NCBI GenBank assembly: GCA_034520565.1
Contig: JAXHNL010000002.1
Location: 1-64,000 of the forward strand
Source: Halodesulfurarchaeum sp.
GTDB lineage: Archaea; Halobacteriota; Halobacteria; Halobacteriales; Halobacteriaceae
Direction of reading: 5' to 3'
Length of the DNA: 64,000 bases
Shown: piece after piece, positions 1-64,000 of the stretch
How positions within the stretch are numbered: position 1 is the stretch's first letter
Layout of the letters: each line of letters begins with the position of its first letter
Translations under genes and position numbers: made by a program
The notes under the pieces: generated by a model
The model's input: the letters and a program-made list of their open reading frames with translations, nothing else
Databases searched by the model: none
Told to the model about the DNA's origin: nothing

Positions 1-484
1 GAATACCGACTCCGATCGGGTTCGTTCCGATGACGGGCTCGGCACCGCCATACATGGCGACAGTCGATCCCCCGTTGCACCAGTTCATCCCGATGTAGCC
101 CTCTTCAGCCGCCCGGCGTGGATTATAGCCAGCCGCGAGGAACGGCGTGGCGTTGTTCACGCCGACGATACCGATCCCCTGTGAATCGGCCATCTCCATT
201 GCCAGGTCCATCGCTTCGACGGAGACGTACGTTCCAACTGCTCCGTTGCCTTCGATGAGTCGGAAGCTTTCGGCATCACCGATGACTTCGACGTCGTCTG
301 GCTCCCCGTCTTTCCATCCCTTCAGGTTGGTAACATACGAGGCGCCGATCGTCGTCCGGCCCCGGCAATGGGCATCGACGATCTCGTCTGTGGATATTTT
401 GGCCTCTTCCTCCGAGAACCCTTCGTTTTCAAAAACGCTGTTGACTAGCTCCTCTAAGTCCGCGACTGACAGTTCCATAACCAT
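1..484 (-). CDS. Ldh_2 family (malate/L-lactate/ureidoglycolate/DpkA-type) oxidoreductase; 3' end runs off the window
   Basis: Not in the ORF track; translated by hand from ATG 484/478: MVMELSVADLEELVNSVF...DAHCRG...GIGIVGVNNA...GGAEPVIGTNPIGVGI, with the family GTNP motif. Confidence 0.85.
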   Translation of the reverse strand, partial: MVMELSVADLEELVNSVFENEGFSEEEAKISTDEIVDAHCRGRTTIGASYVTNLKGWKDGEPDDVEVIGDAESFRLIEGNGAVGTYVSVEAMDLAMEMADSQGIGIVGVNNATPFLAAGYNPRRAAEEGYIGMNWCNGGSTVAMYGGAEPVIGTNPIGVGI

Positions 485-713
485 TGATTTATTCGTCAGC
501 GACCGGCTTAAACCTTCGGCACGCGGACCCGGCCAAAGACACTATAGTGGTTGGGAATACCCGAGCCGGGTTGTTTGAGCGGATTTTACAGGAAACTCAC
601 ACTTCGTCACTGGACATAAATCCGGATAACCGTCGATCAACATATTCGAGACTGGTATCCCGTTTTACGCCGACAACCGAAACGAGTCGGTGCAGGTCAA
701 TTCAACAGAGGAG

Positions 714-1718
714 TTACCGTTCCTCCCAACCTCCCGAATAGGAAGGGATAACAGGCGCTTCGAGTCGTTCCAGCTGATCCTCGGTAAGCGAAACGTCAAC
801 GGCACCCACACACTCCTCGAGTTCTTCTATCGTTGTGGGGCCAATGATTACGGAGTCGACAACCTCCTTATGCAAGAGCCAAGCAATGGAAACCTGCACG
901 GGTGTCGTGTCGGTTTCTGTCGCAATTTCCTTTACCACATCGAAAACCGCCCAGTTTTCCTCAGTGTTAAGCCATTTCCATTGACTGTCCCGTCGGTGTC
1001 CGATTCGGCTCGACGATGATGGCATCTCCTCTCTATCGTATGCACCGGCGAGAAACCCCTTTCCAAGTGGTGAATACGGTGTAACACCAAGATTTTCCTG
1101 TATTGCTGGCCGAAGTGCGTTCCATTCCTCCTCTCGGGCAATCAGACTGTATTCTGGTTCAGTGGTGTGAATCGGTTCGTACCCCTCCCGATCAGCAACC
1201 CACAGGGCCTTCATAAGTTGCCATTCGTGGAAGTTGCTGGCACCAAGGTAGCGGACGTCTCCGTTCGAATGGAGGTGGTCGAAAGCTGACAACGTCTCTC
1301 GAATCGGTGTGTCGGGATCCCAGGCATGAGCCATATAGATGTCAATATAATCGATACCAAGCCGATCCATGCTAGCCGAAGCCTGATCAAGCAGGTGTTT
1401 CCTGGAGAGGCCATCCGTATTGGGTCCTGTCCCCATCGGTGCCCATGCTTTCGTTTGTACCACTAGTTCGTCACGGTCGTATTCTGATATTGCCTCCCCG
1501 ACGATCTCCTCGGACTCGCCAGTCGAATATTGGTTTGCCGTGTCGATAAAATTGATACCCAGTTCGATAGCCCGATGTATGATGTCAAGGGAGGTTTCCT
1601 TGTCGTCAAGACATCCTCCCCAGGTTTCCGTCGGTCTTCTTCCGCTTCCAAATAATCCCGTTCCCAATGACAGCGATGACACTTCTAGTCCGGTGGATCC
1701 CAGTTTCCGATAATCCAT
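714..1718 (-). CDS. Aldo/keto reductase
   Basis: MDYRKLGSTGLEVSSLSLGT, GINFIDTANQY, YSPLGKGFL, IIGPT motifs; ATG at 1718 preferred over the TTG at 1766. Confidence 0.93.
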   Translation of the reverse strand: MDYRKLGSTGLEVSSLSLGTGLFGSGRRPTETWGGCLDDKETSLDIIHRAIELGINFIDTANQYSTGESEEIVGEAISEYDRDELVVQTKAWAPMGTGPNTDGLSRKHLLDQASASMDRLGIDYIDIYMAHAWDPDTPIRETLSAFDHLHSNGDVRYLGASNFHEWQLMKALWVADREGYEPIHTTEPEYSLIAREEEWNALRPAIQENLGVTPYSPLGKGFLAGAYDREEMPSSSSRIGHRRDSQWKWLNTEENWAVFDVVKEIATETDTTPVQVSIAWLLHKEVVDSVIIGPTTIEELEECVGAVDVSLTEDQLERLEAPVIPSYSGGWEER

Positions 1719-1820
1719 ACAAGAAATCGTTGTATGATCTAAATATAAAGGTTGGTCTACCGCCAAATATTGCTACCCCTTCGGTAGAACCAAGTAGGAC
1801 GGCGGCAATCGAAACGGTAT

Positions 1821-2639
1821 ATGATAGAGTATCAAGAGTGCACTCAGCGACTCGATGGGAAGGTCGCTGTCGTAACCGGGTCAACCCAAGGAATCGGTCT
1901 GGGGATCGCCCGTCGGTTTTCGGCGGAGGGTGCCAGTGTCGTAATCAATGACCATGGTGCGAACGACGGGGACGCGATTGCGTCGGACGTTGCCGCCCAA
2001 GGCGGAAACGCGACGTACATACAGGCGGACATGGGCAATCCAGAGGACATCGATCGGTTTCTCGATACCGTCGAAGCCGAGTACGGTACCATCGATATTT
2101 TAGTAAATAATGTGGCCAATTTCCGACATGGCCCATTAGCCGAAACAACGCTCCAAGATTGGAAGGACGTAATCGATGTGGCACTTCGGAGCCACTGGTA
2201 TACGACCAAGCAAGCGGTTCCGAGAATGCCAACGGGGGGAAGCGTGATCAATATGTCGTCGGTTCACGCAGTCCAAACTGACCCTGATTGTATTCCCTAC
2301 AACGTGGCGAAAAGTGGTGTCAATGGTCTCACTCGAGCGCTCGCAATCGATCTCGGTCCCAAAAACATCAGAGTGAACGCCATCATGCCCGGTCGGATTT
2401 TGGTCGAACGACTCGCCGATTTCGATACGGAAACAGCAACACTAACAGAATATGAGCAGAAACAAGTAATTGACCCAGTCGGGCGGTTTGGGACCCCGGC
2501 CGATGTCGCGGGACTTGCTGCATACCTCGCGAGCGACGAGTCATCATTTATGACGGGGGCAAGTATCCCGATCGATGGAGGACGGACAGCGGTCCTGAGA
2601 GATCATGACCACGTCGAATGGCGATCTCAAAAACACTGA
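1821..2639 (+). CDS. Short-chain dehydrogenase/reductase (SDR)
   Basis: [11 protein letters not shown]-binding motif, LVNN, YNVAK (YxxxK), DGG near the C-terminus. Confidence 0.93.
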
Positions 2640-2967
2640 CTAATCCAAGCGTATTCGAAGGTTCGAGGATCAGAGGGACCATTTGTGACCAGCCTGGCTC
2701 AGATCGAGTTCATACAACCATAGCGGGTTTCCAGTGAGCGACCAATGAGAGTTTTCAGTTGGCAACTCCACTGGTTGATTTTATCCTACAGTAAATTCGG
2801 AATCAAAGTGAAGGATTCGAATCCGGGTCTTGTGGCAAATGACGGTTGTAAACGAGTACCGCCGTGATTACCCGGGATCAGAGATCGTTACGGATGTATT
2901 ATTGATGAGTTTGATCTTACCTGTGATCGTGTGCTCGCCATGATTTCGTCGATTATTCTAGGTAGTG

Positions 2968-2980
2968 AAAGAGTTAAGAG
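2968..2980 (+). promoter_or_regulatory. Putative BRE/TATA promoter of the amidohydrolase (leaderless)
   Basis: GAAAGAGTTAAG, with TTAAG about 27 nt upstream of ATG 3003, the typical haloarchaeal spacing. Confidence 0.45.
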
Positions 2981-3002
2981 TGGTCATGCGAAATGATGTC
3001 TT

Positions 3003-4298
3003 ATGGCTCAAGAGCAGCCGATATCGTCAGAAACGAATATCGAGGAGTCCCAATCGAAACTGATCACCGGAGGTCCGGTCTTCGATGGGAAAGATTCATC
3101 AGTCGATTCGGATATTTCGATTCTTGTTCAAGACGAACAGATCACGGACGTTGGCCCAGAAGCCGAATTGGACTATTCTTCGGAAGACACCGAAATAATC
3201 GATGTCGATGGTGCGACGATCATGCCTGGCATCGTCGACGCACACACACACCTGACAATTTTTAACTCCCGTGTCAGGGGTCGGTATCGGTTGAGCGATC
3301 CGAAGAACAGTCTACCGTACAATACAATCCGGGCCATGGAGAACGTCCGAGCTTACCTGGAAAAAGGGGTTACGGCCCAGCGAGAAGTCGGTGGGCGGGA
3401 GTACATTTCGGTCAGTATTCGAGATGCAATCGAAGAGGGTCGTATTCCCGGGCCTCGGGTGCAACCGAGCGGGCCGATACTCACGCCAACAGCTGGTCTC
3501 GATGACAAGCGGCCGTATTTCGTGGAGGGAAACCTTGCGAATGGGTGGGAAGTCAACGGAGAAACCGAAATTATCCAGGCCGTTCGTGAGCAATACAAAG
3601 CGGGTGTTGCCACGATAAAGCTCGACGCGAGTGGAGCCTGGACAGCGTTTTCGAGTTCGACCACGCCCACTATGACTGAGCCGGAAATCGCGGCGGCAGT
3701 CGGGGAGGCTCATAAATTCGGAATTCGGGTCGCCGCCCACGCTCAAGCCACTGAAGGTATTAAGAATGCGGTCCGTGCTGGCGTCGATACTGTGGAACAC
3801 GCGACGTATATCGACGACGAAGCGTTAGACCTCCTCGTGGAGAATGACGTGTACGTGATCCCGACACTCATTCCATTCGTCGAGTTTCTCAAAGCTGACG
3901 ACGCTGTGGAGATGAATGACTCCCAGCAGGCTCAGCTCGAGGCGGATCGCGAGGCACAGCTCGATAGCTTCCGTCGGGCTCAAGAACGTGGGGTAAAATT
4001 GGCTGTCGGATCCGATGCGATTCCACCACTGGTTTCTCACGGTGACACGTATCGGGAAATTGCTCTCTTCGTCAAGCACGGATTCTCTCCGGGGGACGCC
4101 TTGGTTGCAGCGACGAAGAATAGTGCCGAAGCACTCGCAATCGACGCGGACGTGGGTACTCTTGAACCAGGGAAGTTGGCCGATCTCATTGTGATCGACG
4201 GGGACCCCCTCGATGACATTTCGGTGTTAGGAGACAGTACGAACCCACAAATCGTCATGAAAGGTGGCACGATCATGAAGGACCGGCGGTCAGAGTGA
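3003..4298 (+). CDS. Metal-dependent amidohydrolase (Xaa-Pro dipeptidase/ochratoxinase-like subgroup)
   Basis: MPGIVDAHTH, IKL (carboxylated Lys), AAHA, EHATY, GSD, GTLEPGKLADL. Confidence 0.9.
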   Translation: MAQEQPISSETNIEESQSKLITGGPVFDGKDSSVDSDISILVQDEQITDVGPEAELDYSSEDTEIIDVDGATIMPGIVDAHTHLTIFNSRVRGRYRLSDPKNSLPYNTIRAMENVRAYLEKGVTAQREVGGREYISVSIRDAIEEGRIPGPRVQPSGPILTPTAGLDDKRPYFVEGNLANGWEVNGETEIIQAVREQYKAGVATIKLDASGAWTAFSSSTTPTMTEPEIAAAVGEAHKFGIRVAAHAQATEGIKNAVRAGVDTVEHATYIDDEALDLLVENDVYVIPTLIPFVEFLKADDAVEMNDSQQAQLEADREAQLDSFRRAQERGVKLAVGSDAIPPLVSHGDTYREIALFVKHGFSPGDALVAATKNSAEALAIDADVGTLEPGKLADLIVIDGDPLDDISVLGDSTNPQIVMKGGTIMKDRRSE

Positions 4299-4585
4299 AC
4301 CTGGTTTCGTGAATAGCAGGGTTCGGCCCTGTTTGAACGGGTGTATTCAAGGGATTGAGGCTTCGTAACCGATTCGGAATTTCTGACTGCATATTTCAGG
4401 ACGGGTTTTTGAAATTGCCCGAACGAGGTCCGAGTTCGCAGCCGAAGCAAAGGGACAAGTGAGGAAATTATTCACTCAGAACGGGACAGGGATCCGGAGA
4501 CAAGTAAAAGACGAATAGATCCACACAAAACCGATACATAACATACCATAAAAATTCGTAAAGAACCATTTCCGTTGAATTTCGG

Positions 4586-5926
4586 TTATCGCCAAATATC
4601 GAGAAGATCCCGAACTGTTCCATTCTCGTCCTGAAGAGACTCGTAGAGACTTTCCACAGTCCCATCTCCCCATTCACTATCGATTAAAACCCGCTGTTTC
4701 TCGAAGTACTCGTCGTCGGTTAACGGTCGTTCGCGGGAGCCTCGAGGACTCGTGAGTTCTGACGCGTATGTCTGGTCATTGACGTCAATTTCGATTCGGG
4801 AAATTGACTTCTCCGAATAGACATCCTGTGCCTCCTCATCCTGATGGAGACTGATCTTGTCGATCAATTCTCTAACTGCCTTGTCGTTCCGCCGCTCCTC
4901 GTTGAGATCTGCTGGAACCAGCCAATCGTTTTTCAGGAGAGCGACTGCGAGGATATAGGGATACGAATACTCAGCTTCGTCCGGGTTATCGGGTCGCTTG
5001 GTAGTGAGTTCGATTGCTTTTTGATGACTGTACGCTCTCACAGCGTCGATGTCTTCTGGATCGAACTCGTGCTCGGACCGTAATTCGAATGCGGCGTCAA
5101 CGCTTGAATGAACCCACCGACAGGCTGGATACGGCTTGTAGTAGCTTTCCAAAACGAGGTACTCGTCGCCGAGTGAATCTAGGGGTTCGGGGTTTGCATC
5201 TTCTTCGTCGAAGACGAGTCCGGAGCCGCCAAGACCACGTTTTGCAACTTCGGCAGCCATCGAACCGACGTAGCCACCCCATCCAATACCATCTTTTGTG
5301 AAGGCACTACCAGGGTTAGCGACACTTCGCATTACAGGTGCTATAGGGGCATTGTATTCGGCAATTCCAAGGGCGTCTGCAGTCGTTTCCGTGTCGAAAT
5401 CGAGAATCCGAGCGATCGCCGCTGCCGCCCCGACCGCCCCCCATGAACCACTTCCATTGTACATCCCGGTCCATTCTTTGAGTGTAAGTGCGGTCCGCGC
5501 CCCGATCTCATATCCGACAAGTACTCCATCAAGGAACTCTTCGATGGACACGTCCTCTTGCTCTGCCGCCGCTAACGCCGCCGGAACCACGGTTGCAGCT
5601 GGATGCCCCTCGGCAACCCGACTGCCATCATCGATGTCCAGGGCGTTCGCAGCGAGACCGTTTGCGAGAGTCGTGCCTTCGAGACATAACTGCCGTCCAG
5701 ATCCATCGAGAAGGGTGCTCTTTCCGTTCGCGAACCGATCGACCGCGTAGTCTGTTGAGACGTCCATCCGTTCCACTCGGTGTCCGGCGACCATTGCCCC
5801 AATAGTGTCGAGTACTCTTCGGCGAACCGATTCGGAGACATTCGATGGAGCGTCGGCAATCGTCTCCTCGTGGATGTATGAGACGACTTTTTCTGCGTGT
5901 TCGCTTCGGGTATCGGGAGTCGACAT
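4586..5926 (-). CDS. MmgE/PrpD family protein
   Basis: LDTIGAMVAG, NALDIDDG...GHP, VGYEIG, YKPYPACRWVH, PRGSRERPL; ATG at 5926 (MSTPD). Confidence 0.92.
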   Translation of the reverse strand: MSTPDTRSEHAEKVVSYIHEETIADAPSNVSESVRRRVLDTIGAMVAGHRVERMDVSTDYAVDRFANGKSTLLDGSGRQLCLEGTTLANGLAANALDIDDGSRVAEGHPAATVVPAALAAAEQEDVSIEEFLDGVLVGYEIGARTALTLKEWTGMYNGSGSWGAVGAAAAIARILDFDTETTADALGIAEYNAPIAPVMRSVANPGSAFTKDGIGWGGYVGSMAAEVAKRGLGGSGLVFDEEDANPEPLDSLGDEYLVLESYYKPYPACRWVHSSVDAAFELRSEHEFDPEDIDAVRAYSHQKAIELTTKRPDNPDEAEYSYPYILAVALLKNDWLVPADLNEERRNDKAVRELIDKISLHQDEEAQDVYSEKSISRIEIDVNDQTYASELTSPRGSRERPLTDDEYFEKQRVLIDSEWGDGTVESLYESLQDENGTVRDLLDIWR

Positions 5927-6049
5927 GTGGATAAATGCGGTCTGGGTAAAGGTGAATCTTTGGGTTAGCTTGACGTGGTAAAATATATCATTTCTCAATC
6001 AAGACCGAATGGAGCAAACTGGTAGAGATACCGATGTTCAGTGGGTGCA

Positions 6050-7268
6050 CTAGAATCCAGCTGTGTTATCCGTGGCATGAGCGGCTACTTCGTCGGAATC
6101 CAGCTTTATTCCGAGACCGGGACCATCTGGAACCTCGATATATCCGTCCCTCACAAGCGGATTCGAGCGAACAAGGAGGTCGTCCCACCACGGGATATCT
6201 CTTGCGTGAAACTCCAGAACCCCGAAGTTTGGGACTGCTGCACCGAGATGGACCAGTGCCATCGTCCCAATTGGACTACAGACGTTGTGAGGCGAAAACA
6301 CGATGTAATTCTCCTCGGCTCGGTTCGCAATCGCCTTCGACTCGGCCAGTCCTCCACAAGCCGTTGGGTCGGGGGTAATGACATCGACGCCGAACTCGTA
6401 GAGAAGTTCACGGAACTCGTGAACGCGATACCGGTTCTCACCGGCTGCAATGGGGGTACTGGTCGTTCGTGTCACCTCCCGCTGGGCGGCCATGTTCTCT
6501 GGTGGAATGACATCCTCGAGCCACATGAGATCGTACGGTTCCAGTGACCGGGCGAGACGCTTTGCCGAGTCCAGCGAATAATCCCAGTGACTGTCAAAGG
6601 CCAAATCGACGGACGGCCCAACTGTTTCTCGAACCCGTTTTACGATATCGACTTTTTTGCCGAGTGACTCGTTGTCCAACCGGCCATTATATGGGTCTGG
6701 TTCGTTGTCCATCGGGATATCCAGGTCAAACTTCAATGCGGTAAATCCCTCCTCGAGAACCTGCTGGGCGGTTTGGGCATACGCGTCAGGTGAATACGTC
6801 TCGGGATTGTGGTAGGACTGGGATCCGTCCTCGACCTCGAGTGCTGCCCCGGCGTGGGCGTCTGCATACACGCGGATCGAGTTTCGGTACTTGCCCCCTA
6901 AAAGCTGATAGACGGGAACATCGAGTATCTTTCCAGCGGCGTCCCAGAGCGCGATCTCGATACCGGAGACAGCAGTCACTGCCTTCCCCGTCGTTCCACC
7001 GTGACCCGACGTTTCCTGTACCAGCAACCGAAATAACCGTTCGACATCTAACGGGTTCTCACCGACGAGAAACCGTTCCATGTACTCGATAATGTCCGTG
7101 ATCCCGCCTCCACGATAGGCCTCTCCGACACCAACGGTTCCCACGTCGGTCCGAACTTTGACCAGGTTCCAATCAACGTTTGCCGGAAGAACGGCTGTCT
7201 CGATTCCGGTGACCTCGACCGATCCGGTGTCACCCCGAACCAAACCCCGAGCCCGAGAAATCCCTCAT
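6050..7268 (-). CDS. Mandelate racemase/muconate-lactonizing (enolase superfamily) acid-sugar dehydratase-like protein; +1 indel near 7244
   Basis: SGIEIALWD, PVYQLLGG, KFD, DSHW, LED, GEN, HN motifs. Likely start is ATG 7268 (MRDFSGSG, after GGAGA), one base out of frame with the ORF body. Confidence 0.88.
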
Positions 7269-7602
7269 TGTCGTTTCTCCTTGGAATAACAGTCGTCCAG
7301 CGGCTCATGCAGCCGGGGCAATTTCTGGCGTCGCCGGTTCAACGGTGTGACCATGCCGTCGATATTCGGGGTAACCCCATAATAATACTCGCCACACAGC
7401 AATTTCGCTGAATAACTCGAGTTCATCAAGCCATCTCATGGCAAATCGATGGTGAGCTTAATGATGGAAACAAAAACCCGGGCGGACCGTTGATAGGAAA
7501 GAGATTGTCCCAGACAGCACAGTTCCATTGGAGAAGCCGTCACTGACAAAGTTTGACCCAACCTATCCAAGGAATTTTGATAGTGTTGTGACGGCTTCAA
7601 CC

Positions 7603-7613
7603 AAAAAAAAAAA
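7603..7613 (-). terminator. Putative oligo-T terminator of the binding-protein gene
   Basis: T11 run on the minus strand, 34 nt after the stop at 7647. Confidence 0.5.
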
Positions 7614-7646
7614 CCAGAAAAATTAGTGGGGGATTTCGAAGTTCAG

Positions 7647-9335
7647 TTACGGCCCCAAAGGCGCATCTGAAGTCAACCAGGCGTCCTCGTAGTACGAGCG
7701 CTCGTTGGTGAAGGGAAGTTCGACGTCCTTCACGTAATCGTTCCAGGCGCCATAGATATCCACAAAAGCCGTGTTGAGCCACGGACCATCGAGGTGGAGT
7801 ATCTGTTGGCACTGCTTGATCTCTTCACGCTTCGTATCTGCGTCCGTAGCCTTCATCGCCGCTTCGAGGTGCTGATCGTATTCCGAATTGTTGTATCTCG
7901 CCGAATTCCAGCTGGATTCACTGTGGAATGCGAGCTCCAATATACTCGTCTCAACAGCTCGAGCGGCCCATCCGCTGAAGTACCAGGCTTCGTCTTTGTT
8001 CCAATAGTCAGTGAGCCACGTATCCGTTGTGATGAGTTGCAACTCGAAATCGATACCGGCTGCCCGCATCTGTTGCTGGAAGAGTTGGGCCTGTGGTTCC
8101 TTCTCCGGGGTACTTTCCTTCGAGAACGTCAGTGTCGGGAGTTCCAAGAGCGTGTCACCAGAGTATCCCTCGTCTTCTAGCAGTTCCCGTGCCTTCTCGG
8201 GTTTGGCTTCAATCCCGAACGGATCGTCAATGTCATCGGCAAAGAACTTGTGCATCGGTGACACTGAATGATGATAGCCAAGCGCACCTCCGGGAATGGC
8301 ATCTAGGATCTCCTGTTTGTCCAAAGCGTATTTGAGGGCTTTCCGGACGTTCGGGTTATCAAATGGTTCCATATCAACGTTCAGAAGCACGTTGATAAGC
8401 TCCATTGATGGAACACCATAAAGACTCGAATGTTCGCTCTGTTCGAACCGATTTGCGAACCGATGATCCGCCTGCAAAATACCATCGTATCGTTGGTCGA
8501 TCAATCCGTTCGTTGCCGCAAGGGCGTCAGAAACGATTTCGGCCTCAATCGTGTCGACGTACGGAATTCGATTGCCATTATTATCAACCCCGTGATAATC
8601 ATCCCTCGCCTCGAAGATGTATTTGTTGCCTCCCACCAATTCTGAGAACTGGAACGGACCACTTCCGAAGTCGGTTGTTGACAACTCGTCATAGCGATTT
8701 TCGATGATGTCTTTTGAAACAATATTGAACGAACTCCCGGTCTCCGAGATACGTCTCGGATACTCTGTATCCGGTGAATCAAGGTTGATACGGACGGTTT
8801 TATCGTCTACAACCTCGGCATCAGTTGCCCCGCCGAGGAAACGATCAGCAGTCGGCACGTCGTCCCCATGCATCATGAGGTCAACCGTCGCCACCACGTC
8901 AGCTGCGGTAACGGGATCACCCGTTGGCCATACGGCATCCTCGTGGAGGAAGAACGTCCAGGCATCCATCGAATCATTTGGCTCCCAATCCGTCGCCAGA
9001 TCCGGCTGTGCCGTGGTATTTTCGTGGTGGAGAACGGTCAACCGGGAGTACATCAGTTCTGAGAAAGCATAATCCGTAGCAGACACACCCTTCAGAGGGT
9101 GAATGTTGTTCAATTGCTGTGGGACCGTGAATCGGAGGGTCCCCCCACGGGTTATCTCGCCACTATCTGTAGTGCCCGTCGCGTCATCCGAACTGCTTTC
9201 TGTTGTCGTTACATTGTCCGTGGGCTCCGAACCAGAACACCCGGCAAGGGTGGCAAGTCCGCCGACACCCATCCACTTCAAGTACGATCGTCGGGAAGAG
9301 GGTGCCATATCGTTGAGCCTGTCCATGTTAGTCAT
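7647..9335 (-). CDS. ABC transporter substrate-binding protein, family 5 (Opp/Dpp-type), Tat lipoprotein
   Basis: SRRSYLK twin-arginine signal, LAGC lipobox, PDLATDW, GSGPF, PFDNPNVRKAL. Start is ATG 9335 or 9326. Confidence 0.92.
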   Translation of the reverse strand: MTNMDRLNDMAPSSRRSYLKWMGVGGLATLAGCSGSEPTDNVTTTESSSDDATGTTDSGEITRGGTLRFTVPQQLNNIHPLKGVSATDYAFSELMYSRLTVLHHENTTAQPDLATDWEPNDSMDAWTFFLHEDAVWPTGDPVTAADVVATVDLMMHGDDVPTADRFLGGATDAEVVDDKTVRINLDSPDTEYPRRISETGSSFNIVSKDIIENRYDELSTTDFGSGPFQFSELVGGNKYIFEARDDYHGVDNNGNRIPYVDTIEAEIVSDALAATNGLIDQRYDGILQADHRFANRFEQSEHSSLYGVPSMELINVLLNVDMEPFDNPNVRKALKYALDKQEILDAIPGGALGYHHSVSPMHKFFADDIDDPFGIEAKPEKARELLEDEGYSGDTLLELPTLTFSKESTPEKEPQAQLFQQQMRAAGIDFELQLITTDTWLTDYWNKDEAWYFSGWAARAVETSILELAFHSESSWNSARYNNSEYDQHLEAAMKATDADTKREEIKQCQQILHLDGPWLNTAFVDIYGAWNDYVKDVELPFTNERSYYEDAWLTSDAPLGP

Positions 9336-9958
9336 TCTTTTACGCGCTCCAGTAAGATCGTAGTAGTTGCTAGTATATAATTGTTCTGTCGGGGGACTCA
9401 ATCAAAACCGATGATCGAAGCAGTTGCGATCCGACGAATTCGAAGAACCGCAGAGAAACCACTCAGGACACCAGAGAAATATAACTGATGCTCGCGCGTG
9501 CGAGCCTGAATTCGTATTTTCTTGGTGTTTCTAATTCCACTGCTTTGCAGTGGATAAGGATCCAAAGTCCGAATTTCCTTACAGAGAAAATCAGAATGGG
9601 TGCTTTGATGGTCCGGAACAATGTTCGAAACGAAAGCTGGCACGTCTCACAATTTGCAACAATGATACTACTTTTTTGAAACGCTACTACTCGATGAACG
9701 GCCTGAAATTTTTTCGCGAAAATAAACGGTAGGGCATCACGGTAGAGAGTACGTAGTGGTCGGCAAGCCAACTCCGTTGCCGTTATCACCTTTTTTAACT
9801 AGATCGGTTTCGCTGGCTTCTCGAACAAGAGATTATTAAATTACAAACCGTTGCGGTCTGAGAAGCAAACAGCCGTTTTTCGGTTCCTGACTGGTTACAG
9901 TTATATTATCTTAGAGATGGAATGATTTATGTGTATCCGCCCCTGAGGATTGTTCACA

Positions 9959-11674
9959 ATGAGGTTGACAAAGGTGAGTGACTCGGGAGAGTCTGTAGAA
10001 GTTAGAGGGTCGACACGGAGAAAATATCTGCAAGTACTTGGCCTCGGCGGACTTGCAGCCTTCGCGGGATGTTCGGGCCAAGACGAAGAGCAGCCCACGC
10101 AAACGACGACCGAATCCGGGACTCCGAGTGACTCCACGGAGACGACGACAAAAGAGGAATCCGATAGCCTCTATGGTGGCACCCTCCGTTTGGTAATGCC
10201 CCAGGTTCTGGTAAATCAAAGCCCTTACAAAGGAGTGTCCGGGACGGACTACGTCCTCCGAGAGATGATGTACTCTCGCATGACCGAACTCAACCTTCAA
10301 GACACGACTGCGATCCCGCAGCTCGCGACGAGCTGGGAACCCAACGACGAATTTGACGAGTTCACGTTTGACATTCATCCCGATGCGAAATTTGCCAATG
10401 GCGAGCCAGTAACGGCATCCGACATCAGACGTTCCGTCGATTACCTCGCAAACGATCTCGAAGGCGGAGCACAGTTCCTGTTCGGATTAGAAAAAGCGGT
10501 GGTTATCGACGATAAAACCGTTCGATTCGATCTCGACGGTCCGGACACGGAGTATCCCAGACGAATGGCTGAAACGGGAAGTAATTTCGTTATCGCACCA
10601 AAATCCGTTCTAGATGACGACCCAACCAGGCTGGAAAACGAGGACCTAGGTAGCGGTCCGTTCAATCTGGTCGGCGGGACTGGTGGTGAGAATTACGTCT
10701 TGGAAAGCCGTGATGATTACCATCTTACCGACGGGGATGGAAACAAATTGCCATTCCTCGATCAAATGAACGTCGTCGTGGTCTCTGAACAGCTTGCGGC
10801 CACGAATGGGATGATCGATACACGCTATGACGGAATTCAGCAAGGAGATCAGCGATTCCAAAACCGGTTCAACCAAAACGTACATTCGAGCCTTTATGGC
10901 TACGAATCGCCGAAGCTCCTCAACGTGCTCCTGAATGTTGAACATGAACCATTTGATAATCCGAATGTTCGCAAAGCACTCAAATATGCATTGGACCAAG
11001 AAGAGATGCTGGCAGGAATCAATGGGAACGGAGCATTGGGATACCACCATAACGTCTCCCCCATCCACAAATACTTCGCTGACGATATCGACGACCCATT
11101 CACTACACAAGCAAAGCCTGAGGAAGCAAGGGAATTACTTGAACAGGAGGGTTACTCCGGGGACCCCTTACTTGAGCTGCCGACATTCGTATACTCCACG
11201 GATTGGCCAGAAAAAGAGGTTCACGTCCAACTGTTCCAACAGCAAATGCGAGCTGCCGGTATTGAATTCGATATACAGCAAGTAACTGGAGATATCTATT
11301 TGACCGAATACTGGAACAAGGACGAACCCTGGTACTTCAGTTCCTGGGGCCCTCGAGCTATTGGATCAACCGTGATGGAACTCGCATTCCACAGCGAATC
11401 CAGCTGGAATTCGGCGAGATACAGCAACCCGGAATTCGACGAAGTATTTGAAACAATGGCAAATGCAACTGATCCGGATGTGAAACGGGAGAAGATGAAA
11501 GAAGCCCAGCAGATCCTTCATCTCGACGGCCCGTGGCTCGTCACGAGCTTCCTGAATACGTTTGGTGCCTGGAATGACTACGTTGAGAATGTCGATATTG
11601 GGTTCTCCAACGAGAAGTCCTACTTCCACAATGCCCGACTGACAGAGGGGGCACCGAAAGGACCGTCACCGTAA
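9959..11674 (+). CDS. ABC transporter substrate-binding protein, family 5, Tat lipoprotein (paralogue of 7647-9335)
   Basis: TRRKYL signal, FAGC lipobox, PQLATSW, GSGPF, PFDNPNVRKAL. Confidence 0.92.
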   Translation: MRLTKVSDSGESVEVRGSTRRKYLQVLGLGGLAAFAGCSGQDEEQPTQTTTESGTPSDSTETTTKEESDSLYGGTLRLVMPQVLVNQSPYKGVSGTDYVLREMMYSRMTELNLQDTTAIPQLATSWEPNDEFDEFTFDIHPDAKFANGEPVTASDIRRSVDYLANDLEGGAQFLFGLEKAVVIDDKTVRFDLDGPDTEYPRRMAETGSNFVIAPKSVLDDDPTRLENEDLGSGPFNLVGGTGGENYVLESRDDYHLTDGDGNKLPFLDQMNVVVVSEQLAATNGMIDTRYDGIQQGDQRFQNRFNQNVHSSLYGYESPKLLNVLLNVEHEPFDNPNVRKALKYALDQEEMLAGINGNGALGYHHNVSPIHKYFADDIDDPFTTQAKPEEARELLEQEGYSGDPLLELPTFVYSTDWPEKEVHVQLFQQQMRAAGIEFDIQQVTGDIYLTEYWNKDEPWYFSSWGPRAIGSTVMELAFHSESSWNSARYSNPEFDEVFETMANATDPDVKREKMKEAQQILHLDGPWLVTSFLNTFGAWNDYVENVDIGFSNEKSYFHNARLTEGAPKGPSP

Positions 11675-11765
11675 GCAACCCAATTCCTCCATCGGAAATA
11701 CGATATTTCGTAGACGTCGGTTGCAAATTCTAACTAGCCGGGCTTGATAACTGTGCTATCGTTGG

Positions 11766-12554
11766 TTACTTCGCCATATATCCTCCATCGAGTACCAGAT
11801 TGTGGCCGGTCATGAACCGTGCTCCTTCTGAAGCAACAAAAACTGCAGCCTTCGCGACATCCTCGGGTTCACCAATTGTCGGAGTCAACACTTTTTCTCG
11901 GTAATGTTCGAATTTACTTTCCTCCACGTACCACGCTTTGGGCTCATCCGCAGACTCCTCGCGGGACATGCTCGTCTTGATCGGGCCCGGACAAATACCG
12001 TTCACGGTAACCCCTTGCTCGCTGTAGTCGACAGCCATCTGTCGAGTGAGATTGACCATTCCGCCCTTTGTCGCACAGTAAGCCGCACTTTCGGGATACC
12101 CCACGAATCCCATTTGAGAGGCAATATTTATTATACGCCCCTGGTCGCTTTCCAGAATGTGGGGTAACGCGGCTTTCGCACATCGGTACGCTCCAGAAAG
12201 GTTTACCTCAACAATGTCGTCCCAGTCAGACTCAGGAGTTTCGTGTGCCATCCCGTCACAGGAGATCCCGGCGTTGTTCACCAGAATATCGACACCACCG
12301 AACGTATCGATTGTCGCCTCAATCAGGTCTTCAACCGCATCCATATCGGTGACATCTGTCTCGTGGTAGAGGGCCTCGCCACCGAGATCGCGAATCCGTT
12401 CGCTGGTGCGTTTCGATTCGTCACGGTCTTTCGGGGTCTCCCGAATATCTGCAACAACTACTGCCCCACCCTCTTGAGCGAATTCGATGGCAATTGCGCG
12501 ACCGATACCGGAGGATGCGCCGGTCACAATAGCCGTTCTGTCTTCTAACTGCAT
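11766..12554 (-). CDS. SDR family oxidoreductase
   Basis: TGASSGIG, LVNNAG, YCATK, LDGG. Confidence 0.93.
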   Translation of the reverse strand: MQLEDRTAIVTGASSGIGRAIAIEFAQEGGAVVVADIRETPKDRDESKRTSERIRDLGGEALYHETDVTDMDAVEDLIEATIDTFGGVDILVNNAGISCDGMAHETPESDWDDIVEVNLSGAYRCAKAALPHILESDQGRIINIASQMGFVGYPESAAYCATKGGMVNLTRQMAVDYSEQGVTVNGICPGPIKTSMSREESADEPKAWYVEESKFEHYREKVLTPTIGEPEDVAKAAVFVASEGARFMTGHNLVLDGGYMAK

Positions 12555-12685
12555 CGATACCGGAGACGTGATCTGGAAAGTTAAACCTTCACGTCCATCG
12601 TGACGAGGATATTGTGCTGGACCTAATTGCCAGAAAGAGTAAACCGGCTAGTCAGTGAATTTTTCCTATGGCAACCTGAAACATG

Positions 12686-13523
12686 CCTAATTCGAATAGT
12701 GCTATTGATTCCGAATACGTACTACTCACCGGAGGTCATGTCATCGACGAGACGGGAAACAACCCGATTGCGGATGGCGGTGTCCTCGGCAAAGGCGGCC
12801 GAATCGTCGAAGTGGGGCCCCAAGAGACACTTGAGTACCCCGAATCAGAGACGACTGTGCTCGATCTTGGCGACCGGACGATCATGCTCGGCCTCATCAA
12901 CGCTCACACCCACATCACGATCTACATTCACCGCACCCGTGGTCGATTCAGGCTCATCGACCCGCGGAACACACTCGCATATAATACAATTCGAGCACTC
13001 GAAAGCGGGAGTAAAAATGACCTCGACGATTGGGACGCTGGCAGGGCCTGGCACTCCGAAGCCATTGGTACGCGACGAAACAAGCACTCCCCCACATGCC
13101 AGAAGGAAGCAACGTCATCAATATTTCCTCGGTTCATGGAGTACAAACTGATTCGGAATGGTTCCCGTATAATGTGGCAAAAGTGGGGTCAATGGTCTCA
13201 CACGCGATCTCTCGATCGAAATTGGTCCCGAAGGAAATTGAGTCAACGCAATAAGACCGGGTAAGATCAGTACTGAACTGCTCGCAGACCACGATTACGA
13301 ACGGGGACGATGGCCGATCACGAACAGGATCCGTATCCAGAACACCGAACTTGATCCGATCGGCCATTTCGGTACGTCCGCAGATATCGCTGGACTGGCT
13401 GCCTATATGGCCGCAGACGAGTCTTCGCTGATGACTGGTGCAGTCATACCGATGGATGGCGGGCGAACAGCGACACTCCGCGACCACGATTTCGCGGAGT
13501 GGCTCAGGCAACGAAAGGCCTAA
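12686..13523 (+). pseudogene. Chimeric pseudogene: amidohydrolase N-terminus fused to a degenerate SDR C-terminus
   Basis: 12686 to about 13005 encodes ...TIMLGLINAHTH...NTLAYNTIRALE (like 3003). About 13020-13523 encodes [19 protein letters not shown]...DGGRTATLRDHDFAEWLRQRKA* across several frames (like 23213). Confidence 0.85.
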
Positions 13524-13621
13524 TCCAGGGACTGAAATGTTTTGCCTCTTTGAATCTCCTGATTTCTGTGTCGAACTGAGAACTGGGATTTGGTCGGAAA
13601 GACGTGGTATTCCTGAGAGAA

Positions 13622-14945
13622 ATGAGCGTTGATACACTGATAGCGGGCGGGGCCATCGCAACTCACGAAAGCATCTTCGAGGCCAGCATCGCGATCGACG
13701 ACGGGAAAATCGTCGGAATTGGAACGGCATCGGCCATGCCGGAGGCCTCAACTAGTATTGATGCACGTGAAAAGATCGTGATGCCAGGTGTCGTTGATCC
13801 ACACGTCCATATCGACGAGACCGATATGCAGGTGGGGACCTACGAATCGGAAACGGAGGCGGCCGCTCTCGGAGGAGTTACCACGGTGATCGACTTCGCC
13901 TGGCAAGACGGCTTGTACGTAAGGGAGCTAGATCAGGGTGCAACGTTGCGGGAGAGTATCGACGTAAAACGTCAACGAGGGGAGCAAGGAATAATTGATT
14001 TCTCGTTCCATGGGGCCCTAACTCGCGAGGAACAAAGTCCACGTGACGAGATTGACGCGGCCCTCGAAGCAGGTGTAACGTCCTTCAAACTGTTCCTCGC
14101 AGAGTACGATGGAACCGGCATCTCGAGAGGATTCGTCGATGCCGAATTCAGACACCTAGGGGAGATTGGAGCCGTCGCCGTGGTTCACTCCGAAGACCCC
14201 ACCACCTGTGCTCGACTCACAGAGACGGCCAAGAAAGAAAATCGAGACAATCCAACAGAGTTCCCTGCCACTCGGCCTGCCTACGCGGAAGCAATGGCAG
14301 TCGAAAGTGTCGCCCGGCTCGCAGGAGAATGGGGCGTCAAGTATTATAACGTCCATACCTCGAGTCACGAGGCAGCTGCAGTCCTAGCACAGGCCCAGGA
14401 AGCGGGCATTCAGGCTCGTGGAGAAACCTGTCCGCACTACCTCGTGTTCGACAAATCAGCGTATGAAGAGCAAGGAAATCTCGTTCTCATCACGCCCCCA
14501 CTCCGAACACGTGAAGACGTGTCATCTCTATATGATTGCCTTGAGAATGACGTCCTTTCCACCATCGGGACGGATCATTGTGTCTATACGAAAGATTCGA
14601 AAACGGGTTCGTGGTGGGATAGTCCCCGGGGGGCAAACGGCATCCAGGAAAGCTTGGCGTTGGTCCACCACGAAGCCGTCAATCGACGAGGGTTCTCATA
14701 TCCCGGATCTCGTCAACATGATGAGCAGGAACCCAGCAAGAACGTTCGGAATGCCACAGAAAGGGACCCTTGAACCAGGCACGGATGCAGACATCGTGGT
14801 CTTCGATCCATCCAAGCAATATACGATTGCTGCTGAATCCGGGGCGTCGAACGCCGATTTTTCGATATACGATGGGAAGGAGGTAGTCGGAGGTGTAGAG
14901 AAAACGTTTGTCCGGGGCGAACTGGAGCAGACAACGGAAACATAG
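13622..14945 (+). CDS. Cyclic amidohydrolase (dihydropyrimidinase/hydantoinase/allantoinase-like); +1 indel near 14705
   Basis: DPHVH, GGVTT, SFKLF, HSED, GETCPHYL, GTDH. The C-terminus (NPARTFG...KGTLEPGTDADIV...TFVRG) continues in the frame ending at 14945. Confidence 0.88.
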
Positions 14946-15128
14946 TCGGTCCTAGTACGCACGGTGAGTTCGTGGCGAGAGACATTCCAGAGTGGGATCG
15001 CTGATTGCCTTCGAAAGGGCTTGCTGTTGCTGATCCACCGACTAGAGGGAGAAACCAATCCACATTGGAAATGTGTTCATTTGAGCATGCGAAAGTCTAA
15101 GATGTCCTGCGACGACTACGAATACACG

Positions 15129-15467
15129 ATGCAATCAGTAGCACTTCACTTCACCATCGCGGAGGGAAAGCGAGATGCGTACCTCGAAGCACACGATCCT
15201 GTCCCAGAAGAAATTGCAACAGCCTATCGGAACTCTGGAGCCAAATTGCACAAGGAACGGGTGTTCGAACAGGACGGTCACGTGTTCGTCTATTTCGAGG
15301 TTGGAGATCCAGAACGGCTCCTCGAGTTCCTGGCGGAAAGTGAGGTCATTGCCTCCTGGAACGAACGGATGAAACCATATCTCGAAGAACCGGGCCAAGA
15401 GATCTACGAGGGTGAAGTCGCGGATTCCGACGAGGTATTCATGCAGGAGATTTACCGGATCGATTAA
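15129..15467 (+). CDS. L-rhamnose mutarotase-family protein
   Basis: About 112 aa: MQSVALHFTIAEGKRDAYLEAHDPVPEE...VFVYFEV...WNERM...EVFMQEIYRID, matching the family Y..H and W..M pattern. Confidence 0.75.
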   Translation: MQSVALHFTIAEGKRDAYLEAHDPVPEEIATAYRNSGAKLHKERVFEQDGHVFVYFEVGDPERLLEFLAESEVIASWNERMKPYLEEPGQEIYEGEVADSDEVFMQEIYRID

Positions 15468-15492
15468 TTTCCGGAACTCGTAGCCAAATACC

Positions 15493-16854
15493 TTAAACTT
15501 CTGGAGAGGGATGGTCAACGAGCTGCCCTGGCGTTACATCCAAAGCTTGCATATCTCGTGCCACCTCCTGTCCCCGCAGGAACGTCTGTGCGATCTTGGC
15601 AGAGAATTCTCGGCCCTCGAATGGGCTGTACCGGGCTCTCGATTCGAACTGTTTTGGATCGACGGTCCACGGGTCGTCGGGATCAACTAATACGAAGTCC
15701 GCATCCGTCCCCAGGTGGAGACTGCCTTTCTTTGGATAGAGCCCGAGGAGTTTCGCCGGCATCTCCGAGTATGTTGTGACGACGGTTTCGACTTTGGTAC
15801 GGTCTTCGTTTGCAGCCGAAAGCATGAACGGAAGTGCAGTTTCGAGTTGGGGCATTCCAGGTCCAGCTTCAATCGGGGGCCGATTCTTCTCTTCGAGAGT
15901 TCGGGGAGCGTGGTCCGTTCCGAGTGTGTCGACCTTGCCTGCGTTCAACCGGTCCCAGAGTGCCATCCGGTTCTCTGTATCTCGGACGGGGGGTGTCCCC
16001 AACGCCTTGGTCCCGATATCGCGGACCTGTTCCTGATCTATCCCAAGATGGTACGGCGATACTTCGGCATAAATCGGTACTCCATTCGCATTCGCATCGT
16101 GTATCAGATCCAGAGCTGTCGCAGTCGTCGTGTGTGCAATGACAGTCGTAACATCAGTCTCACGAGCGAGTTCAATAACTTCGGAAACCGCGGCCCGTTC
16201 AAGAATCGGAGGAGCCGACTTAAAGAACGCATCGAAGCCCGTCAAACCCTTTTTTTCCGACCGATCAATGTACTCGACGTGTAATTCGTCGTCTTCCGAG
16301 TGCACCCAAAGTGGTCTCCCAGTGCCGGCAACTGCTTCGAAAGCCGTCAACAGGTCACCCGAATCGGGAATACTGTACGGACCCGGTCCGCCACCGACAG
16401 ACATGAACGCCTTGAATGCGAGTGCTCCGGCTTCGGCTAGAGAGGCTATATCGGTCGTTCCGATGTTATCCGTCGAAACGTGTCCGAAGATCCCGTAGTC
16501 CACATGTGCTTTGCCGTTGTATTTGGATGCAAGTTCGGCCCATCGGTCCGGTTCAGTGGCTGTGGGTGGGAAATTAGGCATGTCGATGACGGTAGTGACC
16601 CCACCCGCAGCAGCGGCGCTGGTCCCTGAATCAACACCCTCACGTTCGTCACCGGGACGTATGTGTACGTGTGCATCAACACATCCGGGAAGGACGAACA
16701 TTCCGGTTGCATCTATTTCCCGATTAGCGTCCAAATCCCTTCCCGGATCGACCATGTGTGAGATAGTTCCATCAGTTACCCCAAGCGTGCATTCGCGGAG
16801 TTCGCCATCGACGTAGACTAGCCCACCGACCACGGAAACGTCAACAGTGTTCAT
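15493..16854 (-). CDS. Cyclic amidohydrolase (dihydroorotase/allantoinase-like)
   Basis: DAHVH, AAGGVTTVIDMPN, FKAF, HSED, GTDHAP, KGSLHLGTDAD. Confidence 0.9.
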   Translation of the reverse strand: MNTVDVSVVGGLVYVDGELRECTLGVTDGTISHMVDPGRDLDANREIDATGMFVLPGCVDAHVHIRPGDEREGVDSGTSAAAAGGVTTVIDMPNFPPTATEPDRWAELASKYNGKAHVDYGIFGHVSTDNIGTTDIASLAEAGALAFKAFMSVGGGPGPYSIPDSGDLLTAFEAVAGTGRPLWVHSEDDELHVEYIDRSEKKGLTGFDAFFKSAPPILERAAVSEVIELARETDVTTVIAHTTTATALDLIHDANANGVPIYAEVSPYHLGIDQEQVRDIGTKALGTPPVRDTENRMALWDRLNAGKVDTLGTDHAPRTLEEKNRPPIEAGPGMPQLETALPFMLSAANEDRTKVETVVTTYSEMPAKLLGLYPKKGSLHLGTDADFVLVDPDDPWTVDPKQFESRARYSPFEGREFSAKIAQTFLRGQEVARDMQALDVTPGQLVDHPSPEV

Positions 16855-17166
16855 TGGCCACCTCTATAGATGAATGCGTGATTAGAGTTGACTCAACATG
16901 CCATGTTCTGGAACCGCCATCGAACGAACCGTCGGCAGTGCTTCCGGTCATGTTTTTCTCACAAATTTGCCTAATGGCCACGTGCGTTCATTCGATTTGT
17001 TATTGCGGAGGCTCATGATTCCAATTAGATTGATTACATTCGCTCAGCATCAGTTTTTTGGTGCAGAATTATTCGGAGTTCCCAGGCAGGGGGAGGAAAA
17101 ACTCGTGTGGTTTCACTCGCATAACCAAATGATATATGTGCATCCATTCCTATGACTCACTAAGGC

Positions 17167-18132
17167 ATGGTTAACCCCCTGTATCTGGGAAAGAGATTCG
17201 TCGTGGCCGTAATCTCGATCGTAGTGGTGATCACCCTCGTCTTCCTATTAACAGACGCATTGCCGGGTTCGGCAGCGGAGATCATCCTTGGGACAACAGC
17301 CACTCCAGAAGCCGTTGAGCAACTCGAACATCAGATGGGACTGGATAGACCATTACCTATCCGGTATGTCGACTTCATGGTCGGGATATTTACCCTCGAA
17401 TGGGGAACGAGTTTGATATCGGGGCAGCCGGTTTCCTCCCTCATCCTCCCCCGATTGTGGCGCACGCTCATGCTCACGTTCGTCGCAATGGGGATGACGA
17501 TAATTACCGCCATCCCACTGGGCATCCTCGTAGCTGCGAAACGAGGGGGTAAGTTCGATAATGTCCTCACTAATTTATCGTACGTCGGGATTAGCATGCC
17601 AGATTTCGTCAGTGGCTCACTTCTCCTGATGCTCTTCACAACCGGGATGATCGGAATGAATTATTTCCCAAATGGGGGATACGCTCCACTGAATGAGGGA
17701 CTGTTGTCCTGGTTACACCACCTCATCCTTCCTTCATTAGCCCTCAACTTCGTCGTTTTCTCCTACGTACTGCGCCAGACCCGATCCTCGATGATCGATA
17801 CACTTCGGTCAAAGTACATTAGAACAGCCCGATTGAAAGGTGTCTCAGAGGTCAAAGTGCTCTTCAAGCATGCAATGAGAAATGGCCTCTTGCCGGCGGT
17901 AACAGTCCTCGCCCTCAACTTTGGCTGGATGATGGGTAGTGTAGTTATCATCGAGGAAATCTTCACGTTCCCCGGCCTCGGCAAACTCATCGTACGAGCA
18001 ATCCATCAACGTGACCTTCCGGTCATTCAAGTGGCCATCCTGGTACCAACCATGTCGTTCATCATAGCAAACTTCCTCGCGGACATGATCTACACCGTCC
18101 TCGACCCGAGAATCGAAATGGGTGAAAAATAA
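17167..18132 (+). CDS. ABC peptide/nickel-type permease (DppB/OppB-like)
   Basis: LPGSAA, GLDRPL, HLILP, YIRTARLKG (EAA loop), RDLPVIQ, LDPRI. Confidence 0.93.
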   Translation: MVNPLYLGKRFVVAVISIVVVITLVFLLTDALPGSAAEIILGTTATPEAVEQLEHQMGLDRPLPIRYVDFMVGIFTLEWGTSLISGQPVSSLILPRLWRTLMLTFVAMGMTIITAIPLGILVAAKRGGKFDNVLTNLSYVGISMPDFVSGSLLLMLFTTGMIGMNYFPNGGYAPLNEGLLSWLHHLILPSLALNFVVFSYVLRQTRSSMIDTLRSKYIRTARLKGVSEVKVLFKHAMRNGLLPAVTVLALNFGWMMGSVVIIEEIFTFPGLGKLIVRAIHQRDLPVIQVAILVPTMSFIIANFLADMIYTVLDPRIEMGEK

Positions 18133-19014
18133 TGTCGACCAGCGACAAAACCTTGACGTTCGATCGACTGGTGATGCCGGATTTCGCCAAACGACTCATG
18201 TCGAATCGAAAAGTCGTAATTGGATTATCGGTATTGATTCCCATTATCATCATCAGTATCCTTGGGGAAAACATTACTCCCTATGACCCCGTCGAGACGA
18301 ATGTTTTAGCCGCTAACCAGGGACCGAGTTCGGAATACTGGCTGGGAACCGACAACCTTGGCCGAGATCTCCTCTCTCGAGTTATTATCGGTGGCCAAAG
18401 CAGTCTCCTCCTTGGATTCAGCGCAACGGGTTTCTCATTGGCCTTGGGAGTCCCCATCGGACTAGTTTCCGGATACATGAGGGGTCGTGTGGACGAATAC
18501 CTGATGCGACTGATGGACATCTTCATGAGCATCCCGATCCTCCTTCTGGGGATTCTCATCCTCGTCACACTCCCGTCAAATCTCATCAACGTGATCATCG
18601 CCATCGGTGTAGTGTTTGTTCCCCGGATTGCCAGGGTCACTCGTTCGGCGACACTTGCTGAAAGCCAGGAACCGTACATCATGGCCGCGAAAGCTCGTGG
18701 CGAATCCATGCCGTACATCCTCTTTCAGGAACTCTTGCCGAACATCATGCCCCCCATCGTGGTGGAAGGATCGATTCGGGTCGGTTATGCTATCCTCGTT
18801 GGCACCTCTCTGTCGTTCCTTGGACTGGGAGCTGGCCCACCAAATCCCGACTGGGGATACATGGTCGCTAACGCGCGCCTCTACATATACGAGACGCCGT
18901 GGTTCTTGCTCTGGCCCAGCCTCGCGTTACTCCTGACCATCATGTCGACCAACCTGTTGGGCGACGGGTTGCAACGACGTACTCGACCCGAGGGTCGGAG
19001 GTGATCGACTATGA
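18132..19014 (+). CDS. ABC peptide-type permease (DppC/OppC-like); +1 indel near 18972
   Basis: WLGTDNLGRD, YIMAAKARG, SLSFLGLG, PDWG. The corrected C-terminus GDGLNDVLDPRVGGDRL* ends at 19014 in an ATGA overlap with the ATPase. Confidence 0.92.
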
Positions 19015-21119
19015 GCGTCGAAGTTGGACTTCAAGACCAGACCGGAGAACAGCTGCTGGAAGTAGACGGATTAGATGTCGACTTCAAAGTCAAAGGAGGA
19101 ACGTTAAACGCACTTCGAAACGTCTCACTTGAGCTCACCAAAGGTGAAACCCTCGGAATAGCAGGAGAAAGTGGGAGTGGGAAGAGCACGCTCGCTCTCG
19201 CAATCGTCCAGTACCTGGACAACAATGCCAGAATCCCGAATGGAACGATCGAGTTCAAGGGCCGGGACATTCTTGGAATGTCGAACTCGGAACTAAAAGA
19301 GATACGGGGAGGCCAAATTGCCCACGTCGCCCAGGACGCTTCAACGGCACTGAATCCGAGTATGCGGATCGGGGAGCAAATCAAAGAGTCAGTGGAACTC
19401 CATCAAGATCTCGACGATGATGATGCGGTGATGCAACAGGTGTATGAAGTATTAGATCAGGTCAATATTCCCGATCCGGAAGAAATCGTGAAACGGTATC
19501 CTCACGAATTATCAGGAGGGCAGCAACAGCGAGCGCTCATTGCGATTGGGCTATCCTGTAATCCAGAAATGTTGATTCTGGACGAACCCACTACCGGCTT
19601 GGACGTCACGACACAGGCTAAGCTTCTTGATCTCATTGACGATCTCAAAAGCAAAACAGATGTAGGAATCATAATCATTACCCACAATTTGGCTGTAATC
19701 GCGCAGATTGCAGACCGGGTCAATATCCTGTATGCCGGTGAAATGATGGAGAAAGGGCCAGTCGGCCAGGTATTCAAGAAGCCCGCCAATCCGTACACTC
19801 AAGCGCTTCTCGCCACAACTCCCGAGATAGACACACGAAAGGAGTTGCATGCAATTCCCGGAAGCATTCCGGGTCTCGACGAAATCGGAGAGGGTTGCAT
19901 TTTCGCCGATCGATGTGATTTCGCCGAGAAGGACTGTCGTGAGAGCGATATTCCGATTTCAAATGTTTCAGCAGATCACGAAACGCGTTGCATCCATTGG
20001 GAGACTGCAACCGCCGATCCAATAGAGGCAACAGTAGCCGAAGAACGGACGTGGAACCCGGGAGAGACAATTCTGGAAGCGAAAAATCTCACGAAGTACT
20101 ACGACGAGGGCAGTATCATACAAAGGCGCTTCCGAGATCACAAACCTGTCAAGGCACTCGATGGCGTCGATATCTCGGTTGGAGAGGGTGAAACAGTCGG
20201 ACTAGTTGGTGAGTCCGGATGTGGGAAGAGTACACTCGGAAGAACCATGCTCAACCTCCACAAGCCGACAACGGGCACCGTAGAGTATCGTGGTACTAAT
20301 CTCTCTGACCTATCAGATTCCAAAAAGGAATCGTTCCATTCCGAGTGTCAGATCATCTTCCAGGACCCCAGTGCATCCTTGAACCCACGGAGAACTGTGA
20401 GTCAGGCAATCGAACGACCTTTGAAACTCCTCACTGACCAAGACGAGGAAGAACGAGCCGAACGCATTGAGGAACTACTTGGGCAGGTAAATCTCCCTAT
20501 TGACCTCAAAACCAAATATCCCCACGAATTGTCCGGTGGGGAACAACAGCGTGCCGCTATTGCACGGGCTTTTTCGGCAAATCCCTCCCTCGTGGTCCTT
20601 GACGAGCCAGTCTCCTCTCTTGACGTAAGTGTCCAAGCGAGCATCCTCCAGTTGCTTATGGACCTCCAGGACGAGTACAACACGTCCTATTTGCTCATCA
20701 GTCACGACATGGGCGTAATAAGGGCGGTCAGTGATCGGTTGGCAGTTATGTATCTCGGCGAAATTGTCGAAGATGGGAGCCTACAGGACGTGTTTTCGCC
20801 CCCATTCCACCCCTACACCCGTTCCTTGTTGACGAGTATCCTTTCATTGGATCCCGAGGAGACTAGCAATCGAATTCGTCTCGAAGGAGACGTTCCCAGT
20901 GCCCGAGACCCACCAAAGGGATGTTCCTTCCACACGAGATGTCCCCAGTTTATCGGCGAGGTATGTGAAACAAGTAATCCCGAATTGGTGACGATGGAGG
21001 CGACGAGTGATTTACAGACCCATCAAATGGCCTGTCACCATGAACCGGACGAAATTAACCAGCCTCTGAACAGCAAGCCAGAAGAGCTTAATCACCGTCG
21101 TAGAAATCGAATTAAGTAA
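19011..21119 (+). CDS. Fused DppD/DppF-type ABC ATP-binding protein
   Basis: Two ATPase domains (GESGSGKS/GESGCGKS, LSGG, LDEP) with Cys-rich oligopeptide C-terminal regions. Confidence 0.94.
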   Translation: MSVEVGLQDQTGEQLLEVDGLDVDFKVKGGTLNALRNVSLELTKGETLGIAGESGSGKSTLALAIVQYLDNNARIPNGTIEFKGRDILGMSNSELKEIRGGQIAHVAQDASTALNPSMRIGEQIKESVELHQDLDDDDAVMQQVYEVLDQVNIPDPEEIVKRYPHELSGGQQQRALIAIGLSCNPEMLILDEPTTGLDVTTQAKLLDLIDDLKSKTDVGIIIITHNLAVIAQIADRVNILYAGEMMEKGPVGQVFKKPANPYTQALLATTPEIDTRKELHAIPGSIPGLDEIGEGCIFADRCDFAEKDCRESDIPISNVSADHETRCIHWETATADPIEATVAEERTWNPGETILEAKNLTKYYDEGSIIQRRFRDHKPVKALDGVDISVGEGETVGLVGESGCGKSTLGRTMLNLHKPTTGTVEYRGTNLSDLSDSKKESFHSECQIIFQDPSASLNPRRTVSQAIERPLKLLTDQDEEERAERIEELLGQVNLPIDLKTKYPHELSGGEQQRAAIARAFSANPSLVVLDEPVSSLDVSVQASILQLLMDLQDEYNTSYLLISHDMGVIRAVSDRLAVMYLGEIVEDGSLQDVFSPPFHPYTRSLLTSILSLDPEETSNRIRLEGDVPSARDPPKGCSFHTRCPQFIGEVCETSNPELVTMEATSDLQTHQMACHHEPDEINQPLNSKPEELNHRRRNRIK

Positions 21120-21933
21120 CTCAACTGAGTCAGGTTTTTTCGGGTTTTCGAAAGTCAACAGACGACCGGATTCTCGGGTCTGATTCGAATTGACGCCACA
21201 AATCCAAGTAGGCGACTGTTTACCAAATACGATAAGTCGATCTATTCGGACCGATTTGCCGGAATGATTTGTCAAACCAGAAGTATTTCATTCCCACTTC
21301 CACTTGGTATGGTGGTTCTACAAGCAAAGCTTTCCTGAGAAAATCCGGGATGAGAAACAATCAATCGACAGACTGTGAGTAGCGACGGATTGCCAACCAA
21401 GAAAATGAATTACCCTCGAACGATATACCCCTCGGTACGATTGAGATTACTGGGACTAAATGATTTGGTCGGTTATTACCGTCTTCTCCTTGAGTTTGAA
21501 ATGGAACGTTACCATTTTAATTGTGTGATTTTGACTAGTCCATTCGCTCGTTCATTCCGAAGCCAAACTGCAGCCACAAATTCCACGTTTGTTTTCAAAC
21601 TCCAGTATTCAAAATATCTCGAGGACTCGGGATTTTCCGAGGACCTGAGAACCCACTACCGGACAAGATAGCTATTCGCAACTGTATCGTCTCGGAGAAA
21701 CCGACAGTCATGAAAATAGACCGAAAGCACAGATTCAATAGAACTCGACATACATCCGTATTGACGCTGCAACCAAGCAAAGACCTGTTGCTATTCTTGG
21801 TGTTGACTCTCAAAGAAGTCATCATGTGGCAGCGAACATACCAATCAATGCGTTTGAGCCAGGGCTTTCACTGAAGGCGGGGCGTGATATTCGGCTCCTG
21901 ACCCACCAGATCGAATTGATTTGCGACCTCTGC

Positions 21934-22956
21934 TTACCAGCGTTTCTGTCTGGACCAGCCCCAACTCTTCGCGTATGCGGGTTGGACCGGCTCTTCGATG
22001 CGTTCCATCTGGTCATCGGACAGTGAAACGTCGACTGCGCCGACACACTCTTCGAGTTCTTCGATCGTCGTCGGGCCGATAATCGGCGAGGTTACGACGT
22101 CCTTGTGAAGCACCCAGGCGATAGCGACTTGAACGGGCGTGGCGCCCACCTCTTCGGCGATTTCCTGAATGGCGTCGTAGACTTCCCAGTTCTCGTGCGT
22201 GTTCAGCTCTTCCCACTGGCCGTACTTGACGGCGTGACCCAGTCGGCTGTCTTTCGGTGGGAGTTCATCGCGGTCGTATGCCCCTGCAAGGAATCCTTTC
22301 CCAAGTGGTGAATACGGGGTCAACCCCAGTCCGAGATCCTCGACGGCGGGGAGCACACCGTACTCCTCCCAGCGAACGACGGCGCTGTAATCGGGTTGAA
22401 CCGAATCGAAGGCGTGGTACCCGTTGGCGTCTGCGGTCCATTGGGATTTCATCAGTTGCCACCCTTCGACGTTGCTCGCCCCCAGATAGCGAACTTTTCC
22501 GTCTTCGACCAGGGTATTCATCGTGGACAGCGTCTCTTCGATCGGCGTCGTCTTATCCCAGAGGTGGATCGTGTAGAGATCGACGAAATCGGTCCCGAGT
22601 CTCGAAAGGCTCTTTTCGGATTGTTCGAGGATGTGTTTCCGGGAAAGTCCCCCGCCGTTCGGTCGGTCCTCCATCAAACTCTGGACTTTCGTATTGATGA
22701 CCAGTGAGTCACGGTCGTATCCCTCGATTGCCTTGCCAACGATCTCTTCGGCCTCGCCGGTCGAGTACTGGTTTGCGGTATCGATGAAGTTGATACCCAA
22801 ATCGATGGCCCGCTCGATGATTTCGATGCTCTTCTCCTCGTCATCCATCGCCCCGTGCCAGGTCTCAGTCGGCCGTTTCCCGCTTCCGAAAAGCCCCGTA
22901 CCGAGGGTCAATTTGGATACTTCTAGCCCGGTGTTTCCGAGTTTCTCGTACTCCAT
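21934..22956 (-). CDS. Aldo/keto reductase (paralogue of 714-1718)
   Basis: MEYEKLGNTGLEVSKLTLGTGLFGSG, GINFIDTANQYSTGE, YSPLGKGFLAGAYDR. Confidence 0.93.
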   Translation of the reverse strand: MEYEKLGNTGLEVSKLTLGTGLFGSGKRPTETWHGAMDDEEKSIEIIERAIDLGINFIDTANQYSTGEAEEIVGKAIEGYDRDSLVINTKVQSLMEDRPNGGGLSRKHILEQSEKSLSRLGTDFVDLYTIHLWDKTTPIEETLSTMNTLVEDGKVRYLGASNVEGWQLMKSQWTADANGYHAFDSVQPDYSAVVRWEEYGVLPAVEDLGLGLTPYSPLGKGFLAGAYDRDELPPKDSRLGHAVKYGQWEELNTHENWEVYDAIQEIAEEVGATPVQVAIAWVLHKDVVTSPIIGPTTIEELEECVGAVDVSLSDDQMERIEEPVQPAYAKSWGWSRQKRW

Positions 22957-23212
22957 ACCGAACTGAAGATGAAGTAGAGGCTTAAAGCTATTCCCCCGTT
23001 TGTTGATAAAACAATTTCGGTCCCAGGCACCCAAAATATGAGACCGTTGAAAGAGCCGCAAAGGTATACTCTGAAAGCTGATCGTCACACCCCAGGCTTC
23101 CACCCAATTGGGGAAAATTAGCTTCTGAACCGAGTCTTAGCCTTGCGGTTAGATCACCTATAGATTTCACCGGTAGATTCAATACGTTTTCCAGTAACCA
23201 TCTGGACGGGTT

Positions 23213-24091
23213 ATGATACGGCACGACCACTGTCCAGGTAGGCTTGCAGAAAAGGTAATCGTCATCTCCGGTTCGACACAGGGTATCGGCCTCGGTATGG
23301 CAAAGCGATTCTCCGCTGAAGGTGCGTCAGTGGTAATCAACGACCACGGGGCAAACGATGGGGAAACGATCGCCGAGGCGGTCGCGCAGGAAGGAGGCGA
23401 GGCAATCTACGTCCAGGCCGACGCGGGGAAGCCGGAGGAGATCGATCACCTGATCGAGAAAACGGTCGAGGAGTTCGGCCGAATCGACGTCCTCGTGAAT
23501 AACGTCACCAACTCCGTCTCCGGTCCGTTCGAAGAACGAACGCTCGAAGAGTGGGACTCGGTAATGGACGTTGCTCTCAAGAGTTACTGGTATTACACCA
23601 AACAGGCACTACCACACATGCCCGAAGGAAGTAGTGTGATTAACATTTCCTCGGTTCATGCGATTCAAACTGATCCGGAGTGTTTCCCGTACAACGTCGC
23701 GAACAGCGGCATCAACGGTCTCACCAGGGCACTATCGATCGAGCTCGGGGTTCATGGGATCCGCGTCAATACGATCATGCCCGGGAAGATCCTCACGGAG
23801 GCGCTTTCGGATCACGACTACGAGGACGGAACGTGGGAGGACCACGAACAAGATCCGTTCCCGGCCCATCGCCACGACCCGGACTCGAAGAAATCCATCG
23901 AGCGCCAGAATACCGAGTTAGACCCCATCGGCCGCTTCGGAACACCGGCGGATATCGCTGGATTGGCGGCGTATCTCGCAGCGGATGAATCCTCACTCAT
24001 GACCGGGACCGCAATTCCGGTGGATGGTGGTCGGACGACCACGCTTCGCGATCACGACTACGCACAGTGGCTTCGCGAACGGTCCGAGTAA
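23213..24091 (+). CDS. SDR family oxidoreductase (paralogue of 1821-2639)
   Basis: [21 protein letters not shown]. The catalytic YxxxK reads YNVAN here. Confidence 0.9.
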
Positions 24092-24210
24092 AGGACCGGC
24101 GTGTCACAATCGACTCGAAGGAGTCGCCAACAGAAATCTGTCAGTGCGGAATTTCACCGTGCAGTCAGACTGAACGTTTATATCCAAGAAGCACAATTTC
24201 GTGTTCAGGA

Positions 24211-25449
24211 ATGGGCCAGAAGGTCAACCCGTTCGAGAGTTTGCAGTCCCAAGTTCGACAGGCTGCAAGCTATCTCGAACTCGAAAACGACGTCATTGAA
24301 CGGCTGAGCCATCCGGAACGCGTTTTGGAGGTGAACGTCTCGTTACCCCGCGACGACGGTTCCACTGAAATTCTGAAAGGGTTCCGATCACAGTTCAACG
24401 GCGATAGAGGACCGTACAAAGGTGGTATCAGGTATCACCCGGCCGTCTCACGAGACGAAGTCAAAGCGCTGTCGGGGTGGATGGCCTACAAAACGGCGGT
24501 CGTCGATATCCCCCTCGGCGGAGCCAAAGGAGGCATTCGAATCGATCCAAAATCGTACTCGGAGGCCGAACTCGAACGACTGACCCGAGCCTTCGCCGAA
24601 GAACTGCGCCCCTTGATTGGGGAAAGCAGAGACATTCCAGCACCCGACGTCAATACAGGAGCCCGGGAAATGCTCTGGATCAAATCGGCGTACGAAACGC
24701 TCGAAAATCGGACCGAGCCAGGGGTGGTAACGGGGAAACCGATCGAAAGCCAGGGCAGTGAAGGTCGAGTCGAAGCCACCGGTCGGTCGACAGTCATCGC
24801 TGCCCGGGAGGCATTCGAGTATCTGGGACGAGCAATCGACGGGGCCACGGTTGCAGTCCAGGGATTTGGAAACGCGGGCTGGCAAAGTGCAAAACTGATC
24901 GCGGATATGGGCGCAACGGTTGTCGCTGTTAGTGATTCGAAGGGAGGGATCCACATCCCCGAAGGACTAGACCCCCACAAAGTGAGAGCGGTGAAAGACG
25001 AACACGGGTCCGTTATCGATTATCCTGACGCCCATACACGGATAACTAACACGGAATTGCTCACACTCGACGTCGATTTACTCATCCCTGCAGCTATGGA
25101 GAACGCGATCACCGGAGAAATCGCAGCAAACATCACTTGTGACGTGATTTCGGAAGCCGCTAATGGGCCATTAATACCGAAAGCGAGCGACATACTGAGT
25201 GAGAGGGATATCCTGGTCATTCCGGATATTCTGGCCAATTCGGGTGGCGTAACGGTTTCGTATTACGAATGGGTGCAGAATCGCCAGCGATTCTACTGGT
25301 CGGAAGAACGAGTCAACGAAGAACTCGAAGCCACCATCGTTGAGGCCTTCGAGACCGTCGTTTCCGTCTATGAGGAAGCGGACGTCCCGAATCTCCGGAC
25401 CGCCGCCTACATCGTCGCGCTTCGACGGATTGTCGGAGCTTCCGGATAG
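24211..25449 (+). CDS. gdhA: Glutamate dehydrogenase
   Basis: [61 protein letters not shown]. Confidence 0.96.
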
Positions 25450-25536
25450 GACCGTTTCCTCCGGGATTCAGTAGCAAATAGCCTCGAACGGGTTCTCATA
25501 GTGTGTCCGACTCGATCCGAAGACCTGAAGCGATAC

Positions 25537-26505
25537 TCAGGAGACGACTTCGGTATTGACGATGTTCTCTGGGGATTCGTTTTCGAGTACCCGAACCGCT
25601 TCTTCGGCAGGAATTCGTCTGAGTTCCTCTAGGGCCGCGTCCGAATACCAGGCAACGTGCGGCGTGAGAAGAATATCTTCGTGTGTTCGAATCGGGTCAT
25701 TTTCGGCAGGCGGTTCGGGATCGGTCACATCGAGACCAGCGACAGCGATCTCGTCGTCATTTAGCGCCTTCAGAAGAGCTTGCTGGTCGATAATTCCGCC
25801 ACGAGCGACGTTAACGAGAACCGCGGAGTTTTTCATTTCGGCGAACACTTCGGCGTCGAACAGATGGTGGGTTTCGTCGTTCAACACCGTGTGAATCGAG
25901 ACGATATCGCTTTGCCGAATTAATTCCTCAAAGGACACTTTCCTTGCTGACTGGGCCTCGATGTCTTCAGCGGATACATATGGATCGGATACGATGATGT
26001 CGACGCCCAACCCAGACGCCATTTCGGCAAGTTGTTTTCCGATTCGACCCATACCCACGATGCCGAGGGTTTTTTCCTGTAACCTCGTCTGTTCGTTTCG
26101 GTACTTCCAGTTCCAGTTTCCGTCCCGGACGTGTCTGTCGTATTGAGCGAGGCGCCGATCACACGCTAAAAGCAACGCCAATGCATGAGTCGCTACTTCC
26201 TCGTTTCCGTATCGGGGGACGTTCACCACGAATACGTCGTGTGCTGTCGCGGCCTCGACGTCGACGTTATCGAATCCTGCCCCCATTCGAACAACCGCCT
26301 CGAGCCGGGGAAGTGCATCGAATACCTCGTCCGTTATTGGCGCGTTCGTCGTGAGGAGGACGGTTGCCTGCGATCCACCCTTGATGACTTCATCTGCCGA
26401 GGATGCATCGAGTGAAACGAGCTCAGCACCTGCGCCTTCGATTATTTCTGCTTCGAGCTCCGTGTCCTCATAGATGTGATCAGTGATCACTACTTTCTCC
26501 GGCAT
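25537..26505 (-). CDS. D-isomer-specific 2-hydroxyacid dehydrogenase (CtBP/SerA-like)
   Basis: GAGFDNVD, GMGRIG, NVARG, LDVTDPEP, TPHVAWYS; ATG at 26505. Confidence 0.93.
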   Translation of the reverse strand: MPEKVVITDHIYEDTELEAEIIEGAGAELVSLDASSADEVIKGGSQATVLLTTNAPITDEVFDALPRLEAVVRMGAGFDNVDVEAATAHDVFVVNVPRYGNEEVATHALALLLACDRRLAQYDRHVRDGNWNWKYRNEQTRLQEKTLGIVGMGRIGKQLAEMASGLGVDIIVSDPYVSAEDIEAQSARKVSFEELIRQSDIVSIHTVLNDETHHLFDAEVFAEMKNSAVLVNVARGGIIDQQALLKALNDDEIAVAGLDVTDPEPPAENDPIRTHEDILLTPHVAWYSDAALEELRRIPAEEAVRVLENESPENIVNTEVVS

Positions 26506-26623
26506 AAAATCCAAGAGGGACGTTACCGTATTGAATGCTTGGATTCGAAACGGAGCGGGCCCCGGACTGACACCGTCCAAAATCACCGGTCGCGTGGGGG
26601 CCAAAACGGATTTCCGGATCCTG

Positions 26624-27526
26624 TTACTGTACCGGCTCACCTGGAACGCCGGGCGTGTCCGGGTCGTTCTCGTACTGAGTGGCATCGATTTCGGACGCCT
26701 CGATCTCCTCTACCACGCGCAGACTCTGTTCGAATTGAGTCAAGATATCCGTACTGCCCTCTCCGGGGCGTGGCGTTTTGAAGTTCTTGATCGAAACGGG
26801 ACTCGCAACACGAACGATTTCGGGCATTTCGGGGGTTCGAACGACGTCCTGGTACCAAAACGCGTGGATATCCATCGGTTGTCCAGTAACCTCGCGAATC
26901 GCACCCAACATCGGAATCGTCAGGTCACGGGCCGGATTAATACTGTCGTGTGACCCCAGTTTGTCCGACCAGAACTGCATCGATGCGGGATTGGCGATCT
27001 GGAACGCCGAAGATAATTTGAAAACCGTATCGGACGGTAGCAAGCCATCGTCCCGCATTCGAATCGCTACCTGCAACAGCCCCTCATCTTGGAGATTGAA
27101 TCCTCGGCACCCAAGCTCCGTGGCCCGCTTCATTTCGTCTAGTGTATAGACCAATGTGTCTTCGCCACGCAGTTTACCTCCAGGCATCGCACCCAGCGCC
27201 ATCTGTTGACTATTGTCACAGGCCTTGTGGCCCCGTCCGGGCTCCATCAGGAGTTGGACGTCATTCTCCCGGGCGATTCGACACTTCTCCAGGATTGTTT
27301 CTTCACTATCGAAGGTGGTTCCGGTCACGTCGACGATCTTGTTGACCTGAACGCCTGCAGTCTCCGCCTTTTTCAGGAGAGCCTCGTACTCCTCGACAGA
27401 GCCCGGAAGCATCTCGATCTTGAAGTCCGATCCATCCGGGTACTGGTATGCCGATGCCGTCCGTTCGTACGCGTCACTGACGGGAAACTCCAAGTCAGCG
27501 AGGTAGGACCGGATGACGTCACTCAT
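26624..27526 (-). CDS. Conserved hypothetical protein, probable TIM barrel (resembles so-called U32 peptidase-like proteins)
   Basis: 300-aa acidic ORF co-oriented with its neighbours; YPDGSDFKIE, RATELGCRG...DEGLL, FKLS...NPAS, DSINP, PMDIH, RVASPVSIK. Confidence 0.65.
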   Translation of the reverse strand: MSDVIRSYLADLEFPVSDAYERTASAYQYPDGSDFKIEMLPGSVEEYEALLKKAETAGVQVNKIVDVTGTTFDSEETILEKCRIARENDVQLLMEPGRGHKACDNSQQMALGAMPGGKLRGEDTLVYTLDEMKRATELGCRGFNLQDEGLLQVAIRMRDDGLLPSDTVFKLSSAFQIANPASMQFWSDKLGSHDSINPARDLTIPMLGAIREVTGQPMDIHAFWYQDVVRTPEMPEIVRVASPVSIKNFKTPRPGEGSTDILTQFEQSLRVVEEIEASEIDATQYENDPDTPGVPGEPVQ

Positions 27527-27831
27527 GATTGTTGGTTCGGGAATCGTGTCTCAGATTCGAGCGATCGAGCTATTGCTTTCTCTGACGGTCGCTGAGCTTG
27601 CACCATTGCAATTTAGGAAGACTGTGGGCCCGGATATAAACATTCCGCCTCGATTTATCGAGCCCGGCCATCACAAAACAGTCCTTCACCTGTCATCGAA
27701 GACCCCCAGCCGGATCGTCCAGGTTTTCCGAGTCAGGTTGCTTCGGAACGTGAAGCCCCGATTGGCCACCATTTCTGTCGAAAGACCGATCCAGAGGGGA
27801 GATAAATCCGTTTCCCCAAACTGCTCTACCG

Positions 27832-29130
27832 TCAGTCCCGGTGTTTGACAACCGCTCCGCCCTTCATCACGATAGACATGTTCTCCGGTCGGAGCGCTTC
27901 GATGTTCTCGTGTGGAAGCCCATCGACAACCAGCAGATCTCCGTATTTTCCACTCTCCAAGGTGCCAACCTCATCACTCCGTTCGAGCGCGATCGCAGAT
28001 TCCCGTGTCGCATGCTCGATAGCGGACATCGGGCTACAACCCCAATCGACCCATAACCGAGCCTCTCTTGCGGTCGCCCCGACGTGTGGTCCAAGGGGCG
28101 GGTAGGAATCGGCACCGAGGGCCATCGGAACGTCCATCTCGAGTGCGTTCTCGAACATCTCCCGTGCGGCTTCGCGGTCCGCCTGGAGGTCTTCGAGATG
28201 CTGGTCGGTGAGATGGCAGGTCTCCGCATTCTGGGGAAACACGATGAACGGCGTCAGCGTTGGAACCAGGCGCGCGCCGTTCTCTTTGATGAGTTCGAGG
28301 GCTTCTTCGTCCGCATACGTTCCGTGTTCGATCGTATCCACGCCAGCCCGGGCCGCACTTTTGATGGCTTCGTTCGATTGGGCATGGATCCCCACAGTCA
28401 TGTCTTTTCGATGCGCCTCGACGACGGCCGCTCGCATCTCCTCCTCGGTCAGCGTCTGGGTGTGCGGGCCGGAAAACGCCGACAGCCAGGATCCCGAGCC
28501 TTCGAGTTTGATGTGGGTAGCCCCCGCTTTGAACATTTCCCGAACTTCCGCGACCATCTCCTGGGTCCCGTTGACCTCCCGTCCGTTCGAGAGGTTTTCG
28601 GTCGCCCGAATCGGTTCGCGATTGTCATCGGACCCACCGGTCGAGGTGATCATCGGACCAGTCGGGTTCACGCGCGGTCCGAGGATGGTTCCGTCTTCGA
28701 CTGCGTCTCGAAGGCTCATCGGCAGCAGATCCCGGCCGGCCATGTCTCGGATCGTCGTCGCTCCCGAGTACAACATGATCTGCAGGTTTTCCGCCGCCTT
28801 GATCGCGTTGTACTCGATAGTATTATCGAACGTGAGCGCCCGGTAGCGACCCATTACCGGGTTCAATTCGGCGTATTGAGACATGTGCGTATGTGCCTCA
28901 ACCATCCCCGGCATGATCGTTTGCCCCTCCACGTCGATCTCGCGTGCGTTCCCTGGCACGTCCAGTTCGTCGGTTGGCCCGACCGCGGTGATTTTCCCGT
29001 CTTCGATGAGGACCCCGCCGTCCTCGATCGGATCGGTTCCCGTCCCGTCGACGAGAACCCCGCCAACGATGGCCACTGGGGTATCTGGAGTCGATTCTAC
29101 GTCCTCTCCGACCGCAACTGTCTCTATCAT
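27832..29130 (-). CDS. Metal-dependent amidohydrolase (paralogue of 3003-4298)
   Basis: MPGMVEAHTH, HIKL, GIHA, EHGTY, GAD, GTLESGKYGDL; GGAGAG ribosome-binding site before ATG 29130. Confidence 0.9.
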   Translation of the reverse strand: MIETVAVGEDVESTPDTPVAIVGGVLVDGTGTDPIEDGGVLIEDGKITAVGPTDELDVPGNAREIDVEGQTIMPGMVEAHTHMSQYAELNPVMGRYRALTFDNTIEYNAIKAAENLQIMLYSGATTIRDMAGRDLLPMSLRDAVEDGTILGPRVNPTGPMITSTGGSDDNREPIRATENLSNGREVNGTQEMVAEVREMFKAGATHIKLEGSGSWLSAFSGPHTQTLTEEEMRAAVVEAHRKDMTVGIHAQSNEAIKSAARAGVDTIEHGTYADEEALELIKENGARLVPTLTPFIVFPQNAETCHLTDQHLEDLQADREAAREMFENALEMDVPMALGADSYPPLGPHVGATAREARLWVDWGCSPMSAIEHATRESAIALERSDEVGTLESGKYGDLLVVDGLPHENIEALRPENMSIVMKGGAVVKHRD

Positions 29131-29293
29131 TGTTTCTCTCCGAGTACGTCTGTTCATTACTAGCATGTCCTCATAAATGTTTGTAACCGGTTTTCGAAGA
29201 CCAGTAAATCAGTCGGGTGATTTCGGCAGATCCATCGAACAGCAATACATTTGAAACAGTCACGTGGAGTACGGTACCCGAGTCGATAGAGGC

Positions 29294-29303
29294 AAACGTT
29301 AAT
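29294..29303 (+). promoter_or_regulatory. Putative BRE/TATA promoter of regulator 29329
   Basis: AAACGTTAAT, with TTAAT about 27 nt upstream of the ATG. Confidence 0.45.
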
Positions 29304-29328
29304 GTGAATCCTAAGAGAAACGTGCAGT

Positions 29329-30021
29329 ATGATCACCGCCCGAATTGGTGTTCTCTTCGAAGATGATTGGACTTCTGATTCGAATGCGTACTCCGTCTTT
29401 GGAAAATTCCTCGCGTATTCGTTTCACCACAATCAGTATTTCGCCTTACTCAGGTTCACTGCAGATGACGTCGATGGAGCCCTGGAACTCGTCCGAAACC
29501 ACGAAAACATCACCCACGTTGAAATCATCGACCGATCTTCGAGACCCGGCCGTGTCCAAGAGGCGGTCACGGTCACGCTCAAATCGACGTATTACCACAT
29601 CCCGCCGATGGAAATGCTCTCGTATGAAGGCTACCTGCCCATGGGATATCCCTCCCTGGAGGACGGTCGCATTTGCTTCGACTTGGTCCTCGAAACACAC
29701 TACGAGATATCGGAAGTCAAGGAACTGCTCGACCTCTACGGCGACGTGAAGATGTTCTACCTCTCAGAAGAACTGCTGTACCAAACCGCACCGAAATCCG
29801 AGGAGTTCCAGGCCTTGATCGAGGAGATTACTCCCAAACAACTCGAACTGTTAGTGCTCGCGGTTGAACGGGGCTATTTCGAGCAAAATCGGGAAGTAAC
29901 CATCCAGACACTCGCCGACGAACTCGGAGTCTCGAAAACGACGGCTTCGGAGCATCTCCACAAGGGATGGGAAACGTTACTGAAATTCTCGAATCGGTAC
30001 TTCTCCTCGCCGGATACCTAA
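29329..30021 (+). CDS. HTH-10 (Bat/DmsR-type) transcriptional regulator
   Basis: C-terminal ITPKQLELLVLAVERGYFEQNREVTIQTLADELGVSKTTASEHL. Confidence 0.88.
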   Translation: MITARIGVLFEDDWTSDSNAYSVFGKFLAYSFHHNQYFALLRFTADDVDGALELVRNHENITHVEIIDRSSRPGRVQEAVTVTLKSTYYHIPPMEMLSYEGYLPMGYPSLEDGRICFDLVLETHYEISEVKELLDLYGDVKMFYLSEELLYQTAPKSEEFQALIEEITPKQLELLVLAVERGYFEQNREVTIQTLADELGVSKTTASEHLHKGWETLLKFSNRYFSSPDT

Positions 30022-30063
30022 CGGATATTCGGAAACGAACCTCGGAGATAGTCGAACGACAAG

Positions 30064-30750
30064 CTATGAAAAGATGTGGATATATTTTACCAACATCGGA
30101 ATGACCGCTTGCTCGATGTTTCGAAGATATCGTGAGGCGGTGCTCTTTGCAATCCCGGCCTCTGATGCGAGGTCCTCGAGGGAAATCCATCGGGGGGAAT
30201 CCATGTATCCTGATTCGATCGCAAGCTCGAGGAACGCCTTCTCGGTTGCCGGAATCGATTCGAATATTTGTTGCCACTCCAACAGACTGAGGCGCAGACT
30301 CGGACGGATTTCGGAAACGACCCGAATGACCTCGACGGTTTCGTACTCCAACAAACTGACGAGGTGGGAGAGGTCCTCACGGTTCTCCGCGAGGATTTCC
30401 ACGTATTCGAACCCGTCGCGGTATTTCGCGTGCCCGATCGGAAGGAATCCGAAATACCGCATCGTTTCCATGGGCGTGTAGGTCGGATATTCACTGTTGA
30501 CCTTCACCGTGGAAAAAATCCGATCCTGCTTCTCGTATCGTTCCAGAATTTCGACCGTGTCGACGAATTTGTTCTCCTGAATCGTCTCGATGACCGAGTC
30601 GAACGACCCACTCGCCGCGTCCAGAGCGTTGATCGACACCGTCCGGTTGTCCCGGTACGTCGACGTAATAGCCTCGCCGACAACGTCATAGTCCGCAAGT
30701 TGATCCACCCAGTCACCTTCGAAACGAATTTTGAGATTTGCAGTAATCAT
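30064..30750 (-). CDS. HTH-10 (Bat/DmsR-type) transcriptional regulator
   Basis: LAIESGYMDSPRWISLEDLASEAGIAKSTASRYLR; TTTATA about 27 nt upstream favours ATG 30750. Confidence 0.88.
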   Translation of the reverse strand: MITANLKIRFEGDWVDQLADYDVVGEAITSTYRDNRTVSINALDAASGSFDSVIETIQENKFVDTVEILERYEKQDRIFSTVKVNSEYPTYTPMETMRYFGFLPIGHAKYRDGFEYVEILAENREDLSHLVSLLEYETVEVIRVVSEIRPSLRLSLLEWQQIFESIPATEKAFLELAIESGYMDSPRWISLEDLASEAGIAKSTASRYLRNIEQAVIPMLVKYIHIFS

Positions 30751-30845
30751 ATCGCTCAATTCACGGTGGGCGTATAAATTTGTGGCGTCCGATCTGATCG
30801 GCGATGCTGTGTGGACTGGTCGTTCGTGTCCGATCGCGGGCGAAT

Positions 30846-31640
30846 TTACAGGTTCGACGCACCAGCGCCACCGTCTACGGGAATTGCAACACCGTTGATA
30901 TGGGCCGCAGCAGGGGAACTCAAGAAAGCGACCAGGTTTCCAAAGTCGTCCGGATCGCCGATATTTCCCAGTGGAATTCCCGAAGACCGGTCCTGCATGG
31001 CCGCTTCGTAGGAATCGTACTCGCCACGCTCGATTGCCTGTTGGACGAGTGACTTGATCCGGTTCGTTTCGTGCGGGCCGGGGAGCACAGCGTTCGACCG
31101 GACCTCGGGAGCGAATTCCGCGGACAGCGTCTTTTCGAGACCGATGACACTCATGCGGACGGAATTCGACAGGACGAGCGAATCGATGGCTTCCTTCACA
31201 CTCCGGGAGGTGATATTGACAATCGTTCCCCCACCATCAGCCCGAAGTGCATCGGCCGCCTCTCTGACGACTCGGACAACACTCATGACGAGCAGATCGA
31301 ACGCGTGGTACCAGTCTTCGTCGTCCATCGAAAGGAAGGGTCCACTCGGTGGCCCTCCGGCACTGGTGACGAGATGGTCCAGACGACCGAATTCTGAAAG
31401 GGTCCGTTCTACCAACCCCTCGATAGCCGCTTTCTCGGTCAAATCGGCCTGATGGCCGATGACCCGTCCAGATCCGACCGCCGATAGCTCCTCGACAGCC
31501 TCGGAGAGTGAATCGGCATCCCGACTATTGATTACGACGTTTGCATCTTGGGCAGCAAATGTCTTCGCCGACGCTTTGCCGAGTCCACTGGTAGAGGCCG
31601 TGACAAGTGCCACATTGCCCTGAAGGTCCAGGTTCATCAT
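30846..31640 (-). CDS. SDR family oxidoreductase (atypical SNxxR subtype)
   Basis: TASTSGLG, SAGGPP, LSNSVR, PGPHET, VDGG. Confidence 0.92.
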   Translation of the reverse strand: MMNLDLQGNVALVTASTSGLGKASAKTFAAQDANVVINSRDADSLSEAVEELSAVGSGRVIGHQADLTEKAAIEGLVERTLSEFGRLDHLVTSAGGPPSGPFLSMDDEDWYHAFDLLVMSVVRVVREAADALRADGGGTIVNITSRSVKEAIDSLVLSNSVRMSVIGLEKTLSAEFAPEVRSNAVLPGPHETNRIKSLVQQAIERGEYDSYEAAMQDRSSGIPLGNIGDPDDFGNLVAFLSSPAAAHINGVAIPVDGGAGASNL

Positions 31641-32407
31641 TTGTGAAAACGAGAGTCGCAGACAAAAAGGTAGTGGGATCGGGGCTATTCCCCGGTGCCG
31701 ACGATCGGGGGGCCACTGGAAGCCGACTGCGCACGCATATTTGAGAGCTGATATACCACGGAGCGGGCACCAATTCGGGGTCGTACCGTCTTTATTTAAT
31801 AGGTTAATACGACTAAATACGGTTTTTCCTTTAAGTAGTTATGACGAACGATACAAATGGTGGTTCTTGCCCTCATACACCATGATATCGGAACTCTGTC
31901 GTCCCATCGAGAAGTTCCCAGTCGTCAGTAGCGGTAATCACGCCGGCAGCAGAAAAATCTTTACAATATTAATAGTGTAACGATATGGCAACTCGCAACG
32001 GCAAACCGAAAACCGTGTCCATCCCAGCCATAGTCCCACAATGACACCCTTTCAAAATAATAGAACCGCACATAGTAGTACAGGACCGTCAGTTTTCACC
32101 AGTCGCCTTCGGTAAGTGACTCGTCATTCGATGACAGAGCGGGTCTAAACGGTTTCTAGGTACGAATCGACCAAAATGGAAAATTGCGACAACGGACACG
32201 GGAGTCACTGAACGATATGATGCACTGTCGGGTCCTCGAAACCGACCACTGGAATCGTTTCCGTAGCAAGACTACACCTCGATGACAGGCACGACAGGCT
32301 TCCAGTCCCCAACTGCACTCGGGCACGAAAACCAGACCTATCGCAAAACTACCAGTGATCATTCAGGGTACCACAAACCCTAAGAGGAGAGTGAGTAAGA
32401 TAGATAC

Positions 32408-33870
32408 ATGGATCACTCGGACCCCGTCAGAGACATGGCGCCGGTAAATAAATTCGGAGCGGAGGAACTCGAACGAATTCACGACGTGAGTCTCACGCTC
32501 CTGAGAGAGTTGGGAGTCAAAGTGGATTACGAGCCCGCCCTCGATCTCCTGGCGGAGAACGGCTGTACCGTCGACCGAGACGACAAGATGGTGACCTTTC
32601 CAAGTGATTTGGTCGAGTGGGCGATCGAAACAGCGCCGGCTTCCTTCACCCTTCACGGCCGAAACCCCGAGCGTAACGTCACTGTCGGCGAGGGGGAATA
32701 TGCGACCTCGCCTGCGGGCAGTGCACCCAACGTGCTAACCTACGAGGACGGGCGTCGCCCATCGACCCTCGAGGACTTCGAGACGTTCATCAAGTTGACC
32801 CAGATGTCGGATTTGATGACGACGACTGGGTACAACCACGCCGAACCGAACGACGTGGACCAGGAAATCAAGCATTACCGTCTCATGGAGCGGATCATCA
32901 AACATTCGGACAAACCGCTCAAGGGAGACACCTGGGGGGCAGACCGGGCACGGGCCTCGATCGAAATGGCCGGCATCGCAAACGACGATCCGGACCTCAG
33001 CAAGCCGTACATTTTTGCGACGATCAACAGCGTCTCGCCACGGACCTGGGATACAAAAATGACTGGTGGGCTGATGGAATACGCCAAGGCAGGTCAGGTG
33101 GGGATTTTATCCCCGGCGGTCATGGCGGCAGCGTCCGGTCCGGCAACGCTCGCAGGGACGCTCGCGCTCGGTAATGCCGAAATCCTGGCCGGTAACGTCA
33201 TCGCGCAACTCGTCAACGAAGGGGCTCCCATCATTTACGGATTGCCGACATCGAACGTGGATATCCGATACGGCTCCTTCAGTATCGGCAGTCCCGAGGG
33301 CGCACTCTGTGTCGCCTTCACTGGCCAGATGGGCCGGTTCTACGACGTCCCAACCCGGGCCGGAGGGGGGCTTACGGACTCGAAAATGCCGGATATGCAG
33401 GCAGGTGCCGAATCGATGTTGCAGCTGTATACTACGATCCAGAGTGGGGTGAATCTGATTCATCACGCGGCGGGGATGTTGGACTCGTATTCGACGTCCT
33501 CACCGGAGAAATTCCTGATCGATCTGGACGTCATTCGGTACATCGAACGGTTCCGTGATGGCCTCGACGTCTCCGAAGAAACGCTTGCCCAGGATCTCAT
33601 AGCCGAAGTGGAACCAGGGGGACACTTCCTCAACAAGCGGCACACGTTCGAGCATTCGAAAACTGAGTTTCTCATTCCAGAACTCTTCTACCGGAATTCC
33701 TATGAACAGCCTGGGAAGACGAAGGAAAGAAAAGCACGTTCGAATTGGCCCACGATCGCAAAATCGAGCTGTTGGCGGAGTACGAACGGCCACCGCTCGA
33801 CCCCGACATCGAGGCCGAACTCGACGAATACGTCGAAGCAGGAATCGAAACGGCACTGCCATCTTCGTAA
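32408..33870 (+). CDS. mttB: Non-pyrrolysine trimethylamine methyltransferase (MttB superfamily, MtgB-like); indel near 33705
   Basis: IHDVSLTLLRELGV, APASFTL, SGPATLAGTL..GNAEIL, GSPEG, GGGLTDSKMPDMQAGAE, HAAGML, PGGHFL. The corrected C-terminus WEDEGKKSTFELAH...PPLDPDIEAELDEYV ends at TAA 33870. Confidence 0.9.
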
Positions 33871-33913
33871 GCTAAGCGATACCCTCGTCAAACGTCACCA
33901 CGACGCTACCAGG

Positions 33914-35861
33914 TCATATTTCTGTGACGCGGTGGTATTCTTCGGACAGAGCGCCTGCGTCCTCCGGTAGTAGGGCAATGACCAGAACATCCGTATATTT
34001 CTTGAAATGATCGACAAGTTTGGCGATTCGGTTGCTATCGACCGCTTCTACCGAGTCGAGCAACATGAACGGGACTGTCTCGTTTACGTCGTGGACTAAA
34101 TAGCCAGCCAGTGCAAAAACGAGACCGACCACTTCTCGTTCGCTTTCACTCAAATGGTCGATGGTATCCTCGTAGACGGTACCGTCATCCGTTTTTCGAA
34201 CCACGTGAAGGCGGAATTCGCTCGCGGAATTCTTCGTTCTCCTCCCGTTCTTTCCGTCCCGGCGTTCGATCCAAATGCGCTCCAGGTTATCGTATTCGAG
34301 TAAATCCAGTACGAGTTCCATATGCTCGTTGAATTCGTCGATAGCCTGGTTTTCGATCGACTGAACCCGTGTGCGCAAGTTTCTTAACGTCTCTGTAATC
34401 TGTTCTCGTTCCGTTCGAAGCGATTCTACGTCCTCGGTACTTTCCCTGATTTCTGCGATAGTTGCTTCGATGTCCGACAATCTGTCCTGTAGCTGCGTGG
34501 ATTCGAATTCAAGCTCGTTTACCTCCTTGTGTACTGCCAGTACCTCCGATTGGTCCTGGGACTCGAAGGACCGAATCTCCGCTTCCAGGGACTCGATTTC
34601 CGATTCCAGTTCGTCTTTCCGCTCCTGAAGGGTTTCGATTCTGCGTTCACTCGTTTCGATGTCCGTTTCGATGTCCGACCGTTTCCCGTTAAGTCGAGTC
34701 CGTTTTTGGCTTTTTTGTTTGATTTCTCGCTTTTCCTTCTGGAGGGACTGGAGTTCGGTATCAAGCGAGTTCCGTTTTTCCGCCTGAGTTTGATGCAGGT
34801 CTTTCAATCGAGAAACTGTCTTATCGATGCGTTCTTCCGGCACTTCACTTCCACACGTCCAGCAGATGGTCGTTCCAGAGACGAGATCGTCAGTGACGGA
34901 TTTACCAGTATTTGTCTGATGTTGGACCATTTCGAGCAACTTCGGCATTCGATCCGTCGAGAAGTTGCTCATTGAACTGTACGATTTGTTCGGATACTGA
35001 GTGATCGTCGATTCGAGCTGACTGTTTGTGGTCACGAAGGCGGCGAATTTCGGCGTCCAGTTCGTCGACTTTCCCGCCGTTTTTTTCCGGCAGGGAATCG
35101 AGTGCCTCCATCAGTTCGTCCAGTTCTTCCCTGTTCGCTTCGACCCGTTGTTCGGCCGTATCCAACTGGAATTTGACGTCTTCGAGGTCGGCTCTGGCTG
35201 TCTGCAATTCCTCCATTTTCGCATCGAGTTCGGCTTTCCGCTGTTTCGTCTCGTCGACGGACCCATTCAAGGAATCGAGTTCTACCCGCTTTTCCTGTAG
35301 TTGTTTCTCGACGTCTTCCAGACGAGACTCGACTTCGTGACGTTCTGCTTCTAACTCGGGCAGCCGTTCTTTTTCGTCCTCGAGTGCCTCGATTCGTTGA
35401 TCGACCGATTTTCGCTCGCGCTCGAGTTCCGAAATTTCCCGCTGTATTTCGTCGTAATCAATTGGGTCCATGATAATATCACGGAGATCTGCATCCGTCC
35501 TTACGGCCCGTCTAGCTGCATTATTTTCGAGGAGAAACGCAAATAACTCCGCCGTTGACGCGTCTTCGACGTACGCATCACCGGAAAATCGAACCGTAGA
35601 ATTTTCCCGCATCAGTTCTTGCCCGTAGATTTCTGTCTTCCAATTGAGCTGGGCTTCTCCCCAATCTTTGTCACCTTTCAACGAAACGTTATCGCTTCCG
35701 AGGGCCGCCATCATCGCCTGCAAAAAAGAGGTTCGATGTGTCGCGTTTCTTCCCGTCAAAATATTAACTCCTTCGACCAGTTCGACTGACGTCTCATTAA
35801 TGCCCCCGATATTTTCAGCTGTGACCTCGAGGGGCTTCGAAGATTCGGTATTTTGGGACAT
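33914..35861 (-). CDS. sph3: Archaea-specific SMC-like protein Sph3; split by indels near 34930-35020
   Basis: ENIGGI, LTGRNATHRTSFLQA, long coiled coil, CWTCG hook, HLSESEREV, MLLDSVEAVD; directly downstream of rdfA. Confidence 0.88.
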
Positions 35862-35904
35862 TATTCCTGATATATATTGGATTTCTCATCAATCTTCCGG
35901 ACCA

Positions 35905-36501
35905 TTATTCCGCACACCCACAACCACCCCCTTCCAGCAGCTCCGTGACACGCATTTCCGCCCCGCAGTCACTACAGTACACCCGTGCTTCGACATATAC
36001 CTCAGTGTCGCCGACAGTGACCGCGTCAATCTTCGCAAACCGTTCGATGACGCTTTCCGAAACGGCCTTCGTTCGGTTTTCCAATCTATTGATCGACTCG
36101 ACTGCATCCGTTAGTTGCTCCTCTGGATCCCGGCTCGAGTACGTCTCCCCTTCGACTTCAGTCAGGTACGAATGGACCGATTGATGCGTGACGAAATCCG
36201 ATTCCAGTTCGTCCACGTCCACTCCCTGCCGTTCGAGATCACGTCGCTTCTGGACCGCTTCGGCCTTCGTTTGTTCCCCCGCCAGCGCCTCGTAAATGTG
36301 TTCGATATCACGCTGTGTGGCCATCACCCCCTTTGATTCGAGAACCGTTTCGAGTATCTGTTTGTTGAGTTTCCTCGCCAACTCCCGTAAACTGAGCCGT
36401 TCTCCCCGATTTCCCGTCCAAAGTGACACAAGGTCCAGAGCGATGTCGTACTTCTCCATCACCAACTGAACTTTGCTTCGATAATCCCCGGTGTTGCTCA
36501 T
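35905..36501 (-). CDS. rdfA: Rod-determining factor RdfA family protein
   Basis: SKV..V..KY, SLRELARKLN, LERQGVDVDELESDFVTHQSVHSYL, C-terminal CSDCG...GGCGC. Confidence 0.88.
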   Translation of the reverse strand: MSNTGDYRSKVQLVMEKYDIALDLVSLWTGNRGERLSLRELARKLNKQILETVLESKGVMATQRDIEHIYEALAGEQTKAEAVQKRRDLERQGVDVDELESDFVTHQSVHSYLTEVEGETYSSRDPEEQLTDAVESINRLENRTKAVSESVIERFAKIDAVTVGDTEVYVEARVYCSDCGAEMRVTELLEGGGCGCAE

Positions 36502-36571
36502 ATACCTCTCGTATTCTTCGAGTTGGTTTATGAAACTACTGGAGGTCAGCCCAGTATCCCCACTCTGCCGG

Positions 36572-37750
36572 TTACAGCGAATCTTTCATCGCTTCGAGCC
36601 CGGCCCGGACGTCTACGTCGGCTCCGGCCCGTTCGAGAGCCTTTCCGAATGCCACCATGAAAGACGACACCGTGTTCGGTCGTGCCCCATACCCCATACA
36701 TCCAACGCGGAATATCTCGCCATCGAGTGCCCCCAGTCCGCCAGCAATTTCGATCCCATAGGTATCGAGGAGATCTCCTCGGACCGCCTCGTCGGACACG
36801 CCCGCCGGGACTCGAATCGCGTTCAGGGTCGGCAACCAGTACTCCGCTTCCGGATTGAGTTCCAGCCCCATCGCCTCGATGCCGGCCTTGATGGCCCCGG
36901 CCATCTGTCTGTGACGGTCCCAGCGAGCTTCGATTCCTTCCTCTGCAACGATTCGAAGCGCTTCCCTAATCGAATACACGTTCGTTATGGGCGCAGTGTG
37001 GTGGTAGGACCGATCATCGCCCCAGTATCCCTCCAACAGGCTCAAATCGAGATACCACGATCGAACGTCGTTTTCCCGGTTCGTGATCTTGTCCATCGAG
37101 CGGTCGTTCACGGTGATCGGACTGGCGCCGGGTGGTGCTGAAAGGGCTTTTTGCGATCCCGAATAGGCGACGTCGATGTTCCAATCGTCGACCCGTAACT
37201 CCACACCACCCAGTGACGTGACGGTATCTGCGATCACGTACGCGTCGTGTTCGTGAGCGATTGCCGTTAGTTCGGGAACGTCGGGTTGAAGGACGCCCGT
37301 ACTCGTTTCGGCATGGACGAAGCCGAACACATCCGGCTGGTGTGTTTCGAAGGCATCGACGACGTCGTCGACGGCGAGGGGCTTTCCCCAGGGCGCGTCG
37401 ACGGTCACTACCTCGCCACCGGCTCGGCGGGCCATTTTACCCATTCGACCACCGAAGTACCCGTTCGTCGGGACGAGAACTGTCTCGCCCGGTTCGACCA
37501 TGTTCGCGATTGCCGTTTCCATAGCCGCACTTCCCGTTCCACTTACCGGGATGGTCCACTGATTCTCCGTCCGAAACGTGTATCGGAGGAGTTCCTGAAC
37601 GTCATCCATCATCGTTACGAAAGCGGGGTCGAGGTGACCGACGAGTGGATTACTCATCGCCCGAAGAACACGAGGATGGACCTCGCTCGGTCCGGGTCCC
37701 ATCAGTAATCGATCAGGTACACGCATCTCTCCGACGTCGGGGGCGTTCAT
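36572..37750 (-). CDS. Alanine-glyoxylate/serine-pyruvate aminotransferase (class V PLP)
   Basis: LLMGPGPS, SGTGSAAME, HAETSTG, DTVTSLGG, SGSQKAL (PLP Lys), YHHTAP. Confidence 0.94.
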   Translation of the reverse strand: MNAPDVGEMRVPDRLLMGPGPSEVHPRVLRAMSNPLVGHLDPAFVTMMDDVQELLRYTFRTENQWTIPVSGTGSAAMETAIANMVEPGETVLVPTNGYFGGRMGKMARRAGGEVVTVDAPWGKPLAVDDVVDAFETHQPDVFGFVHAETSTGVLQPDVPELTAIAHEHDAYVIADTVTSLGGVELRVDDWNIDVAYSGSQKALSAPPGASPITVNDRSMDKITNRENDVRSWYLDLSLLEGYWGDDRSYHHTAPITNVYSIREALRIVAEEGIEARWDRHRQMAGAIKAGIEAMGLELNPEAEYWLPTLNAIRVPAGVSDEAVRGDLLDTYGIEIAGGLGALDGEIFRVGCMGYGARPNTVSSFMVAFGKALERAGADVDVRAGLEAMKDSL

Positions 37751-38818
37751 CCTACAGTACAATAATTTCGCTCTCGTCCATAAGCGTTTGCTATCTGTAT
37801 GAACGGATATGAAGACAAACAGGTTCCATTACTTGACCGAGAATTTCGGCCGGTTACCAGCCGGTTCTGAAAGTATCAGTGATATATATTTGTGATCTGT
37901 TTATTCTGGTCTCTTATCGGATTACACATATCAGGTCCGTGCTTTTGTCACCGTGAAATAATTTGAATACTGTATGCCGTTCTTCTAAAGGTCACCATAG
38001 AGGAAGCGGCACTATCCGCTAAAAATTCGCCGTTGCCGAGACAAAACACACTGTTTGTCGACCAACGACCGAATTTTTTAATTAAAATTTTTCCAGATTT
38101 CCTCCGTTAATATTCGATTATATTTTAATAATATTGTTATTATGAAGAAAAATTCGTCATACGTAGGTTTCTTTCATTTGTTCTAAAGACGGCAAAAAAC
38201 AACCAGATCCCGCGATTACAGGCGAACGGTCGCCACACGAAGAGTCATCGAAATGCCGGCGGTCTTCTCGTAGGATCCCCTCATTCGCCCAAATTGGGAC
38301 AAACAATGCGGTCGGTTTTCGGCTCTTATCAACTCTACATATAATACTAAATATTGATAATATAAACAAATCCAGTTGATTCAAACGATTTCATGTACCC
38401 ATTAGTTTCGATATGTGTTCGTGTCGAAGTTGATCGACGTGCCGGAAAATCTATTAGAGCGACTACGTTCCACCGTCGAGACTCACGAATGCCATATAGA
38501 TTTCTATCAATACAGCGTCGCTCGTAGTTCAGTTCGTTCCACGGGCTGGGGAAGATATCTGATACCTCACAGAGCAGCCTCCACCTGACCGGTGAGCGGA
38601 CACACCGCAAAACCTTCGTCCGGTGTGCGCATATACACCAGTAGGAATATAATAAATGGAAAGGTGACCATTGTAATGTGAATGTGGGCGGTTGGAACAA
38701 CGAATATTGAGCAGAAAAGTCGTGTGCCGACGGAAACGTACGTAAGGAAGCAACAAGTTCTCGGAAGTCCCTCAACAAGTCCGAACCCTTCTCCCGGATG
38801 ATTCACCTTACGACCGAC

Positions 38819-39802
38819 CTAAATAAGACCCTGTTCCGCCAAAAAGGCCCGTGCGACTTGGACTGGCTCGTTCCCGTCGACAATGACACGGCCGTTGAGT
38901 TCTCGCATGACCGAATTGTCCTCGATAAGCGGGCCGAGTTCGTCGAGGAGAGATTCGATCTCCGGCGTCTCGGCAAGAAGCGAAGTCCGAACGACCGGTG
39001 CGGGGCTGTAGATCGGCCAGAAGTCCCGATCGTCCTGCAGTTTTTGTAACCCGAGTTCGGTAATCTGGGGATCGGTCGTAAATCCCATCGCGATGTCCAC
39101 ATCCCCTGGTCGCAGGAACTCGTAAGTTAGTCCGGCAGGCACCACCTCTATCGACTCCTCCCACGTGGCCCGGACCCGGTCATCGATTCCGTACCTGTCG
39201 AGCAATCCCGGCCAGCCGTCGGGTCTGTCGTAAAACGACGAGCCGAGGACTGCAGTAACGTCCGTGTTGCCTGCCTTAACGTGATCAGCGAGCCCAGAAA
39301 TCGTCGAAATACCGGTCCTTTCGACCCAGGATTCCGAGGCCAGCAACCCATAAGAGTTGTTAATCGGTGCCCGTTCGAGGACCGTGAGATCGGTGGCCGC
39401 CTCGATCTGTTCTTTGGCGTCTCGGTACTGAACTTCGGGATCGGCGATCCGCCGGTACTGTTTGGGTGAGTGGGTGAGGCGAAGCGTTCCCGTATACTCC
39501 CAGGAGAGATCGACGGATCCCTCCTGTAGCCCTGCCCATACGTCTTTCGTCGTCCCGTATTCGGTTTCGTCGACGATCATTGCATCGGTATGGTGTCCGA
39601 GGGTAATGAGGGCGAGGTAGCCGAGGATCTCGTTTTCGACGAATTGCTTAGAAGCGACCGCGATGCTGTCCTCGGCGGCCCCTGTCGTTTTCGAAGCCCC
39701 AGCAGCAACCGATTGGGTATTGCAGCCCGCTAGGCTGGATGCTGCGAGCGTCCCACCGATCCCACGTAAGACATCCCGTCGTCGGAGTGACTGTCGTTCC
39801 AT
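38819..39802 (-). CDS. Glycine betaine/osmoprotectant ABC substrate-binding protein (OpuAC/OsmF-like), Tat lipoprotein
   Basis: RRRDVL, LAGC, SKQFVENEILG, WEYTGT, NNSY, RPDGWPGL, FTTDPQI, DDRDFWPIY. Confidence 0.9.
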   Translation of the reverse strand: MERQSLRRRDVLRGIGGTLAASSLAGCNTQSVAAGASKTTGAAEDSIAVASKQFVENEILGYLALITLGHHTDAMIVDETEYGTTKDVWAGLQEGSVDLSWEYTGTLRLTHSPKQYRRIADPEVQYRDAKEQIEAATDLTVLERAPINNSYGLLASESWVERTGISTISGLADHVKAGNTDVTAVLGSSFYDRPDGWPGLLDRYGIDDRVRATWEESIEVVPAGLTYEFLRPGDVDIAMGFTTDPQITELGLQKLQDDRDFWPIYSPAPVVRTSLLAETPEIESLLDELGPLIEDNSVMRELNGRVIVDGNEPVQVARAFLAEQGLI

Positions 39803-40477
39803 GGATGGGAGAAATAACTCCCCGGTTAAACCCTTTCGGATATCTTATACAATTTGGCCGAAACGTTTGGTAACCCCGACCATGTGACGAATTATAGTGG
39901 TTGTTATTCCCATGTAGAGAGGGAGTATGACACGTTTGGAAGTCACTCTCTGGCGTGCGCAAAGCGTCCAATACCGTATCATTTATTTGATGATTACTGC
40001 CTTCGAGTCGGAATCCATCAACCGCGACCAGTGTCTCACACGTCCCCGAGCCGGCCATTTCCTGGGACAGTGACACGTTTTGTCCTGTGAATGCTCCGGA
40101 GAAGATAGCTAAATCGAAGCAGTTACCTGATCTTGATAGTTCGAAACCGGGAAGAATGCCGGTCACTCCGGAGTGTATGGGAAAAACGTCCTGGCCCCCT
40201 AGAGACAAGGGTTTCCCGGATACTGGTCTTCCATCGATGGTTTTCGAGTAAAGTGAGGAATCTTCCGTCTACTGGATAAAGCCTGAGCTGATTTGTGTCG
40301 GGAACGAGTTTCTACTGTGAGACGCTGAACTTCGCAATCGAACGCTTTTCTCCACCGCCTACAGATGTCACGGATCGGTCGGTAACCGAGTTTCGATAGA
40401 ATTAGGGGGCGGAGTCGTTCGAAAAGGTGTACACCCCAGGATACAGTCTTATACGACTCGGGGGCATCCCCTGTGTC

Positions 40478-41101
40478 ATGGTAAATGATGACACGAAGGA
40501 ACAGGGAAGCCTGTCGGAGATAGATTCGTGGACGGGAGGGTTCAGCTGGATAGCGTATCCCGAAGAACGCGGAAAGAGAGCAAGTCATGCGCTGCTGACG
40601 GAAGGTGGTGTCTGGCTCGTCGATCCAGTAGATGTAGATGGATTGGACGAGCGGGTAGCGAAACTGGGGAACGTAACTGGCGTGCTGGTTCTCCAGGATC
40701 GCCATACACGTGATGCGGCGGAAGTGGCCCGCCGACACGACGTCGCTGTATTCATCCCCGAATGGATGACCCTGGCACGCGAAAAATTGGATGCCGAAGC
40801 CGAACCAGTCGGTTCGAATCTTCCCGGATCGAACTACACGGTCCATCGATTGATCGAGAGGAAGGACTGGGAAGAAGCCGTCCTCGTCGACGAGACGACG
40901 AAAACGCTCGTCGTCCCCGAAGCAATCGGTACCCTCCCATCCTTCGGAAAGAACGATACCGAACTTGGCGTTCATCCGTCCGTCGACGAACCGCCCCACA
41001 AGCTCGCGGACTGGAATCCCGACCGGATACTCGTCGGCCACGGCACGAGCGTCCACGACGATGCGAATCGACAGTTGCGAGCGGCACTTGATGTCGAGTG
41101 A
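40478..41101 (+). CDS. Conserved haloarchaeal hypothetical protein (degenerate metallo-beta-lactamase-like)
   Basis: RASHAL, WLVDPVD, DRHTRD, ILVGHG; acidic composition. Confidence 0.7.
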   Translation: MVNDDTKEQGSLSEIDSWTGGFSWIAYPEERGKRASHALLTEGGVWLVDPVDVDGLDERVAKLGNVTGVLVLQDRHTRDAAEVARRHDVAVFIPEWMTLAREKLDAEAEPVGSNLPGSNYTVHRLIERKDWEEAVLVDETTKTLVVPEAIGTLPSFGKNDTELGVHPSVDEPPHKLADWNPDRILVGHGTSVHDDANRQLRAALDVE

Positions 41102-41571
41102 GCGGTTTTTCGTACGGGTCCAGTTCACGGATATTTCGGTTCCCGAGACCCGAGTGAAATCGAGCGGGCTGAGTATACGCTCCGGGATTCGATCAACACG
41201 ACAACATTCGAGTGTAAACGTTTCAGCAAACGCCGAGGGAACGATTTGGAGTGACAGCAGTTAGGAACAGTGTTCGAGTCGAACGTCAAACGTTTCGCCA
41301 TCAACCACACGACGGGCTCTCGATGAAAATTCGGGTAACACTCAGGTTCCTCAAAGTTCCGAAATTATTCATGCAGGACCGATTTCGACCGAATACAGGA
41401 CGGGGTTTTGCCCACTTTTCCAGTTCGAGAAGGGGATGGAAAACGGCCTGACGGGAAACGACGCATCGATTGATTTGTGAATATCGAATAAGTCAGACTT
41501 TTTCGCAGCCCCATTTATCAACGTTTTAAAATCAATCAATCACGAACAGATTAAAATCCGTTCGGGCTACC

Positions 41572-42711
41572 CTATTCGTATTGTCCGTACTCTTCTGCAG
41601 CCTCGACGAGGGCTCTGAAATTCTCACTCGGCGTGTTGGGATTCGTATCACAGGCCGGGGTTAGAATGAAGCCACCACCCTCGGCCGCGTACTCGATATT
41701 CCGCTTCGCCGTTGCTTTGACTTTTGCAGGGTCTCCCTCAAGGAGGACAGTGACTGGATCAACGTTGCCGAGAATGCACACCTGATCGCCGACATCCTTC
41801 TTGACCGCCTTGAGCATGATGCTATACGGGTCATCCTCGTCGTAGTCGATGTTCTCATTCCCCAACGTATCCTCCAGGTATTCGACGTCCTTCGGCCACT
41901 TATCGACGTTCCCGTAGTTGGCATGAATGCCACCAGGGGCCCCGTCCGGTATCGTATCGGCGACCATCTGGATGATACCAGTCGTATCACCGCAGGGGTG
42001 ATTGATCGGGATCATCCCGGTGTCCGCAATCGCTTTGAAGTCCTCCTGGAGATACGGGAGGACGAACTCTTCGTACTGCGGAGGAGATGTCGTTTCCGTC
42101 GCGGCAACTGGATCGAGGACGACGACGCCGTGTGCTTTCCCCGCAAAGGCAGTATGGTACTGGATGTGGAACTCGTTCAATTTTTCCAAGAATTCGTGCA
42201 CTTTCTCGGGGTTCTCGTACATCCCTCGATAGAGTTCTTCGTGACCGATCAGGTTCGCAGCCGTGCTGAATACCCCCGAGACAATCGGGGCGACGGCCTT
42301 CTGATCACCCACTTCCTCCATGAGGATCGCAGACTCTTGGAGGACCGACGACGTCCTGATATGCTCTTCCAAATCGGGGAAATCGAAGTCGTCGATTTCG
42401 TCCCAGGACTCGAACGTCCGCTGGGTTGCATCGACGATTTCCATGTGTTCACTCCAGAATCCCTGGGCTCCACAGGCTTTGGCCTCGACGAAACACCCAT
42501 CGATACCCGCGATTACCATATCATCGCCGAAGTTCTCGTTTGCTGCGATCTTCGCCTTCGCCATCGTTTCCGGATCGTTCTGGGCATCTTTCGGGCGTTC
42601 GTCAATTTCCCAGAGTGCCCGAGAAATCGCCAACGTTCCAACAGGTACCCGGTCCGGTTCTTTCCCCTGCAACGCCGTTGCGACCCGTTCCACACCTGCC
42701 ATTTCACCCAT
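41572..42711 (-). CDS. MtaA/MtbA/CmuA-like methylcobamide methyltransferase (MT2; uroporphyrinogen decarboxylase fold)
   Basis: ERVATALQGKEPDRVPV, VEAKACG, H-x-C Zn motif (NHPCG), LGNVDP, distal Cys (TPACD); GGAGGTG ribosome-binding site couples it to the corrinoid gene. Confidence 0.82.
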   Translation of the reverse strand: MGEMAGVERVATALQGKEPDRVPVGTLAISRALWEIDERPKDAQNDPETMAKAKIAANENFGDDMVIAGIDGCFVEAKACGAQGFWSEHMEIVDATQRTFESWDEIDDFDFPDLEEHIRTSSVLQESAILMEEVGDQKAVAPIVSGVFSTAANLIGHEELYRGMYENPEKVHEFLEKLNEFHIQYHTAFAGKAHGVVVLDPVAATETTSPPQYEEFVLPYLQEDFKAIADTGMIPINHPCGDTTGIIQMVADTIPDGAPGGIHANYGNVDKWPKDVEYLEDTLGNENIDYDEDDPYSIMLKAVKKDVGDQVCILGNVDPVTVLLEGDPAKVKATAKRNIEYAAEGGGFILTPACDTNPNTPSENFRALVEAAEEYGQYE

Positions 42712-42713
42712 CG

Positions 42714-43388
42714 TTAGGCACCTCCTTTCGCTTCCTGTTCGAGTTCACGCCACAATCGTTCAGCTTCGCCTACCGACTGTGGCGCATCTGGCGCATAGCC
42801 ATCTGCACCGATTTTCTCGGCCCAATTGGCGTTCGCGGATCTGCCGCCAACGAGGACTTTGAACTCATCACGAAGTCCCCGGTCCTCGAGTTCGCGAATG
42901 ACATCCTGCATATTATCCCGTGTAATACTCATGAGGGCCGAGAGGGCGATCACATCCGCGTTTTCTTCGATTGCCCGATCCACGATTTCGTCTTCGGGTT
43001 TATCGACTCCCATGTCATGGACGTGGTGACCATTGCCGGCCAAAAACAGCCGGACGAGGTTCTTCCCGATATCGTGAATGTCCTCCTTGATCGTCGCAAG
43101 CACGATGGTCACACGTTCGTCTTTCTCGCCAGTCGTCGCCACCTGTTCGTTCAATGCCTCGGTCAGTGGGCCCATCACCGCTTCCAAGGTGTCGCCACAC
43201 CGCATGAGGTCCGTCAGGAAGAACTCGCCCGTTTCGTAATACTCTCCGATCGTATCCGCAGCTGGCAAGATCGCTTCGTCCAACACCTCCGTTGCATCTT
43301 GTTCTTGCAAAATCTCCGTCGTTAATGCTTCCGCCCGTTCCGTATCCGCATCGACGATGGCTTCTTTTAATTCCGTGGCTTTTGTCAT
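42714..43388 (-). CDS. Methyltransferase cognate corrinoid protein (MttC/MtbC/MtaC-like)
   Basis: N-terminal helical cap (IGEYYETGEFFLTDL) plus B12 motifs EDIHDIGKNLV, SALM, VLVGG, IGADGYAPDA. Confidence 0.93.
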   Translation of the reverse strand: MTKATELKEAIVDADTERAEALTTEILQEQDATEVLDEAILPAADTIGEYYETGEFFLTDLMRCGDTLEAVMGPLTEALNEQVATTGEKDERVTIVLATIKEDIHDIGKNLVRLFLAGNGHHVHDMGVDKPEDEIVDRAIEENADVIALSALMSITRDNMQDVIRELEDRGLRDEFKVLVGGRSANANWAEKIGADGYAPDAPQSVGEAERLWRELEQEAKGGA

Positions 43389-43624
43389 TGTGTAGCACTT
43401 ACATAGTCACATATGTTGCCGGATAATATAACACCGGTCCTCAACAATACAGGTAGTTAAATGGCATCACACCGCACATAGGAGAGCGGTTTTTGCCAAT
43501 AGTATCCCCAAAATGGGGCTTTGCCCCCTTTACCGGTGAATTCGGGTCGCATGAATTGGTTCAAAGAATGCATGTGGCCGTCGAATGTCAGATGAACCGC
43601 CCCGTACCGGAACTGAAATGAGTG

Positions 43625-44305
43625 CTATTCAACCATGGAACCAACGTATGGGCAGGTAGTGACGTATTCACAGTCCCCACAGCTGAGCAGCAGATCGGCC
43701 TGTTCGATGTTTGCTCCCAACCCTATTGCAAACGTGAACGTTTTTCTCGGCTCGGTGACGCGTGAATTCCGGAGGAAGACATCTATTTTCTCCGTTTCCA
43801 ACCGTTCAAACATGAAGCCTCGATTCTCGATATCCCACCCATCTCCCCGGGTTCCCGGGGGGAAAACTCGTGTGGTGTTATAACCGTTCTCGGATGCCCA
43901 CTCCTTGATTTCGGTCAACAGACTGATTCTGGCCAGTTGCAGCGCGACGTTTTCCATCGCGTCAGCGACGAGTGTCGGGAGTAATCCACTGACTGAATCC
44001 GAATCTTTCACGCCATCACCGATCGTCAGAACGCCCGGGACGATCCAGTCGGATTCCGTCAGACGTTCGGGGGGATCGAATCCCGCAATACCGGATTCAT
44101 CAATCGGAATTGCTCGAAACATCCCACGGGTTGACAACGCAGATTCCACGACGCCATGGAGACCCTCGACTTCGTCTCTCAACTCTTCACCGGAGTGGGT
44201 TGACCCTGCCCACCGGGGAAATGGGGGCGTTTCCATAATTCGATCGACGGTGAAGTCGATCTCGATGGGGTCGACAATTCTCGACTCCGACGAGGGCTCC
44301 GCCAT
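43625..44305 (-). CDS. Stand-alone methionine synthase reactivation-domain-like protein
   Basis: VLTIG, DAMENVAL, FPPG...WDIE, C-terminal CGDCEYVTTCPY; immediately upstream of the corrinoid gene. Confidence 0.55.
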   Translation of the reverse strand: MAEPSSESRIVDPIEIDFTVDRIMETPPFPRWAGSTHSGEELRDEVEGLHGVVESALSTRGMFRAIPIDESGIAGFDPPERLTESDWIVPGVLTIGDGVKDSDSVSGLLPTLVADAMENVALQLARISLLTEIKEWASENGYNTTRVFPPGTRGDGWDIENRGFMFERLETEKIDVFLRNSRVTEPRKTFTFAIGLGANIEQADLLLSCGDCEYVTTCPYVGSMVE

Positions 44306-44405
44306 GTGACTGCATAGCAGTTTGACGGTGAAAGCTTTACCTGCCGTTACTGAATGGGGGAATTCGTCGAATTATCGGGAAGTATCTACTTCGAGCATCC
44401 ACTCA

Positions 44406-44533
44406 AATACGATGTTGTACGGTGCCTGGAAAGGGATGGACAATTTGGATTGGCAACACCAGCGGCTGCAGGTAGATGCCCGGAGTCCTGAATTGGAGGA
44501 GAAGTTGGAGTGGGATCTTTCTATCGTGGAGTC
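44406..44533 (+). repeat. 128-bp direct repeat, copy 1 (3' remnant of an unidentified gene)
   Basis: Ungapped match to 48891-49018, 107/128 identical by hand count; encodes NTMLYGAWKGMDNLDWQHQRLQVDARSPELE. Confidence 0.85.
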
Positions 44534-44619
44534 ATCTGCGGAACTGCGTAACGCGTAGATTTGGAGACTGATTTCGGGCGGATATCGGTTCGTAGTAAGT
44601 GATGTGAGAAACGGGCATC

Positions 44620-44890
44620 GAGAACGAGAAGATCGAGACCCGGAACCAGCGGACGAAGTGGGGGAGTTGCTCGACGACTGGCACACTCGGCATGAACTGG
44701 CGGCTGCTGATGGCCCCCGAGTCGGTGATCGATTACGTGGTCGTGCACGATCTCGCCCATCTCGGAGAATCCAATCACACCGACGCGTTCTGGGCACTCG
44801 TGGCCGAATACGACCCCGACTACCAGGAACACGCGAGATGGTTAGAGGAGCACAGCACTCGGGGGATCTTCTCCGAAAACGATCTCTACC
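44620..44890 (+). pseudogene. M48/YgjP (DUF45) metallopeptidase C-terminal fragment
   Basis: RNQRTKWGSCS..G.L.MNWRLLMAPESVIDYVVVHDLAHLGESNH; no N-terminus, and HExxH reads HDLAH. Confidence 0.8.
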
Positions 44891-45826
44891 CTACTCGAAC
44901 AGATCAGTCGACAGGTACCGCTCGCCCGTATCCGGCAACAGCGTCACCACCGTCCGATCCGCGTTCTCGGATCGAGTGGCCACCTCGCGAGCCGCATGGA
45001 GGGCGGCCCCGCAGGAGATCCCGGCCAAGACTCCCGTCTCACGGGCCAACTCTCGCGTCGCGGCCTTGCTCGCCTCGGTCTCGACCGTCACCACCTCGTC
45101 GAGCAGCGACACGTCCAGCACGTCCGGCACGAACCCGGCCCCGATGCCCTGGATGCCGTGGCTGCCCGACTCCTCGCCGGACAGCACCGCCGAGCCCGTC
45201 GGCTCAACCGCGATCGCCTCGAAATCCTCGCGACCCTGCTCTTCCTTGAAGTACTGTGCGACGCCGGTGACGGTCCCGCCAGTGCCCACGCCCGCGACGA
45301 AAACGTCGACCGCCCCATCCGTCGCCGCGTCGATCTCGGGGCCGGTCGTCTCGCGATGAATGCGGGGATTGGCCGGGTTCTCGAACTGCTGGGGAACGAA
45401 GGCGTCCTCGAACTCCGCCGCGAGTTCGTCCGCCCGGTCGATCGCACCGGGCATGCCCCCATCCGCGGATGTGAGCTCCAGCTCCGCGCCGAGGGCCCGG
45501 AGGAGCGAGCGGCGCTCCTCGCTCATCGATTCGGGCATGGTAAGCACGAGGTCATAGCCCTTCGCCGCGGCGGCGAAGGCCAGGCCGATGCCCGTGTTCC
45601 CGCTCGTCGGCTCAACGATGGTGGTCTCAGCCCCGAGTTCGCCCGCCTCCTCGGCGGCTTCGAGCATCGAAACCGCAATGCGGTCTTTCACCGAGGACAT
45701 GGGGTTGAATGCCTCGAGTTTGGCGAGGAGGTTGGGGGCGAATTCGTCGAGGCGGAGCAGCGGCGTATGGCCCACCAGTTCGGTCGGGTTCTCGGCGATT
45801 CGATCGGCGGAAAAATCTTCGTGCAT
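44891..45826 (-). CDS. cysK: Cysteine synthase A (O-acetylserine sulfhydrylase)
   Basis: [14 protein letters not shown] (PLP Lys), [42 protein letters not shown]. Confidence 0.96.
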
Positions 45827-46065
45827 TCTAGGCGATCCTCATTTTTCCGGCTATTTAGCGACCCATTTCATTTTCAGGTGTTGAGAAAGCCCGTGCCTGT
45901 CGGCAACCGGCTGTTCGATCCGATCTCGCCTGCGGTGAGCGTGAACCAACCCGCTTCATCCGAACACGGCCATCGAACCCCGAACCCGAAATTCCCCCCT
46001 GACCCCAATCACGTGGATAAAACCCTTATCCCTCCTTCGGGCCTCGTTGTAACTGATCTACCACC

Positions 46066-47280
46066 GTGTCACTCTCCGACGAGGAAGCACGAAACGAATT
46101 GTACGCCCTCCTCCACCGACCCGTCTCCAGGAAGGAGGCCTTCGAGCGGATCCTGGAGGTCGGGGCCGAATACCTCGACATCGACCACGGACATATCACC
46201 GACATCGACGAGACGGCGAACCGCTGGGAGGTGATCAGTTCGAACGACGACCCCGACGGCCCATACCCCGAAGGGTTGTCCGTCGATCTGGACGAGACCT
46301 ACTGCCGCCGGACGTTCCAGCAATCGACGCCGATCGCATTGCACAACGCCGGCGAACAGGGCTGGGCCGATAATCCAGCCTACAAACGCCACCGACTCGA
46401 GACCTACCTGGGCATTCGGGTCGAGGCGTTCGACGAGCCGTATGGCACCCTCTGTTTCGTCGAGGAGCAGGCCAGAGCGGAACCGTTCACCGAGGCCGAG
46501 CAGTTCTTCCTCGAACTGGCCGGCCAGGTCCTCCGAACGGTTCTCGAGGAGACCCACCAGGAGAAGGTCATCTCGAACCGGGACCGGCTGATCGCGATCC
46601 TCAATCGGGTGCTGCGGCACAACCTCCGGAACGACCTCACGGTCGTCCAGGGCTATGCGGGAATGCTGGCCGACCAAACCGAATCCGAGCGGACACGCTG
46701 GGCGACGAAGATCGGGCAGATTAGCACGGAGTTGATCTCCCTCGCCGACAAAAGTCGGAAACTGGAGACGTTGACGCGGGATGTCCCGGTCCCGCGGCCG
46801 ACCGACATTGTTCCACTCCTCGAGGAAACCGTCGAGCGCGTTCGGATGGACTATCCGGACGCGGACCTGGTAGTCGACGCGCCCGCCGAGGCGATAACCT
46901 ATGCCGCCCCGGCACTCTCGACGGCAATCGAGGAACTGCTGGAGAACGCAGTCACCCACGGCGGCCCGGAAGTCAGCGTGCGCCTCGCGATCTCACAAAC
47001 GGATTCCCAGACGGTCGTCCGCGTCGAGGACGACGGGCCGGGACTCTCGGGGGATGAACGACGCGTGTTACTCGAGGAAGACGAGACGGCCCTGGAACAC
47101 GGAAGCGGGCTCGGGCTGGCCCTCGTCCACTGGGTCCTCACCAATCTCGAAGGGACCATCGAGGTGTCCGGGGGCGAGTCCGGAACGGCAGTCGAACTGC
47201 GATTACCTCGCGGGGAGTCGGTCTCGAAGCGGGCTGAGGGGTCCGAGACGGTGTCACGTTCATCCGAGCAGGAGGCCTAA
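46066..47280 (+). CDS. GAF-domain sensor histidine kinase
   Basis: GAF (ETYCRRT, YLG, YGTLCF), H-box RVLRHNLRND, ELLENAVTH, DDGPG, HGSGLGL. Confidence 0.92.
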   Translation: MSLSDEEARNELYALLHRPVSRKEAFERILEVGAEYLDIDHGHITDIDETANRWEVISSNDDPDGPYPEGLSVDLDETYCRRTFQQSTPIALHNAGEQGWADNPAYKRHRLETYLGIRVEAFDEPYGTLCFVEEQARAEPFTEAEQFFLELAGQVLRTVLEETHQEKVISNRDRLIAILNRVLRHNLRNDLTVVQGYAGMLADQTESERTRWATKIGQISTELISLADKSRKLETLTRDVPVPRPTDIVPLLEETVERVRMDYPDADLVVDAPAEAITYAAPALSTAIEELLENAVTHGGPEVSVRLAISQTDSQTVVRVEDDGPGLSGDERRVLLEEDETALEHGSGLGLALVHWVLTNLEGTIEVSGGESGTAVELRLPRGESVSKRAEGSETVSRSSEQEA

Positions 47281-47574
47281 CGGCGGATGCAGTGGGGGCC
47301 CTGATGAGAGACGACCCCATCTCGTGTTCATCCGATTCCCGAGAGTGCCACCGGCCGGTGAGAGGTCGGTGATGGAATCGAGTGAGAGGTCCCGGGGGAG
47401 CAGTGGGCAAAGACAACCGCGAGCATTGCAATCGAACGGGCGGTTGGGGCGATTTCTACAGACAAAGACCGTGGGCATTCCCTGATCGACGAGCCCGTCG
47501 AAGTTCAGCCCCTTATTTAGGTGAAACCCGATTTACACTTGAAGTTTTTATAGTAGCGGTCCGTATTGTGGCAT

Positions 47575-48270
47575 ATGAACCGTGAGACGGAGCCTACAGA
47601 TTCGTCGGGGACATTCATTTCGCTTTCAATACCACCTTCGGATCCAGCTTTATTCAAACACAAAGCGACGAGCGACGTCCTCCTCTTTTTAACGAATCAC
47701 CGATTCAGTGACTTCTCACTGCGAGAACTCGCGACACAGATCGGTCACTCACATCAGTCCGTCCGACGGGCAGTAAACGTTCTCAGCGCGAACGACCTGG
47801 TCGTCGACTCTCCTGAAAGCAACCAGCGACTCGTCCAGATCAACAGACAGCGCCTGTCTATTCCAGACGATCCGATTCTCCGAATTCCCCAATCAGAGTA
47901 TCACCGACCGGTCAAAGCTGCGGTTACCGAGCTTCGTGAGAACATCAACGACGTCGTCGGCATCATCCTGTATGGGAGTGTGGCTCGGGGCGAGGCTGAC
48001 CGACGGAGCGATATCGATCTCTGGGTGCTAACCCGTTCTGGGCGGGCCGAAAGCCAACGAGAAGCGAACGCCATTGCCCGTGACCTCGAAGACACGGAGT
48101 TCGATGGTGACCGATACGCCTACGATATCGACGTCGAGGCCGTCCAGGCGATTCCGGCCTACACTGAGGACATCCGGGAGATCGTCGTTTCAGGGATTCC
48201 GGTCTACAAGACGAGTGACTTCGAAACCGTCGAAAACCTCCTCTTGGAGGAAGGAGCCGCCGATGAGTAA
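47575..48270 (+). CDS. wHTH plus minimal nucleotidyltransferase (MNT) antitoxin-like protein
   Basis: FSLRELA HTH; LYGSVARGEADRRSDIDL; TTTTATA about 27 nt upstream. Confidence 0.88.
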   Translation: MNRETEPTDSSGTFISLSIPPSDPALFKHKATSDVLLFLTNHRFSDFSLRELATQIGHSHQSVRRAVNVLSANDLVVDSPESNQRLVQINRQRLSIPDDPILRIPQSEYHRPVKAAVTELRENINDVVGIILYGSVARGEADRRSDIDLWVLTRSGRAESQREANAIARDLEDTEFDGDRYAYDIDVEAVQAIPAYTEDIREIVVSGIPVYKTSDFETVENLLLEEGAADE

Positions 48271-48772
48271 CGGCTCGGACCCGACCGCTGTACTCACAGC
48301 ACTCGACCGCGCACAGGATGCCTTCGAGATGGTCGGACGCGGTCGGGCAGCGTTCGAGGACGGGATTAGTGCCGACGAAGACTGGAAGACTCAACTGACG
48401 AAAGCGTGTCGCCTCCTCGAGGTTGTTGACACCCTCCAGTCACAGGACGGGTACTACACGGCCGTCATCGAGGTCTGCTTCGGCGCTATCGAACGGTCGA
48501 TCGAGGCGTACGCGCTCGCGATGACGAACGATACGCTTCAGGACTTTCAGGACCACCAATTCAGCTACGAGCGTGCCCACCAGATCGGGCTGTTTGAGCG
48601 GGAGACAGCAGAGGCAATGAAGGACCTCTACAGCGAGAACCGCACAGAGAGTTATTACGGCGGCGGGCGTCCAACTGAAGAACAGGCGGAAGCAATGACC
48701 GACCTTGCCAGCGCAGTTCATCAGTTCGCAGTGAGCCAGATTCGGGAAGGTGGCGTCTGTCTGTGTGACTGA
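48263..48772 (+). CDS. HEPN-like protein (partner of MNT)
   Basis: Overlaps the MNT stop; all-helical pattern, IE..F..IER, RTESYY (RX4Y), C-terminal CLC. Confidence 0.75.
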   Translation: MSNGSDPTAVLTALDRAQDAFEMVGRGRAAFEDGISADEDWKTQLTKACRLLEVVDTLQSQDGYYTAVIEVCFGAIERSIEAYALAMTNDTLQDFQDHQFSYERAHQIGLFERETAEAMKDLYSENRTESYYGGGRPTEEQAEAMTDLASAVHQFAVSQIREGGVCLCD

Positions 48773-48890
48773 CGGGGTCGTACGCTCCGAGGAATCGAAC
48801 GGTTCAGACGGGGAGGCGGTGGCCACCTGGGACGAGATCGAACTGCTGCTTTACATGCTCTCAGTGGCGTTTGGGGTTTTACATCTGCCG

Positions 48891-49018
48891 AATACGACGC
48901 TGTACGGGGTCTGGAAGGGGAAGGACAATTTGGACTGGCAACACGAGCGGCTGCAGGTGGATGCCAGGAGTCCGGAGTTGGAGGGGGTATTGAAGCGGGA
49001 TCTTTCAATTGTTGAGTC
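48891..49018 (+). repeat. 128-bp direct repeat, copy 2
   Basis: Matches 44406-44533; encodes NTTLYGVWKGKDNLDWQHERLQVDARSPELE. Confidence 0.85.
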
Positions 49019-49200
49019 GTATGAGGAGGTGAGTGTCAAGTAGCGGGCGGGAACCTTCGGTTGTGATGTGTTACTGCCGGTTGATTCTCGCATTCGGAAT
49101 CAGCGAGTCACATGGAGGACGTGGCCATATTTCCGAGACAAACCGTTACGGACGGGTTCGGACAACCACGTCGGGACGGAATTTGACTCACGAGCGAGTA

Positions 49201-49719
49201 TCAATTATCGCGTGACGAATCTGCTTCGTCGGCGGGACAGAGACATTCGTGTCGCTGGCCGGCCAATTGTACGACAAAATCGTGGATTTGACCCGCCAGC
49301 GTGAGCATCCGTGTCGCAGACTGTTCGGATCCAATGCCTTCCCGGTAGTAGGTTCGAGACCGATTGTTCCGCCAGAGTCCGAGTAGCTTGTCACGAACCT
49401 CGGCGTCGTACAGCCCTGCCTGTTCAGCTCGCTCGTAGACCCGTTCGTGGGACACAAACTCCCCCTCATGCAGCATGTCCCGCTCAAAGAGATAGAACTG
49501 GAGCGTCCGTTCGATCACGCCGAAAGAGGCCTCGATAACCAACGTGTAGTATCCGTCGTCAGCCGCCAAGAATTCCGCCGCTTCGAGGAGTCGGCACGCC
49601 TTTCGGAGCTGTACCAGCGCTGGATCGTCCACGGTAAGTCCCTCCTCTGGGGACTCCGGGGTCCCTCGAAACGCTTCGATCGCATCGTCGAGCGCCGCTT
49701 CGATTGCGCTATTCTCCAT
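49201..49719 (-). CDS. HEPN-like protein (paralogue of 48263-48772)
   Basis: QLRKACRLLE, DGYYTLVIEASFGVIER, NRSRTYY, ECLC; overlaps the MNT stop. Confidence 0.75.
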   Translation of the reverse strand: MENSAIEAALDDAIEAFRGTPESPEEGLTVDDPALVQLRKACRLLEAAEFLAADDGYYTLVIEASFGVIERTLQFYLFERDMLHEGEFVSHERVYERAEQAGLYDAEVRDKLLGLWRNNRSRTYYREGIGSEQSATRMLTLAGQIHDFVVQLAGQRHECLCPADEADSSRDN

Positions 49720-50374
49720 GGAAAACTGCCTCCTGAACTGCCTCGAGTTCGGCTGATTCCTGGAGGATGATCCCCTCGGAGAGGACCGTCCGGAGCTTCT
49801 CCCCGTACTGGTTCGCACTCTCGACCGACTCGACCATAACCTCGAACTCGTATCGGCTCCCATCGAAGGTCCGATTGCTCAGGTCCTGCCGGATTTCGTG
49901 AATGGTACGACGCGCGGCCATCAGCTCATCCGCCACCACGACGAACAGATCGATATCGCTGGCCCGATCTGCCTCCCCACGGGCCACACTTCCGAAGACG
50001 AGCACCCCGACGACGTTTTCCTGGGCCGCCTGGAGCTCGTCGAGGAAGGCGATGACTGGAGCACGAAACGGTTCCTGTGGGATTTCGAGGATCGGGTCGT
50101 CCGGTTTCCGTATCCGGGCCTGATTGATGCGGACGAGTTTCTGATTTCCCCGTCGCCGCGTCTCGACGAGGTCGAGTTGCGTGAAGAGATCGAGCGCGGT
50201 GTCGACGGTCTGGGCGCCGTGTCCGGTGACGTCCCTGAGTTCGCGGACGCCGAATTCCTCGTGGGGGTTCCGGTAGAGAAGGGACAGGACATCGTCCATT
50301 GCCTGGTTTCGGAACACCCTGGTCGCCGGTAACGGAATGGGGACCAGCACTCCGGGCGTGGGTTGGTCTGTCAT
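49709..50374 (-). CDS. wHTH plus MNT antitoxin-like protein (paralogue of 47575-48270)
   Basis: FGVRELR HTH, PDDPILEIPQ, FGSVARGEADRASDIDL; ATG at 50374. Confidence 0.88.
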   Translation of the reverse strand: MTDQPTPGVLVPIPLPATRVFRNQAMDDVLSLLYRNPHEEFGVRELRDVTGHGAQTVDTALDLFTQLDLVETRRRGNQKLVRINQARIRKPDDPILEIPQEPFRAPVIAFLDELQAAQENVVGVLVFGSVARGEADRASDIDLFVVVADELMAARRTIHEIRQDLSNRTFDGSRYEFEVMVESVESANQYGEKLRTVLSEGIILQESAELEAVQEAVFHGE

Positions 50375-50524
50375 ATTGACCACGGTCAGTATTACGGACC
50401 AAGACGTAAATATATGGCCCCGGTGGGGTTGGATCGAGTCGTCACTCGTTGTTTGGTGGAGGTGAAGGGAGACAGGCAGGCATGGAGGGATTCGGCAGGG
50501 ACAGCAAGCATACACTACTACCGC

Positions 50525-50744
50525 GAAAGCCCCTGGCGCTGTCGAGTCGGTGCGGTCGCTGCTCGCGGGTCGCTCCCGCTCCCCGCTCGCACATTCCGGG
50601 ACTCCCGTTGGTCGTCCCGCGCTCCTCGGTTCGCTTCGCTCACCTGCGGTGCTTACTTCCCGCGCCTTCCCCGACAGGGCGGTCGGCTTGCCGACCGCCT
50701 TATAACGTGGCGGCGAAGCCGCCACGCAAGCGCCAGCCCCTTTC
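50525..50744. repeat. Structured palindromic intergenic element (haloarchaeal small repeat/MITE-like)
   Basis: Outer inverted ends GAAAG..CTGGCGCT / AGCGCCAG..CTTTC; perfect internal hairpins at 50678-50699 and 50706-50726. Confidence 0.6.
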
Positions 50745-50928
50745 AGTCCCGCCCGTCCGTCATTCAAAATCCACATCGATCCGATATGAATCGCGTCTCA
50801 AACATCCCCCTAAATGCCATCGTGAACAAGCTCTCCGGCGGGAAGAATAACTCTATCCGACCATAGTAAATCCAGATCTTCACATCTAGTGACAAGATAC
50901 ATTTCAACGACCCACGTGGCTTCAGACG

Positions 50929-52182
50929 ATGAGTGCTGTGGGAACAGGGGACAAACCGTTGGAGCCCGAGGTGCTGGCTGTCACGAAACAAGCCCTCTTC
51001 CCGCCAAATGCTGACCGTGGGTACGCCGTAACTGACACACAGTTCGCCAAAGAAACCTGGGTGGCTGGCAAACAGATTCCCACCGAAATCCGTGAAATTC
51101 TCACGCCGTTCAATCACGTCCGAATCGGGACCGGATATCCAGACCTAGTGGGGATTGGCCGGCTCCAGGATCGATTTATTCAGGGAGGCAGTACTAACAA
51201 GGTCTCCGAGTCCCGCCCACTCGTTGCAGTTGAGGCAAAAGGGTACACTCAGGGAAATGTCGATGTGGGAAGGGGAATTCTGCAGGCGCACGACCGTCTC
51301 ACTGATGCGAACGTCGTCTATCTGTCTGCCCCCGCCAGCGCCATTACTCCTCCATCCCGTAACCTTGCACGCGATCTCAATGTGGGAATAATCGCCATCG
51401 GGGGGAATGGCGTGGAAGTCCTCGAAACCCCTCGAATCGTGGGGTCCCAAACTCCAGACGCCGCCCGGGCGATCCGGTTTCAGGCCACAGCACACGGGGT
51501 CGCAGACCAGTCCTTCGGGCTAAATCATCCGAAAAATTACCTGGCTTATCCGTTGGCCGAATACCATCCGGAACCCACCGAAGAAATTCTCTCCAGACAC
51601 GTCGTAGGGGCGGTTGATGCAGCTCGACAGGGAGCAGCGTTCCTTGGGTTGGTATACTCATCGCCGAAGGGCACAGTAGAATTGACGAACCTCGGACGGG
51701 AAGTCGTCCGGATCGGGACAGGACTTGAGGGATCAGTGGACGCGGCACTGAGACGGTTCGAGGATTGGCAACGCTCTCGCGAACGATTCATCGATATCGC
51801 AGGGGAGTGGGGGCAATTGGCGAGGTGGGTCGTGTACGAGTACCCCGCCACGGAGTTGCTCGTCGAGCAACTACAGCAATTGCACGATGAGGGAAACGAG
51901 GAACCCACGTTGCAAGAACTGGTCCTCGCGATCCACGACGGACATCCGGTGTTTGCGGTCGAACTATTCATTCGCGGTACCGACACTGCTCGAGAGGCGG
52001 TCTTCCGCGAAGACGATTCGCTCGACCCTGAGGCGCTCTCTAACGGGAATGTATACGCCGCGCCAACTACCTTCCAACTGAAAGCGATGCTCTATCATGC
52101 AGGTATCTTGACGGAGCGAGGGGCGGAGCCGCATCGTCTAAACCCGACTGAAGACGTGTGGCAGCTTCGGACGCCGGTTTGA
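50929..52182 (+). CDS. Hypothetical protein with N-terminal PD-(D/E)XK restriction-endonuclease-like motif
   Basis: 417 aa; GYPDLVG...LVAVEAKG...GILQA; LTNLGRE suggests a winged helix. Confidence 0.7.
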   Translation: MSAVGTGDKPLEPEVLAVTKQALFPPNADRGYAVTDTQFAKETWVAGKQIPTEIREILTPFNHVRIGTGYPDLVGIGRLQDRFIQGGSTNKVSESRPLVAVEAKGYTQGNVDVGRGILQAHDRLTDANVVYLSAPASAITPPSRNLARDLNVGIIAIGGNGVEVLETPRIVGSQTPDAARAIRFQATAHGVADQSFGLNHPKNYLAYPLAEYHPEPTEEILSRHVVGAVDAARQGAAFLGLVYSSPKGTVELTNLGREVVRIGTGLEGSVDAALRRFEDWQRSRERFIDIAGEWGQLARWVVYEYPATELLVEQLQQLHDEGNEEPTLQELVLAIHDGHPVFAVELFIRGTDTAREAVFREDDSLDPEALSNGNVYAAPTTFQLKAMLYHAGILTERGAEPHRLNPTEDVWQLRTPV

Positions 52183-52212
52183 CGTCCTCCCCGCGCTAGT
52201 GCGCGAGGGATC
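52179..52212 (-). mobile_element. IS200/IS605-family right-end remnant
   Basis: Minus strand reads GATCCCTCGCGCACTAGCGCGGGGAGGACGTCAA: a subterminal hairpin followed by TCAA. Confidence 0.55.
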
Positions 52213-52241
52213 GGTTTCAAAGGTCTACGGGATTAACTGGG

Positions 52242-52625
52242 GATCAGCGGGAGGAGCTGACCGACGACTACGGACGGCATCCGCTTGTCACAACAAAACA
52301 AGGTCGTCCCGCTGCGTTGATTATTAGCAAGACCTGTTACAAGTGGTCACGCCCGTGCAAAGTGGGAGAAGGCTGTCCGCATGGCCGAAATCCGGATGAG
52401 TGCGTTGCTGTTGTCGAAGTGACCAAGCTAACGCAATGTCCATCGAGTGAAGCCTCGCACGCATTCCGCCGGGGCGGGATCACGCACCATCTCTCCAATT
52501 GCGTGCCCCAGAACGCGGTCAGCGAACGGGCAGACGTGAGTGGCGACGTATTGGAGACTCATTACGACCAGCGGACGCAGAAGGACAAGATGGAGCAGCG
52601 GCGGCAGTATCTGAATCGGTCCTGA
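52242..52625 (+). pseudogene. Tyrosine integrase C-terminal fragment
   Basis: DDYGRHPLVTTKQGRP...YKWSRPC..CPH..C..CPSS..HAFRRGGITHHL...HYDQR; N-terminal half absent. Confidence 0.88.
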
Positions 52626-52858
52626 ATTGGCTCCTAAACCGGTTCAATTTTGCCGATCCTCGGTCCAATCTTGTTATGTTGAGTTCTTATCGAGTGACCA
52701 TAGTTTCCCTAACTGGATTGTTGCCAACCTGCCACCATACCACTTTCAGTCCCTGCATTGGTTTTAGGGCAGTTCAGACCAAAAGGAACATGTATGTGGG
52801 GGAATCGGTCAATAAGAAACAGAGAACTTGGGTTGCAGAGCCCCTCTGTCAATAGCCT

Positions 52859-54031
52859 ATGAAATTTGAACCCTCGGCGATTAAGAAAGAGGAGACAGAG
52901 GAGATTATCGACACTCTCATTAGTCATGTTACTAAATCGGACGAGGAAATCGTACAGGAAGCCGAAAAGAAGCGAAAATCAACAGAACTGAAAGTTTTCA
53001 TAGCGGATAATACCGGCTTCGAACTAGGCACAATCAACTCGAAATTGCAGGAATTGTATAGCAATGGGAGTCCGTCAGACTACGTGATTAATTTCATTGA
53101 TGATCATACCTTTGAGGAGGAGATCCTAAACGGAGACGTATCGTATTTAGAGATCCAAACCCCGAAGTATTCGAGGGTCGACCAATTCATTCTGCTAGAA
53201 AAAGAAGACTATTTGAGAGTTCTTACGGTTGAAAGGAGATATTGGACAAAGAGGACCATTGAGCGGTTAATCCGGTATTTGCCTGGTTTGGATAGAATTT
53301 TCCTTTCCTCGGAAGACTTGGAAGAAACAGTATTAGAAGAGGAGGATAACACGCATTTATCTGGATTTACTGCAAAGCATAAACCCTACTACTCAGAAAA
53401 GGAATTGAGTATCCAATTTCATGGAGGAGAGGAAAGCGACCTCCGGAAAGTTGAATCTGAATTTGATGCGAGACCTACTAGAGTTGAATTCGGGCAAAAG
53501 AACAGTCCCACTGATGCCGTAAAGGGCGCTGTAAGGCAAGACGGCTACTATTCAATTCCTACGATTCGGGCTGGATCTGAAGAACTGGGTTACCAGACGA
53601 TTATGAGTATATCGGATAGCTTGGAAAATCATGATCGAGCGAATTTCGACATTGGGCATCGGCCAAGACAGGAATTCGAAGAAGGGTTCTCGATTGAGGG
53701 ATATACACGTATCCTGCTCAATGAGGAAAGTGAAGGGAGAAGTGACATCGTCACCGACGGTGGTCGTGAAGAGCTTATTGAAAAGCTGGAGGAGAATATC
53801 CTGGACTATAAACAGAGGTACAAATACTCCGTTTGGGATGACGGGGACTTTCATGTATTTGATACCGAGACTCGAGTCCCCTTCCAGGTAGGTGTTGAGG
53901 GAAAGGATCTCGTATTGTTTGCAAAACCTGCGACAACGTCTAAGGCGTTGAGGGAATTCAGCAGGATTGTGTTGGAAGAGTTCAACTCCACGTATTCCTT
54001 TGAAAAGGAATCACAGCAACTTTCCATATAG
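52859..54031 (+). CDS. Hypothetical protein (390 aa, acidic, low GC)
   Basis: Long clean ORF, 3 nt upstream of the next gene; no motif recognised. Confidence 0.8.
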   Translation: MKFEPSAIKKEETEEIIDTLISHVTKSDEEIVQEAEKKRKSTELKVFIADNTGFELGTINSKLQELYSNGSPSDYVINFIDDHTFEEEILNGDVSYLEIQTPKYSRVDQFILLEKEDYLRVLTVERRYWTKRTIERLIRYLPGLDRIFLSSEDLEETVLEEEDNTHLSGFTAKHKPYYSEKELSIQFHGGEESDLRKVESEFDARPTRVEFGQKNSPTDAVKGAVRQDGYYSIPTIRAGSEELGYQTIMSISDSLENHDRANFDIGHRPRQEFEEGFSIEGYTRILLNEESEGRSDIVTDGGREELIEKLEENILDYKQRYKYSVWDDGDFHVFDTETRVPFQVGVEGKDLVLFAKPATTSKALREFSRIVLEEFNSTYSFEKESQQLSI

Positions 54032-54034
54032 ACT

Positions 54035-54937
54035 ATGTCGGAGTGGGAGCGTCAGAAAAGAGAAATCGACTTCTATAATGTGTTTCATTCAGCGCTTGCA
54101 GGGGAACCCGGTGGTTCTGGTCTGATTGATTACGGCTATAGGTTGCTAGGACCTTTCATGCCCTTGCAAGATAATCAGAATTCTGTCGAGGTTGAGCCTG
54201 ATATTTCCATTTTTGATGGGGAGACACTCTTTCTTCTTGAACTGAAGTCGGGTAGCAATATTTCGGCAAACCATTTGGAGCAGATGGATGACTACTCAAA
54301 AGTGGGCCTTGAGGCCGCTGAAGGTTTCTTAGACGATACAGGGGTATCTGACCGAAAATCTGTGGAGAGAATTGATTTCAGCATTGTATACCGAAAAGAG
54401 TTGATTGAGAAATGTAGAATGGGCCGTTTGGGTAACTGTCTTGAGAGGCTTAAGTCACTGCGACAAAAAACAGCGATTCTTACTCAAGAGAAGGGGAAGC
54501 GGCTAAAAAAGGAGGGTGGAGTCGAACTAGCTGACAGCAATTTAGAAAGGATATTGAATAACGGGATATCTTTACCGCGAGTCCCGGAGCGAGTGTTTCA
54601 TTTATCCGAAAATATGGAAAAGGAGTCAATCGCATTCTCTATTTGCCATGACATAGTAATCAATAACTTGGTGGGTAGGTTCACGCTAACTCCCGTTCAG
54701 GTCTCAAATTTCTACGGTCCTCATAGGTCCCCACCAGTTGACAGGATTAAGACTACAATGGACTATCTGAATGAGATAGGAGCTTGCACGTACAACCAAG
54801 AGGAAGGTGAGTATCTGTTTACAGAACATCATGAAGAAGAAATTCTAAACATTGAAAGTCATCTTCGAAGTCAGAGGGTGGAGGAAACTCTTTCTGGTTC
54901 AGATGATGGGCAGGCAGAACTGGTAGAGTTTTCTTAG
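54035..54937 (+). CDS. Hypothetical protein with PD-(D/E)XK nuclease-like motif
   Basis: VEPDISIFDGETLFLLELKSG...QMDDY; the C-terminal region looks like a winged helix. Confidence 0.75.
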   Translation: MSEWERQKREIDFYNVFHSALAGEPGGSGLIDYGYRLLGPFMPLQDNQNSVEVEPDISIFDGETLFLLELKSGSNISANHLEQMDDYSKVGLEAAEGFLDDTGVSDRKSVERIDFSIVYRKELIEKCRMGRLGNCLERLKSLRQKTAILTQEKGKRLKKEGGVELADSNLERILNNGISLPRVPERVFHLSENMEKESIAFSICHDIVINNLVGRFTLTPVQVSNFYGPHRSPPVDRIKTTMDYLNEIGACTYNQEEGEYLFTEHHEEEILNIESHLRSQRVEETLSGSDDGQAELVEFS

Positions 54938-55133
54938 GTACTGTATCATATAGGTTGGGTAACAACCTTGCCAAATCGATATTTTAATTCTTTTCATTGT
55001 TGACCATCCCCATCTCGACCATCCGAGTAAGGTGAGATTTTTACCAGAATTCCAGATATCAGGGTGAGTCCTAATATAATCTAAGTCATTAACTAATTCC
55101 TTCTCTTATAATTATTTGAACCCGATTAGCCAA

Positions 55134-57633
55134 TCAATTCCAATTAATATCATATTTTTGTCGACAATTACACCTCAATTCGTGGTAACCGTCAAATCTC
55201 TCATACCTAATTGATGACCCACACTCGTCACAGTACAGTAAGTCATAGGCTTCCTTATGGGCCTCAAACACTTCTTCAAATTCTGCCGGTCCGAGGGTCA
55301 ACCACTTTCCAGGTGTCCAGTGTACTCGCCGGTTTATTTTCTGTAGGTTTTGCCCCACGTTATCCAGAACACGGCCATATGCGTCATCTAATTCCCCCGC
55401 AGCTTCGAACATCTCTTCATCCTCTTCATTTTCGGGTGGATGGAGATTATCCCGGGCCTTGCCCGTCAAGTCTCCTAGGCGTCGGCTAACCGCGCTCTTG
55501 AAATCACCGACTGTGTGTCTTTGTCTTGGATCATATTCGATTTTGGCACCTATAGCTACGGCTGTTTGTTGTAGCATCCGTTCCAAAGCGTACCTGAGTT
55601 CATGGGCAGCTCGTTGGGTCTCATCATCGTCCATTGCTTCTTGAACTGTTTCCCACTGTTCTTCAACGTCAATCCGACGACGACTCTCTGTGATTCCTCC
55701 CTCAAACGACCATTCCCGCAACCATATTTGGCTACCCCCTCTAAGAACACCTTGAGATTTCAGCTGCTCTGCCCACAATTCATCATGGGTTGTAATGATT
55801 ATCTGATATTCTTCTGAAAACTCATCCGCAAGGAGTTTAGCGATTTCTAGACGGTGATCCTGATCAACGGACATCACAACGTCATCAAGCAACAACATTG
55901 AACGATTGCCTTGCTGTAAATAATCAGTCAATGCGAGATGGAGACACAGTCCATAGGTATCCAAGTGGCCCTCACTATGGATGGCATGTGGGGGATATTT
56001 CCCCGTCTCATAGAAATCCTTCTCAAGCTCCGCTCCCGTGTTGGTTATTTTGATTGAAGTCTCTGTGTCAATCTCATCGGGATGAATTCTGGCATAATAT
56101 GATTCGACGCGTTCGGCAATATCGTCATATATTTCCCCAATCACTTCTCGTCTTGCCTGTACAAACGCAGAACGAGCCTTTTCTGCAGCATCCGCAAGGA
56201 ACTCCAGTTCAGACACTCGATTACCTAATCTTTCATACTCTTCCCAATTATTTGCCAGTGTCTGGATTTTCTCATACTGCTCTTCTTTTTTGGTCAGATC
56301 TTCCAATTCATTCGCCTTTTCCACGAGAGTATCGCTGTCTTCTACCACTTCTTGGAAGTCGGCCGTTAGTTTACTATCCAATATTGAAAGAATGGGTATT
56401 TCATCGGGATCAAAACCATCTGGCTCAAGTATGTCCCCTGTTAGGAAATCAATTGTTTTGGAGACATCATCCGAGAATTCCACAAGGGATTCCCCTTCAG
56501 GATTTTCTTCAATATTCAGTTCTCTTGTGAGATATTTCAGGTGCTCTTGCCCGGATCTGAGGAAATCTTGAACATCGCTTTTCTCCTTTTCAATAGCACT
56601 CCGCAGCTCTTGAACCGACTCCAGTTCTTCTCGTCGTCTCCTAACAGCTTGAACTAACGGTCTCGATTCGGTCCACCCTTGCTCACAAAGTGGACATCGA
56701 TCAGCATCCGGTTCAATTACACTTTCTCCTAGTTCGAGTAAATCGAGATACTTTGCATCAACTTCAGAAGACTCCATTTCTCGCAACTGATTGATTTTAT
56801 CTTCAAGCGACTTTGCAGAGTTGGGAATTTTATCTTCAGCTTCCACAACCCAATCTGCAAACGACTCAAGCTCATCATGGAAGGGTTTCCTTTGGAGTGC
56901 TTCCGTTGTTGCAGTCTCCACTGGTGATTTTATTCCATCTCTAACAGTGTCTGCATCAATTTCCTTTACCGAACTTCCTTCGAAATTGGCCCGAAGTTCA
57001 TTTATTCTTGACCGGACTTTGTGACGAAGTGAGTCTGTAGCTTGTACCTCTGCATCAGTCAAATCCCTCAAACGATTACCCGTGGACTCTCTCGAGGCTT
57101 GGGATTGGTCTCTTAACTCCTCCAATTCGTCTCTCGTTCGCTTTAGACTGAGACGTCTTTTGTCGATATCGGGCAAATTCAGGAGATGTGAGAGTACCTG
57201 TCGCCGATCGCTCGGTCGAGTTAGAATCAGGTCTAACAATTCTCCTCGAGTCAGGAGGTGCTGTCCCTGATTTGCTATATTTATTATTTCCTGGAGTTTG
57301 TGAGGAAGTTTCCGTATAATGGGGTCAAGATTTCTCTACCTCGGCAGTCCTTCTAATTCGTTGTTCGGTTTCTGCATCTTGAAATGAGGCAGAAACCACA
57401 CAGGGTCCCTCAGCATCGACATTCGGTATTACTTCTGTTTCATTGATAGCCCCACTTCCCTCACCCGATAAATGTGTAACGCGATTAGTAAGTAAGAAAT
57501 CAATCGCCTCTAATATCGAACTTTTCCCTGAGCCGTTTGGACCAACAATAATCACGTTTTCCCCATCCAAACTTCTTTCAAATGTGCCCTTGACACCACG
57601 AAAATTTTCTATCGTGAGTTCGTTAAGATTCAT
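55134..57633 (-). CDS. Rad50/SbcC/RloC-like ABC ATPase with zinc hook and C-terminal HEPN-like/Zn-finger region; +1 indel near 57330
   Basis: N-part IENFRG...GPNGSGKSS; C-part CPLC, HSEGH signature, LLDDVVMSVD, IITTHD, then LRYALE, INRRVH, CDECG, CNC. Confidence 0.8.
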
Positions 57634-57814
57634 TCTCTATAGAACTCACCTCTATCAAATCATCAACCAGGTTATGAGGTACTTGGTCCGAGGTTATCGT
57701 TTCAGTGATTGTCTCGCCGATTTTTTCGTCATTAACTGTTTGTTCAATCTTTGCTCGGAATTCCTTGAAGATCTCTTCCTCAATCTCTTCGGAACTTGCA
57801 CCAGGGTCCACCAT
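57623..57814 (-). CDS. Small acidic protein overlapping the ATPase start
   Basis: 63-aa ATG ORF, Glu-rich, with an 11-nt overlap with the ATPase start. Confidence 0.6.
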   Translation of the reverse strand: MVDPGASSEEIEEEIFKEFRAKIEQTVNDEKIGETITETITSDQVPHNLVDDLIEVSSIENES

Positions 57815-57911
57815 AATTTACACGACCAACCACTCAAGAGATCGGTATAATCCTTGCCCAAAATTGGTATAATAAATTAGGCATAAATATCTGCATTTCA
57901 GTAATTTCCAG

Positions 57912-59007
57912 CTACGTTATATCTTTTAGCACCTGCTGCCGTTGCTTCATCTTATCCTCTTCAGAGCGGACGTCGTAGTGCTGATCGATGATTCCGGGAG
58001 ACACGTTACACCGGTCACTTACGACGTCCTTTGCTACTCCCGTATGCAGTAGATGGGTGATGTAACCCCGACGAATCGGGTGGGGCGAAACACTCGACGG
58101 ACACTTCGAGGCCTGGGAAGCCCCTGACACCACATCACACTCATCTGGGTCTCGATGGTGAGGACACCCAGCACCGATCTCGCAAGGCCTCGACCACTTG
58201 TAGATATACTTCCGAATGGTAGACTTCGCGGGGCGGCCTTGCGAGGTCGCCAGCAGTGGTTCTCTACCGGTATCGGCCGTCACATCCGGCCGCTGATGGT
58301 CAAGGTAATCATCGATAACCGCTACAACCACTTCGTCAATTGCCACCGGCCTCTCTCCGTTCTGCCCGTTCTTGATGGCGGTCCCAGTGTCCGGTCGGTG
58401 GTTGATGTCCAGATGGGGTACGTCCGCATCCGGATTGTAGTCCTCGATGTCCAGCGAATGTGCTGCCCCCATTCGCATCCCAGTCTCGGAGAGAATGAGC
58501 CAGATGACGTGTTCAACGGTCGCATATTCGAATAAATCGAGATAGTCCAGTATCTCCTCGGCTCTCTCGGGGTGGAGCGTGGTGTCACTGGCTTTCTCGC
58601 CGTCGGGGACGGTTGGGACATTCACCTTGTGGTAGAGTCCCTGCGAGACCGCATCGATCGATTCGCACCACTGGATGAACACCCGGAGCGTTGCCATTTG
58701 GGTCCGCTCTGAAGAGATATTGAGCCCTTCTCGACGCCAGGCCTGGAACTCGTGCATATCCCGGCCGGAGAGGTCGTTTAGATCTGTCGATCCCCTCCTC
58801 ACGACACCAATCGACGAAGAAACCCAGCCTGGACCGGTGCCCTTTGACCGTCTCCGCAGCACAGTCTCGTTTCCGGTCATCGAGATACATATCGACAGCC
58901 TTGCCAGGTGAGATGGGTTGAAGTGTCTCTCCTGACTCGTCGAGGATATCCCGTAACGTATCCTCGATATCGGACTCCTCAGCGATACTGGGGACGACGT
59001 TTGGCAC
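57912..59007 (-). CDS. Haloarchaeal tyrosine recombinase/integrase (SNJ2-like type); +1 indel near 58786
   Basis: N-part PISPGKAVDMYL...HRSRLGFFVDWC; C-part TGMRMG (R), IKNG (K), HPIRR (HxxR), HYD (Y), Cys-rich RPC..CPH insert. Confidence 0.9.
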
Positions 59008-59013
59008 TGTCGG

Positions 59014-59196
59014 TTACTCCAGGTCGTTTGAACATCTTTTGAACCGAGAACTCCGTGGCTCTTCCTCCTCGAGATAGTCTTCGAGTATCTCCCGGAGATA
59101 TTCCGACTGGTTCTTTTCGCTCTCTGCGATCTCCTTTTCGAGTTTGCGTGCCTGTTCAGGTGGCAGGCGAGTGGCGAATGCACGTAGCAGTCGTGT
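59014..59196 (-). CDS. Ribbon-helix-helix (CopG-like) small protein; start codon not identified
   Basis: Hand translation RAFATRLPPEQARKLEKEIAESEKNQSEYLREILEDYLEEE...*; stop lies 6 nt before the integrase start. Confidence 0.5.
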   Translation of the reverse strand, partial: TRLLRAFATRLPPEQARKLEKEIAESEKNQSEYLREILEDYLEEEEPRSSRFKRCSNDLE

Positions 59197-59241
59197 TCAG
59201 GTGGGAGAGAACACTACCTAGGACTATTTATCTGCCAGTTC

Positions 59242-59706
59242 ATGGACGTGACCCGAATCGAGATACATGCGAATGCGAAAGGAATCATTGGGGAGTCGCT
59301 TGTTCTTGGGAACCGAGCACTCCCCGAACCAATAGTCGACGAGCTCTTAGGGATTCTCTCCAGGCTGAACGATGTGGGAGAAAATCCTAGGCCTACTGCA
59401 CGGATTCGGCGAAGTGTCTACTTCAATGCCACTGGCGAGGACGGTGGGAAGATGTTTTGGCATTCGGATGGGCGAATCACTATCATCTGGAGTTCACAAG
59501 AAGCACAACGAAATGTGGATCATGAATTCGCGCATCCCGACATAGAAGCAGTGTTTCCAGTAGATGAGAAGACTGGACCACATGCAAAACTAGAGCGGAA
59601 GCAGCGGGAAGTCCCTCGCACAATCGGAAAAACGCCAAATGTTGCATTCCCAACTGTAATCGGAGTTACCATCGAGGAACTTCAGAGGCATTCAATGCTG
59701 ATGTGA
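59242..59706 (+). CDS. Hypothetical protein with HExxH motif
   Basis: 154 aa; GRITIIW strand followed by VDHEFAH (59521-59535). Confidence 0.5.
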   Translation: MDVTRIEIHANAKGIIGESLVLGNRALPEPIVDELLGILSRLNDVGENPRPTARIRRSVYFNATGEDGGKMFWHSDGRITIIWSSQEAQRNVDHEFAHPDIEAVFPVDEKTGPHAKLERKQREVPRTIGKTPNVAFPTVIGVTIEELQRHSMLM

Positions 59707-60206
59707 AAATCTCCACCAGGGGTTTTGAATGAGAACAGGATAATGCGGAGTTAACGACATTATCTGACAATTCAGTTCCTCAATTTGATCTCGAACCAAG
59801 ACCAAGAGTTAGCTAAGTAGGCGGCGCTGTGATCGCAAGCTTGGACATAGTCGGATTGCTTCTCGTTTCCGTGGCCCTACTCGGATTTAATCCGAGGTAG
59901 CAAACTTCTGGCCAAGAAGAGTCCCAACTTCGGGGAAGGAGAAACCGGTATTCAAAGTCTCCCTCGGGGATGGCATTTGTTTTAGTATTATCCGGCCTCC
60001 TCTTGGAGAGATCAAAGCTAATGTTACAACTCGTTATTTTGGGAAATAATTTAACGTTACAAATAATTTCTTTGATGCTGATTTACCGCCCTTAGGCACC
60101 GCTCACCGGAAGCATGTTCTCTTTATTTTCAAAATCGCCCGAGAAGGTTGTATATATGTTTGCTAACGGGGATTGGTTTGATGTGGTTGGGTTCATATTA
60201 TGACGT

Positions 60207-62792
60207 ATGAGTAATAAAGACTCTTTGCGCAATTATCAAGCGGAAGCGGCCAAATCAATTCCCAACACGTCAGGTCAGTACCGGTCGCTAGTGATGCCCA
60301 CAGGTAGTGGAAAGACCAGGGTAGCACTACAGTACGCAGATAATGAGACAAATAAAGGCAAATCCGTTGCTTACATCGTCAACAGCGATGCCCACGCAGA
60401 GCAAGTGTTAGGTGAGGCCGAAGAGATTGGGGTCTCGGCCGAACACATTCCTGGGAGTCATAATGAAGCGGTCCCTGAAGACCGTGTCGAGGATCGAGAT
60501 ATTCATATCGAAGATTATGACCTCGGATTAACAATTGGCATATTTTCATACCATGGGTATTTCTTAGGTAGCGAAGTGCCAAGATCTGATCTATTGATAG
60601 TTGATGATGCCCACGCCTTTAATGGGGAGAGTGTTTCATACTCTTCCATTGTTCTCCATCGTAACGACTGGGGGAGAAAATTTGAGACAATATTGGATCA
60701 TATCATCCGGACTAACCCATTATTAGCACAACAAATTGAAGGGTTAGAGAAGCCCGTTCATTTAAGGGGAGAGACTGTTTTGGTTCCTCCTCCAAAAACC
60801 GGCACTCAAAAAGAAGCTCTTCGCGAGTCAATCCATTCGTTGACCAGCGGGACAGGGTATGAAAAATATCTATTGAGTCAGCGGCTTGATGCATCACCTG
60901 ATTTCTTAAACTGGCCTTGTGTTGTGACGGCGAACTCTATCGTCTGGAGGCCATTTATTCTCCCCTTCGAATCATTTGGGAATCCTCCACATTCGAAAAT
61001 GTCGGAAGACGAAATGCTCCTTATGACCTCTATGCGGGACTCCGAAGAGTATCTTCAGAAACGCTTAGGCTTATCCAACCAAGTCAATACAGTTGATTTG
61101 CCCAAAAAGGCGCCAGAAATGGGTACAAGAATTGTAATTCCATATCCTGAAGTTCGATCCGCAAGCCCACCAAGTCAGAGTCACATCAATATCATTAATA
61201 AATGGACTAAGAAATTCGGGTCGATATTGGTGTCAGTTTCTTCAGACAAAGCATACGGCAGACTCGCTGGTGCAGATAATTTGTATGAAGAAATCACCCC
61301 TCTTCGATACAAATCTGCAAAAAGCATCACTGATTTTGAAGAGATTGAGGAACCGAAGATTTTAGCCCTCGTGAATCGTCCTTCAGGCATTGATATTCCT
61401 TCTGAGATTACGCAGGTTGCAATTCATCTAGAACTCCCACGTTCCACATCTGGTCATGAAAAAGTTGCGGGTGATATCGAAAAATCAGGCACAGTAGCTG
61501 ATGCTAGTTTAGCGGTGAGACTGTCTCAATTGCTAGGCCGGCTTAATAGAAGCCCAGACGACAGGAGTGTTCACCTAATTTTAGCCGGTCAACTCCCATT
61601 TAGAAGTGGTTCTGTTTTTGTCAAATCATTAGACCCAGAGGTCCTGTTGGATCTCATAATCGGCAAGAGAGGGTTCCGCAGAGATTTCGAACTTCCCGAT
61701 GACCCGGATCTAATCGCCCAAGTTATGAAATTCATATCCGGCGATGATCAGCGCCGGAGCAAGTACGCTAATGATGCCGAACAACTCAGACGATCCGTAC
61801 TGAGCGAAATTGATGACTATTCTCCAGGGGTGAATGCTCATGTGAACGCGAATTTGTTTGTTGCGCGAGGCAACTTTTCTGAGGCTGCAAAAGAGTACTC
61901 AACTTTCGCAATAGAGGCTTCAAAAGAAGACTATAATGCTCACGCTTCATTTTATGATTATCAGTCTGTTGCGTACGCCAAAGCAGAAGAGCCCAATGAG
62001 GAAGACCTGTTAGGTAGCAAGCCTGAGGCGGTTATTAATAGGTCTCTCGGAAGAAACCCACCAAGTAGTGCTTTGGTAATGGCTCTTCGTCAATTGAATG
62101 CTGGACAAAGTGAAGAGGCGTCTGACGAAGTTGAAAAATATGCTGTTGAGCTTGACCTCAAAAGGCAGTCGCATTATTCATATTTGAGTTGGGTCGAGGA
62201 TGTCAGTGATGTGATCCCGGATCAGGAAAACCGAACTGATATCAACAAATGGCAAGAGTACTGGCGAAAGAAATTGACCCAGGCCGATCATGACGATCTA
62301 CTTGATGCCTATATCGAGGCAGTTCAACTGTTAGGGACTGACACACCTCATCGAGAGCTTGACAAGAATGATGCGAAAATTGTGTGGAAATCTACAGCAG
62401 ATAGGGATTACTCCATAGCTCTTGAAATAAAAGGTTGGGATCCGGAGAAGCGGGATGACCCTCCAGAACTGAAAGAGGACAATGTTGAACAGGCAAGGAC
62501 GAATGCAGACCACGTTGATGCCGATGCAGTGTTATTAGCAACCTCAAGAAAAGGTCGACAACGGAGAGTGCCAGAGAAAGCCCGACAGATGGGGGTTTCG
62601 ATAGTTCGATATGAGACTGCGATTGCCTTTGCTGATTTGTTGGCCGAACAGTGCGTCGCTATTGAAGAGGTAGAATCTGGCAAAAAAGATTCCTCCGACA
62701 TCCCGTATCATGCCAACAACCTGAAGGAAATGTTATCTAGTTCTGGTGGCGAGATTGACTCCATAGACGTTTCTGTTCTTGGCTCAAATTAA
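60207..62792 (+). CDS. SF2 (DinG/XPD-like) helicase with C-terminal PD-(D/E)XK-like nuclease region (Hna-like architecture)
   Basis: LRNYQ Q-motif, MPTGSGKT, IVDDAH, SGIDIP, QLLGRLNRSPDD; C-terminal NDAKIVW...ALEIKG...NVEQA. Confidence 0.8.
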   Translation: MSNKDSLRNYQAEAAKSIPNTSGQYRSLVMPTGSGKTRVALQYADNETNKGKSVAYIVNSDAHAEQVLGEAEEIGVSAEHIPGSHNEAVPEDRVEDRDIHIEDYDLGLTIGIFSYHGYFLGSEVPRSDLLIVDDAHAFNGESVSYSSIVLHRNDWGRKFETILDHIIRTNPLLAQQIEGLEKPVHLRGETVLVPPPKTGTQKEALRESIHSLTSGTGYEKYLLSQRLDASPDFLNWPCVVTANSIVWRPFILPFESFGNPPHSKMSEDEMLLMTSMRDSEEYLQKRLGLSNQVNTVDLPKKAPEMGTRIVIPYPEVRSASPPSQSHINIINKWTKKFGSILVSVSSDKAYGRLAGADNLYEEITPLRYKSAKSITDFEEIEEPKILALVNRPSGIDIPSEITQVAIHLELPRSTSGHEKVAGDIEKSGTVADASLAVRLSQLLGRLNRSPDDRSVHLILAGQLPFRSGSVFVKSLDPEVLLDLIIGKRGFRRDFELPDDPDLIAQVMKFISGDDQRRSKYANDAEQLRRSVLSEIDDYSPGVNAHVNANLFVARGNFSEAAKEYSTFAIEASKEDYNAHASFYDYQSVAYAKAEEPNEEDLLGSKPEAVINRSLGRNPPSSALVMALRQLNAGQSEEASDEVEKYAVELDLKRQSHYSYLSWVEDVSDVIPDQENRTDINKWQEYWRKKLTQADHDDLLDAYIEAVQLLGTDTPHRELDKNDAKIVWKSTADRDYSIALEIKGWDPEKRDDPPELKEDNVEQARTNADHVDADAVLLATSRKGRQRRVPEKARQMGVSIVRYETAIAFADLLAEQCVAIEEVESGKKDSSDIPYHANNLKEMLSSSGGEIDSIDVSVLGSN

Positions 62793-63389
62793 TCAACCAA
62801 CCAACCTACCCGGCTTCTCCAGCTTCTTTTTCGGACTTTTTAGCCCCATGTTCTCTGCGCACAGAAATGTCCTGTATTGTGCAGCGGTAGATATGACCTC
62901 TGCAAAGAATTGTCTGGGTTTTCTAGCATGTAATACCCAGGGAACAACTCTCTTGTGGGTGAGATAGCGAGGAGAGTTTCCGGAAAGTTCCAAAGGAGAG
63001 GTGTTTGAAGGTTTGTTCACTATGAATTACACATCCTGTAAATTCGAGGTCTTTTTGAAAAATTTTTGATCACAGCCAGCCTAAGGCCAATTGAAGCTAA
63101 GTATCTTTTCCCTTCTTGAGTGCCAATGGGAGGAGAGTTCTGATTCTACAGAATTCATCGCCCTCAAACAACCAAATAGCGCTGCGCACGCTCTGCGCGT
63201 CGCACATTTACCCGCGCCCCTTAGCGGTAACTATTATTGGAGTACCTGGCGAGAGCCCGTGGCAACGGCGGTCGCCGGAGCGGTTGCTACGGGTGGAGAG
63301 CGAGCCCAGAAACGCCGGTTCGGCCTCGGCGACAGTCGCGCTGCGGTCGACCATGAGGACACGGCTGAAGGCACCGCCTGACCTCCGGC

Positions 63390-63631
63390 ACTGACTTTCC
63401 TTTGCTCCCGCACGAGTGCGCAGTTCATCGAAGGCGAGGGCCTCGATGCGGACAAGTTCGTCGAGGGTAGTGTAGAGGATGCTCGCCGTCACCGTTTTCT
63501 CGGCGAATGCGGCGGCGAGGAAGTGGTAGTAGACGCTTAGTTGTTTGCGATACTCGCTCTCAGACCGCCGACTCGCATCTGTTTTGTAGTCGACGGCTTC
63601 GACGGCCTAGTTTGGTTTCGTGGACGAGGTC
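63390..63631 (-). pseudogene. C-terminal PD-(D/E)XK fragment of a UvrD/AddA-like helicase-nuclease
   Basis: Hand translation DLVHE../VEAVDYKTDASRRSESEYRKQLSVYYH; frameshifted, with no upstream gene body. Confidence 0.65.
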
Positions 63632-63798
63632 GCGGGTAGCGAATTAATCCTAAATGGCTTCGGGCAGTGGTTCAGGAAACGGTTGAGAAGCTCAGGGGGA
63701 TGCAGTTGGCGTCGGGGAGCAAGGTAGTTAACCGTCGAGAGGGCGCTCGGGAATTTTGCGTAAGTTGATACCGGAAGATGGCCGGAAGAACGGCTTAG

Positions 63799-64000
63799 AT
63801 GAGAGCAGTCAAATCGATTCTCGAAGCGAAAAGCCTCCGAGTCGGATCGATGTCAATCGGGGAAACTGTCACCGTCGAACTCTCGAAAGAGGAGATGCTT
63901 CCACTTCATATCGAAATGATCGACGTAAACCGTCTCAGTGTCGGCCATTACTTCCGACAACGAGGTGACTTGCTTAGCGACCCCGAAGTCGTCTTCGAAA
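63799..64000 (+). CDS. DUF6908-like protein; 3' end runs off the window
   Basis: MRAVKSIL...MLPLHIE...LSVGHYFRQRGDLLSDPEVVFE. Confidence 0.6.
   Translation, partial: MRAVKSILEAKSLRVGSMSIGETVTVELSKEEMLPLHIEMIDVNRLSVGHYFRQRGDLLSDPEVVFE

Follow-up and report, generated by a model that had tools for sequence, protein, structure and literature searches.

What is the pair of genes, one for a small acidic protein and one for a Rad50-like ATPase with a broken reading frame, that lies on the minus strand of a 64,000-nucleotide stretch of Halodesulfurarchaeum sp. DNA (GenBank assembly GCA_034520565.1, contig JAXHNL010000002.1, positions 1 to 64,000; hereafter the window)? Modules that combine an ABC ATPase with a nuclease, such as PrrC, RloC, PARIS, Lamassu and OLD, figure prominently in prokaryotic immunity, and how a Rad50-like sensor converts a nucleic-acid cue into effector activation is still debated. 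On balance, we favour reading the pair as a conserved, unnamed two-gene defence module that resembles RloC and Lamassu in its action, the window holding a frame-broken copy. The module has a defined anatomy, both of its genes are conserved throughout the family, and its spread is patchy, on mobile elements, in defence islands and embedded in BREX loci. Of the words sampled from the window DNA, a fraction of 0.74 is contained in a salt-pan metagenome, and no RNA data set is listed as containing them.

Anatomy of the locus and its frame break

The initial annotation of this DNA, made from the letters and their open reading frames, had described an ATPase of about 830 residues after removal of one base, with Walker A and Walker B motifs, a CPLC hook, an HSEGH signature and a tail carrying R..LE, N-x3-H and CxxC...CxC, preceded by an overlapping acidic gene of 63 codons. 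All of these motifs are found on the minus strand at the positions listed in Table 1, and the small gene is present (57814..57623), its stop lying 11 nt inside the ATPase ORF, past the ATG at 57633. One extra base splits the ATPase between two frames; without that base it would encode about 831 residues, and alignments with intact homologues, which measure 829-835 aa, span the two pieces. Against the intact homologue P0002, the N-terminal piece is 59% identical to residues 1-106 and the second piece 58% identical to residues 99-832. The former matches Pfam AAA_23, AAA_15 and SMC_N, the latter the PADLOC model LmuB PDLC03859 (E 4.9e-21), and the C-terminal 186 aa contain ELRYALE, INRRVH and CDEC...CNC.

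Table 1. Features of the two-gene locus in the window, with positions counted from the first letter of the window.
Feature	Position	Strand	Description
Small acidic ORF	57623..57814	-	63 aa, predicted three helices; first gene of the pair; from the ORF list
ATPase N-terminal piece	57325..57633	-	102 codons + stop; ABC head N-lobe; ATG at 57633
Walker A GPNGSGKS	57520-57543	-	Residues 31-38 of the ATPase N-terminal piece
Zone of frame change	57325..57338	-	From three-frame translation, sequence and homologue alignment
ATPase remainder, +1 frame	55134..57335	-	Includes the 701-aa ORF indexed below; stop at 55134
CPLC zinc hook in coiled coil	56685-56696	-	Index 181 of the 701-aa ORF
Signature HSEGH	55965-55979	-	Index 420 of the 701-aa ORF
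Walker B MLLLDD (in MLLLDDVV)	55881-55898	-	MLLLDDVV at 447-454 of the 701-aa ORF
H-loop TTHD	55782-55793	-	Index 482 of the 701-aa ORF
HEPN-like five-helix domain	55236..55667	-	Residues 10-153 of the 186-aa C-terminal stretch
R34 of C-terminal stretch, invariant	55593-55595	-	
E38 of C-terminal stretch, invariant	55581-55583	-	
N121 of C-terminal stretch, conserved >=90%	55332-55334	-	
H125 of C-terminal stretch, invariant	55320-55322	-	
C-terminal zinc ribbon CxxC...CxC, three strands	55137..55233	-	Cys155, 158, 175, 177

The frame change is confined between a frame-1 TGA (57325-57327) and a frame-2 TAG (57336-57338), and an AAA run at 57331-57333 lies inside this zone. Programmed frameshifting was considered and rejected, because reading stays in a single frame here in each of the 16 class relatives that match over the full length, and likewise in 80 further inspected loci. 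That the frameshift is genuine, the gene a real pseudogene and the module inactive in this genome has slightly short of an even chance. The deposited gene call, which begins at an internal Met and yields a 642-aa protein, is consistent with such decay, as is an internal stop in one of the 17 relatives within the class; accessory defence genes are, moreover, often lost. Conserved genes are nevertheless split between frames in excess in the source assembly, at 12/276 under a strict criterion and 22/276 under a loose one, compared with 1/101 and 3/101, respectively, when two complete genomes from the genus are set against each other. Several of these junctions fall at short homopolymers, the two-contig assembly is 80.7% complete, and, the single extra base aside, both ATPase pieces are open and keep every conserved motif. 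The assembly-error rate was judged by this genome-wide count in place of local synteny; window positions 8001-28000, compared with 11 members of the genus, gave no syntenic counterpart, the only match being a repeat of about 1 kb. The public Logan contigs aligned to this stretch leave 57241-57347 uncovered, the frame-change zone included. The copy in the window may no longer be functional.

A two-gene family of bacteria and archaea

The family comprises at least 533 loci in species-representative genomes of bacteria and archaea. Intact ATPase relatives measure 815-835 aa; their CPLC, SEGH, DD and THD motifs are invariant or at least 90% conserved, and in the C-terminal domain R, E, H and three cysteines (155, 158 and 175) are present in 55 of 55 sequences, the fourth (Cys177) in 54 and the Asn (N121) in 52. 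Motifs that are invariant or nearly so across a family do not arise by chance. The C-terminal domain is specific to the family: a search recovered 187 clusters at E<=0.001, and among the best 150 of them nearly all matches lie at the C-terminal end of proteins of about 815-830 aa. The zinc ribbon and the small gene had been regarded as additions to an RloC-like protein; they turn out instead to be constant parts of a separate family that spans bacteria and archaea. Within the class, 17 of 400 other genomes have the module, and it is absent from three genomes of the same genus (0/3). Haloferax volcanii, which is genetically tractable, is among the organisms that carry it. At E<=1e-10, a family member has no counterpart in phage records. 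The module has no name in Pfam, NCBIfam, PADLOC 2.0 or RefSeq, although supplements of published surveys may list it: Pfam holds no family for the C-terminal tail or the small partner, NCBIfam gives nothing above cut-off, PADLOC 2.0 gives distant ATPase matches only, and in RefSeq the ATPase is labelled 'AAA family ATPase' and its partner 'hypothetical protein'.

The small upstream reading frame is conserved as well. In 89 of 90 evaluable loci an ORF of 56-113 aa lies on the ATPase strand and has its end within -21 to +29 nt of the ATPase start, usually overlapping it, and in the window's clade this gene has a dN/dS of 0.11-0.48 and no indels. The proteins share a common helix pattern (alignment A3), and their profile, run against 5150 small ORFs, picks only ORFs at that upstream position; after four rounds 83 loci are recognised at E<1e-3, among them 11 of the 17 haloarchaeal loci, which lay outside the profile seed. 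Members of the window's clade match the wider profile marginally (E 0.004-0.03), and the window's own small protein does not match the family profile. PADLOC assigns no family to the latter, and the only clusters found in the ESM Atlas, for a small-protein homologue and for the C-terminal domain alike, are unnamed and below 0.9. Net charge, calculated for the 69 members from non-halophiles, has a median of -4 and is negative in 61.

An acidic protein encoded upstream of an RNase-like domain and translationally coupled to it recalls a toxin-antitoxin pair, in which the small protein would neutralise the RNase domain, or block a DNA-binding groove as a DNA-mimicking plug, until displaced by a phage cue. 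The HEPN RNases RnlA and LsoA are described as being kept inactive in this manner by the product of a neighbouring gene (PMC3710099). Such a pair is unlikely here. A subfamily of about 645 aa that lacks the C-terminal domain retains the small gene, which speaks against a function confined to the RNase, and Pfam revealed neither an antitoxin family nor any recurring family (0) among 86 small-protein members.

The surroundings of the module are those of a mobile accessory element in many genomes. It is carried on 19 plasmid records, one conjugative plasmid included, and is inserted between PglX and PglZ, within BREX, in 4 of the 17 haloarchaeal loci and on pHTIA. In 31 further loci, restriction, defence or mobile-element neighbours are clear in 15 and probable in about five more, and 11 have housekeeping neighbours only. 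No third gene is conserved among the 123 flanking ORFs of these 31 loci; a Metallophos gene occurs in one of them, where it is part of a separate SbcCD-like pair. The window copy lies in a low-GC stretch and adjoins an integrase and PADLOC candidate genes. Around the integrase, att-like direct repeats amount to short pairs at chance level, the window contains no tRNA, and the convergent 390-aa neighbour is unrelated to the gene upstream of the module in locus L005 (BLASTP E 0.43).

The ATPase core and the C-terminal domain

In Pfam, PADLOC and NCBIfam the ATPase matches only Rad50, SMC, RecF and LmuB ATPases, and every match stops at about residue 620. A full-length model of the close homologue L006 (pLDDT 83.8) has the order head, coiled coil, hook, coiled coil, head, with arms of roughly 150 residues each; the ABC head is thereby split, as in RloC-type proteins, by a CxxC zinc-hook coiled coil in which CPLC is conserved and the modelled hook stands between the two helical arms. 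Foldseek places Rad50 (7zr1, E 4.9e-11) first for this model, with Rad50, SMC and SbcC as top matches and Lamassu LmuB at rank 36. Profile matches, full-length model and fold search hence bear out the Rad50-like zinc-hook ABC architecture of the initial annotation. Rad50-Mre11/SbcCD complexes provide the closest solved structures and share the design of head, coiled coil and zinc hook, but the present family has no Mre11/SbcD nuclease partner, a much shorter coiled coil and an extra C-terminal domain, and it is accessory and not universal. The ATPase might instead be a housekeeping DNA-repair paralogue of Rad50 with a non-catalytic C-terminal domain that binds nucleic acid or protein; the RefSeq annotation carries a GO term for double-strand break repair, and non-catalytic HEPN domains do exist (PMC3710099). 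We give this possibility very little credence: the NCBIfam Rad50 equivalog, with a cut-off of 700 bits, is matched at 76.2 bits, the 31 loci show no conserved Mre11/SbcD partner in the neighbourhood, the module is patchily distributed, on plasmids and inside BREX loci, and the invariance of R, E and H in the C-terminal domain hints at chemistry over mere binding.

The module might also be a compacted derivative of Lamassu or SbcCD, in which the small protein is a minimal LmuC- or SbcD-CTD-like subunit seated on the coiled coil or the head, and a HEPN domain fused to LmuB replaces LmuA. The best PADLOC model for the ATPase is indeed LmuB PDLC03859 (E 1e-30 to 1e-31, residues 1-620), which matched four of five members tested at E 1.3e-31 to 2.6e-18, over the ATPase part only and in a collection that has no curated cut-off; an LmuB structure is among the Foldseek matches, and the ATPase core keeps its small gene even where the C-terminal domain is missing. 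However, Rad50 and SMC heads stand above LmuB in the fold search, and neither an LmuA-like nor any other conserved third gene accompanies the pair in the 31 loci. LmuC is longer than the 60-70-aa protein. Lamassu, as described in PMC12663957, likewise has a defence ATPase derived from SbcC/Rad50 and a small gene directly before it, in the order LmuC-LmuB or SbcD-CTD-SbcC, and senses DNA ends. It differs in its separate LmuA, whereas the putative effector is here fused to the ATPase C-terminus, and in that short Lamassu is without the zinc hook that this family has kept and possesses an LmuC that is a globular, DNA-contacting protein (PMC12663957). Such a derivation is doubtful.

The C-terminal domain is probably HEPN-like and a putative RNase. 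Its AF2 model (pLDDT 91.3, pTM 0.85) is a helical bundle whose best VIA-align matches are 2hsb (Z 10.1), sacsin HEPN (9.5), 1wol (8.4), 4nqf (8.3), SO_3166 (8.2) and Csm6 (8.2); HEPN-titled entries hold ranks 1, 3, 7 and 9 in a range of Z from 10.1 to 6.7, with SO_3166, Csm6 and HepT-type toxins lower, and values below about 13 may reflect a common helical-bundle arrangement, Z of 8-10 being reachable by chance. Foldseek found no match to the model at E<=0.001, a PDB search with the domain sequence none at E<=10, and a Pfam search with the C-terminal 186 aa none. The HEPN motif is Rx4-6H, in which the Arg is followed by a polar residue (PMC3710099, section 6). In this family the Arg position is hydrophobic, with the consensus V-N-x-x-V-H, in which the His is invariant and an Asn stands at His-4 in 52 of 55 sequences. 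An invariant Glu is present in the order R-x3-E, as opposed to the typical HEPN order E-x3-[KR], and the former order is also that of PrrC and RloC (PMC2610378). Families in which another basic residue replaces the Arg are described among HEPN proteins (PMC3710099), the invariant R34 could stand in for the missing Arg, and the pattern R-x3-E...N-x3-H fits the HEPN variants treated in section 6 of that source. Predicted fold, HEPN entries as best structural matches and residue conservation together favour the HEPN-like domain with R-x3-E and N-x3-H that had been suggested, and the invariance of R, E and H suggests chemistry rather than binding alone.

Is the ATPase then an RloC, a member of Pfam AAA_13? 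RloC, which has its prototype in Geobacillus kaustophilus and cleaves anticodon loops with excision of the wobble nucleotide, likewise unites a Rad50-like ABC head, a CxxC hook and a C-terminal helical domain in one chain, and RloC-type proteins carry N.ARKFLE...NE.SH, likewise R-x3-E with a downstream N/S-x-H. The family's ATPase falls within the size range of RloC, 658-897 aa (PMC2610378), some of its members have precomputed PF13166 matches, and both are reported sporadically in defence contexts that include Pgl/BREX operons (for RloC, PMC3710099). On PF13166, three full-length members score 27.0, 29.4 and 28.5 bits against a gathering cut-off of 36, whereas genuine AAA_13 proteins reach 161-611 bits, and of the 713 profile positions the alignments reach only to 570-595, leaving the nuclease part unaligned. 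The RloC motif is Arg-X3-Glu-X36-52-His, often with Ser before the His (PMC2610378); in all 55 sequences of this family the distance from Glu to His is 79-87, about 40 residues longer, and Val precedes the His. The PADLOC PrrC model matches the window ATPase in the Walker B region only (E 0.002). An hhalign comparison with RloC-type C-terminal domains gave a probability of 1.9% (E 0.025), at a sensitivity that is low because the RloC profile comprises 7 sequences. The PDB holds no sequence match to an RloC-type protein at E<=0.001, so that no solved RloC serves as structural reference. In addition, the family possesses two elements that do not figure in the descriptions of RloC in PMC2610378, namely the zinc ribbon at the C-terminus and the small gene as an obligatory upstream companion, and it is found in many archaea, whereas the archaeal survey in that source lists RloC in 1 of 45 genomes. 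Of the RloC likeness first proposed, the Rad50-like hook architecture stands, and membership of RloC or PrrC by sequence falls with the sub-threshold PF13166 scores, the Glu-His spacing and the hhalign result; we regard it as highly improbable.

A proposed mode of action

Under the reading that we favour, the module would be an antiviral system of the abortive-infection type that works in the manner of RloC and Lamassu. The ATPase gene would be translationally coupled to that of the small protein, which is acidic, helical and about 60-70 aa long, and the ATPase dimer would sense a cue, either nucleic acid or protein, with DNA ends or replicating foreign DNA as the likeliest candidates. An ATP-driven rearrangement could then bring two HEPN-like domains together, and the paired domains would use the invariant His, together with Arg, Glu and Asn, to cut RNA, whether tRNA or mRNA. 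As for the small protein, it would act as a regulatory subunit of the ATPase core, an adaptor or gatekeeper, and not as an antitoxin of the RNase domain.

Two further systems offer partial precedents. PrrC also joins an ABC ATPase to a HEPN-class RNase with an Arg-Glu-His triad under the control of a partner protein, but as described in PMC2610378 it has no coiled coil or hook, measures 341-416 aa and invariably accompanies a type Ic restriction system. PARIS (AriA/AriB) is an ABC-ATPase module nested in BREX loci and thought to be active when BREX is inhibited (PMC12839542). It differs from the present family in its hookless ABC ATPase of the OLD type, AriA, in having a Toprim nuclease as a separate effector, and in lacking a small partner. 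More tentatively, we propose a new, widespread and self-contained antiviral system of bacteria and archaea in which the three-helix subunit gates the hook sensor and the fused HEPN/zinc-ribbon tail is the RNA-cutting effector. The small subunit might be a remnant of the Rad50-binding part of Mre11/SbcD or a DNA-mimicking plug, and in haloarchaea the repeated nesting between pglX and pglZ might provide a second line when BREX is blocked.

The value of the window copy in itself is lower, because it is broken or mis-assembled. The family represents a compact natural design, with sensor and putative effector in one chain and one tiny obligatory partner. If active, it would place one more defence system on the thin archaeal list and would offer a small model for hook-dependent RNase regulation.

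The gene pair in the window and its reading frame

Re-reading of the ORFs, motifs and coordinates bore out the initial annotation's description of the sequence in every detail. A small ORF precedes a zinc-hook ATPase in two pieces and extends 11 nt into the ATPase ORF before its stop. The motifs CPLC, HSEGH, MLLLDDVV and TTHD are present in the second piece, whose final 186 residues (hereafter the tail) contain ELRYALE, INRRVH and CDEC...CNC. Intact homologues of 829-835 aa align over both pieces with 52-58% identity, which means that the ATPase gene is broken by one extra base. This base must lie within 57325-57338, a stretch with an AAA run.

Public contigs from a salt-pan metagenome match exactly on either side of the break and leave 57241-57347 without coverage. 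The source assembly consists of two contigs (1.86 Mb, completeness 80.7%). Long ORFs (250 aa or more) were taken from two complete genomes of the genus, placed on it and, under a strict criterion, counted as split when abutting matches lay in two frames at a DNA distance compatible with a small indel. By this measure splits affect 12 of 276 conserved ORFs in the source genome, as against 1 of 101 between the two complete genomes; a looser criterion gives 22/276 against 3/101, and a first pass had given 10/131 in the source genome. This amounts to a three- to four-fold excess, on small counts. Short homopolymers are found at several of the split-gene junctions, and an internal stop occurs in one of the 17 relatives of the ATPase within the class. 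The frame break stands roughly an even chance of being an assembly error, and single-base frameshifts anywhere in this assembly call for caution.

Features of the gene pair and its surroundings in the window
Feature	Position	Strand	Basis and remarks
Small ORF, 63 aa	57814 to 57623	minus	ORF reading
ATPase, N-terminal ORF, 102 codons	ATG 57633 to stop 57325	minus	ORF reading; Walker A GPNGSGKS
ATPase, second piece	open just past TAG 57336-57338 to stop at 55134	minus	ORF reading; next frame
Tyrosine recombinase	57912-59183		Pfam Phage_integrase; beside the pair
ResIII helicase	60207-62792		PADLOC candidate PDC-S28, E 7.6e-27
390-aa ORF	52859-54031	plus	Convergent with ATPase; no family above noise
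300-aa ORF	54035-54937	plus	Convergent with ATPase; no family above noise
355-aa ORF, nucleotidyltransferase domain	49709-50776	minus	Pfam NTP_transf_2, Polbeta; PADLOC candidate PDC-M05A, E 6.2e-19

The small upstream gene

The overlapping small ORF, which the initial annotation had singled out as a possible inhibitor or adaptor, proved to be conserved. We examined 97 loci with relatives of the ATPase (17 of them haloarchaeal, the remaining 80 from other phyla), of which seven were left out because the N-terminus was missing or the upstream DNA too short. In 89 of the 90 evaluable loci, the sole exception being L093, an ORF of 56-113 aa on the same strand ends between -21 and +29 nt of the ATPase start. 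A 4-nt overlap is the commonest arrangement, and the 11 nt seen in the window recur in 11 haloarchaeal loci. Within the window's clade the ORF is constant at 63 codons, free of indels and evolves with a dN/dS of 0.11-0.48. On these sequence comparisons the small ORF is a real gene.

A profile seeded with ORFs from non-halophiles was searched against 5150 small ORFs from both strands of all loci. It matched solely at the upstream position, in 77 loci at E<1e-3, seed loci doing so by construction and five haloarchaeal loci being the non-seed matches; four rounds extended this to 83 loci, including 11 of the 17 haloarchaeal ones. The window's clade is marginal (L007 0.0037, L006 0.0097, L005 0.025) or, for L003, L004 and the window copy, unmatched by the profile, so the case for grouping it with the other small proteins leans mainly on position, size and aligned helix pattern. 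No Pfam family recurs among 86 members, PADLOC and NCBIfam searches gave no match, and the ESM Atlas holds only unnamed look-alikes. The non-halophile proteins are mostly acidic (median net charge -4; negative in 61 of 69).

A haloarchaeal ATPase subfamily of about 645 aa (L014, L015, P0072, P0102 and P0119) stops right past the ABC head, without the HEPN-like or zinc-ribbon tail, and keeps the small gene, which suggests that the small protein goes with the ATPase core and not with the tail. The L015 member carries an in-frame TGA.

The ATPase family and its C-terminal domain

With the 701-aa second piece of the ATPase as query, 580 of the 8000 proteins scored matched at E<=0.001, and 106 of the 120 matches listed measure 790-845 aa. 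A sequence-pattern scan in which each species was represented by one genome yielded at least 599 candidate stretches, at least 533 of them confirmed as relatives, from Planctomycetota, Chloroflexota, Bacteroidota, Actinomycetota, Methanobacteria, ANME-1, Asgard archaea and others. Within the window's class the ATPase occurs in 17 of 400 other genomes and in none of the three same-genus genomes of that sample. The family is found on 19 plasmid records, one of them a conjugative Phaeobacter plasmid; a search of phage records with a family member gave no match.

Matches to profile libraries are confined to the ATPase portion (residues 1 to about 620): SMC_N, AAA_23, AAA_15 and AAA_21 in Pfam, LmuB and MADS3 in PADLOC, and, far under their cut-offs, Rad50 and RecF in NCBIfam. 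The AlphaFold model of a close intact homologue from L006 (pLDDT 83.8) runs through N-lobe, helical arm, hook at CPLC, return arm, C-lobe and extra domain. Its top Foldseek match is Rad50 (7zr1, E 4.9e-11), followed by SMC, cohesin, condensin and SbcC heads, with Lamassu LmuB at rank 36.

Searched against 1.84 billion representative proteins, the tail matched 187 clusters at E<=0.001. Among the best 150 of these, nearly all matches are C-terminal in proteins of about 815-830 aa and the short proteins look like fragments, and the domain is therefore taken as exclusive to this ATPase family. In 55 diverse members the R, E, H and three Cys are invariant, the Asn at His-4 is kept in 52 and the fourth Cys in 54. 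The model of the tail (pLDDT 91.3, pTM 0.85) consists of five helices and a three-stranded ribbon with four Cys. Foldseek returned no match to it at E<=0.001. In an exhaustive VIA-align search HEPN proteins rank highest (Z 10.1 for 2hsb, 9.5 for sacsin HEPN, 8.4 for 1wol, 8.3 for 4nqf, and 8.2 for both the HEPN toxin SO_3166 and Csm6), with further Csm6, HepT-type and HepS entries below; since helical bundles can attain such Z without kinship, the modelled tail is graded only as likely to have a HEPN fold. The canonical HEPN Rx4-6H is absent from the tail. The His stands in the context V-N-x-x-V-H, with Asn at the site of the HEPN post-Arg polar residue and the Arg missing. Section 6 of a HEPN survey (PMC3710099) describes families in which a basic residue at another site stands in for this Arg, and mentions a conserved upstream acidic residue; the invariant R-x3-E could serve as both.

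The initial annotation had likened the ATPase to RloC. On sequence evidence the family follows the same plan, but appears to fall outside RloC, which PMC2610378 defines as a zinc-hook ABC ATPase plus R-x3-E-x36-52-His: the Glu-His spacing is 79-87 here, and Pfam AAA_13 scores 27-29.4 bits against a 36-bit cut-off, matching the ATPase part only. Genuine AAA_13 proteins, taken from 8 of 301 Bacillota genomes, score 161-611 bits, and their C-domains carry a motif pair of the same kind, N.ARKFLE...(44-49)...NE.SH. Profile-profile comparison of these C-domains with the tail gave a probability of 1.9%, the AAA_13 profile being shallow (7 sequences only). A sequence search of the PDB found no RloC structure.

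Genomic setting and possible role

In four of the 17 haloarchaeal loci (L005, L006, L011 and L013), which come from two distant ATPase clades, PglX ends on one side of the pair and PglZ begins on the other. Likewise, the RefSeq order on the Halorhabdus tiamatea plasmid pHTIA is BREX-5 pglX, hypothetical protein, AAA family ATPase, pglZ. In 31 further fully flanked loci, the 123 neighbouring ORFs include no recurring third gene. Clear restriction, defence or mobile-element neighbours are present in 15 of them (among others DNA methylases, McrBC, Mrr fusions, DUF499/DUF3780, a Lamassu DUF3732 gene, ParE and HepT, nSTAND3, an ABC-3C domain, integrases and transposases), probable neighbours of these kinds (PLD, HNH, PIN, AAA_5) in about five more, and housekeeping neighbours only in 11. 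On the Vulcanimicrobiota MAG contig of L064, a dense defence island, the pair has a DUF499/DUF3780 (Hma or BREX-related) system beside it, and a second ABC ATPase (949 aa, AAA_21 and AAA_23 type) comes after it.

In the window, GC falls from 0.587-0.608 at 44-52 kb to 0.464-0.485 at 52000-64000, where the pair sits; this region probably represents an integrated element or a defence island. Neither att repeats around the integrase nor a tRNA in the window were found. No PglZ was found in the source genome (80.7% complete), so the pair is taken to stand alone here. The two convergent ORFs, which adjoin each other, could be a further two-gene defence candidate; the 300-aa ORF has weak NERD and PD-(D/E)XK-like PADLOC matches (E 0.006-0.02). 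A 155-nt overlap of the nucleotidyltransferase ORF with a 220-aa ORF (49201-49863, minus) may reflect a further frame break. Elsewhere, about 1 kb at 24384-25418 recurs at 67-70% identity in the source genome (e.g. at 1661318-1661725 on its contig C2) and across most of the genus, where the remainder of 8001-28000 lacks a counterpart; this 1-kb stretch probably represents an insertion sequence within a variable region.

In the mechanism we propose, an ATPase dimer would scan DNA, an infection cue would alter head or hook engagement, and two tails would pair and cut RNA, thereby halting translation. Most likely the small protein would tune or gate the ATPase core. Its gene, directly before that of the ATPase, recalls LmuC preceding LmuB in Lamassu and the SbcD C-terminal domain preceding SbcC in SbcCD (PMC12663957). 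No name for the family is given in Pfam, NCBIfam, PADLOC 2.0 or RefSeq product names, nor in the consulted parts of the HEPN survey, the RloC papers, a 2026 BREX survey and an 'embedded defences' preprint; an earlier description may exist, for instance in the 2020 ABC ATPase classification. We rate the family as an ABC ATPase fused to a probable HEPN-class effector, a known kind of architecture, and it is of more interest as a family than as the single, possibly broken, copy in the window.
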